Below are positions 1 through 34,527 of a DNA stretch of 34,527 nucleotides, piece after piece. The DNA comes from an uncultured Pirellulales bacterium (GTDB lineage Bacteria > Planctomycetota > Phycisphaerae > Sedimentisphaerales > Anaerobacaceae), in contig CAZZHL010000001.1 of assembly GCA_964653945.1 (NCBI GenBank), forward strand, positions 1 through 34,527. Reading direction: 5' to 3'. Within the stretch, counting starts at the first letter, position 1; the number at the start of each line of letters is the position of its first letter. Under the pieces are notes generated by a model. The model saw nothing but the letters and a program-made list of their open reading frames with translations. It made no database searches and had not been told where the DNA came from. The position numbers were made by a program, and so were the translations under genes.

Positions 1-63
1 AAGGCCGGTTTACTATATATGGTTCAATAAGAATTTAGAATTGAGAATGTAGAATTTAGAAAT

Positions 64-702
64 ATGACAAATCAGATTCAGTCAATCCCGTTGGATAAAC
101 TCGTGCCTCATCCGGATAATCCCAACAAGATGAGCAGGGCGACATTTGCAAAACTCGTTCGCAACATCAAGCGGACCGGCCGATATGAACCCTTGATTGT
201 CCGAACCTGCAAAGAGCAGGATTGTTTTCAAATCATCAACGGTCACCATCGCGCCCTTGCCTTAAAACAGCTCGGCAAAAAAGAAGCTGATTGTGTCGTT
301 TGGGATATCGACGATGGACAGGCCGACATACTGCTTGCAACGCTTAACCGTCTCTGCGGACAGGATGTGCTCGACAAGAAGCTTGCGCTTCTAAAACGGC
401 TCAGCGAAAAGATGCAGTCCTCGGAGCTTGCGAAACTGCTGCCGCAGACCAAAGCCCAGCTCGAAAAACTAACTAATCTGCATCTTTCACGAGTATCAAG
501 TATCGAGCATCGAGAATCGAGCTTCTTAAATCCTTTGGTATTTTTCGTAAGCGATGAGCAGCAGCAGGTTGTGGAAGCCGCATTTAGCGTCGCTATGCAA
601 AATGATGAAAGTCACTGTGGTAAATCCGCAACAAGAGCAGCAAGAAGGGCATCAGCTCTGTCTGCAATATTCCAGTATTACCTTGACGATAAACAGAAAT
701 AA
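64..702 (+). CDS. ParB/Srx-fold N-terminal domain protein (ParB-like nuclease domain)
   Basis: 212-aa ORF. IPLDKLVPHPDNPN...EPLIV...IINGHHRALALKQLG matches the ParB-like box with a GHHR motif. Confidence 0.75.
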   Translation: MTNQIQSIPLDKLVPHPDNPNKMSRATFAKLVRNIKRTGRYEPLIVRTCKEQDCFQIINGHHRALALKQLGKKEADCVVWDIDDGQADILLATLNRLCGQDVLDKKLALLKRLSEKMQSSELAKLLPQTKAQLEKLTNLHLSRVSSIEHRESSFLNPLVFFVSDEQQQVVEAAFSVAMQNDESHCGKSATRAARRASALSAIFQYYLDDKQK

Positions 703-738
703 ATCAAGGCTCTTTTGGGATTTAAGGAGTAATCATTA

Positions 739-1173
739 ATGGCCAAAATAAAGAAGCTCAAAAAGAAACAGCTTGCGGTGCTCGATGAGATATTTCTCGG
801 CGAATTGGATGAGCAGGCCGTGCTGGACAAATACAACGTCAGCAGAAACCAATATTACAAATGGCTGACTGATGATTGTTTTGCCGAGCAGTTCGACCGG
901 CGCATCGCCGCTTCCTATCGGCAGAGCGCCGCTTTGATTGCGAGGTACGCAACATTGGCCGCTGCTAAGCTTGTCCAGCTCACCGAATCGGAGAATCAGG
1001 AGACCGCCCGCAAGGCCTGCCTCGATATTATCTCTATGCAGGGCAAGACTTCAGACCCAGGACACAAGACCACAGACCCTGAAAATATGACCCCTACTTC
1101 TTCACTATCGCCCGAAACCGCCAGCAAAATCCTTGAAGTCCTGGCACAACAACAGAAGACAGAGGACAGATGA
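739..1173 (+). CDS. Hypothetical small HTH protein (possible small-terminase-like DNA-recognition protein)
   Basis: 144-aa ORF with AAGGAG at 724-729, 9 nt before the ATG. LDKYNVSRNQYYKWL looks like an HTH. The position between the ParB-like gene and TerL is suggestive only. Confidence 0.5.
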   Translation: MAKIKKLKKKQLAVLDEIFLGELDEQAVLDKYNVSRNQYYKWLTDDCFAEQFDRRIAASYRQSAALIARYATLAAAKLVQLTESENQETARKACLDIISMQGKTSDPGHKTTDPENMTPTSSLSPETASKILEVLAQQQKTEDR

Positions 1174-1216
1174 CAGAAAGCAGATGACGGATGAACAGAG
1201 TATCAGAAAATCAGCA

Positions 1217-1303
1217 GAACAGGTTGGCCGAGCGGCTTAATTCAACGGTTTTCAAAACCGTTTTCCGCTTCCGCAGAACGGCGGTTAGAATCCCTCCTGC
1301 TCC
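1217..1303 (+). tRNA. tRNA-like cloverleaf, class II (long variable arm), anticodon loop TT-TCA-AA (UCA: Sec or opal-suppressor type); non-canonical, possibly a pseudogene
   Basis: Closing stem GAACAGG(1217-1223)/CCTGCTC(1296-1302), 6 of 7 pairs. D-like hairpin GGCC-GAGC-GGCT within a GGCCGAGCGG box. Perfect 6-bp stem AACGGT/ACCGTT around loop TTTCAAA (1250-1256). Variable hairpin TTCCGC-TTCC-GCAGAA. T-like arm GGCGG-TTAGAAT-CCCTC has a C.C mismatch and A in place of C56. The D-to-anticodon junction is too long for a standard tRNA. Confidence 0.35.
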
Positions 1304-1549
1304 GGTTGAGAGTTCGACTCCAGCGATATTATTAAACTTTTTGCCCGAAATCTTTAATGAGAATCCGCAAATTAAACCAAAGTTTAATAAGCTATAAACC
1401 CTTGATAACAAATAAGATATGGATTCGTGATAACTTGCTACACCAATGACATTTACAATCAGAGAACCAAAAACTATGGGAAAACGTCAAAAGTATTCTA
1501 AAGGACTTGCTCTTAAGTCATTATAAAGGAAAAACTTAAAGCAATTTAC

Positions 1550-1578
1550 TTGACAGGCTGATAAGCATCGTGTATAAT
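1550..1578 (+). promoter_or_regulatory. sigma70-type promoter upstream of hicB
   Basis: TTGACA (1550-1555), 17 nt, then TGTATAAT (extended -10; TATAAT at 1573-1578). Confidence 0.6.
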
Positions 1579-1726
1579 TTTGTTAGATTTGGTTTTGAAA
1601 AAAGCTTTTTTCAAACTAAAATCGTCTCCTACGGATAGTTGGGCTTGAACGCAGGAAAATAATGTTGTTATATGCAAAAAGCTCTTTAGCTATTTATATA
1701 TCACTTATACGAGATTATTAAAGAAA

Positions 1727-2119
1727 ATGAGACAACGAATAAGCAAATCTATGTCATTTAGAACTTGTGTGTATCCTTCTCCGGATGAAAAGGGGCGTTT
1801 CATCGCTCATTGTCTCGAATTGGACCTCGTTGGTGAGGGTGCAAATGTTGAAGATGCCATATCTTCGCTTCTGGAAGTAATTGAGACACAAATAGAATCT
1901 TGTCAAGAAACAAGGGCTCAATTTTTGTTTTTTGCACCCGCTCAGATTTGGCAAAAATACCAACTAGCCAGAAGAGCAAATCGTAGAATAGCAGCCGAGC
2001 TTTTAGAACGTATTGTCGAAAGAGCTAACCAACGTCTCGGCTATACTGTATCTTCGGATGTGTTTGATAATATCGTTGGAACGAAAGAGATCCCAGATGA
2101 ATGTCTGGCAACAGTGTAA
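1727..2119 (+). CDS. hicB: HicB-like antitoxin
   Basis: 130-aa ORF. The N-terminal VYPSPDEKGRFIAHCLELDLVGEGANVEDAISSLLEVIE matches the HicB/UPF0150 fold pattern. It overlaps the downstream HicA-like ORF by 19 nt. Confidence 0.65.
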   Translation: MRQRISKSMSFRTCVYPSPDEKGRFIAHCLELDLVGEGANVEDAISSLLEVIETQIESCQETRAQFLFFAPAQIWQKYQLARRANRRIAAELLERIVERANQRLGYTVSSDVFDNIVGTKEIPDECLATV

Positions 2120-2361
2120 TCATACCTAAAACGATTCGGTTTTCTTTACTTAAAAGGCAACTCAAGAAATATCGGATTTATTGGGAGCCTCGTAAGGGCA
2201 AAGGAGGCCATGGAAGCTTTGTCGGACCTGATAAAGATAGTAATAAACAGTCTTTCCCTTTACCTTCAAACCAACACAAAGAGGTGCGAAAAACATATCT
2301 AAAAGCGCTTTGTCGACGTTTTCAACTGGATGCTAGTCAATTGCTCAGGCAGGACAGGTAA
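2101..2361 (+). CDS. hicA: HicA-like mRNA interferase toxin
   Basis: 86-aa basic ORF. GKGGHGSF...FPLPSNQHKEVRKTYLKALCRRFQL resembles the HicA G-K-G-S-H ... vP.h.kel..g.l..il pattern. It overlaps hicB. Confidence 0.6.
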   Translation: MSGNSVIIPKTIRFSLLKRQLKKYRIYWEPRKGKGGHGSFVGPDKDSNKQSFPLPSNQHKEVRKTYLKALCRRFQLDASQLLRQDR

Positions 2362-2387
2362 TAGGCCGGCTGCTGGCGCTGGCCACA

Positions 2388-2455
2388 TCAAGCAAAGTCC
2401 TCGAAGTCCTGGCACAGGAGGCGAATGATGAAAATCAGTCAAAATAGGCAGAATC
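2388..2455 (+). repeat. Diverged duplicate of the 3' end of ORF 739..1173 (right copy of a direct repeat)
   Basis: AGCAAAGTCCTCGAAGTCCTGGCACA matches AGCAAAATCCTTGAAGTCCTGGCACA at 1124-1149 at 24 of 26 positions. In frame it reads SKVLEVLAQ versus ASKILEVLAQ. GAAAATCAG..CAGAA(T/C) also recurs. Confidence 0.7.
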
Positions 2456-2555
2456 CAATGTCCTTATTAAACTTATGTTTAATAAAACTTCAGAAAACAA
2501 ACCTTTCGCCAGGTAGTGTTATTACTCTGCGGATGAGGGTGTTTCATGAAAATTC

Positions 2556-2584
2556 TTGCAATTTTAGGGTGAATCAGGTATCAT
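2556..2584 (+). promoter_or_regulatory. sigma70-type promoter upstream of the glycosidase gene
   Basis: TTGCAA (2556-2561), 17 nt, TATCAT (2579-2584). Confidence 0.45.
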
Positions 2585-2678
2585 AATAATAAGTTATAAA
2601 TGGAGGCTTGAAAGCTCTTATCATTTAACTGTTCATCAGGAAAAATTAGTTTTTCACCTTCAAGCACATAAAAGTAAA

Positions 2679-5474
2679 ATGCGTACGAAAACAAATATTC
2701 GGTTGGGGGTTTTCATGTTTTTGGCGGTATTCGCTGTCGCGCCTTCCGTTACCAGGAGCAGCAGCTGGGCTCCCTTCGTGATACCGGCTCAGCAGGACGC
2801 AAATTCGCTTATAGCGGTGGAAAATGAGCCGATTGGCCTCGATAGTAACAGAATCACGGCAGTTGCAGACCATTTTTACCGGGACGGCCAGAGAATAAAA
2901 ATATTGGGAGTAAACTTCTCTTTCGCCGGCAATTTCCCAAGTCATACCGATGCAGCCGTTTCAGCGGAACGACTGGCGGCGGCAGGTATAAACTCTGTTC
3001 GCTGCCATCACATGGATACAGCAAATTATCCCAGCGGACTTTGGCATCCTTCAAACGGACAAACGATATATCCTGAGGCGATGGACCGATTGGATTACTA
3101 TATCAACGAATTAGCCAGTGAAGGAATTTACATCAACCTGAATCTTCACGTCGGCCGGGAGCACAGCCAATACTTGGGTTTACCTGAACCTGATATCGGC
3201 TACGATAAAATTGTGGGTATTTTCACGCCGGCTTTAGTACAGGCCCAAAAGGACTTCGCCCAAGAGATGCTCGAACATGTAAATCCATATCGCGGCGTTC
3301 GCTACGCCGATGACCCGGCTATCGCCTTTGTTGAGATAACCAACGAGGACAGCTTCTTTATGTGGGGCTCGATGGATACCCTGCGAAACCTGCCAAGCTA
3401 CTATGCGGACATACTACAGCAAATGTATAACGACTGGCTGGGCGATGAATACGGCGATACAAATAATTTGAGAAATTACTGGAACAGTAACATCGAGCCG
3501 CCGGGCGAGAATGTTCTAACGAGTTTCGTGGACCACTTCAAGGACCCGAGTGTTCATCCTGATGACAAATGGTATCTGGAAGAGCACGCCGATTGCAATG
3601 CGTTATTTGTATACGACAGTAATTACTTATCACAACCATGCGCTAAATTTATCATAGATGTAACGGACCCGGACAACTGGCATCTGCAAATCACGCAAAG
3701 CAATCTTCAAATTGTAGAAGGCCAATATTACACGCTTAGCTTCGATGCTGTTGCCGAGCTGCCGCGTACGATTTGGTGCAATGTTATGCAGCATCACGAC
3801 CCATGGAGCAATCTCGGTTTATACGCCACGGTTGAGTTAGACACCACCTGGCAAAATTACAGTTACGGATTCGTTGCCAACGCCGATGATTCAAACGGCC
3901 GAGTTACTTTCAGCTTCGGCGGCGGAGATACGACGACATTTTACCTGGCCAATCCGCAATTGTACACCGGTGGGCAAATAGGGCTTATGGAAGACGAGTT
4001 TATCGAGACAGGTACTGTGCGTCTGTTTGTCGACCGCGAAGCTAAAGAGCGGCAAATTGACCGTTTGCGATTTCTCGCTGAGATGGAAAAGGCCTATTTC
4101 GACGATATGCGAAGTTACATAAAGGACGACCTTGGTTGTGATGCTCTCGTTACCGGCACAATTGTCTTCGGCCCGTTAGGGTTATTTGCCCAAAGCGATA
4201 TGGATTTTATCGACGCTCATGCCTATTGGCAGCATCCATGGTTTCCCGGAACGCCGTGGGACCCTGACAACTGGCTTATCGAGCAAAAGCCGATGGCCGA
4301 CTATATCAATGAAGCCACCTTGTTCGGCCTTGCGGGCTGTCGGCTCGGCAAGGGCTCCAATTATCCCGGCAAACCATTTACGGTCACCGAATACAATCAT
4401 TCAGCTCCACTGGATACCCAGGCCTCATGCGTACCGATGCTTACCAGCTTTGCTGCTGCTCAGGACTGGGACGGCTTGTGGATTTATTCCTATACACACA
4501 GCTCTGATGACTGGAATGATAATTATTTTAATGGTTTCTTTGATATTCTTCACAATTCCGCTAAGTGGGGCTTTGTACCGGCAGGGGCTACTATATTTCG
4601 ATACAGCGGGATTGAGCCGGTTGGAGACACATATTATTACGCTGCTTTAACGGATGCGAATGACAATTTGGTACCTATAGCGGACTTGCATCTTAAGTAT
4701 GACAGGGACATGTTCGGTGTCCTCGCAGAAAACTCGGGCTTTGGCCGACAAGATTTTCTTGCCCAGCGTATTGCCAATTCTCTTTATGAGACCGGCAGCA
4801 TCTATTCACCGAATGAGCCGAATCGAACCGTGCTGGATTGGGAGATTAGCGATGGCAATGGCATATATTCTGCGAAGGGCAATTCGGCGTGGGTCTATGT
4901 CGGCCATCGGGGAAAATTTGCCGCTGCAAGCGACAACAAGATAGAAGTCAGTGAGCCGAATTATGCTGCGATTACCATAACATCCTTAAATCCGGACTGC
5001 ATAAAAGTGCCGCTGCCGCAAAGGCAAAAGATTCTCATAACAGCCTGTGGCCGATGCGAAAATACCGGCATGGTATTTTCCGAGGACCGAAGAACCGTAG
5101 GGTCAAACTGGGGATGGGCTCCGGTCCAAATCGAGACGGTGTCCGCCACAATAAGATTGCCGCTTAAAGGACTGAGCTGCTTTGCTTTGGCGCCTGACGG
5201 GACGATTAAATCAACCGTACCAACGACGGTCGAAAATGACCAGACGGTTGTCGAAATACTGCCGGCGTATGAGACTATGTGGTACTTGCTGGTTGAGTCC
5301 GGCGACCTTAACGATGATGGCAAAGTCACCTTCAAGGATTTTTGCGAGCTAAGTCAATACTGGCTGCAGGACGAACCATCGGTCGACATATCACCACTGC
5401 CTTTTGGCGATGGTATTGTGAACTTCGCAGACCTTGCTATTTTCGTCGAAAACTGGCTGGCTGGTACTGAATAA
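2679..5474 (+). CDS. Secreted clan GH-A (GH5-like) glycoside hydrolase with an inserted CBM4/9-like module and a C-terminal dockerin-like domain
   Basis: 931 aa. Signal peptide MRTKTNIRLGVFMFLAVFAVAPS. Candidate acid/base in VEITNEDSFF and nucleophile in FTVTEYNHS. The CBM-like segment is WHLQITQSNLQIVEGQYYTLSFDA...WQNYSYGF. Two dockerin-like loops: DLNDDGKVTFKDF and GDGIVNFADL. Confidence 0.85.
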   Translation: MRTKTNIRLGVFMFLAVFAVAPSVTRSSSWAPFVIPAQQDANSLIAVENEPIGLDSNRITAVADHFYRDGQRIKILGVNFSFAGNFPSHTDAAVSAERLAAAGINSVRCHHMDTANYPSGLWHPSNGQTIYPEAMDRLDYYINELASEGIYINLNLHVGREHSQYLGLPEPDIGYDKIVGIFTPALVQAQKDFAQEMLEHVNPYRGVRYADDPAIAFVEITNEDSFFMWGSMDTLRNLPSYYADILQQMYNDWLGDEYGDTNNLRNYWNSNIEPPGENVLTSFVDHFKDPSVHPDDKWYLEEHADCNALFVYDSNYLSQPCAKFIIDVTDPDNWHLQITQSNLQIVEGQYYTLSFDAVAELPRTIWCNVMQHHDPWSNLGLYATVELDTTWQNYSYGFVANADDSNGRVTFSFGGGDTTTFYLANPQLYTGGQIGLMEDEFIETGTVRLFVDREAKERQIDRLRFLAEMEKAYFDDMRSYIKDDLGCDALVTGTIVFGPLGLFAQSDMDFIDAHAYWQHPWFPGTPWDPDNWLIEQKPMADYINEATLFGLAGCRLGKGSNYPGKPFTVTEYNHSAPLDTQASCVPMLTSFAAAQDWDGLWIYSYTHSSDDWNDNYFNGFFDILHNSAKWGFVPAGATIFRYSGIEPVGDTYYYAALTDANDNLVPIADLHLKYDRDMFGVLAENSGFGRQDFLAQRIANSLYETGSIYSPNEPNRTVLDWEISDGNGIYSAKGNSAWVYVGHRGKFAAASDNKIEVSEPNYAAITITSLNPDCIKVPLPQRQKILITACGRCENTGMVFSEDRRTVGSNWGWAPVQIETVSATIRLPLKGLSCFALAPDGTIKSTVPTTVENDQTVVEILPAYETMWYLLVESGDLNDDGKVTFKDFCELSQYWLQDEPSVDISPLPFGDGIVNFADLAIFVENWLAGTE

Positions 5475-5764
5475 ACAAAGACGTCATCGCTGCACGGCAT
5501 TGCGGAAACTATATATGATTAAAAAAAAGAGAGACGAAGGCCCACGCTTTATTTTTTCTTTGGGCAATGCGCCTGGACCCGTCTCTCTCTATGTTATAGG
5601 ATATCTCTTCAGGCCGGCCCACGCAGCACAACCTGCAGAGACTACCCCTATATAAAATATAAACCATTTTTTGGCGCGTGACGGAAAAAAATAAAAATTT
5701 TTCTCATAGTCAAGGCCGATCATAAAGCCATGCCAATATTTAATCCCTAAGGAGGGTAATCACT

Positions 5765-7300
5765 ATGGCAATCTCAACATTATATGAACCGAAATCTACA
5801 GGGCTACAGAGAGCCGCACACATCTATCGCCAACTAAGACGCACACTGCCGATAACAAGGCGGGATTTGAAAAATTACGTCAAGGTCTTTTTGGGCATCG
5901 ACGTCCCGGACGAAAGAATCTGCCCGGAGCATAACGCGCCTATGGACTATCTCTGGCATAGCTTCACATCGGACAAGGGAATTTTCGATTTGCAATCTTC
6001 GATTGTCGATTTTAAGAGTCATGAGCAACGAGCGACGGGTAATGCCGATTGTGTCGTTTGGGCCAACCGAGCAGGCGGCAAGACCGAATTAGCAGCCGTC
6101 GCAACGCTGTTGGACTGCATCTTCAAGAACAACTGTTTCGTCAGAATCCTCGGCGGCTCAGGCGAGCAGTCCGGCAGGATGTATGAATATATGACCAGCT
6201 TTCTAAATAATGGCTTCGATGAGTTTCTCGACGGCCCTGCGCTTAAAACAAAATGCCGATTTATCAACGGCTCATCCATCGAGGTCCTGACACAGTCGGC
6301 AACCAGCGTTCGCGGCCAGCACATCCAGAAGCTCCGCTGCGATGAGGTCGAGCTTTTCGATGAGAATGTCTTTTCTGCTGCGAAGTTCACAACACAAAGC
6401 ACGGACAATATCACCGCTGCGATGGAGACAATCAGCACGATGCACCGCCCTTGTGGCCTGATGCAGAAGATTGTCTCATCTGCAGAAAAGTTTAATACAC
6501 CCATCTTTAAATGGTGCATCTGGGAGGTGATTGAAAGATGCACCGACAGAAACTGCTCGCAGTGTCCGTTATGGAGCGATTGTCAGGGCAAGGCAAAACG
6601 GGCAGATGGCTATTTGAAGATTGACGATTGCATTACACAGATGCGTCGTGCGAGCAGAGCCGCTTTCGAGGCGGAGATGCTATGCAAAAGACCTTCGCTG
6701 GAAAATGTCGTCTTCAATGAGTTCGACCCCGCCCTGCACGTCAAATCCATCGACTATGACCCGAACCTGCCTTTGTACCGCTCGCTCGATTTCGGCTTTG
6801 TCAACCCGTTCGTATGTCTGTGGATTCAGGTCGATAGCGCAGGCGTCGTACGCATTATAGATGAGTATGTCCGCACAAGGGCAACGGTTGATGTCCACGC
6901 CGATGAGTTGAAAAAAAGAACGCCCTGCAGCGAAGAAAAGGTCGCTGCTACTTTTTGCGACCCCGCCGGAGCCGGTGTGAATGACGTTACCGGTACGAGC
7001 ATTGTTCGTGAGCTGCGGGCTATGGGGATAGCGACGCGTTTCAGGCGAAGCGGTATCTTGGAGGGCATCGAGCTTATCCGAAGGGCCATCCGCTGCGGCG
7101 ACGGCAGAAGCTCGCTTGTTATCTCACCCAGATGTCCACGCCTGATAGAGGCCTTGCAGTGCTATCATTACCCCGATTTCGGGGCCGAAAACAGCGAATT
7201 ACCCCTAAAAGACGGCATTTACGACCATCCCATCGACGCTTTGCGCTATTTCTTTATAAACCACGCACAACCTGCCAAAACCACTTCAAGAAGATACTAA
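5765..7300 (+). CDS. Phage terminase large subunit (TerL)
   Basis: 511 aa with AAGGAGGG at 5749-5756. Walker A-like ANRAGGKTELAA and Walker B LRCDEVELF. Nuclease-domain acidic motifs are SLDFGFVNPF, FCDPAGAG and YDHPIDALRYF. All motifs are intact. Confidence 0.9.
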   Translation: MAISTLYEPKSTGLQRAAHIYRQLRRTLPITRRDLKNYVKVFLGIDVPDERICPEHNAPMDYLWHSFTSDKGIFDLQSSIVDFKSHEQRATGNADCVVWANRAGGKTELAAVATLLDCIFKNNCFVRILGGSGEQSGRMYEYMTSFLNNGFDEFLDGPALKTKCRFINGSSIEVLTQSATSVRGQHIQKLRCDEVELFDENVFSAAKFTTQSTDNITAAMETISTMHRPCGLMQKIVSSAEKFNTPIFKWCIWEVIERCTDRNCSQCPLWSDCQGKAKRADGYLKIDDCITQMRRASRAAFEAEMLCKRPSLENVVFNEFDPALHVKSIDYDPNLPLYRSLDFGFVNPFVCLWIQVDSAGVVRIIDEYVRTRATVDVHADELKKRTPCSEEKVAATFCDPAGAGVNDVTGTSIVRELRAMGIATRFRRSGILEGIELIRRAIRCGDGRSSLVISPRCPRLIEALQCYHYPDFGAENSELPLKDGIYDHPIDALRYFFINHAQPAKTTSRRY

Positions 7301-7340
7301 TCCCAGCCATCCACTTGTCATTTTGAGCGGGCACCCCTTT

Positions 7341-7464
7341 GTCATTCTGGGCGAAACGAAGTGAAGCGAAGAATCCGGGAACCGAATGGAAATTTACCTT
7401 TGCAGGCCAGATCCTTCGCTCCAGCCTTCGCTGAAGCTACGGCAGACAAGCCGCTCAGGATGAC
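7341..7464. repeat. REP-like imperfect palindrome just after the terminase stop
   Basis: GTCATTCTGGGCG (7341-7353) pairs with CGCTCAGGATGAC (7452-7464). Inner arms AGCGAAGAATC and GATCCTTCGCT also pair. It carries the CTTCGC / GCTACGGCAGAC words seen elsewhere in the window. Confidence 0.6.
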
Positions 7465-7497
7465 AGTAAAAACGCTCATTTTAAGATATTTATTCCC

Positions 7498-7526
7498 TTG
7501 ACATTTGTCTCATAATTTGGTACATA
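7498..7526 (+). promoter_or_regulatory. sigma70-type promoter upstream of the FGE-PEP-CTERM gene
   Basis: TTGACA (7498-7503), 17 nt, TACATA (7521-7526). Confidence 0.5.
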
Positions 7527-7638
7527 ATAGTTCAGCTTCAAGGATGGCGAGTGAGGAAGCTCGGCGGAGCCCATTTCAAGCTTTCCACGCAAAAGTTACA
7601 TTTTAATACCAAAGAATGATCCTTTAGGAAGATGGGCG

Positions 7639-8496
7639 ATGAAAGAAAGACTTTTTTCGGTGATTGTGTGTGTGATGGTAGTAGTGGATATTGCTTCAGC
7701 TGACTTCATACGCGGCATAGACATTGATTTCGTGACCATCGGCAATGCGGGCAACGCGCCCGACACAAGGATTATGAGTGATGGTACTACTGGTTACGGT
7801 GCTGTAGATTACGATTACCGTATTGGCAAGTATGAGATTACTGCTTACCAATGGCAAACAATCAATATTGCCGCGGGAATTGGTGATCCGGGGCATTGGA
7901 GCGGCAATCAGCCGGTGGCTTATATTTCCTGGTATGATGCAGTTCGATTCTGTAACTATCTGACTACAGGAAATACCGAGGATGGAGTTTACAAGTTTTC
8001 CGGAGGTTCACTCACAGATATTATGGATCATGAACTGGCAGGTTCGGCCTATGGAGTTGCATACTTTCTGCCGACCGAAGATGAGTGGTACAAAGCGGCT
8101 TATTATATCGGTAGCGGTTATAGCCTTTATTCTAACGGTGAGGACACGCTTCCCGACGCTGACAATGGTTGGAATTATTCCGGCGGTTTGTATGAAGATC
8201 CCTGGCATGTTGGAACAGGCACGGAAGAACGGAATGGCACCTTCGATATGACGGGCAATGTCTGGGAATGGAATGAAACTTTAATTCTGCCTTTCGGAAC
8301 TTTCCCTCGAGGCGTGCGTGGTGGCTCATACGGCTACTATGGTGACATAGAATGGATCGGTGCGAATTGGCGTTCATTTGCCCACCCACCAGACAGCGAA
8401 CAATCTTTCGTAGGTTTTCGTGTCGCCTCTGTCCCTGAACCCGCCACGGTTTTGCTGCTCGGCCTTGGCGGACTTTCCCTGCGTCGTCGCAAATAA
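7639..8496 (+). CDS. Formylglycine-generating-enzyme (SUMF1/FGE-sulfatase) domain protein with a PEP-CTERM anchor
   Basis: 285 aa with a signal peptide. YRIGKYEITAYQW, PVAYISWYDAVRFCNYL, LPTEDEWYKAAY, GNVWEWNE and RGGSY are the FGE-family blocks. The C-terminus VPEPATVLLLGLGGLSLRRRK is a PEP-CTERM sorting signal. Confidence 0.85.
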   Translation: MKERLFSVIVCVMVVVDIASADFIRGIDIDFVTIGNAGNAPDTRIMSDGTTGYGAVDYDYRIGKYEITAYQWQTINIAAGIGDPGHWSGNQPVAYISWYDAVRFCNYLTTGNTEDGVYKFSGGSLTDIMDHELAGSAYGVAYFLPTEDEWYKAAYYIGSGYSLYSNGEDTLPDADNGWNYSGGLYEDPWHVGTGTEERNGTFDMTGNVWEWNETLILPFGTFPRGVRGGSYGYYGDIEWIGANWRSFAHPPDSEQSFVGFRVASVPEPATVLLLGLGGLSLRRRK

Positions 8497-8564
8497 ACTT
8501 CCGTCTTTGAACGTTAATTTCCCTTTGCAAAGCAGCAACTCTTAGGCACAACGAAGTTTTATTA

Positions 8565-8867
8565 TCAATTGGCTTTTGGCGTCTTGGAAATAATCTCTTT
8601 TACCTCTGATGAACTAAAGGCCGGCAGGGTCTGTGTCCTCACGTTTCCAAGCGACGCAAGCCCAAGCAATGCCGCAGCGACCGCCTTATCATCAGGGGCC
8701 TCCAAAATCATCACCGCATCGTGAGCTCCTATTGTCCAATAGATCTCTTTCATTTTTACCCCCACACCATCAGCCATGGCCTTGAATTGAGCCGCCCTGT
8801 CCGCGGTAGCATGGAAATTCCGCACTCCCTGTTCAGTGAAATTTACAAGAGATATAAATGTGGCCAT
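8565..8867 (-). CDS. GYD-domain protein
   Basis: 100 aa. MATFISLVNFTEQGV...YWTIGAHDAVMILEAPDD...ALLGLASLGNVRTQTL fits the GYD family pattern. Confidence 0.75.
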   Translation of the reverse strand: MATFISLVNFTEQGVRNFHATADRAAQFKAMADGVGVKMKEIYWTIGAHDAVMILEAPDDKAVAAALLGLASLGNVRTQTLPAFSSSEVKEIISKTPKAN

Positions 8868-9020
8868 AATTAGCCTCCTTTCTCTAACATCTGATTTTTC
8901 AATAACTATCCAGCTATTTTATACCGACATAAGCAAACCGAAAGCGTGAATTGCCTAAAGTTGTGGATTATTTTTTGCTTTAGCTCACTTTTCTTTTCTA
9001 TGTGCCGTCTTTAGTTTTCT

Positions 9021-9049
9021 TTGACTTGTAGCAAAATCTCTTATATACT
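9021..9049 (+). promoter_or_regulatory. sigma70-type promoter upstream of ORF 9081
   Basis: TTGACT (9021-9026), 17 nt, TATACT (9044-9049). Confidence 0.55.
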
Positions 9050-9080
9050 GTAGGAGGTCAAGAATTATGGTGGCAAAGCT

Positions 9081-9824
9081 ATGAATTACGAGTTTAGTAA
9101 AGAGAACATCTCGCAGCATGTCATAAAATACGGCGTGGATGTTCGTCCGGCTATATCTCTCAGGGACGACAAAACAAAGCTGCAGGACTATTGCAACTGG
9201 CTGATTGAGCAGTTCCCACAGGCCTTTGAGACCATCGTATCCGGTCCAAGCCAGCTAAGAGTGCAAAAAACCTTCGTTTTAGACAACAACAAGCGGATCG
9301 AACTGCCGACATTTATCATGACCGCACGAGGACCCGTTTTCACTTTTCCACTGCGAATGTTCATTAACGAGGTGCAGGATATAGATATTCCCGAAAAGGA
9401 TAAAATATTGCGCAAAGCCCTTGATGAGCTAAAAAACACATTCGCCGACAAAAAAATTCCGCGTGTTGGCGTGATTAACGAACTGGTTTTCGACACAGGC
9501 GAAATCAATTCCGTCCAAATTCTCGCCAGCAGCCTGAAAAACGATATCTGGAGAGAGAAGCTCAAAAATCTGACTATCAATCTTCAGACCCCAACCCAGG
9601 ACAAAAATATTAATCTTCAAATGAGGCCGACCCACGCTAAACAATCAGGCAAAGAAGCCGTGGAATATGGTGGAGATATTCGGTTCGGCCTGATTGTAAA
9701 CGTTGATATTAACAATCTGCAAATGAGGGACGACCTAACGAAGCCCGAAATAAATGACATTCTTGCATTTGCCAATGACTATGTCCCCGATGAGCTAATA
9801 AAATTTTTGAATAACGAGTATTAG
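9081..9824 (+). CDS. Hypothetical protein
   Basis: 247-aa ORF with GGAGG upstream and normal amino-acid composition. No diagnostic motif recognised. Confidence 0.65.
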   Translation: MNYEFSKENISQHVIKYGVDVRPAISLRDDKTKLQDYCNWLIEQFPQAFETIVSGPSQLRVQKTFVLDNNKRIELPTFIMTARGPVFTFPLRMFINEVQDIDIPEKDKILRKALDELKNTFADKKIPRVGVINELVFDTGEINSVQILASSLKNDIWREKLKNLTINLQTPTQDKNINLQMRPTHAKQSGKEAVEYGGDIRFGLIVNVDINNLQMRDDLTKPEINDILAFANDYVPDELIKFLNNEY

Positions 9825-9968
9825 CAAACCCCTACAAAATTCAGGACAATCTTCCAACAACAAGCCAAATTTTCCAGCTGGCTTAATCTGTCCGTTATCA
9901 ATTCCAGCTTCGCCGACAGAGCCGACACCGATAAGGCTAAGGATAGGGCTTAAGGAAGGGCAAAATAA

Positions 9969-10051
9969 AACCCCGGCTCAGCAGGGGGTTAAAAGGAGAA
10001 CAGGGCTGGGTGCGGAGGGAGAGGAAAAAGCGAGATATCCCCAGCCCTGTT
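9969..10051 (-). terminator. Tandem hairpins with a U-tract on the minus strand (candidate intrinsic terminator or sRNA 3' end)
   Basis: AACAGGGCTGGG (9999-10010) and CCCAGCCCTGTT (10040-10051) form a perfect 12-bp stem with a purine-rich 29-nt loop. AACCCC (9969-9974) pairs with GGGGTT (9985-9990). Read on the minus strand, the second hairpin is followed by TTTTATTTTG. Confidence 0.4.
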
Positions 10052-10404
10052 GAATGCTTAAAAAATGGGTTTTATCAAATAACTCTTTTCAAATATACTA
10101 ATTTTCAAAAGAATTTGTTCGTACCGGCGGAGATAATATTCATTGTAAATGACTAACTTAAAACGTTTCCATTGAATACTCTCGCCATTATATAAAATAA
10201 TTTTTACCTTATATCTTGTCAAGTATTATATCAAAAATATTTCACACAAAGTTCTTGTTGTCTGCAGAAAATCCGACAAGCCTAATTCCGGCCTATACTT
10301 ACATTTCTGTAGCGATGTCTTACAAAAATTACAAAAAGCCGCTGACTCAGTCTTATCGGCAGAATCAGCAACTTTGCCGAAGGCTGGATATCAAAAACCC
10401 ATTA

Positions 10405-10433
10405 TTGACGAAATAACTGCAGTGCACTATCAT
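10405..10433 (+). promoter_or_regulatory. Candidate promoter upstream of aspS
   Basis: TTGACG (10405-10410), 17 nt, TATCAT (10428-10433). Confidence 0.4.
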
Positions 10434-10514
10434 AAAGACGCGTATAATATATGCTTATAAAGAACCTTAATTAGTAGATTCAAACACAGGGTACGGATTA
10501 AGAGAGATTTTACG

Positions 10515-12338
10515 ATGCTAAAAAGAACACATAATTGTGGACAGCTTCGGCTGGACGATGCCGGCAAAAAAGTAACACTGGCTGGCTGGGCTCAATCCTA
10601 TCGCGACCACGGCAATCTGGTTTTCATTGATTTACGCGATAGATATGGCCTGACCCAACTTGTCTTTAATCCTGAGAGACATCCCGGTGCACACAAACCA
10701 GCGAGAGCAGTTCGTTGCGAGTGGGTAATAGCCGCTAAAGGCATTGTTCAGCTGAGAAGCGAAGGTATGGCAAATCCTAAGCTGCCAACAGGCCAAATCG
10801 AGGTGGCTGTCGAGCAACTGGAAATTCTAAATATCTCCAAAACACCGCCCTTTGAAATCGATAGCGCCGAAAAAACGTCCGAGGAGCTTCGGCTGAAAAA
10901 TCGCTACATTGACCTTCGTCGAACAGAAATGCAGCACAAACTGCACCTACGACATCGCGTAACCAAAATTACGCGGGGCTATTTCGATGCGCTGGGCTTC
11001 TGGGAGATTGAAACGCCGATGCTGGCAAAAAGCACACCGGAAGGAGCAAGGGATTTCCTCGTACCAAGCCGATTGCTTATAAGCTGCTTCTACGCACTGC
11101 CTCAGTCGCCACAGTTGTTTAAGCAAATCTTAATGGTAAGTGGTATCGACAAATACTTCCAGATAGTTCGCTGCTTCCGCGATGAAGACCCGCGGGCCGA
11201 CAGACAGGCGGAATTTACGCAGATAGACGTCGAGATGAGTTTTGTTGACAGCAACGATGTCATCGGCGTACACGAAAACCTTGTCGCAAAAATCTTCAAG
11301 CAAATTCTCGACGTGGATGTAAAGGTACCTATGCGGAGGTTGTCTTACAAAGAAGCGATAGACGATTACGGCACCGATAGGCCGGATTTACGCTTCGACA
11401 TGAAGCTGCGAGATATATCCGATATTGCAAAACAAAGCTCATTCAAAGTATTTACAGCGGCGGTTGAACAGGGCGGCATCGTGAAAGGACTCTGCGCACC
11501 CGGCGAAAAGTATTCCAGAAGTGATATCGAAAAAAACCTGACCAATTTTGTAGCCGATTACGGCGCTAAAGGCCTGGCCTGGACAAAGGTCAAAGGTGAA
11601 AATAACAAGTTGGTGATGGCTGGCGGTTCGGCAAAGTTCTTCAGCCCCGAGCAGCAACAGCAGGTTATCGAACGCTTCGGCGCAAAAGACGATGATATGC
11701 TTTTATTTGTCGCTGGCAAACAGGCCGCCACCAACAAAGCCCTTGCGCCTTTACGCTGCAAGCTGGCCAGAGACCTGAAGCTCTACGATGAGAATAAATT
11801 TGAATTTCTATGGGTGGTGGACTTTCCGCTGTTTGAATGGAACGAGGATGAGAAGCGATATGATTCTCTGCATCATCCGTTTACTTCTCCTGTGTCTGAA
11901 GACCTTGAAAAGCTCGACACAGACCCTGCCAATATCCGCTCCCAGGCCTACGATATTATCGTCAATGGCAGCGAGATTGGCGGCGGCAGCATTCGTATTC
12001 ACAACCCAAAGGTTCAGCAGAAGGTCTTTGACCTGCTGAAAATCACAAGACAGCAGGCACAGGAACGATTCGGTTTTTTCTTAAAGGCCCTCGAATACGG
12101 CGCTCCGCCGCACGGCGGCATTGCTCTCGGCCTGGACAGACTGATTATGATACTCACAGGCACGGATAACATCAGAGACGTCATTGCATTTCCAAAGACC
12201 CAGCGAGGCCAATGCCTTTTAACTGATGCGCCAAGCGAAGTTGACCAGAAGCAGCTCGACGAGCTGAATCTGCGCACTCAAAAACACTCGCACAAACCTC
12301 AGTTGCAAAATCAAAGCGCTTCTGAAGGTGGCGCATAA
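10515..12338 (+). CDS. aspS: Aspartate--tRNA ligase
   Basis: 607 aa. Class IIb signatures: FIDLRDRYGLTQLVF, QSPQLFKQILMVSG, FRDEDPRADRQAEFTQIDVEMSF, GGGSIRIH and GAPPHGGIALGLDRLIM. Confidence 0.97.
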   Translation: MLKRTHNCGQLRLDDAGKKVTLAGWAQSYRDHGNLVFIDLRDRYGLTQLVFNPERHPGAHKPARAVRCEWVIAAKGIVQLRSEGMANPKLPTGQIEVAVEQLEILNISKTPPFEIDSAEKTSEELRLKNRYIDLRRTEMQHKLHLRHRVTKITRGYFDALGFWEIETPMLAKSTPEGARDFLVPSRLLISCFYALPQSPQLFKQILMVSGIDKYFQIVRCFRDEDPRADRQAEFTQIDVEMSFVDSNDVIGVHENLVAKIFKQILDVDVKVPMRRLSYKEAIDDYGTDRPDLRFDMKLRDISDIAKQSSFKVFTAAVEQGGIVKGLCAPGEKYSRSDIEKNLTNFVADYGAKGLAWTKVKGENNKLVMAGGSAKFFSPEQQQQVIERFGAKDDDMLLFVAGKQAATNKALAPLRCKLARDLKLYDENKFEFLWVVDFPLFEWNEDEKRYDSLHHPFTSPVSEDLEKLDTDPANIRSQAYDIIVNGSEIGGGSIRIHNPKVQQKVFDLLKITRQQAQERFGFFLKALEYGAPPHGGIALGLDRLIMILTGTDNIRDVIAFPKTQRGQCLLTDAPSEVDQKQLDELNLRTQKHSHKPQLQNQSASEGGA

Positions 12339-12433
12339 GGCATATGAATCATTGAAAACACCGTTAAAACGGAACGCTAAATATTTAGCCTGCCGTTTGC
12401 CGTCAGGCATGGCCAAGTCCATTACGGCAGGTT

Positions 12434-14089
12434 TTGACTTTGGGTATTGATACTATGCGGATGGGATTGAAGCCCATTGTGTTGAAGATTTTGAAGTTGC
12501 TCCGGTTATCGCCTCTTTCACTGGCGAGAAAGTGTCAGCTTGCATTTGGAGCGGCGGTGGTTTTTGTCTTGACTGTTGCTCTTGTTTTACCCTACATCTG
12601 GATGATTCAACTCACGAAAAAAGCCTCTCTGGACGCTGGGCGGGCCTCATCACAGATACTTCTGCGTCGGCACTTCCAGAAACAACAGGTCGGTGAAACA
12701 ACGTTGCCGGCACTTGGTAATACCGGTGCCGTGCTTGACGTAAACGCTCCTGATTTGCTGTGGATGCGCTTCACAAAACAACAGGATAATAAGTCCGTCG
12801 CAGGCGGACAGGCTCTTACCGATGAGCAAAGGGAAATGGTTGAGCTCTTAAAATACGACCAGAGCAGAGACGACAGTGTTACTTTTGCCAGATATGACGG
12901 CCTGCTGCACAGCAACTACGTGCGGATTTTCAGGGCCGCCGATAACTGTATAAGCTGTCATAATCCGCAGGGCTCTGCCAGCCCTTTCAGCAAAAATGAA
13001 CCGATTGGCGCCGCGATTGTTCAGCGACCAGCCGATGAAGTCAGCAATACAACCCTTATGAACCTCCTCTGGATAATTGTCGCTGGTTTGATTGGCGGAA
13101 CAGGTGCCGTCGTCGCATTTTATATGATAACCCAACGGGTCATCCTGCGGCCAATACGACAGCTGCGGGCGATGGTCAACAACGTTGCTGATGGAAATCT
13201 CGATACTAGAAGCTCAATTACAACCGGCGACGAATACGAGAAGCTCGCCAATGCCTTTGACCATATGCTTGATTCTCTGCAGGCTTTTCAGGAGAAACTA
13301 CGGCAGACAAACAAGCAGCTCGACGACAAAATAGTCGAGCTTTCCGAGCGGAATATAGAGCTGTTCAAGGCCAATAAATTAAAGAGCGAATTTTTAGCCA
13401 ATATCTCCCACGAGTTCAAAACACCTTTAAATTCGATTCTTGGATTTGCGCAAGTTCTCAAAGATAAATCCACTGCCCTAAAAGAAGATAAGGGCAAAAG
13501 ATACGCTGAAAACATCATCTCAAGCGGAAATCGCCTTTGGGCTATGATTAACGACCTGTTGAGTCTCGCAAAGACAGAGGCCGGTAAAATGGAGCTGCAT
13601 ATCGAACAGGCATCTGTATCAGAGCTTGTTAAAGACATCATCGCACAATTCTCTCTGCAGACAAAGAAAAAGAAAATCAAAGTCAAATTTCTTGCCGACG
13701 ATGATATCCCTATGCTTTCGACCGATGCAGGCAAAGTACAGCAGATACTTTACAACTTTTTTAGCAATGCTGTTAAATTCACGCCGGAGCAGGGCAGAAT
13801 CGAAGTTCGAGCACAACTGCGGCGGGAAGAAAACATGGTTCGCATTGCGGTTACCGATACCGGCTGTGGCATCGCCGAGTCCGATAAGGAAAAAATCTTT
13901 GAAAAATTCCGGCAGGTTGACGGCTCCTTAACTCGCCAAACGGACGGCAGCGGCCTGGGCCTTACCATCAGCAGGGAATTGGCCGCTATGCTGGCAGGAA
14001 TTATCGGCTTGGAAAGCGAGCTTGGCAGGGGCTCAACCTTCTGGCTCGAAATTCCCATCACACTCACCAAAGAAAAACAGGCCGACTAA
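12434..14089 (+). CDS. Sensor histidine kinase (two TM segments, periplasmic domain with CxxCH, HAMP, HisKA, HATPase)
   Basis: H-box FLANISHEFKTPLNSILGF and G-box GSGLGLTISRELA. HAMP-like RPIRQLRAMVNNVADGNLD. CISCH at 12947-12961. The start is uncertain: TTG at 12434, ATG at 12455 or 12461. Confidence 0.9.
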   Translation: MTLGIDTMRMGLKPIVLKILKLLRLSPLSLARKCQLAFGAAVVFVLTVALVLPYIWMIQLTKKASLDAGRASSQILLRRHFQKQQVGETTLPALGNTGAVLDVNAPDLLWMRFTKQQDNKSVAGGQALTDEQREMVELLKYDQSRDDSVTFARYDGLLHSNYVRIFRAADNCISCHNPQGSASPFSKNEPIGAAIVQRPADEVSNTTLMNLLWIIVAGLIGGTGAVVAFYMITQRVILRPIRQLRAMVNNVADGNLDTRSSITTGDEYEKLANAFDHMLDSLQAFQEKLRQTNKQLDDKIVELSERNIELFKANKLKSEFLANISHEFKTPLNSILGFAQVLKDKSTALKEDKGKRYAENIISSGNRLWAMINDLLSLAKTEAGKMELHIEQASVSELVKDIIAQFSLQTKKKKIKVKFLADDDIPMLSTDAGKVQQILYNFFSNAVKFTPEQGRIEVRAQLRREENMVRIAVTDTGCGIAESDKEKIFEKFRQVDGSLTRQTDGSGLGLTISRELAAMLAGIIGLESELGRGSTFWLEIPITLTKEKQAD

Positions 14090-14226
14090 CACCGGGCAAA
14101 TCAAAGAATCTTAGTCCGTCATTCCGGCCTTACTTGCCCACCATTTATTTGGAGGGAGCCGGAATCCACATTTGATGGATACTGCTGTTGGATAATCATC
14201 AAGAATTAAGCATCCACACTTTTCTC

Positions 14227-14255
14227 TTGACTTTCCTAAAGAAATATTCTATAAT
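14227..14255 (+). promoter_or_regulatory. sigma70-type promoter, paralogous to the one at 15865
   Basis: TTGACT (14227-14232), 17 nt, TATAAT (14250-14255). The whole TTTCTTGACTTT(C/T)CTAAA...CTATAAT block is shared with 15862-15892. Confidence 0.65.
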
Positions 14256-14460
14256 GAACGCCAGCTTTGAGGTAATCTTCGAAGCTCGTTCAACGGAGGA
14301 ACCCAGCTACGCCAATGCTACGCTGCGGCGAGCATTTCGTAATTTCACACGGCAGTGATTCTTGAATCTGACAATTGGGGATTGGTGATTATTTAACCAT
14401 TTAACTGTAGTTCTCTGTGAGCTCGGTGATAAATAATAAGTAGTTTTGAGGAGAAGAGTG

Positions 14461-15645
14461 ATGAAATGTAAATCAATTTTCGCATTTGGGTTTTTTGCTG
14501 CGGTAGTATTGTTTCTGTGTGTTTGCCCCGCGTCTGGTGTGACCGAATTCTACGACGGCCAGGCAAAGTTTACTCTTGATGGTGGCGGTTTTCAGATGCT
14601 GAATGGGGGTATTCCTGCCGGGATATGGTCTCCTAAAAGTTTTATAATGGACTATGCCGAAGGTTCTACGCCAGGAGCATTTGAGTATATGGAAACAAGA
14701 TTCTGGTCCATTGGTGATGGTGATGTATCAAATGGTGGATATAGAGGAAGATTTAATTTTTATATAATGGATGGCACTAATATTCCTTTGCAACCACATG
14801 AAATTCCAGTATTTACAATAGATAATTTTGGAAGAGCGGCCTGCGGCAATATGGGAAACGGCACACCAAATCCGCCTTCAGATTTTGCTATTTTTCAAGG
14901 AGATAATACTTTCAACAACGGCCTTTGGATTATTAAAAGCGAATATAGTAGGCAAGGATTAAATACTGCATGCCAGAAAAATTATGCAAGGCAGTTTTGT
15001 ATAGATGACAGCAACACGCTACACATAAGATGGGCTGCAACGGGCTCAGATATCAGTATTGATGAAGACAGCAATGTTGAGGTCGGAGGAAGTTTAGGCA
15101 TTCAAGCATATCCCCAAAAGAATTTGCATGTTGGAGCAGGAACTGACACTCCAATAGAAAATGCCGAAGGCATTACTGTTCAAAATGAGGGTGCTGCTGG
15201 AGTAAGCATTAGAGATGCAGCAAATAATGTAGAATTATTTTTACATGCAGATAATAGACAAGTTTGCCTTGGTACTAATACAAACCATAGTTTATCGATA
15301 AGAACAAATGATGTAGATAGAATGAAATTTGATACTTCGGGCAATGTCAGCGTCGAAGGCAATTCAATGATAATTAAAAACAACAAAACGCCCAGCAACT
15401 CACTTGATACAGGTACAAAAGGCCAGATATGCTGGGACGCAAATTACCTGTATATTTGTGTGAACACCAATACCTGGAAAAGGGTGAAACTTTCAGACTT
15501 TCAAACAAATGCTCAACCGGATGTTCCGGAAGATGTTCAACCAGACGTTCCGGAGGACGTTCAACCAGATGTTCCAGCAAATGATCAACCAGACGTTCAA
15601 AATAAAATTAGACAATATCCCCCGTGGATCAGGAAGAGGCGGTGA
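14461..15645 (+). CDS. Secreted hypothetical protein with a tail-fibre-like central/C-terminal region and PDVPEDVQ tandem repeats
   Basis: ATG at 14461 with GAGGAG at 14448-14453; the ORF track starts at TTG 14446. Signal peptide MKCKSIFAFGFFAAVVLFLCVCPASG. NVEVGGSLGI...LHVGAG...RMKFDTSGNVSVEG and GQICWDANYLYICVNTNTWKRVKL resemble fibre-type repeats from memory only. Confidence 0.75.
   Translation: MKCKSIFAFGFFAAVVLFLCVCPASGVTEFYDGQAKFTLDGGGFQMLNGGIPAGIWSPKSFIMDYAEGSTPGAFEYMETRFWSIGDGDVSNGGYRGRFNFYIMDGTNIPLQPHEIPVFTIDNFGRAACGNMGNGTPNPPSDFAIFQGDNTFNNGLWIIKSEYSRQGLNTACQKNYARQFCIDDSNTLHIRWAATGSDISIDEDSNVEVGGSLGIQAYPQKNLHVGAGTDTPIENAEGITVQNEGAAGVSIRDAANNVELFLHADNRQVCLGTNTNHSLSIRTNDVDRMKFDTSGNVSVEGNSMIIKNNKTPSNSLDTGTKGQICWDANYLYICVNTNTWKRVKLSDFQTNAQPDVPEDVQPDVPEDVQPDVPANDQPDVQNKIRQYPPWIRKRR
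15514..15603 (+). repeat. 24-nt in-frame tandem repeat (about 3.75 copies) encoding QPDVPEDV
   Basis: CAACC(G/A)GA(T/C)GTTCC(G/A)GA(A/G)GA(T/C)GTT units start at 15514, 15538, 15562 and 15586. Units differ mostly at synonymous positions. Confidence 0.85.
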
Positions 15646-15864
15646 TTTGCTAATATACAATTAGAATCCGCAGAAACTGGAACAGGATTTGCTATTACGT
15701 ATACGTATTCGTAGCGTATTCGTATAGAGATATTTAATAATTACGAATTCGAATTCGAGCAATTTGAAAAATTGTTAACTCGATTTCGTTTCGATAAATT
15801 CGTCGCTCGTCTCTCGTGGCTCGAAGCAAAGTTCGATTTTAGCCCGTCAAAGTAGGTTTTTTTC

Positions 15865-15892
15865 TTGACTTTTCTAAAAAACATCCTATAAT
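15865..15892 (+). promoter_or_regulatory. sigma70-type promoter, paralogous to 14227
   Basis: TTGACT (15865-15870), 16 nt, TATAAT (15887-15892). Confidence 0.65.
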
Positions 15893-16007
15893 AGATACAA
15901 GATTTGCGGTAATTTTCGATGCTCGTTCATCGGAGGAGGAGCATTTCTTGATTTCACACGGCGGTGAATAGTTTCTAAAAGGCTTACTAAGCGAGGAGAA
16001 AGAGCTG

Positions 16008-17135
16008 ATGAAGAGCAAATCAATTCTTTTGGTGGTAGTGGTGTTGTTTTTGTGTGCTTGGCCTGCACTTGGGACAATTGAATTCAAAGATGGCCTGATA
16101 CATGACATCGACTATAAAATCGAAGACGATGTTTATGTGGACTATCAAACACCAGATATGTACACAACAGTAAACCTGCTGGACGGTGGAAGTTTAAATA
16201 CTCACTCTAGCCTGTGTGGGTATGAACACAGCAGAATAAATATCCTCGGTGGCTCAATGCACCACCTTAAAAGCTATGATTCCAGCCAGGTAAATATCTC
16301 CGACAGTGAACTATACGACCTTTATAGCCACGATTACAGCAAGATAAATATCCTCGGCGGCTCAATAAGGCATCTTTACAGCTATGATTCCAGCCAGGTA
16401 AATGTCTCCATCTCCAGCGGTTTCATGAACAATCTTAACAGCTATAATTCCAGCCAAGTCAATGTCTCCAGCGGTTCAATAACTACACTTAAAACCTACG
16501 ACTCCAGCCAGGCAGACATCTCAGGCGGCTCAATAGGATGGCTTAAGAGCTACGGTTCCAGCCAGGTAAATATCTCCGGAGGCGAAATAGAAGAGCGAAT
16601 TGACAGCCACGATTTCAGTCAGGTAAATATCTCCGGTGATCGGATAGATAAGCTTGTCAGCTACGATTCCAGCCAAGTAAATATCTCCGACGGATATATA
16701 CGCGATCTTCGGAGCTTGGGTTGCAGCCGAGTGGATATCTCCGATGGCTGGATAACCCAGCTTTCCGGTAGCGAATCAAGCCAGATTAATATTTCTGGCG
16801 GCAGAATATTCAGTATTGGTAGCACCACTCAAATAAACATCTCCGGCGCGGAAATGATATACAATATTCAGCTTGGCGCAAGAGGTAATGTAAAAATATT
16901 CGGCACCGATTTTGCAATTGATGGCCAGCCAGTCGTTTTCGGAGAGCTTACCAGCATCTATGGTGGCAGCACTCTGGATGAACCCTGGAGAAACCTGACA
17001 GGAACGTTGCTAAGCGGCGAATTTCTAGACACTGATTTTCGTATTGGCAACGATGCCAAGATTATCCTGATTCCCGAGCCGGCGACGATTTTGCTGCTTG
17101 GCTTAGGCGGATTATTTTTGAAAAGGAGAAATTGA
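16008..17135 (+). CDS. PEP-CTERM protein with about 20-residue SSQVNISGG repeats (beta-helix-like)
   Basis: 375 aa. Signal peptide MKSKSILLVVVVLFLCAWPALG. At least 10 degenerate repeats of Y(D/N)SSQVN(I/V)SGGxIxxLxS. C-terminus IPEPATILLLGLGGLFLKRRN. Confidence 0.85.
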   Translation: MKSKSILLVVVVLFLCAWPALGTIEFKDGLIHDIDYKIEDDVYVDYQTPDMYTTVNLLDGGSLNTHSSLCGYEHSRINILGGSMHHLKSYDSSQVNISDSELYDLYSHDYSKINILGGSIRHLYSYDSSQVNVSISSGFMNNLNSYNSSQVNVSSGSITTLKTYDSSQADISGGSIGWLKSYGSSQVNISGGEIEERIDSHDFSQVNISGDRIDKLVSYDSSQVNISDGYIRDLRSLGCSRVDISDGWITQLSGSESSQINISGGRIFSIGSTTQINISGAEMIYNIQLGARGNVKIFGTDFAIDGQPVVFGELTSIYGGSTLDEPWRNLTGTLLSGEFLDTDFRIGNDAKIILIPEPATILLLGLGGLFLKRRN

Positions 17136-18049
17136 TGAAAAGCAAAACAATTTTTTTGGTGGTAGTGGTATTGTTTCTATGCGCCTGCCCGGCCTTCGGT
17201 TTACTCCTTAAAGGCGGACTGACATATAATATCGACTATGAAATCAATGATCATATCTGGGTGGACTATGATGCACCAGGGATGTACACAACATTAAACT
17301 TGCTGGATGGTGCGAGCACAAGCTCTCCTTATCGCATTTTTGGATGCGAAAACAGTCGGATAAATGTCCTTGGTGGCTCAATTTTCTTTTTGCTCGGTGA
17401 TGATTACAGTCATATAGATGTTTCTGGCGGTTCAATAGACGATCTTAATTGCTTCGATTCAAGTCAGGTAGATATCACCGGTGCAATAACCGAATCTGTT
17501 TACTGCAATAGTTCCAGTTATGTAAGAATCTCAAATGGCTCAATAAGTAAATTATCCTGCCATGATTCCAGCCAGGCAGATATCTCCGGTGGTTATATAT
17601 CATCAATCTTTACCAACGACACTAGCCAAATAAATATTTCCGGTGGTGAAATATATGGCCTTTGCAGCAGCCATTCCAGCCAGGTAAATTTCTCTGGCGG
17701 CTCAATAGAAGCTATTCTTAGTTATCATGACGGCCAGGTGAATATCTCCGGCGGTTCGATATGCGGTGAGTTTTCGCTATATCACCAAAGTGAGATATTT
17801 ATATATGGCTGTGATTTTGCAGTTGATGGTCAGCCATTCGGTTACGGAGAACTAACCAGTATCTTTGGTGGTAGCTATTATGACGAGCCATTTAGGCACC
17901 TGACCGGTACGCTTCTAAATGGCGGATTTATTGATACTGATTTTCAAATTGGCCACGATGCAAGGATTGTTTTGATTCCTGAGCCCGCCTCCGCGATGAT
18001 ATTGGGTCTGAGTAGTTTCTTTTTCGCTTTAAGACGCAGGCGCCGATAA
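17135..18049 (+). CDS. PEP-CTERM repeat protein, paralog of 16008..17135
   Basis: The ATG at 17135 overlaps the upstream TGA (TGATG), with AAGGAG at 17123-17128. It has the same signal peptide, the same SSQxxISGG repeats and the shared block DFA(I/V)DGQP..GELTSI(Y/F)GGS..DEP.R.LTGTLL.G. C-terminus IPEPASAMILGLSSFFFALRRRRR. Confidence 0.85.
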   Translation: MKSKTIFLVVVVLFLCACPAFGLLLKGGLTYNIDYEINDHIWVDYDAPGMYTTLNLLDGASTSSPYRIFGCENSRINVLGGSIFFLLGDDYSHIDVSGGSIDDLNCFDSSQVDITGAITESVYCNSSSYVRISNGSISKLSCHDSSQADISGGYISSIFTNDTSQINISGGEIYGLCSSHSSQVNFSGGSIEAILSYHDGQVNISGGSICGEFSLYHQSEIFIYGCDFAVDGQPFGYGELTSIFGGSYYDEPFRHLTGTLLNGGFIDTDFQIGHDARIVLIPEPASAMILGLSSFFFALRRRRR

Positions 18050-18061
18050 ACTGGTATTTAG

Positions 18062-18142
18062 GCCAAAGCTCCGGCGGGTAAACCCGCGACGGTTTTGCTG
18101 CTCGGCCTCGGCGGAATGGCGCTTAGAAAAAGACGGCGTTAG
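18062..18142 (+). pseudogene. Orphan PEP-CTERM anchor fragment
   Basis: Open frame AKAPAGKPATVLLLGLGGMALRKRRR* lies 13 nt after the preceding stop. It has no start codon or upstream domain, and the PEP motif is degraded. Confidence 0.5.
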
Positions 18143-18482
18143 CTTTGAGCTTTGAGTTATAAGTTCTTAAACTGCAAGGGATTGTAAAAAAATCTGCTAT
18201 AAGTACCTTCCATATATAGACTTACAAAATATTTTCAATCAAATACGCAGGTAGTTGCGCGCAAAAACCGGAAAAAACGAAAATTTTTTTATTCCTTTTC
18301 CTGCAAGCACTTAAAAAAATCCCATTTGTAAAAAATCATCCAAATTTCAATCAAATGTGCAGGTTCATCCTAATTATAGAGGGGCGACGACAGCCCCGTA
18401 TTGCGTGAAGCGTATCGCGTAGAGTTGATGAGTGAGATTGCTTCGCTTGGCTCGCAATGACATGTAAAAGTGGAGATTGAGT

Positions 18483-20057
18483 ATGGGATTTGAACTTGAT
18501 ATTTTTAACTCGGCTGAGGCGGGCGGTTCGACGTTGCTCACCACGGGTGAACCCAATGCGGATTTTCTCGACTGGCTTGTTGATGAGCACTCGGCCGATA
18601 TACAGAAGCACTTTACGAAGCTGTGGGAATACTATGCAAATCCGACGTATGAGCTAAACGACATAAGCGGCTACGACAAAAGGGCGAGTGAGTCGGGCCG
18701 CTGTTATGTGCAGGCGCAGGAGTACGGGCTGCCTGCGAGGATAACGGGCCTGGTGCATTGCAGCGATGCCGGAGTCTTCGGCGGCCGGGCGGTCAAAGAT
18801 GTGCAGCGAAAAGAGGCGGTTGTTGAAAATGATATTGCCTGGCGAATAAATGCAGCGGTTGATTTTTTGTTCGGTAAACCAATTAGTTTTGTATCGAGGT
18901 CGCCGGATAGCCAAAAACGCACAGAGATTGAGGCCATATTAAAGGCGGTTTTTGCGGCTAACGGCGGAATCGGATTTTTCCAGGATATGGCGGTGCTCGG
19001 AGGTGTTTACGGTTTTGTCGACTGCCTAATCAGGCCTGGCACAGATATCTTAGAACGCACTTCGTCTTCCTTCTCTTCCTCCTCACCCTCTAAAAAAACT
19101 TCGTTCGAAGATGTGCTGCAATTGGCACGGACAATCGGCCTTGAGCTGATTGAAGCACCGAGAGCACTGCCTGTTCTGGATGAGAACGACTACAAAAAAA
19201 TAAGGTTCTACGTGCAGCACTTCTACCAGAAGAGAAATGCGATGACCAGGAAGAACTCTTTTCTTTCCAACCTGTTTACGCGGGGCAAGCAAAGCGGCGA
19301 TACCCGGCAGGTGGTAGCGGTAACGGAGATTACTTCGGACTCGGCCTGGCAGAGATATGAAGACAAACAGCTCGTTGCGGAGGGTGAATGGCCGTGGGGA
19401 TTTCTGCCGGTGGTGCATATCCAGAATATTGCTCAGCCATATTATTACGAGGGGCTGAGTGATGTGGAGCCGCTGATGCCGCTGCAGGATGAGCTTAATA
19501 CGAGACTCAGCGACAGGGCAAACAGGATTACATTCCAGTCATTCAAGATGTATCTGGGAAAAGGCATAGAGGGCTTTGAGGACAGGCCCATCTCGCCGGG
19601 GCGGATGTGGTACACGGATAACATGGAAGCGACCATCGAAGAATTCGGGGGAGATGCAGCAGCGCCGAGCGAGGCCCTGCATATCGCAGAAGTAAGAGAG
19701 GCGATGGATAAGGCAAGCGGAGTGACGCCTGTTATGGCCGGGATTCTCAAAGGCAAGCTTGGCAACCTGACGAGCGCGGTTGCTCTTCGACTAACGCTTA
19801 TGGGAATGCTTTCAAAGACCGAACGGAAAAAATTTGCATACAGCGAAGGGCTGAAAAAAATCTGCCGGCTTGTCCTGTCAATACTCGATAAGGCCGACAT
19901 TTACAGGACCTCTGAGTGCCAAAGAGAGGTAGATGTTATTTTCCCCAACCCGCTGCCGGAAAATATGATGGAAAAACTAAAAGAGGCCCAGCTCAAAAAA
20001 GAACTGGGCGTACCAGCTGAGCAGGTGCTCAGAGAATTAGGATATGAGAGTTTATAG
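18483..20057 (+). CDS. Phage portal protein (SPP1 Gp6-like type)
   Basis: ATG at 18483 with GGAG at 18472-18475; the ORF track starts at TTG 18477. About 524 aa. The block GLSDVEPLMPLQDELNTRLSDRANRITFQSFKMY is portal-like. A scaffold-like gene and a capsid gene follow. Confidence 0.8.
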   Translation: MGFELDIFNSAEAGGSTLLTTGEPNADFLDWLVDEHSADIQKHFTKLWEYYANPTYELNDISGYDKRASESGRCYVQAQEYGLPARITGLVHCSDAGVFGGRAVKDVQRKEAVVENDIAWRINAAVDFLFGKPISFVSRSPDSQKRTEIEAILKAVFAANGGIGFFQDMAVLGGVYGFVDCLIRPGTDILERTSSSFSSSSPSKKTSFEDVLQLARTIGLELIEAPRALPVLDENDYKKIRFYVQHFYQKRNAMTRKNSFLSNLFTRGKQSGDTRQVVAVTEITSDSAWQRYEDKQLVAEGEWPWGFLPVVHIQNIAQPYYYEGLSDVEPLMPLQDELNTRLSDRANRITFQSFKMYLGKGIEGFEDRPISPGRMWYTDNMEATIEEFGGDAAAPSEALHIAEVREAMDKASGVTPVMAGILKGKLGNLTSAVALRLTLMGMLSKTERKKFAYSEGLKKICRLVLSILDKADIYRTSECQREVDVIFPNPLPENMMEKLKEAQLKKELGVPAEQVLRELGYESL

Positions 20058-20063
20058 TTCATT

Positions 20064-20098
20064 GTTCATAGTTCGTTGTTCGTCGATGAACTATGAAC
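20064..20098 (+). terminator. Perfect 11-bp hairpin after the portal gene
   Basis: GTTCATAGTTC (20064-20074) pairs with GAACTATGAAC (20088-20098). No clear U-tract follows. Confidence 0.3.
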
Positions 20099-20126
20099 TC
20101 AAAACTATGAACATAAAGGGGTTTTA

Positions 20127-20660
20127 ATGAGTCAGATTGACACAGAAGAAAATGTTCTGTCAGAGACAGAAGAGTCGGCCGGTGACAGCGATAACTTAAA
20201 GCTTGTTCCGGTGGCTGAATCAATCCGCTATCGCAAGAGGGCACAGAGTGCCGAGAAAAAAGCCGAGGTTTTGTCTGAGCAATTGGCACAGACCAGGTCG
20301 CAGCTGACAAAGCTGTCTGAGCAACTCAGCGATGTTCAGACCGAACAGAAACTGATGCGCAGACTTGCTGCTGCCGGAGCGGCCGATATGGAAACGGCTG
20401 TGTTAATTGCCAAAGCAAGACTGAACGGCGAAACGGATACGGATTTGGAAAGTGTTGTTGAGCAGTTGAAAAAAGAAAAGCAATATCTGTTCCACACAGC
20501 CGGAGAAAGTTCAACGGTGAAGATTACTAAAACGGCAGGGGCAAGGCAGCGAGTGACAAGCGGCCAGGCGGTTCTCGAAAGAGCAGCCAAAAAAGCGGCG
20601 ACCACAGGCAATCGAACAGATTTGCAGGAGTATCTGAGACTGCGAAGAAATTTTTTATAG
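20127..20660 (+). CDS. Phage scaffolding-like coiled-coil protein
   Basis: 177-aa acidic, helical, Q/E/K/L-rich ORF between the portal and capsid genes. The call is mainly positional. Confidence 0.55.
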   Translation: MSQIDTEENVLSETEESAGDSDNLKLVPVAESIRYRKRAQSAEKKAEVLSEQLAQTRSQLTKLSEQLSDVQTEQKLMRRLAAAGAADMETAVLIAKARLNGETDTDLESVVEQLKKEKQYLFHTAGESSTVKITKTAGARQRVTSGQAVLERAAKKAATTGNRTDLQEYLRLRRNFL

Positions 20661-20759
20661 AAGAATAGCCACGAAGGCACGAGGTCACAAAGAAAGTAAA
20701 AGTTAGAAAAATTAGTGTCTTTGTGTCTTGGTGGCAAAAAACAAAAGGAGAATCATAAG

Positions 20760-21914
20760 ATGGCTTTTACGGGAAAAGCAACTTATTCAGCGGGAACGAC
20801 TCTGCCGGAGCTTGCAGAGGATGTATCAGATTTAATCGGGATAATTTCGCCTTATGAGACACCATTGCTGGATGCTTTGGGCGACCCGATGAGAGAGGCA
20901 ACGAGCACACATCATGAATGGCTTGAGGATGAGCTTTTGCCTAATAAGGATGCTATCAACGACAATACATGGAGCGACCCGGATTCCGATACAGAGTTTG
21001 ATGTTGACCACGGCAGCAGATTTCGCATAGGCGACCAGATTCAGGTCGAGGGCAGTGAAGAGCTGATGCTCGTAACCGGTATCAGTGGCGATACACTGAC
21101 AGTAGTTCGCGGATATGCGGGCACGACGCCGGAGGACCTTGCTGACAATCTGGTAATCAACATTCTCGGGAATGCGGCTCTTGAGGGGGCGGACAAGCCC
21201 AGCGCCAGATTTACCAATCGTAGCAGATGTGGTAACTACACGCAGATATTTACCGCTGCGGTGGAGGTCAGCGGAACGGATATGGCTGCGAGCCATTTAG
21301 GTTTGTCTGACGAGATGGATTATCAGAAGCAGGAGCGGCTACGTGAGTTGCTTCGCGACCTTGAGAATACGGTTATCAATGGCGGCCAGCCGGCGAGTAA
21401 TCCCGAAGGCAGCGGTTCAGTGCGAAGGTCGATGAAAGGAATATTGAAACACCTTTCAACGAACGTATTCCATACCGGTGACAGCGGTTTTCCAACGGGC
21501 ACCGACCTTAATGAGGCCAAGATTAATTATGTGCTCAGGAAGGTTTGGGAGGCAAGTTCCGGCAACGTGGACCTGATTGTAGTCGGTGGTTTTCAGAAGC
21601 GAAAGATAAACGCCTTTTGCGCTGAGAGCCGGAGCTACGGAGCCGGTGATACTACTTTCACCGATATGATTAGTATTTACGAGAGTGATTTCGGCGTTTG
21701 CAGGATTGTTACTACGCGATGGATGCCACCGCATGCGGCGCTGCTGCTGGATTCGTCCCGCGTCAAAGTGCTGCCATTAGCAGGGCGGAGCTTTCATTTC
21801 AAGCCGTTGGCGAGCAGTGGTGACTATGAGTGCGGCGAGCTGATTGGCGAATATACACTCGAGCTTAAAAATGAAGCGGCACACGGGCTTATTCGCGACC
21901 TGACTACCACTTAA
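20760..21914 (+). CDS. Phage major capsid protein (HK97-fold; resembles the DUF5309/SU10-type coat family)
   Basis: ATG at 20760 with AAGGAG at 20745-20750; the ORF track starts at GTG 20715. The N-terminus TLPELAEDVSDLIGIISPYETPLLDALG...HEWLEDEL matches my recollection of that coat family. Position after portal and scaffold supports the call. Confidence 0.75.
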   Translation: MAFTGKATYSAGTTLPELAEDVSDLIGIISPYETPLLDALGDPMREATSTHHEWLEDELLPNKDAINDNTWSDPDSDTEFDVDHGSRFRIGDQIQVEGSEELMLVTGISGDTLTVVRGYAGTTPEDLADNLVINILGNAALEGADKPSARFTNRSRCGNYTQIFTAAVEVSGTDMAASHLGLSDEMDYQKQERLRELLRDLENTVINGGQPASNPEGSGSVRRSMKGILKHLSTNVFHTGDSGFPTGTDLNEAKINYVLRKVWEASSGNVDLIVVGGFQKRKINAFCAESRSYGAGDTTFTDMISIYESDFGVCRIVTTRWMPPHAALLLDSSRVKVLPLAGRSFHFKPLASSGDYECGELIGEYTLELKNEAAHGLIRDLTTT

Positions 21915-21917
21915 AAA

Positions 21918-21985
21918 CAGCGTACAGCGTGAGGCGTAGAGCGTGCAGTTTTTCTTATACACTGTACGCTATACGCTAACCGCTG
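21918..21985 (+). terminator. Long imperfect hairpin after the capsid gene
   Basis: GCGTAGAGCGTGCAG in the 5' arm pairs with CTGTACGCTATACGC in the 3' arm at 13 of 15 positions. The loop is TTTTTCTTATACA. CAGCG and CGCTG form outer pairs. Confidence 0.4.
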
Positions 21986-22014
21986 AGAAAGAGGGTTAAA
22001 GATGGTTAGTTTCT

Positions 22015-22338
22015 CAAATGATGCGGACATGCGCCCATGGGCCGAATTCACCGCCGCTTGCGGCCTGCTCTCGCCTTTGGCCCCCAGCCGATATATTCAA
22101 GCTTCTCGGAGTCCGCGCCCACATCGGCCTCTGACTTCTTAAGCTCGGCCTTCATCACTTTTACGAGGGCAGCAAGTTTTTCATCCTTTTGCTTGGTGGC
22201 TAAATACTGATAGTGCCTTATCTTCAGCAGCGGTGTCCCGGTATGACTGGGAAAGTCGGCCGGGTGGGCTGCGTAACCGGCGAGCATGGCGTTGGCCAGA
22301 GCCAGAATATCAGCTTCTCGTTTCGGAAATTTAGGCAT
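22015..22338 (-). pseudogene. Truncated, frameshifted copy of the Fn3 paralog family
   Basis: The N-terminal 85 aa (MPKFPKREADILALANAM...EKLEYIGWGPKA) are colinear with 22439..23065. The linker and first half of the Fn3 domain are then deleted. A shifted frame reads RREQAASGGEFGPWAHV, matching ERREQPAGGGEFGPWAQV of 23943..24566, and stops soon after. Confidence 0.65.
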
Positions 22339-22438
22339 TGTTTAGCCCTTAGTATTTAGTCGTTTGTCTTTGCTGCTGTCCGCCATAGTGGACAGCAGCA
22401 ATTCTTTGTCCTATCCACTACTCACTATCTACCATTCA

Positions 22439-23065
22439 CTAAAGAACAACTGAGACTGTATTGCTTGGCAAGCTTTCGCCGCCGGTGTTTATGGCCTTGA
22501 CACGATATTCAAGTTGAACACCACGTGGTTGGTTCATTAGCGTCTCTTTGCTTTCCAGTGCGATGCTGACCTGATGCCAGTTGCAGAACTCGCCGCTCCC
22601 TTCCGGTTGCTGGCGCCGTTCGATTACATAAGTTCTCACATTTCCTCCGGAACCGCGCGTTGGGGATTTCCAGTCCAGTAGAATCGTGCTGGCCCCTTGA
22701 ATAACCGCTTCGAGATTACGCGGCTGGCCCGGTGGGTTGGCAGGTGATGGCGAGGCCTTCGGGCCCCAGCCGATATATTCGAGCTTCTCGGAATCTGCGC
22801 CCACATCGACTTCTGACTTCTTTAGCTCGGCCTTCATCGCTTCTACGAGAACAGCTAATTTTGCATCCTTTTCATCAGTGGCGATCTGAGCTGCGGCCAG
22901 CGCTTCAGTCTGGATATTTTTGGCGGTTAGATACCGATGGCGCCTCATCGTAAGAACCGGTGGGCCGGTATGACTGGGAAAGTCGGCTGGGTGGGCTGCG
23001 TAACCGGCTATCATAGCGTTGGCCAGAGCCAGAATATCTGCTTCTCGTTTCGGGAATTTAGGCAT
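22439..23065 (-). CDS. Helical N-domain + Pro-rich linker + fibronectin type III domain protein
   Basis: 208 aa. PPGQPRNLEAVIQGASTILLDWKSP...VRTYVIERR...LEYRVKAINTGGESLPSN is an Fn3 signature. No signal peptide. Confidence 0.8.
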   Translation of the reverse strand: MPKFPKREADILALANAMIAGYAAHPADFPSHTGPPVLTMRRHRYLTAKNIQTEALAAAQIATDEKDAKLAVLVEAMKAELKKSEVDVGADSEKLEYIGWGPKASPSPANPPGQPRNLEAVIQGASTILLDWKSPTRGSGGNVRTYVIERRQQPEGSGEFCNWHQVSIALESKETLMNQPRGVQLEYRVKAINTGGESLPSNTVSVVL

Positions 23066-23152
23066 AAATTAGTTCTTAGTATTTAGCAGTTAGTCGTTAG
23101 TGTTTTCTGTCTTTGCTTTTCTAATTCAAATTCATCTTTATCTGACATTCTC

Positions 23153-23824
23153 TCAGGATTCAAATCCAAATATTGAATAGTCGACCCGCATATTATTCGT
23201 AAGATCCCAAACCTCATCTCTTTTCCGCTCTAAGTGTGGGTAATGCTCTCTTCTATTCAGGGACATATACAGTATCCCAATTAGATCGTCCTTATTGTTT
23301 TTCAGGTTGTCAGATATTACCTTTGCGATAAACTTTGTAATTTGAATTCCTGCAATGTAAGAAGGATTAGCCGCAGAAGCAAGAAGCACTAGTAGATTGC
23401 TTGCGAAGTCGTCGAATCCCTTATCGTTAACTACCGTCTCTACCCTCTCACCCAGTTTCCGCACGTCCTTGTCTGATTCGATAGCGATAAGTGACCAGTT
23501 AAAATCGTCGGGGATAGTTTTAGATTGATATAGCACGTACCCTGCATCACCGAAAGTCATGACTGAATTGTCCTTGACATTCTCAATTGTCGCGAAGATT
23601 CGCGAACTGGCAACTTGTTGCGTCGCCGCCTTAACGATTTCTCGTTTTCGTGCCTCATCGTTAGAAGATAGAAGCTCATCTATGTCAGGAAACGAGAAAT
23701 CACCCCTTGTGATGAAACTTAACAGCTTCACTTCTGCTTTATCAGGTCCGACTAAAATGAACTGCGGACTTTCCATGTTGTCTGTGATTTTCAGCTTGTT
23801 AATTCTAAAATAGAACATTTTCAT
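23153..23824 (-). CDS. Orphan hypothetical protein
   Basis: 223-aa ORF, visibly more AT-rich than both flanking Fn3 genes. No recognisable motif, no TM segment, no signal peptide. Start at 23824 or 23818. Confidence 0.65.
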   Translation of the reverse strand: MKMFYFRINKLKITDNMESPQFILVGPDKAEVKLLSFITRGDFSFPDIDELLSSNDEARKREIVKAATQQVASSRIFATIENVKDNSVMTFGDAGYVLYQSKTIPDDFNWSLIAIESDKDVRKLGERVETVVNDKGFDDFASNLLVLLASAANPSYIAGIQITKFIAKVISDNLKNNKDDLIGILYMSLNRREHYPHLERKRDEVWDLTNNMRVDYSIFGFES

Positions 23825-23942
23825 TTCCTTAATAGGCGTAAAGTTCGTTTACACTTAAATACTCAAACGCCACCGAAAGGCGCAAAGTATCCTTTATCTG
23901 TGCCTTCGGATACTCACTATTCACTAATCGCTATTCTCTATC

Positions 23943-24566
23943 TTACAGCACGACTGCGGCTGTGTTAGACGGGATACTTTCACCACCGACGTTGACGGCT
24001 TTTATGCGGTATTCAAGTTGTGGGCCTCGCGGCTGGTTTATCAACGTGGTTTCTGTTTCCAGTGCTATACTGACCTGCGCCCACGGGCCGAATTCACCAC
24101 CACCGGCTGGTTGCTCTCGCCTTTCGATAACGTAGGTTCGCACTGTCCCACCGGAACCACGGGCAGGTGCTTTCCAGTCTAAAAAGATCGTACCGGGCCC
24201 CTGGATAATAGGGTCGAGATTACGCGGCTGGCCGGGCGGGTCGGCAGGAGTAGGAGTCGCCTTCGGGCCCCAGCCGATATATTCGAGCTTCTCAGAGTCG
24301 ATTCCCACATCGACCTCGGATTTTTTCAGCTCATCTCTCATCCTCTCTTCGAGGTCATCGAGCTTCAGGTTTTTTTCCTCGGTAGCGACCTGAGCGGTGC
24401 CCATCGCATCTGTCTGTGTCGTCTTGGCTGTACTGTAGTCGGTAAGTACCGTAGTCAGCGAGGCCGCATCAGAGCTGGGAAAATCCGCTGCGTGTGCCGT
24501 ATAACCGGCGACCATTGCGCTGGCGAGCGCTGTTATATCTGCTTCTGCTTTTGGAAACTGAGGCAT
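23943..24566 (-). CDS. Fn3-domain protein, paralog of 22439..23065
   Basis: 207 aa, colinear over its whole length with the 208-aa paralog. Shared blocks include EKLEYIGWGPKA, PPGQPRNL, VRTYVIERR and LEYR(V/I)KA(I/V)N.GGES.PSN. Confidence 0.8.
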   Translation of the reverse strand: MPQFPKAEADITALASAMVAGYTAHAADFPSSDAASLTTVLTDYSTAKTTQTDAMGTAQVATEEKNLKLDDLEERMRDELKKSEVDVGIDSEKLEYIGWGPKATPTPADPPGQPRNLDPIIQGPGTIFLDWKAPARGSGGTVRTYVIERREQPAGGGEFGPWAQVSIALETETTLINQPRGPQLEYRIKAVNVGGESIPSNTAAVVL

Positions 24567-24666
24567 AATTCACACTTCCTTTCTGCTTTTCTAAATTCTC
24601 GTTTTTCTGTTAATCTCTATATAGACTCTCCGCCTTTTCGGATCTTCCGATACCGTTTTCTAACGA

Positions 24667-25130
24667 CAAAGTAAACTGACTTAGACCTTCCGCAGCGCGC
24701 CCAGGCGTAAAGTAAACCGACTTCGCCGTTTCGCTGCGTGCGCAGCCACAAAGTAAATTGACTTAGACGCAAAGTAAATTTACTTAGCCATGAAGTAAAT
24801 TGACTTAGTCGTTCCGCAGCGTGCGCAGTCGCAAAGTAAACTCACTTTTTCTCCGGCGGGGGCCAAAAAGGCCGTTTTAGCCGTAATTTCTAACAAATCG
24901 GCGAAATGTCACTTAGGGCTGACTGTTATTGCGATGAGGTGACGATGTTATGGCACTGATGGCGAAGTTTTATCCAACTACTACTTCGACGAAGCTCAAC
25001 ATATGTGCGTTATGCAGCGTACGCAGGCGCGAAGCAAGTTCACTTAGTTGCAAAGTGAATTGGCTTAGTCGTGGCTCAAATTGACTTCGCCGTTACCCAG
25101 TGTGTGCATCTGCAAAATAAACTTGCTTCG
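24667..25130 (+). repeat. Two clusters of phased 18-nt iteron-like direct repeats (consensus CAAAGTAAAYTGACTTAG)
   Basis: Copies start at 24667, 24708, 24749, 24770, 24791 and 24832 (spacings 41, 41, 21, 21, 41). A second cluster starts at 25030, 25051, 25072 and 25113 (spacings 21, 21, 41). Wherever the spacing is 41 nt, the gap holds a GC-rich near-palindrome of the CGCAGCGYGCGCAG type, degenerate in cluster B. Confidence 0.85.
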
Positions 25131-25640
25131 CCTCGGCGAGGCTATAAAAAGTCCCCCCCAAAGGGACAGGTATATAAGAGCTATGGATTGATTAAGTGTC
25201 CATAAGAAAACAGCGGTTTTTCTGCAGAGGTGACGATGTTATGGCACTATGAGCGAAAATTTTCTTTTTGAGTGGTTCTTTTATCCAACTACTGCGTTAC
25301 ACAGCCCCGCCCGATGCTCGACGTACTACAGTACGCCTCCGCTCGGTCGAAACTGCAAGCCTTGTATTTGGAGTAAAATCCCTCACTCAAAAGGGGGCAT
25401 ACTGTTTTCGGCGAGATGCGAGATGCGAACGACGCTTGTCCGCCATAGCATCGGCGAAGGCGGAAGTGACGAATATGCCACAGATTGCACAGATTACGCA
25501 GAGAATTGGTTAATCCCAACAAAAAGATTCGGGACAAGTTAGTGATTTGGTGAGGTGGGAACTTATTCAAGAGGCTTGCCAGCAGATTCAAATCCTTTTG
25601 AGCCGTTCGACCGGGGGACCGACACAAATCGAGTCGGACT

Positions 25641-26730
25641 GTTATAGTTGACAGTTCAAGCAATCCCAAATACAATAATCTCTACGTCACGATGACAATA
25701 GATAGAGTTGTAGTTGACAGTTCAAGCAATCCCAAATACAATCATAGTATATTCTGGCTTGTGGTTCAATCTGTTGTAGTTGACAGTTCAAGCAATCCCA
25801 AATACAATAAACCGATAGTGTTTCACCTTCAAGATGGTGTTATAGTTGACAGTTCAAGCAATCCCAAATACAATATCTGATATGTCGATAATCGTAGAGA
25901 CGTTGTTATAGTTGACAGTTCAAGCAATCCCAAATACAATCTTTCACCGCATCAGGACGATAACCGCAGTGTTATAGTTGACAGTTCAAGCAATCCCAAA
26001 TACAATAGAACAATTGACCAGCGTGCAGACGGCAATGTTATAGTTGACAGTTCAAGCAATCCCAAATACAATACCAAGCTGTGCGTTGTGTAACGCCGAT
26101 AGGTTATAGTTGACAGTTCAAGCAATCCCAAATACAATGCTGCCTTGCGACCCCTTGTAGAATCCGGAGGTTATAGTTGACAGTTCAAGCAATCCCAAAT
26201 ACAATTGCCTTCCGCCGATGCCTCAGAGTGCCTTTGTTATAGTTGACAGTTCAAGCAATCCCAAATACAATTACCTCCTCCAATGCCATTAAGCTCGTTT
26301 CGTTATAGTTGACAGTTCAAGCAATCCCAAATACAATTCTGATATATCTATAATCGTAGAGACGTTGTTATAGTTGACAGTTCAAGCAATCCCAAATACA
26401 ATTGGGGCCTTTGCATCCACGATAACCGATAAGTTATAGTTGACAGTTCAAGCAATCCCAAATACAATGCCTACACCTAAAGTTACGGCTAAAGAATGTT
26501 ATAGTTGACAGTTCAAGCAATCCCAAATACAATCATACCATGTTATAGGTATGTCGGTGCCGGGTTATAGTTGACAGTTCAAGCAATCCCAAATACAATA
26601 CTGCGCCGCTGGTGGGCTGGGCCTGGTGCGTTATAGTTGACAGTTCAAGCAATCCCAAATACAATATAGTATATATCGAATTGTGTAAGTGTGTGTTATA
26701 GTTGACAGTTCAAGCAATCCCAAATACAAT
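25641..26730 (+). CRISPR. CRISPR array, type II-C-like: 17 repeats of 36 nt, 16 spacers of 29-31 nt
   Basis: The repeat is GTTATAGTTGACAGTTCAAGCAATCCCAAATACAAT. Repeats start at 25641, 25707, 25773, 25839, 25905, 25971, 26037, 26103, 26170, 26236, 26302, 26367, 26433, 26498, 26564, 26630 and 26695. Repeats 2 and 3 carry A4G. The + orientation is supported by the GTT... 5' end, tracrRNA complementarity and the intra-repeat promoter. Confidence 0.98.
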
Positions 26731-26915
26731 ACCAATGCGCTAACATTGCCTATAATAATGACTTAGCGGCATTTGTCTGAGAAAAAACCACTATTAATGA
26801 CCCTTATGGGGAGCATTCTATTTTATTTTTTCAGCGGCACTTCCAATTAAAAACTAATGTAAGAGGGGTTTTTTGCCGTAAAAAATTGAAAATACCATCT
26901 TTTGAGGAATAATTG

Positions 26916-27839
26916 ATGGATACATATAATTGCGGTAGAATCATCGAAATTTCCGGCTTAAATCATTTTCTTAAAAAAGAAAGAGGGGCTCTGGCGGTTT
27001 ATCGTAAGGGCCAAAAAGTAGGCTCAGTCGCCTTTGATGATATACAAGCAATCTTACTAAATGCCTACGATTTGTGCTACTCTCACAATCTTCTAAGTGA
27101 GTTTGCGGAAAGAAAAATTCCTGTCGTCTTCTGCAATAAAAAGCATATCCCCACAAGCATGATTTTGCCGTTCGACAGCTATTTCCACCAAAGCAGAAGA
27201 ACCTTACATCAGGCACAAGCTAAAAAACCGGTAAACAAACAGCTCTGGAAAATAATAATTGCCGCAAAACTGACTCAACAGGCTTATATACTCGAATTGC
27301 TGGGGAAAAAACACAAATATCTTTTGGAACTTATAAAAGAAATAAAATCTGATGATTCAACGAATTGTGAAGGTCAGGCAGCAAGACATTATTTTACTCA
27401 ATTGTTTGGAAAAGATTTCGTAAGGGACAGGGAGCAACCGGGCCCTAATTCATTGTTAAATTATGGATATATCGTTTTTCGAAGCGCGATGGCAAGAGCA
27501 ATTGTCTCTTACGGTCTGAATCCAAGCATAGGTATAAAGCATTGTAACCCTAATAATTCTATGCCTTTAGTTGACGATCTGTTGGAACCATTCAGGCCAT
27601 TTATAGATATGGAAGTATATACAATGTACATTGGGGAAGGGCAATTTGAAGTGGATCCTGAAAATAAAACCCGGCTCATTAGCCTTTTAAATCAATCAAT
27701 AAGAACCGATAAAATTACAACCACCCCTAACCATGTGATGCACAAAACTGCTGCTTCTCTGGGCCATATTTATGATGGCACGATTAAAAAACTCTACCTC
27801 CCATTTATGTGTTTCGCAAATATTTATCGAAATAATTAA
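26916..27839 (+). CDS. cas1: CRISPR-associated endonuclease Cas1 (type II)
   Basis: ATG at 26916 with GAGGAA at 26903-26908; the ORF track starts at TTG 26913. NSLLNYGYIVFRSAMARAIVSYGLNPSIGIKHCN...PLVDDLLEPFRPFID is the Cas1 core. It lies on the strand opposite cas2 and cas9. Confidence 0.93.
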   Translation: MDTYNCGRIIEISGLNHFLKKERGALAVYRKGQKVGSVAFDDIQAILLNAYDLCYSHNLLSEFAERKIPVVFCNKKHIPTSMILPFDSYFHQSRRTLHQAQAKKPVNKQLWKIIIAAKLTQQAYILELLGKKHKYLLELIKEIKSDDSTNCEGQAARHYFTQLFGKDFVRDREQPGPNSLLNYGYIVFRSAMARAIVSYGLNPSIGIKHCNPNNSMPLVDDLLEPFRPFIDMEVYTMYIGEGQFEVDPENKTRLISLLNQSIRTDKITTTPNHVMHKTAASLGHIYDGTIKKLYLPFMCFANIYRNN

Positions 27840-28198
27840 AACAGGGTAAGCTGTTCCTGCTGTCGCCTTATAATCTCCTCATTAGTAGCAGGTAAATTAC
27901 CAATATAATTTTCCACAGTGGCAAATTGACGATCTGTAATATAAAGGAAGGAGACCAGACCGCCGTCAGGGACTCTCGCAGATAGTTTTCTGACGAGTAT
28001 CCTTGCTGTCCTGAGTGAACCTGTGGGTTTTATATATACGGAAAACTGTTTCATTACAAAACCGTTGTCCAAAAGCAGATTGCGAAACTTCGTTGCCCTT
28101 CGCATCTGCATTTTTGTCTTGACCGGCAAATCGAACATACAGAAAACCCACATAAAGCACCAGTCACTTAGACTATTTAATCGCTTCTTTCTTGCCAT
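27836..28198 (-). CDS. cas2: CRISPR-associated endoribonuclease Cas2
   Basis: 120 aa. MWVFCMFDLPVKTKMQMRRATKFRNLLLDNGFVMKQFSVYIK is a type II Cas2 pattern. The start overlaps the cas9 3' end by 26 nt. Its stop overlaps the cas1 stop (27836-27839). Confidence 0.88.
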   Translation of the reverse strand: MARKKRLNSLSDWCFMWVFCMFDLPVKTKMQMRRATKFRNLLLDNGFVMKQFSVYIKPTGSLRTARILVRKLSARVPDGGLVSFLYITDRQFATVENYIGNLPATNEEIIRRQQEQLTLF

Positions 28199-31100
28199 TC
28201 CAGAGTTTTTTGTGTTTTCTTTTTATTTTACCGAATGATGTCAGTTCTATTTTGCGTGCTTTGTGTTCTGTATAAAATCCTAACCTACGAATAATAGAAT
28301 CACGTAATGTAAAAGGCCCATTTTTACCTGTTGTACCTCGTGCATCTGAATGATAGGCAATACCTAATTTGGTATGACAGGCATTGACGACGGCAAAACA
28401 TCTTTTTCCATCGGTATATTTTTCCCATTCATCGGGGGTATTAAGCTCTATCATATCACCTTTATGCAAAGACCAAATAGGCTTAAAACCTTTTTGTTGC
28501 CATTGTGGTATAAAGTCTTTATTGTTCGCATCAAATAGACTTATACATTCCCAGCCCACTTTAAATTTGTCATTTTCGTACAAATCAATGCGATAATTCC
28601 CGTCTTTTCCAGTTTCGTATGCTATATTATGCTTATCTATAAAAATCACATTTTCTAAATTATTGTAGACAGGATAAGTGACAAACTCATACTTACCGTA
28701 CTTCATAACCATCCCAAAAGCCTTTTGCAATATCATTGCCTCGCTAATTTGTCTTTCTTTTTTACTATCTTTGGTAAGCTGCTGATTTTCTTCCTTAAGC
28801 GCTTCCTCTGCTTGTTCATAATATGATTCTATTGCTGTCTTTAATTTGATCATATTTTCAGCATCTTTGGCAATATCAGTGTGCCAGTCCGGTTTAATAG
28901 TATTGGTATTTATCAGTAGATTATTGAGACTGGATTTATCCTTCAAGACCGTTGTTTTCGTAATTGGCCTGTTATACCTGGTAATTACTTTGTTGGGATA
29001 ATCCGGATTTTGCATTAAAGCATATTCGCCTGTTTCTTTATGCAATCGGCCGTTCCTGCTATGCTCAGGCTTATGATAGACTCTAACTTTATTTAGAGAA
29101 TCAATTACCTTCTTCCTAAAGACAACTAGATTCTTCTTGCGGTCGTTATCGTTTCCATTGCTTAACGGTACAGTTAGCTGCAAAAACGGTGTTCCAAAGA
29201 CCCTTTTATCAAACCAGTTGATTTTCTGCATATCTGCTCTGCTTACAAAGCCAATAGTTATCGCGTCAACAATGTGATGCCGGTGATCTATTCTCGGTTT
29301 ATTTTTCCAATCTTTATTTTTAATTTTTTCCCGTCTTTCCCAGTTGCCGTCAATGTTGAGTTCTTCCTGATACAAAACTTCTCCGGTGTCGATGTTTACA
29401 TAATGCGTCTTATCCGGCAGATATTCAGGAACTTCTTTATTCAGGCCCATCAAATCATATTCAATCCCGTCAAGATTCCAGATTCTTCTTAGTTTTGCGG
29501 TATGTCCGCCGTTGATAGTTAATATCCTCGTATTGTTGGGGTCTCCTTGTTTGTAATCGACAATAGCTTTTAAATATCTGGCGGCTAATTTGCAGATGTA
29601 TCTTGTGTCAGTTAAATATCGCGTAATATTGTCGGCATCACCGCTTTCAAATTTTTCCTTTGCATCGCTTTCGAACCGCCATTTTTTCCCATCCAACATA
29701 TTTTTATTGCTTCTGATTTCCTTCAGGATCCCATAGATTTTATCACCATGCTTATTTTGCAGATACTCATAAGGATACATATTGCCTTTACTAAGATTAT
29801 CGCTTCTTTTAATAAGAACTCGATTTATTCGGGCATCTGTGCCGCCGACGCTGTCCGGTATTAAATGCTCGATTTCGAAACCTTCGAATCTAGGATGTAT
29901 TCTTTCTAATGTACTGGAAAAGATATCTTTCCAATTTTGTTCCTCCGCCAAACGCCATTTAAATATATTTGATTCGGTAGCTCTTAATCTAACATCAGGG
30001 CTTCTGAGGTATTTGACAGCTTCTTCTGTCTTCTTTCTGTTTTTTTCCTGTTGTTTTTCATATTCGTTTATTTTTTCGGCACTCATTCCGACTTCTCTGG
30101 CAAGTTCGATGTTAATATCGTAAGGTTTTCCGTATATTCGAATAATATCATTAATTACCTTGCGAAGCTGGTTAAGTATCCTGTGAACAGCAGGATTGGC
30201 AATTTTTCCGTATTCTGCTTCAAGCGGATTTAAAGATTTATTTATCTTTTTCTGCCATTTTGCTATAGGCTGAGTATCTGTTTTTAAAATTTCACCATAG
30301 TATGGGAGCATATCATATTTGCCCTGTATTTCTCTTGCTCGTTCTTCTTCTGCGATAAATCTTTTATCGGTTTGGGCAAGTATATCTGTTGCTTCTCTTA
30401 TTGAAATGACATCTTTTTCAAGTAACTTTAAAATTTCTTTTGTGGCTGTTATACCTAACGAGCCCCTGCCTTTGGGCAGCATTGCCAATAATTGAGATAT
30501 CTGCTGCTCGTCTTCACTATTAAATTTTTTCTTTAATATTTCAATGGCCTTATCATCGTTATAAAGATAACCTTCTTTATCAGGGTTCTTGGGTTCAGCC
30601 ATAAACTCAACAACTTTAGCGAGTTTTTTATCCTCAAGATTATTTAGAAAATCAATTGATTTGTATTCCGCTGTCGAGTATAGGTAAGGCTGTATCATAT
30701 CAGCTAAAACAACTTTAATAGACCTCTCAAGATTCAATAATTTACTGATTGACTTTTTGCCGGCCTTTTTGCCTTCAAGCAGCAGTTCATTGATAATCAA
30801 ATCACGTTGAGCCTTTTTCAGCTTTTTTTGTTCTGTTTGCGTTTGAAGCCGTATGTTATTGACTGACTCATATATTCTGCGTTTTTCGCTCAATGGATGA
30901 GCTTTGGATAGCCGTTTCTCACCAGTAATAAAAATACAGTCACCTGTTGCATAAGGTCTATGGTCATATTCATAAAAAAGAATGTTATAAATTTTCTTTT
31001 TTAGACTTGTGTTTAGCTGCTTGTAATATTGGGCTTGTGTATCCCATAAAAGGTTAAATTCATCTTTTACTAAATATCTTGGGATTGCATAATCAACCAT

Positions 31101-31724
31101 TACCTTGCCGCCAATGGTTCTGGTCCTCTGCCGCACATACCGCCTGTTTTCCGCAGTGATTTTATTTTTTTTATAGAGCCTATTCAGCCTCATATAAAAA
31201 TATTCACCTATTGTTTTGGCGTTGTTTTCATCTATGTATTTTTTTAACTTGGCATATTCTGATAGCTCTTTTTTCTTTTTTTTACTATCATTCTCTTCGT
31301 TTATTTCATTATCTTTTTCTAACTCTATTTCTGTTTTTTGCATTTCCACGAAACTTGCCCCACGATGTTTAGCCATATGCAGTATGGCTCGTCCAAGTTC
31401 CATAATATTATTTAATTTTCCATTTACTCCCTGTGCTCGTATTCTGTATGGTGAAAGACTGATAAGCTCTGTCTGAATATCATCATCAAGACTCCATAGA
31501 CCAGCTTCTGCAAGGGCTTTAGAAAGCAGAGAAATTCTTTGTTTGGTCCTTTCAGTATTTTTTCTTTGATTTCGTTTCAGTCTTCTTTCTTCAGCCCCTT
31601 TTGATACATCAAAGATACATACCCCTGCATCTAATATATCTGTTATTCTATTTTGCTCATCTAAAGATAAAACGGCTGCACCGATTGAACCTGTCCCTAA
31701 ATCCAAGGATAATCGATATTTCAT
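28173..31724 (-). CDS. cas9: Cas9 (type II-C-like, 1183 aa)
   Basis: RuvC-I YRLSLDLGTGSIGAAV. Arg-rich bridge helix RRLKRNQRKNTERTKQR. RuvC-II PYDINIELAREV. HNH FEIEHLIPDSVGGTDARINRVLIKRSDNLSKGN. RuvC-III DHRHHIVDAITIGF. No csn2 or cas4 is nearby. Confidence 0.95.
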   Translation of the reverse strand: MKYRLSLDLGTGSIGAAVLSLDEQNRITDILDAGVCIFDVSKGAEERRLKRNQRKNTERTKQRISLLSKALAEAGLWSLDDDIQTELISLSPYRIRAQGVNGKLNNIMELGRAILHMAKHRGASFVEMQKTEIELEKDNEINEENDSKKKKKELSEYAKLKKYIDENNAKTIGEYFYMRLNRLYKKNKITAENRRYVRQRTRTIGGKVMVDYAIPRYLVKDEFNLLWDTQAQYYKQLNTSLKKKIYNILFYEYDHRPYATGDCIFITGEKRLSKAHPLSEKRRIYESVNNIRLQTQTEQKKLKKAQRDLIINELLLEGKKAGKKSISKLLNLERSIKVVLADMIQPYLYSTAEYKSIDFLNNLEDKKLAKVVEFMAEPKNPDKEGYLYNDDKAIEILKKKFNSEDEQQISQLLAMLPKGRGSLGITATKEILKLLEKDVISIREATDILAQTDKRFIAEEERAREIQGKYDMLPYYGEILKTDTQPIAKWQKKINKSLNPLEAEYGKIANPAVHRILNQLRKVINDIIRIYGKPYDINIELAREVGMSAEKINEYEKQQEKNRKKTEEAVKYLRSPDVRLRATESNIFKWRLAEEQNWKDIFSSTLERIHPRFEGFEIEHLIPDSVGGTDARINRVLIKRSDNLSKGNMYPYEYLQNKHGDKIYGILKEIRSNKNMLDGKKWRFESDAKEKFESGDADNITRYLTDTRYICKLAARYLKAIVDYKQGDPNNTRILTINGGHTAKLRRIWNLDGIEYDLMGLNKEVPEYLPDKTHYVNIDTGEVLYQEELNIDGNWERREKIKNKDWKNKPRIDHRHHIVDAITIGFVSRADMQKINWFDKRVFGTPFLQLTVPLSNGNDNDRKKNLVVFRKKVIDSLNKVRVYHKPEHSRNGRLHKETGEYALMQNPDYPNKVITRYNRPITKTTVLKDKSSLNNLLINTNTIKPDWHTDIAKDAENMIKLKTAIESYYEQAEEALKEENQQLTKDSKKERQISEAMILQKAFGMVMKYGKYEFVTYPVYNNLENVIFIDKHNIAYETGKDGNYRIDLYENDKFKVGWECISLFDANNKDFIPQWQQKGFKPIWSLHKGDMIELNTPDEWEKYTDGKRCFAVVNACHTKLGIAYHSDARGTTGKNGPFTLRDSIIRRLGFYTEHKARKIELTSFGKIKRKHKKLWNGKKEAIK

Positions 31725-31756
31725 GATTTAATTCCCTGCAATTAAAATTATTTTAT

Positions 31757-31785
31757 TTGACAAATCTCAAAACCGAGGTTATATC
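31757..31785 (+). promoter_or_regulatory. Candidate tracrRNA promoter, divergent from cas9
   Basis: TTGACA (31757-31762), 17 nt, TATATC (31780-31785). Confidence 0.5.
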
Positions 31786-31791
31786 ACTTAT

Positions 31792-31884
31792 AGATATATG
31801 TGTATTTGGGATTGCTTGAACTGCACATATAATAAAGGCTATATGCCCTAAGATGTGAGAGGGACTTGATTGCCCTCTCTTTTT
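31792..31884 (+). ncRNA. tracrRNA
   Basis: 31801-31823 (TGTATTTGGGATTGCTTGAACTG) is the exact reverse complement of repeat positions 12-34. 31824-31833 pairs imperfectly with repeat positions 1-10. An AAGGCTATATGCC nexus-like hairpin follows. The terminator is GAGAGGG (31857-31863) / CCCTCTC (31873-31879) + TTTTT. The 5' end is approximate. Confidence 0.8.
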
Positions 31885-32229
31885 ATGCGCAAATCTAAGT
31901 ATAAAAATCATCATAAATCCATTTCCGCTGATTCCAAACCTCTTACAGAAAAGTCGTCATTCTTTAGCCGTTTATCATTAGCGCCAAAGACAAATCATAA
32001 TTAATAAGCTTATTTCCTCTCAGTTGTTTTTCCCCTTATCGTTGTGATTTGTAATTATATCTCCTCCTTCAAAAAAATCAAGATTTTTCTGAAAATTCCC
32101 TTGCCGGATTAAGCCCAGTGAGGTATTTTAATAACCGGCGGAGAGATAACCGCCATTTATAAGATAACACTGAGATTTCAGACGTTTCACCTCAAACCGT
32201 CAGTTTGTAATTTTGGGAACGTGTGGAAG

Positions 32230-32270
32230 GCTCGGTGCTCTTCGTTTACGGGGGGCACCGCAGCTATTTT
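32230..32270 (+). terminator. Hairpin + U-tract (H1), related to H2 and H3
   Basis: CGGTGC (32233-32238) pairs with GCACCG (32255-32260). The stem is extended by GCT/AGC with one bulged C, then TATTTT. The 3' half, CACCGCAGCTATTTT, resembles the 3' half of H3. Confidence 0.4.
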
Positions 32271-32422
32271 GTGCTGTTCACGCACAATGCTGTGGTTCTC
32301 TCGTACAAGTTAGCTTCAGAAAAGAGCATCGCTTAGCTTTCATGTCCCAAAAGGCTCTGACGGGCCTGAGGTGAGCGTGATTGCGGCGGTGCTCTTTTTA
32401 TTTACCCGCCGCGGAAAGAGAT

Positions 32423-32635
32423 ATGGCAATGAAACTAACACGCAAAAAAGGCCTGATTCGGCTGGCTCGCCTCGCTGCGAAGCTGGTAATCTTTCTGTCG
32501 GTGCTCTTACTGGGGTGGGCGTTCTGCGTCAGGAATCCCGAGGACAAAGATTTTGTCTGTAAGATGCTCTTGTTTTTCGCAGTTGCGAGTTGCGTAATTT
32601 GCTGGCTCATTGGCAAACTTTTCAATGTTGACTGA
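32423..32635 (+). CDS. Possible small two-TM membrane protein (70 aa)
   Basis: ATG at 32423 with GGAAAGAG at 32412-32419. MAMKLTRKKGLIRLARLAAKLVIFLSVLLLGWAF...MLLFFAVASCVICWLIGKLF has a basic N-terminus and two hydrophobic helices. H2 follows 35 nt downstream. No homology recognised. Confidence 0.35.
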   Translation: MAMKLTRKKGLIRLARLAAKLVIFLSVLLLGWAFCVRNPEDKDFVCKMLLFFAVASCVICWLIGKLFNVD

Positions 32636-32670
32636 AAGCATAACGGGCTTGTGACGGAATACTCGCTGGT

Positions 32671-32776
32671 GCTGCACGGCCTGACGGCTCGGGCGCCCTT
32701 GAGAGCTGGTGGTTGCAAATGGAGTTAATCCGCCGCAGGCGGATAAATCCACTCGAGGCCGTGCAGCGATTTTTTA
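32671..32776 (+). ncRNA. Structured element H2: 11-bp closing stem around 75 nt, then a U-tract
   Basis: GCTGCACGGCC (32671-32681) pairs with GGCCGTGCAGC (32757-32767), followed by GATTTTTT. An internal hairpin is TCCGCC-GCAG-GGCGGA. Confidence 0.45.
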
Positions 32777-32872
32777 GACTCATTATGCCTTATGGCAGAG
32801 GTTGATTGAAACTATGCAAAAATTTGTGACCCCATGAGATAGCGACAGCTTATCTAACGGGGTCTTAGGCAA

Positions 32873-32952
32873 GGCTGCACGGCCAGGTTGTTCCGTCACC
32901 CCCAGGAACCGGCCCGACCGCTGCGGGCTTAAAGCCGTGCAGCTATTTTTAT
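32873..32952 (+). ncRNA. Structured element H3: same closing stem as H2 around 50 nt, then a U-tract
   Basis: GCTGCACGGC (32874-32883) pairs with GCCGTGCAGC (32934-32943), followed by TATTTTTA. Internal hairpins are GTTCC..GGAAC and GCCCG..CGGGC. Confidence 0.45.
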
Positions 32953-33112
32953 ATTTGCAGGAAATTAAGCTGTCGAAATCCTCTCTCTCCGCCATTAAAT
33001 TTACCCTTATTTCGCCGCTAAATAGCCGAATCTCCTGCCAAAGTCACCCCCCAAAAGTGTCGATAAAAGGCATGCATTATCTAGCCGATTGGCATTTTTC
33101 AGGCCAAAAAGA

Positions 33113-33161
33113 AAAGGGCTGGAGGGAGGAGATTGTGAAAGAGAGAAACTCCAGCCCCTTT
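33113..33161 (-). terminator. Hairpin with a strong minus-strand U-tract; same family as 9999-10051
   Basis: GGGCTGGAG (33116-33124) and CTCCAGCCC (33149-33157) form a perfect 9-bp stem with a purine-rich 24-nt loop. On the minus strand it is followed by TTTTCTTTTTGG. Confidence 0.45.
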
Positions 33162-33341
33162 CAGGTTTTACTGAGTTATCGTGTTTTTAGTGTGTAGCCA
33201 AAGCAAATAACCCAGCTATATTGATATCGGCATATCCCCTAAATTTTGTTTATCGCTAAAATTGCAGGATTTACCCCTGCCGGACTCGCCAAAATCTTTC
33301 TGGAAAATATAAGTTTTTTATTGAATTTGGCCGATATTTAT

Positions 33342-33395
33342 GTTAACCTGTATTGAGTTAGTTAACATAGGTTAACCAATTAGAGAGAAGTTAAC
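33342..33395. promoter_or_regulatory. Four GTTAAC palindromes (candidate operators) upstream of the HTH-doc operon
   Basis: GTTAAC occurs at 33342, 33361, 33371 and 33390 (spacings 19, 10, 19). They overlap a TATAAT at 33398-33403. Confidence 0.55.
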
Positions 33396-33418
33396 ATATA
33401 TAATTCTTTTTAAGGCAG

Positions 33419-33688
33419 ATGGTTAAGAAGGAATATATCACAGTACCGCAGTTGGCTGAATTGCTGGGCATAAGCCGTATCGCCGCATACAAAAAGGTCA
33501 AAAGCGGCCAAATACCAGCTAAGAAAATCGGCAGAAATTACGCCATTTCCAAAAACGATATAGCACGCAGTCTGACCGGCAAAATGACCGGCAAGAGTAA
33601 AAAGCAGATTGACTCAGCAGTCAAAAAAACAGTTCAGGAATACGGCAGGGTATTGAAATGGCTTGGTAAGGAATCTCGTGCTACGTAG
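33419..33688 (+). CDS. Excisionase/MerR-type HTH DNA-binding protein, probable antitoxin for Doc
   Basis: 89 aa. ITVPQLAELLGISRIAAYKKVKSGQIPAKKIGRNYAISKNDI is an HTH_17-type motif. It lies 18 nt upstream of the Doc gene. Confidence 0.7.
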   Translation: MVKKEYITVPQLAELLGISRIAAYKKVKSGQIPAKKIGRNYAISKNDIARSLTGKMTGKSKKQIDSAVKKTVQEYGRVLKWLGKESRAT

Positions 33689-33706
33689 CACTTCGCGGAG
33701 TAGCAA

Positions 33707-34141
33707 GTGAACATCATCACCATAGAAGAAGTTGAATATATCGCTTTCAGTCTTGCGCAGGAGCACATGTTTTTTAATGAGCCGATCCCCGATTTCACGA
33801 CACGATATCCGCACATACTTGAAAGCTGCTTGGCTGTACCTTTTCAACGTTTTTCCAGAAAGGCCCTATATCCGTCGATGATATCCAAGGCAAGCATCCT
33901 TTTGTACCTGATGATTAAGAACCATCCTTTTCAAAATGGCAATAAAAGGATAGCTATAACAATGTTATTTGTATTCCTGCACAAGAACAACAAGTGGCTG
34001 GTTTTGGACCCCAAGGAGCTTTACAATTTCACTGTGTGGATTGCGCAGAGTCCGTCCAAACTTAAGGATTCTGTAGTTGCCGGTATAGAGCAGTTTATTC
34101 GGACGTATTTAGTGGACTTAAACAAAAAGCGTCGCAGGTAG
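33707..34141 (+). CDS. doc: Fic/Doc family toxin (death-on-curing type)
   Basis: 144 aa with a GTG start. HPFQNGNKRIA is the Doc variant of the Fic motif HxFx(D/N)GNKR. Confidence 0.85.
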   Translation: MNIITIEEVEYIAFSLAQEHMFFNEPIPDFTTRYPHILESCLAVPFQRFSRKALYPSMISKASILLYLMIKNHPFQNGNKRIAITMLFVFLHKNNKWLVLDPKELYNFTVWIAQSPSKLKDSVVAGIEQFIRTYLVDLNKKRRR

Positions 34142-34162
34142 ATTCCTGATGATTTATGTAGT

Positions 34163-34527
34163 TTATGCCAGCGCGCGGTTGATGTTGCTGATTGCCTCGT
34201 CGATTTCCTCGGAGCTCTTAAAGCCGATTACCACCGAGTCGAGCAAACTGCACTGCATCGCAAAGCGGATTGACTTTTCTCGCTCTTCTGGGCTGGCAAA
34301 GTCGCCCTCTCCCATAATTTTCATTCCGATGATACCGTGATTGTTTTTGCGCATAATTTTAATCTGCTTCATCACCTCGGGGACATCGGAGGCCTCGCTC
34401 CAGGCATTCCATCCCTCCGATGGTGTATCAATTTTCACGCCCTGCGGATTTATTCGCACCAGGTTCACGTCTACCCAGTCCATTTTGGCGGCGAGAGATA
34501 AGGCCGGCAAACTATGACAGGAGACGC
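34163..34527 (-). CDS. Partial gene (C-terminal part), aldo/keto-reductase-like or TIM-barrel oxidoreductase-like
   Basis: The frame stays open to the window edge (..VSCHSLPALSLAAKMDW..), so the TTG at 34510 is probably internal. The end, DSVVIGFKSSEEIDEAISNINRAL, resembles AKR C-termini. The family call is weak. Confidence 0.5.
   Translation of the reverse strand, partial: VSCHSLPALSLAAKMDWVDVNLVRINPQGVKIDTPSEGWNAWSEASDVPEVMKQIKIMRKNNHGIIGMKIMGEGDFASPEEREKSIRFAMQCSLLDSVVIGFKSSEEIDEAISNINRALA

Follow-up and report, generated by a model that had tools for sequence, protein, structure and literature searches.

A type II-C CRISPR-Cas9 locus of uncultured Planctomycetota with cas2 joined to cas9 and a convergent cas1 next to the array

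The stretch of DNA analysed here (34,527 nucleotides, referred to as the window) contains a 17-repeat CRISPR array, cas1, cas2, cas9 and a divergent tracrRNA, and all gene coordinates given in an earlier note on this DNA check out. The genes cas9 and cas2 occupy the minus strand and are followed by cas1, which converges on them from the plus strand, while the array lies 5' of cas1 on the plus strand. The cas9 gene (28173-31724, minus strand) encodes 1183 aa and matches TIGR01865 with 443 bits (cut-off 100) as well as the Pfam families RuvC_III, HNH_4 and Cas9_a. The claim that this Cas9 is intact was confirmed by the RuvC I-III and HNH motifs and by conservation of the catalytic positions D8, E540, H817/D820, H620 and N643. 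The E-H reported before the HNH catalytic His is present (E619-H620) and invariant within the Cas9 clade described below, but it is nothing special, being shared by canonical II-C Cas9 proteins (L088, L089). The cas2 gene (27836-28198, minus strand) encodes 120 aa (PF09827; TIGR01573, 50.7 bits) with a clade-specific, basic N-terminal extension of 13 aa (MARKKRLNSLSDW) that is coded within the overlap with cas9. This overlap of 26 nt (28173-28198), by which cas9 and cas2 had been described as one minus-strand unit, was reproduced, as was the tail-to-tail contact of cas2 and cas1, whose stop codons overlap in TTAA (27836-27839). The cas1 gene (26916-27839, plus strand; 307 aa from ATG, with an alternative TTG start at 26913) begins 185 nt past the last repeat, in the direction of crRNA synthesis as stated before, and its ATG is preceded by a GAGGA Shine-Dalgarno sequence. 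Its product is a type II Cas1 that scores 249 bits with TIGR03639 (cas1_NMENI; cut-off 120) and retains the full E/H/D set; E152, H209 and D220/D221 are invariant in a 32-sequence alignment. The description of cas1 as inverted holds for its orientation relative to cas9-cas2 but not in the sense of a simple inversion in place, since the order is cas9-cas2-cas1(inverted) rather than cas9-cas1(inverted)-cas2.

The array (25641-26730, plus strand) has 17 copies of a 36-nt repeat (GTTATAGTTGACAGTTCAAGCAATCCCAAATACAAT), separated by 16 spacers 29-31 nt long, and the variant repeats (repeats 2 and 3, GTTGTAG...) are found at the end distal to the cas genes. Promoters of Planctomycetota are poorly characterised. 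A sigma-70-type motif, TTGACA-17-TACAAT, was found by promoter scan on the plus strand of all 17 repeats, each matching 11 of 12 consensus positions; the copy in the last repeat spans 26702-26730, with an expected transcription start about 7 nt downstream. The earlier note had placed the -10 element at repeat positions 25-30, whereas TACAAT is located at positions 31-36, and it had overlooked the perfect TTGACA -35 element at positions 8-13. Among the distinct repeats of the Cas9 clade, TTGAnn-17-TAnnnT is kept in 37 of 43, though the last 4 nt vary. A candidate tracrRNA promoter can be read from the sequence at 31757-31785 (plus strand), with TTGACA (31757-31762), a 17-nt spacer and TATATC (31780-31785). 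The tracrRNA itself, transcribed divergently from cas9, would extend on the plus strand from a predicted 5' end at about 31792 to 31884; it comprises an anti-repeat (31799-31834) that has 23 contiguous complementary nt and, beyond an internal loop, a lower stem. Next come a GGC-TATAT-GCC nexus hairpin (31837-31847) and a terminator hairpin (31857-31879), the latter running into TTTTT (31880-31884). The tracrRNA is conserved across six loci, with five pairs showing compensatory changes and an anti-repeat that co-varies with the repeat. An Rfam scan of the whole window yielded nothing above threshold, indicating that this tracrRNA is not in Rfam. Judging from the repeat promoters and from a tracrRNA that ends at 31884 with anti-repeat, nexus and terminator, crRNA is probably made from the plus strand. 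With the promoter motif in all repeats, crRNA biogenesis may be RNase III-independent in the manner of Neisseria meningitidis and Campylobacter jejuni, where a repeat-embedded promoter mechanism has been documented (PMC5965381); by analogy with these species, crRNAs would start inside the spacers and then pair with the tracrRNA.

The locus shows the hallmarks of type II, namely a Cas9 with split RuvC and HNH domains, a predicted tracrRNA whose anti-repeat is complementary to the repeat, and cas1 and cas2 beside the array. The absence of csn2 and cas4, which separates subtype II-C, had been noted before and was borne out: a Pfam scan confined to ORFs of about 70 aa or longer gave no match to either gene among seven ORFs of 70-144 aa on either side of the locus (25249-25675 and 32398-34510). 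The complete II-C gene content is present (cas9, cas1, cas2, array and tracrRNA). Subtype II-C was originally defined by a conserved cas9-cas1-cas2 operon (PMC3737331) and is generally depicted in this form, and while the gene content of the window fits II-C, its operon order does not.

Comparison with the Nme1Cas9 locus of N. meningitidis reveals the same minimal set of cas9, cas1 and cas2, a promoter in each repeat (predicted from the motif in the window) and an array transcribed opposite to cas9. The N. meningitidis repeat likewise measures 36 nt, starts with GTT(G/A)TAG and ends with ACAAT, and the tracrRNA of this species carries the same AAGGC...GCC nexus after the anti-repeat. In contrast, N. 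meningitidis has the order cas9-cas1-cas2 instead of cas9-cas2 followed by a converging cas1, and the window differs further by a full -35 element (TTGACA) besides the -10 in its repeats and by the 13-aa Cas2 extension overlapping cas9. Against solved structures, the window Cas9 reached about 120-150 bits at best with the RuvC/HNH core alone aligned, and it is distant from N. meningitidis Cas9, which we take, by their length, to be the 1082-1083-residue chains among the matches. The loci of C. jejuni and Helicobacter (L082, L084, L085) resemble the window in their II-C gene set, repeat-internal promoters (predicted in the window) and an array opposite to the cas genes (for N. meningitidis and C. 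jejuni, see PMC5965381 and PMC3737331), but they have the canonical cas9-cas1-cas2-array order and a Cas9 only 23-26% identical. In most canonical loci, Cas2 has 101-109 aa and no extension, compared with 120 aa including the extension in the window.

To place this layout, about 80 related loci were surveyed, all from metagenome-assembled genomes (MAGs). The Cas9 clade so defined comprises abundant gut Alphaproteobacteria and environmental Planctomycetota, and three layouts were distinguished: A, as in the window (8 loci), B, with cas1 beyond the array (40 loci), and C, with cas1 upstream of cas9 (9 loci); 23 loci were unclassifiable. In the classified loci cas2 always directly follows cas9 and cas1 is always detached, and almost all loci of the clade show a cas9/cas2 overlap of 23-26 nt, whereas outgroups at 23-30% identity retain cas9-cas1-cas2. 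Loci of uncultured gut Alphaproteobacteria (e.g. L007, L008, L012, L013), whose Cas9 is 47-50% identical to that of the window, share with it the cas9/cas2 overlap, the Cas2 extension, the divergent position of the tracrRNA and the position of a hairpin in the leader, and their repeats (GTTATAGTTGAC...) are homologous to those of the window. They differ in having cas1 beyond the array or upstream of cas9, not between cas2 and the leader.

The inverted cas1 might be regarded as an assembly artefact or a recent private inversion, given that the whole window comes from one MAG contig. Comparative data lead us to reject this explanation, which we consider wholly improbable. Layout A recurs in at least nine other independent Planctomycetota assemblies from different projects (L001-L004, L010, L072, L074, L090, L091; Cas9 58-74% identical), all with the 26-nt and 4-nt overlaps, synonymous sites are saturated, and the order cas9-cas2-cas1(inverted) is unreachable by flipping cas1 in place. 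The comparison of synteny with related genomes, which the earlier note had recommended, thus excludes misassembly, and the layout is no peculiarity of this one genome but fixed in a Planctomycetota subclade. An inversion through a flanking inverted repeat or a recombinase was also considered and rejected on the argument, made without a specific scan, that cas1 and cas2 directly adjoin, sharing 4 nt, and that the layout is ancient. The possibility raised before, that the order is common in an already described II-C clade, proved half right: it is common in a clade, but a published description of that clade was not found, as literature searches on the cas9-cas2 order, on detached or inverted cas1 and on II-C loci of Planctomycetes returned nothing relevant describing either clade or order. 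A Cas9 search of a plasmid database gave only relatives of at most 28% identity, including Azospirillum and Nitrobacter plasmids, indicating that the literature-known Cas9 proteins of cultured Alphaproteobacteria lie outside this clade. The window is a locus-architecture variant of type II-C, neither a new kind of system nor a new defence mechanism.

The ancestry of Cas1 departs from that of its neighbours. Between layout A and layouts B/C, identity amounts to 49% for Cas9 and 53% for Cas2 but only 35% for Cas1, the Cas1 of the gut Alphaproteobacteria being a different lineage (35% identical to that of the window); between A and canonical loci the values are 26%, 35% and 34%, respectively (34-41% for Cas1 over canonical II-C). 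Cas1 is thus no closer to the clade than to canonical loci, in clear contrast to Cas9 and Cas2, both of which stand nearer to the clade, which suggests either replacement of cas1 or accelerated divergence of Cas1. In a neighbour-joining tree, which together with the pairwise identities is the basis of this incongruence, A-type Cas1 groups with canonical L081, L088 and L089, and its nearest relatives outside the A lineage (P0159 and P0160, 40-41%) are encoded in canonical cas9-cas1-cas2 loci. From these sequence comparisons, the A-lineage Cas1 does not appear to be specifically related to B/C Cas1, and cas1 would represent an exchangeable module; its replacement on at least one occasion is somewhat favoured. 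A Cas1 phylogeny at odds with Cas9 and Cas2 might also be expected if cas1 came from another CRISPR type or a casposon-like element and merely adjoined the locus. This explanation is extremely unlikely, because TIGR03639 is the best model while other Cas1 subtype models score far under their cut-offs, the closest outside relatives reside in canonical II-C loci, and the window has no further cas genes.

The leader (26731-26915, plus strand) covers the 185 nt from the last repeat to cas1, on the predicted spacer-integration side of the array. In an alignment of A-layout loci, the repeat-adjacent leader motif ACCAATGCGC is conserved. It is followed by a weak hairpin (26734-26773, plus strand; -10.3 kcal/mol, z = -1.7) and TTTGTCT, together a candidate attenuated terminator (26734-26778). 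Folding of 26695-26930 as one piece gave a stability no better than that of shuffled sequence (z = +0.2). The earlier statement that there is no convincing terminator is roughly right with respect to strength, but a hairpin with TTTGTCT does exist and appears to be a decayed homologue of the strong hairpin of relatives. In nearly every clade locus, the last repeat is succeeded by a hairpin with a T-run; the hairpin of the gut Alphaproteobacteria is strong and has a conserved sequence (GCCTTGAAAT...ATTTCAAGGC), while the window has a weak one and L091, its closest relative, has lost it. The median stability is -20.6 kcal/mol in B/C loci compared with -2 to -17 kcal/mol in most A loci (Mann-Whitney p = 0.0006, although A is a single lineage and its loci are not phylogenetically independent).

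As proposed in the earlier note, cas1 may be expressed by read-through from the array. Most of its transcripts would then start at promoters within the repeats, chiefly that of the last repeat, and pass the decayed leader hairpin acting as an attenuator; we give this about an even chance. The alternative is a promoter of cas1 itself, perhaps a weak one, located in 26780-26905, with the hairpin and T-run ending array transcripts and cas1 dosage uncoupled from crRNA. Such a promoter is a serious candidate, at slightly less than an even chance. It would agree with the near-universal hairpin plus T-run. In B/C loci, L001 and L003 this element has the look of a canonical intrinsic terminator, and in L090 it is very strong (-27.5 kcal/mol), which speaks for transcripts ending ahead of cas1 in at least part of the A lineage. 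A block of about 45 nt shared by the window and L074 (CTAATGTA.AGGG.TTTTT..GCCGTAAAAAATT) directly 5' of the cas1 Shine-Dalgarno sequence could be regulatory, and TTTAGA-16-TAAAAT is readable in L090, overlapping the T/A-run. On the other hand, no clearly conserved sigma-70-like motif was seen upstream of cas1 across A loci, and the sigma-70 scan 5' of cas1 in the window found only sites whose -10 abuts or overlaps the start codon, from which the Shine-Dalgarno sequence would be lost from the transcript. Moreover, merely about 35-45 nt separate the hairpin from the cas1 ATG in L072 (about 45 nt) and L090, leaving little space for a separate promoter, and the hairpin is marginal in the window and absent in L091.

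The displaced cas1 could also be an unused gene in a decaying locus with a frozen array. Some clade loci lack cas1 within 6 kb (L039, L048, L068, L070), and searches for spacer targets gave nothing: with up to 6 mismatches allowed, no spacer matched elsewhere in the window, the consensus of spacers 4 and 11 had no exact match in IMG/VR, and a set of 15 distinct spacers, from which near-duplicate spacer 11 was excluded, had no hit in cultured-phage genomes. No protospacers, and with them no PAM, came out of the window, IMG/VR or cultured-phage searches. Nevertheless, cas1 is under strong purifying selection (dN/dS = 0.075 vs L074; dS is saturated against most relatives) with catalytic residues intact. 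The A-type arrays, with 12-32 repeats, have no spacers in common, indicating array turnover, and the B-type locus L026 carries additional spacers at its cas2-proximal end relative to L008. Decay is thus very unlikely. In A-type loci the flank of the array is conserved only on the proximal side, with variant repeats at the distal end. [quoted passage not shown] We consider it highly probable that the locus is a type II-C CRISPR-Cas9 system, predicted to be functional, of a Sedimentisphaerales-like uncultured member of the Planctomycetota, and that its layout is lineage-specific yet evolutionarily fixed.

Taken jointly, these features may point to an adaptation module that is purposely split, a reading that is speculative and, in our estimate, rather unlikely. 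Cas2 with its basic N-terminal extension would be held in a fixed ratio to Cas9 by translational coupling and might bind Cas9, while cas1 would be regulated separately and be exchangeable. In the Planctomycetota layout, the repeat promoters of the array would drive cas1 through the attenuating leader hairpin, and cas1 and cas9-cas2 would converge head-on with no terminator in between. If true, the supply of Cas1, and with it adaptation, would rise with crRNA transcription, and antisense transcription or transcriptional interference would tie it reciprocally to the expression of cas9-cas2. The clade may offer a natural case of separate Cas1 and Cas2 expression, with a bearing on the regulation of adaptation and the part of Cas9 therein. 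On a broader scale, a large Cas9 clade known only from MAGs departs from the cas9-cas1-cas2 rule in a stereotyped way, with cas2 joined to cas9 and cas1 moved several times and probably replaced, and automated typing or locus extraction that assumes cas9-cas1-cas2 could misjudge its loci. The Cas9 proteins of this clade, of about 1150-1190 aa and uncharacterised, come with defined tracrRNA/repeat pairs and are testable editor candidates. The Cas9 loci of the gut Alphaproteobacteria carry no annotation beyond 'type II CRISPR RNA-guided endonuclease Cas9'.

The window's CRISPR-Cas locus comprises an array at 25641-26730, with 17 repeats of 36 nt (GTTATAGTTGACAGTTCAAGCAATCCCAAATACAAT) and 16 spacers of 29-31 nt, a plus-strand cas1 ORF (26913/26916-27839; TIGR03639, type II Cas1, 249 bits against a cut-off of 120), and minus-strand cas2 (27836-28198; PF09827, TIGR01573) and cas9 (28173-31724; 1183 aa; TIGR01865, 443 bits). 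Repeat and ORF calls together with family models bear out the earlier note's description of these parts, including the inversion of cas1. cas9 and cas2 overlap by 26 nt, the TTAA palindrome at 27836-27839 is common to the stop codons of cas1 and cas2, and the cas1 ATG at 26916, preceded by a GAGGA ribosome-binding site, lies 185 nt downstream of the last repeat. Matches to the closest solved Cas9 structures are confined to the RuvC/HNH core and reach at most 150 bits. The locus is type II-C by content and probably so by mechanism, and it lacks the cas9-cas1-cas2 order used as an operon criterion. The earlier note's observation is thereby upheld in full and its interpretation in part.

Every repeat carries TTGACA-17-TACAAT on the plus strand, which agrees with the promoter consensus at 11 of 12 positions. 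The -10 element, earlier assigned to repeat positions 25-30, occupies positions 31-36, and the perfect -35 element (TTGACA) had been overlooked. A complementarity scan located the anti-repeat at 31799-31834, followed on the plus strand by a nexus hairpin (GGC-TATAT-GCC), a terminator hairpin (GAGAGGG...CCCTCTC) and a TTTTT run ending at 31884. No Rfam model matches this tracrRNA; it is kept in six related loci, where compensatory changes are seen in five pairs and covariation links anti-repeat and repeat (GGG/CCC vs GAG/CTC). The plus-strand promoter motifs of the repeats and the conserved tracrRNA indicate that array and tracrRNA are both read from the plus strand, opposite to cas9-cas2. For N. 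meningitidis and C. jejuni, type II-C systems with promoters inside the repeats and with an array running opposite to the cas operon have been described (PMC5965381; PMC3737331).

Synteny in related genomes confirms that the inverted cas1 is real. Cas9 of the window is recorded at NCBI as a MAG protein; its relatives of 58-74% identity are from Planctomycetota and Sedimentisphaerales MAGs. Every such relative with sufficient flank (L001-L004, L010, L072, L074, L090 and L091, from different projects) shows one order: cas9, cas2 sharing 26 nt with cas9, a convergent cas1 whose stop overlaps that of cas2 by 4 nt, and the array, which lies 90-184 nt away from the start of cas1. Misassembly of the cas1 segment was set aside because assemblies from different projects have an identical layout, and recent inversion because the layout recurs while synonymous sites are saturated among these loci. 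Decay of cas1 was likewise dismissed, given a dN/dS of 0.075 (window vs L074) and invariant Cas1 catalytic residues.

One genome per species was scanned for relatives of the window's Cas9 and every locus was typed, yielding about 80 loci with Cas9 39-74% identical, a count that takes in the window and contigs fetched earlier. The hosts are Planctomycetota, many gut Alphaproteobacteria MAGs, Gastranaerophilales, Rickettsiales, Holosporaceae, Micavibrio, Parvibaculaceae and one spirochaete. Wherever the sequence extends far enough, cas2 lies directly 3' of cas9, usually with an overlap of 23 or 26 nt, and cas1 is never between them. Clade Cas2 is nearly always 120 aa long and has a conserved basic N-terminal extension of 13 aa that canonical Cas2 lacks. 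Three positions of cas1 were distinguished: the window arrangement (layout A, 8 loci), beyond the array on the crRNA strand (layout B, 40 loci), and upstream of cas9 with an antisense tracrRNA gene between (layout C, 9 loci). A further 23 loci were untypeable, the contig end being reached in most. Five of these 23 (L039, L048, L059, L068 and L070) have no cas1 in the available 3-6 kb past the array; L039, L048, L068 and L070, loci of the same Cas9 clade on long contigs, have cas9-cas2 and an array and no cas1 within 6 kb, and the gene may be encoded elsewhere or lost. The canonical cas9-cas1-cas2-array order occurs in outgroup loci of 23-30% Cas9 identity (Campylobacter, Helicobacter, Paracoccaceae and others). 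Taken together, coupling of cas2 to cas9 with a detached cas1 is clade-wide, and the window holds the Planctomycetota version; the unusual gene order reported earlier is thus present but not specific to the window. Its departure from cas9-cas1-cas2 is a fixed architecture of the clade and no accident of one genome. The E-H pair preceding the catalytic histidine, pointed out earlier, is invariant across the clade's Cas9 and is not diagnostic, since the canonical II-C loci L088 and L089 carry it. A plasmid collection including Azospirillum and Nitrobacter held no relative of the window's Cas9 above 28% identity. A literature search found no paper on this gene order, and the clade appears to be known as automatic annotations only.

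Judged by identities and neighbour-joining trees, Cas1 has a history different from that of Cas9 and Cas2. Mean identity between layout A and layouts B and C is 49% for Cas9, 53% for Cas2 and 35% for Cas1, while against canonical loci these values are 26%, 35% and 34%. Layouts A, B and C are united in the Cas9 and Cas2 trees, whereas A-type Cas1 clusters with that of the canonical loci L081, L088 and L089. When 5.8 billion proteins were searched, Cas1 identity fell from 52-84% in A-type relatives directly to 44% or less; the two members of the latter group whose context was examined (P0159 and P0160, 40-41% identical) belong to canonical cas9-cas1-cas2 loci whose Cas9 proteins are smaller. Our interpretation is that cas1 is an exchangeable module and has probably undergone one replacement or more; the alternative would be a strong rate acceleration of Cas1. 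For layouts B and C, the Cas1 and Cas9 trees agree in broad terms while the position alternates between B and C, which means that cas1 was relocated repeatedly.

Several features point to the 185 nt between array and cas1 as the leader for spacer integration. The extra spacers of L026 relative to L008 are cas2-proximal, the distal ones being common to both; repeats 2 and 3 of the window, which are distal, are of a variant form (GTTGTAG); and A-type loci have a conserved flank only on the cas1-proximal side (AYCAMTGCGC), their distal flanks being unrelated. This stretch before cas1 nevertheless lies on the 3' side of crRNA transcription. Degenerate repeats of N. meningitidis and C. jejuni are found at the end where transcription starts (PMC3737331), and the window's polarity agrees. 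Spacers 4 and 11 (25875-25904 and 26338-26366) are almost the same, agreeing at 27 of 29 positions, reflecting either two acquisitions from variant protospacers at one site or internal duplication followed by mutation. Spacers matched nothing in the window, in IMG/VR (one pattern) or in cultured phages.

A hairpin, a T-run and an A-run occur within about 10 nt of the last repeat across the clade. In layouts B and C the hairpin is strong (median -20.6 kcal/mol), often with a perfect stem of 13-16 bp (GCCTTGAAAT...ATTTCAAGGC), and U-runs follow directly 3' in many loci; it looks like an intrinsic terminator guarding cas2-cas9 against antisense transcription. Its sequence is conserved over many species (e.g., L012 7288-7364 and L013 9836-9912) and the cas2-to-array distance is fixed at 72-74 nt, constraints beyond the need of a plain terminator; it may also serve in leader recognition during spacer integration. 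A-type loci retain the element with varying strength: very strong in the deepest branch, L090 (-27.5 kcal/mol), canonical with UCUUUUU in L001 (-16.7) and L003 (-10.5), -10.3 in the window (z = -1.7, tract UUUGUCU), weak in L074 (-2.6) and effectively lost in the closest relative, L091 (-2.1). The contrast between A and B/C hairpins has p = 0.0006; A being a single lineage, this comparison is not phylogenetically independent. Between hairpin and cas1, no sigma-70-like promoter is conserved among A-type loci, and in L072 and L090 this gap is just about 35-45 nt. Read-through into cas1 was the main hypothesis of the earlier note. At about even odds, we favour the reading that transcripts of the repeat promoters, mainly the terminal one, pass the weakened leader terminator, acting as an attenuator, and so reach cas1. 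The main rival, with a probability somewhat short of even, is that cas1 has a weak promoter of its own and termination occurs at the leader hairpin. The convergent genes cas1 and cas2 have no intrinsic terminator between them, and their transcripts would probably form overlapping antisense RNAs. Interest lies chiefly in the rule that holds across the clade, in the signs of cas1 exchange and in a connection from array transcription to cas1 expression that can be tested.

Just upstream of the array (24662-25262), clusters of a motif of about 21 nt (AAAGTAAAyTGACTTAG), with periods of 21 and 41 nt, look like an iteron or operator array; they lie within a duplicated unit of about 290 bp that also repeats GAGGTGACGATGTTATGGCAC (24925, 25216). 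Three consecutive minus-strand ORFs of 207-223 aa occupy 22439-24566, of which the first and third look like paralogues, a C-terminal fibronectin type III domain being common to both. At 5765-21914, phage-like structural genes (large terminase, 5765-7300; SPP1-type portal, 18477-20057; scaffold protein, 20127-20660; SU10-type major capsid protein, 20715-21914) are interspersed with cellular genes for aspartyl-tRNA synthetase (10515-12338), a histidine kinase (12434-14089), a PEP-CTERM FGE-sulfatase protein and two further PEP-CTERM proteins. Such a mixture is odd for a prophage and may represent a broken-up or domesticated capsid gene set. Inside the PEP-CTERM gene at 16008-17135 are two 54-nt tandem repeat arrays (16263-16689; 2.7 and 4.7 copies, about 70% identical). 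On the tracrRNA side, HTH_17 and Fic/DOC genes are found at 33419-34141, and HTH_17, Fic, integrase or resolvase genes flank related loci (L003 4950-5501, L007 13426-13501, L008 10721-11806); mobile elements may carry the Cas9 module along.

Follow-up and report, generated by a model that had tools for sequence, protein, structure and literature searches.

Type II-C CRISPR repeats with a -35/-10 promoter motif in an uncultured planctomycete probably let each guide RNA be transcribed on its own

Introduction

The CRISPR-Cas9 locus of the DNA analysed here, a stretch of 34,527 nucleotides from an uncultured planctomycete that is referred to below as the window, raises the question of whether the repeats of its array serve themselves as promoters of the guide RNAs, and of what part a perfect -35 hexamer within each repeat plays in that arrangement. 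Arrays of the Neisseria and Campylobacter kind are characterized by crRNAs with 5'-triphosphate ends inside the spacers and by interference that proceeds without RNase III.

In Neisseria meningitidis, crRNAs are reported to be produced from repeat-embedded promoters (PMC12477760, PMC5965381, PMC7038990), the first transcribed position being the 6th nt of every spacer (PMC12477760). Campylobacter jejuni is reported to have a -10 box within the 3' portion of every repeat, individual crRNA promoters and primary starts at spacer position 5 (PMC3656092), its repeats ending in GGTAAAAT, which was likened to an extended -10 without a -35 (Dugar et al. 2013, PMC3656092). A survey of 58 type II-C systems predicted a sigma-70 -10 of the form gnTAnaaT at the repeat 3' end (Pearson et al. 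2015, PMC4607530); this work also describes arrays convergent to the cas operon with degenerate repeats at the first-transcribed end, and its Table S1 lists II-C repeats including one from a planctomycete. The statement of a first-pass annotation of this DNA, that intra-repeat promoters with a -10 in the repeat are established for Neisseria and Campylobacter II-C arrays, matches PMC3656092, PMC12477760 and PMC4607530. A literature search, with subscription papers and supplements outside its scope, found no paper describing a -35 in II-C repeats.

Materials and Methods

The host genome comprises 2.46 Mb and is 76%-complete; long open reading frames were called crudely, and the gene calls cover 1.82 of the 2.46 Mb. 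Promoter spacing was evaluated in 781 upstream regions, with the array excluded, by counting TTGACn-Nx-TAnnnT for x = 8-27 and comparing the counts with those in coding DNA.

For the survey of repeats, 20 planctomycete loci and 80 loci of other phyla with a Cas9 profile were taken as input. Arrays were found in 63/80 of the loci of other phyla, and the 17/80 without an array were left out, as were loci with a consensus length outside 36-38 nt (L038, L068, L080, L088, L095, L103 and L105; L088 carries TTGACC-16-TATAAT). The final sample consisted of 71 loci with 67 distinct repeats.

Results and Discussion

The locus and its promoter-like repeats

The array, the first and last of its promoter-like units, and the cas genes lie as follows.

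25641-26730, + strand (crRNA sense): type II-C CRISPR array with 17 repeats, each 36 nt long, and 16 intervening spacers of 29-31 nt
25648-25676, + strand: promoter-like unit of repeat 1 (-35 at 25648-25653, 17-nt spacer, -10 at 25671-25676), recurring in 17/17 repeats
26702-26730, + strand: promoter-like unit of the last (leader-adjacent) repeat, pointing towards the leader and cas1
26916-27839, + strand: cas1 (TIGR03639, 249 bits), inverted relative to cas9-cas2
27836-28198, - strand: cas2 (TIGR01573)
28173-31724, - strand: cas9, 1183 aa (TIGR01865, 443 bits)

In the ORF list, the interval from the array to the tracrRNA contains no additional gene with the size of Csn2 or Cas4, so that the system, with cas9, cas1 and cas2 only and no room for csn2 or cas4, is assigned to type II-C.

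Scanning for the consensus promoter placed TTGACA at repeat nt 8-13 and TACAAT at nt 31-36, separated by exactly 17 nt, in 17/17 repeats, whose common layout is GTTATAG-TTGACA-N17-TACAAT, with an A4G variant in repeats 2 and 3. Both the hexamers at this spacing, which amount to an 11/12 consensus match, and the A4G changes are thereby confirmed as the first-pass annotation had described them. The -10 hexamer forms the last 6 nt of every repeat on the crRNA strand, the same place as in II-C systems with mapped primary starts. The TG one base before the hexamer that makes an extended -10 is absent from 17/17 repeats, a -35 being present instead.

The region scan called 27 promoter-like sites, compared with 8.4 +/- 3.3 in shuffles; because a single sequence, present in 17 copies, accounts for the repeat sites, these were counted as one event and not as 17. 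A match of at least 11/12 positions is found at 182 non-array sites of the host genome (2 x 2.46 Mb), 131 of them outside the crude gene calls, and from their number the chance of finding one in a random 36-mer of the genome is estimated at about 2-6 in 10,000.

Several features of the spacers and of the surrounding DNA were recorded in parallel. Spacers 4 (25875-25904) and 11 (26338-26366) are near-identical versions of one protospacer, with 2 differences and one end base. Spacer 15 (26600-26629) has an exact 30-nt match in a 488-nt contig of run X1 and in a shorter contig of X2, both salt-marsh metagenomes, likely a protospacer from a mobile element of the same habitat; the flanks of this match are unlike the repeat, and a single case is too few for reading a PAM. 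Against the genome outside the array the spacers gave only chance matches of 13-18 nt, with no self-targeting. In contigs assembled from four salt-marsh metagenome DNA runs the array is collapsed, and one of the joints leaves out 1054 nt. Two short stretches before the array, 25435-25464 and 25512-25543, attract numerous unrelated contigs of high depth in each of the four runs, which identifies them as copies of a widespread short repeat element.

Promoter grammar of the host

Upstream of host genes, TTGACn-Nx-TAnnnT gave 57 occurrences with x = 17 and 29 with x = 16, compared with 1-14 at each other spacing, while in coding DNA the same motif gave a flat profile of 0.6-2.7 per 100 kb. The variant TTGAnn with TAnAAT behaved similarly (33 at x = 17, 25 at x = 16, 0-6 at other spacings). 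This sharp peak at 16-17 nt shows that the host uses a canonical -35/-10 grammar, into which the repeat fits. It also agrees with the earlier remark that gene promoters of the window share the architecture of the repeat, sites of at least 11/12 being found at 1550 (TTGACA-17-TATAAT), 14227 and 15865. Genes of the sigma-70 family are present in the genome, and RNase III is encoded (223 bits, above cut-off); for RpoD, the 76%-complete genome gave no match above the curated cut-off, the best one reaching 203 bits and another being cut by a contig end.

This grammar also bears on a different account, in which one long pre-crRNA would be transcribed from a promoter outside the array, the repeat motifs would be silent in vivo and both crRNA ends would come from processing. 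Such is the usual mode in type II-A, and with promoters only 66 bp apart neighbours would presumably interfere with each other. Nonetheless, the motifs follow the promoter grammar of the host, and in the 1.1 kb before the array the best promoter-like site called on the + strand reaches only 9/12. In addition, the II-C arrays studied so far start inside spacers, according to PMC5965381, PMC12477760 and PMC3656092. Considering these points, transcription of the array as a single precursor appears improbable.

The tracrRNA and the strand of the crRNAs

A tracrRNA could be delineated on the + strand, together with its likely promoter.

31757-31785, + strand: likely tracrRNA promoter (TTGACA, 17 nt, TATATC)
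31795-31885, + strand: tracrRNA with anti-repeat, nexus-like hairpin AAGGCTATATGCC and terminator, upstream of cas9 and divergent from it

The anti-repeat consists of a perfect 23-nt stretch at 31801-31823 with an imperfect extension to about 31833, and the terminator of a stem (31857-31863 with 31873-31879) followed by a T-run at 31880-31884. The tracrRNA is conserved across 5 aligned loci, where the terminator stem covaries, changes occurring on both of its sides, and the TTGACA about 40 nt before the anti-repeat is invariant in 5/5. Similarly, the C at repeat position 26 in the window, which is T in its relatives, is compensated in the anti-repeat by G versus A. Rfam searching retrieved no family match anywhere in the window. 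From the + strand tracrRNA, its covarying terminator and the covariation between repeat and anti-repeat it follows that the crRNA strand is the + strand, and the strand proposed by the first-pass annotation stands.

Repeat-finding tools often assume that an array shares the strand of the cas genes (PMC3737331), and if crRNAs were indeed produced from the minus strand the + strand motif would be irrelevant. However, the tracrRNA, the TTGACA on its promoter side and the covarying terminator all lie on the + strand, and the tracrRNA can pair solely with + strand repeat transcripts. Moreover, the scan called no repeat-borne promoter-like sites on the minus strand, so that a minus-strand origin of the crRNAs is very hard to credit.

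The anti-repeat itself, at 31806-31833 (+), spells TTGGGA-16-TATAAT, a 10/12 match from which transcription, if it were used, would start just after the anti-repeat; this is probably incidental.

Proposed course of guide RNA transcription

The motif in the repeats, the grammar of the host and the strand together make it a well-founded reading that the promoters are embedded in the repeats. We therefore consider it likely, as judged from the sequence, that each repeat acts as a housekeeping (sigma-70-type) promoter of the array, individual transcription of every guide RNA being the probable outcome. RNA polymerase would bind TTGACA and TACAAT within a repeat, initiate about 5-8 nt into the next spacer and read through the following repeat. 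The tracrRNA would pair with that downstream repeat in a 23-bp perfect duplex and RNase III would cut on the 3' side, the expected product being a crRNA with a primary 5' end and a guide of roughly 23-26 nt. Starts at about 6-8 nt into the spacer had been anticipated by the first-pass annotation, and this predicted position fits, the -10 being placed as in the mapped systems of C. jejuni and N. meningitidis.

Promoters recurring every 66 bp would have their neighbours within one polymerase footprint. Not all of them would thus be occupied at once, and neighbours would be expected to compete for polymerase, so that the earlier wording that all 17 repeats fire is better read as each of them being able to fire. 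As to relative strength, the combination of a -35 with a -10 is predicted to be a stronger version of the Neisseria and Campylobacter arrangement, the -35 being expected to contribute to initiation.

The -35 hexamer in relatives and in other II-C repeats

Repeats of the clade arrays (the window and the loci L002, L015 and L125) differ at 1/36 positions, TTGACA being kept in the window and in 3/3 related arrays, and conservation of the hexamers does not exceed that of the other repeat positions. The survey of the 67 distinct repeats gave the following values and the following near-complete promoters.

TAnnnT at nt 31-36: 58/67 distinct repeats
-35 match of at least 4/6 at 16-18 nt: 43/67 repeats (1000 shuffles: mean 6.4, maximum 15)
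-35 match of at least 5/6 at 16-18 nt: 9/67 repeats (1000 shuffles: mean 0.7, maximum 4)
Treponema MAGs L054 and L063, near-complete repeat promoters: TTGACC-16-TATAAT
Planctomycete L027, near-complete repeat promoter: TTGACA-16-TACACT

Agreement with TTGACA is highest where the hexamer begins at position 8 or 9. Nevertheless, the excess over shuffles largely reflects shared descent and is not independent evidence, because a single hexamer that makes a poor -35, TGGACC, occupies the -35 place in 22 of the 58 TAnnnT repeats, where TTGACC is found in 5 and TTGACA in 3. A total match of at least 10/12 is reached by 6/67 distinct repeats, namely those of the window, L002/L015, the two Treponema MAGs, one alphaproteobacterial MAG and L027, so that within this sample of related II-C repeats such a unit is not unique to the window. 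L054, L063 and L027 resemble the window in carrying a -35 and a -10 inside a 36-nt II-C repeat, at positions 8/9 and 31, and differ from it in their spacer of 16 instead of 17 nt and in their Cas9 clades, with 22-28% identity to the window Cas9; L027 shows in addition the usual cas9-cas1-cas2 gene order, versus the inverted cas1 of the window. As read from these repeats, the window appears at the top of a trend in the Cas9 lineage, in which a T(T/G)GAC(C/A) block is common at repeat nt 8/9-13/14 and one or two changes make it a true -35.

The same closeness allows the -35 hexamer to be regarded as a by-product, TTGACA being one or two changes from the block of related II-C repeats and nt 8-13 being retained because the guide-RNA duplex and recognition by Cas9, or integration by Cas1-Cas2, require them. 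Transcription would in that case depend on the -10, as it does in other II-C arrays, and the -35 would bring little benefit visible to selection; the proposal concerns origin and selection more than polymerase binding. The predicted duplex between repeat and anti-repeat (-44 kcal/mol) pairs repeat nt 1-6, 9-10 and 12-34, and TTGACA overlaps its internal loop, with T8 unpaired and A11 bulged, as a by-product would have it. Cas9 orthologues often read the internal-loop region of the crRNA:tracrRNA duplex, and a constraint at the RNA level, with Cas9 reading the loop, could hence act on the -35 region. The occurrence of related hexamers at the same place in many II-C repeats, the near-invariance of the whole repeat within the clade and the missing compensation between -35 and TG point in the same direction, TG being present in 3/8 repeats with a -35 of at least 5/6 and in 19/50 with less, that is, with no signal.

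On the contrary, the tracrRNA segment opposite TTGACA varies between lineages (5 aligned columns are missing from the anti-repeat of the window, with further differences in L015, L001 and L032) whereas the hexamer does not, which indicates that pairing alone does not explain it. The repeat is also without the TG extension that -10-only promoters rely on, and a canonical sigma factor would bind TTGACA-17-TACAAT, at the spacing preferred by the host, whatever its origin. A -35 kept merely as a by-product is accordingly regarded as unlikely, if considerably less so than transcription from outside the array or from the minus strand, and promoter function of each repeat is retained as the preferred reading.

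Inverted cas1, leader and array polarity

The orientation of cas1 sets this clade apart. The gene is inverted in 4/4 close loci of the Cas9 clade, where it lies tail-to-tail with cas2.

Window, 26913-28198: inverted cas1, tail-to-tail with cas2
L002, 10593-11860: the same arrangement
L015, 6191-7458: the same arrangement
L001, 7965-9232: the same arrangement

In the window, the ORF lister places the start of cas1 at TTG 26913, while ATG 26916 aligns with the start in relatives. Type II-C loci usually have cas9-cas1-cas2 on one strand and a convergent array, an order found in none of these four loci. Among the more distant planctomycete loci, 14/16 carry cas9-cas1-cas2 on one strand, cas1 being inverted in 0/14, and the remaining 2/16, L022 and L028, gave a cas9 match only. 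Gene order is a habit of type II-C and not part of its definition. One of the 14, L020 (12403-18263, genome G054), has its array between cas9 and cas1-cas2 and not after cas2.

Regarding its wider surroundings, the locus shares its 34.5-kb contig with phage genes for head formation and packaging (5765-7300, 18477-20057 and 20715-21914), namely a large terminase, a portal and a major head protein (phrog_1328, E = 2.5e-80), at a distance of a few kb from the array. Its other side holds an excisionase-like gene at 33419-33688 and, at 33707-34141, a Fic gene; the CRISPR-Cas9 locus may sit beside or inside a prophage.

The array and cas1 are separated by the leader.

26731-26915, + strand: leader, from the last repeat to cas1, with ACCAATGCG (26731-26739) as its initial 9 nt

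These 9 nt fit the motif A(C/T)CA(A/C)TGCG, kept in 4/4 related loci. No terminator-like site was called on the + strand of the window leader, and its folding is no better than that of shuffles (z = -0.14). The variant A4G repeats 2 and 3 are at the array end far from the leader, that is, the first-transcribed end, the leader being at the downstream end. Acquisition at the cas1-proximal, downstream end fits both the leader motif and the variant repeats at the far end, and agrees with PMC12080349. The polarity put forward in the first-pass annotation, with the cas-proximal end as the acquisition end, is consistent with all of this and with L002, in which a single diverged 36-nt repeat of an L027-like family (TTGACA-16-TACACT) precedes the first repeat by one spacer (~30 nt) at the cas1-distal end, and has the appearance of a remnant left by an array that was older or has been replaced.

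A fossil repeat had also been suspected at 25576-25595 in the window, but was discarded. The best local alignment in the 140 nt upstream scored 8, no better than shuffled or random sequence, a score reached by 683/2000 shuffles and by 726/2000 random genomic stretches.

With cas1 inverted, the promoter of the last repeat points into this gene, at a distance of 91-185 nt on the crRNA strand in the 4 loci. In L002 and L015 the scan called no further promoter-like site in the interval from the last repeat to cas1, and in the window the sole others before cas1 overlap or abut its start codon. It is thus conceivable, though we put it forward only tentatively, that the leader-adjacent repeat promoter was taken over as the cas1 promoter in this Cas9 clade; a terminator-like hairpin in the L015 leader speaks against it, as does the fact that weaker promoters would escape the promoter scan. 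Spacer insertion duplicates the leader-adjacent repeat. An array-driven cas1 would, if true, consequently have its promoter renewed at each acquisition.

Comparison with known repeat-embedded promoters

Shared between N. meningitidis and the window are (i) a 36-nt repeat with the -10 as its last 6 nt and an array read opposite to cas9, (ii) a tracrRNA with RNase III acting on the 3' side and starts a few nt into the spacers, which are predicted ones in the window, and (iii) new spacers expected at the downstream, leader end. They differ in that Neisseria has an extended -10, with no -35 described, whereas the window has no TG and, at 17 nt, a perfect -35. The inversion of cas1 is another feature in which the window departs from N. 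meningitidis.

In the minimal type II-C system of C. jejuni, the -10 likewise lies in the 3' part of the repeat and transcription starts a few nt into the spacer, as is predicted for the window. On the contrary, its repeat end lacks a -35, and its host phylum and Cas9 clade are other ones. The window also follows the rule given in PMC4607530, its repeat ending in a -10 and its variant repeats lying near the first-transcribed end; what is accessible of that survey mentions the -10 alone and does not describe the cas1 inversion, while the window has a -35 and an inverted cas1. Repeat-embedded promoters are thus a known type II-C arrangement, and the difference here is one of promoter class, a perfect -35 replacing the extended -10.

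Significance

The principle of the repeat promoter has been known since 2013, so that the advance in understanding is a modest one. If the repeats fire, Planctomycetota join the bacteria whose II-C arrays give every guide a promoter and do without 5' processing, and this strategy can make use of a -35/-10 promoter instead of an extended -10. The motif offers in turn a cheap way to call the strand of an array and the guide length when mining for Cas9 orthologues, and expression constructs for E. coli would likewise show activity from a 36-nt repeat so close to the promoter consensus.

Whether the array drives the inverted cas1 is a more interesting question than the repeat promoter itself. If it does, polymerases reading through from every upstream repeat would further raise the transcription of cas1, and the supply of the integrase would be tied to the array itself, apart from cas9-cas2.
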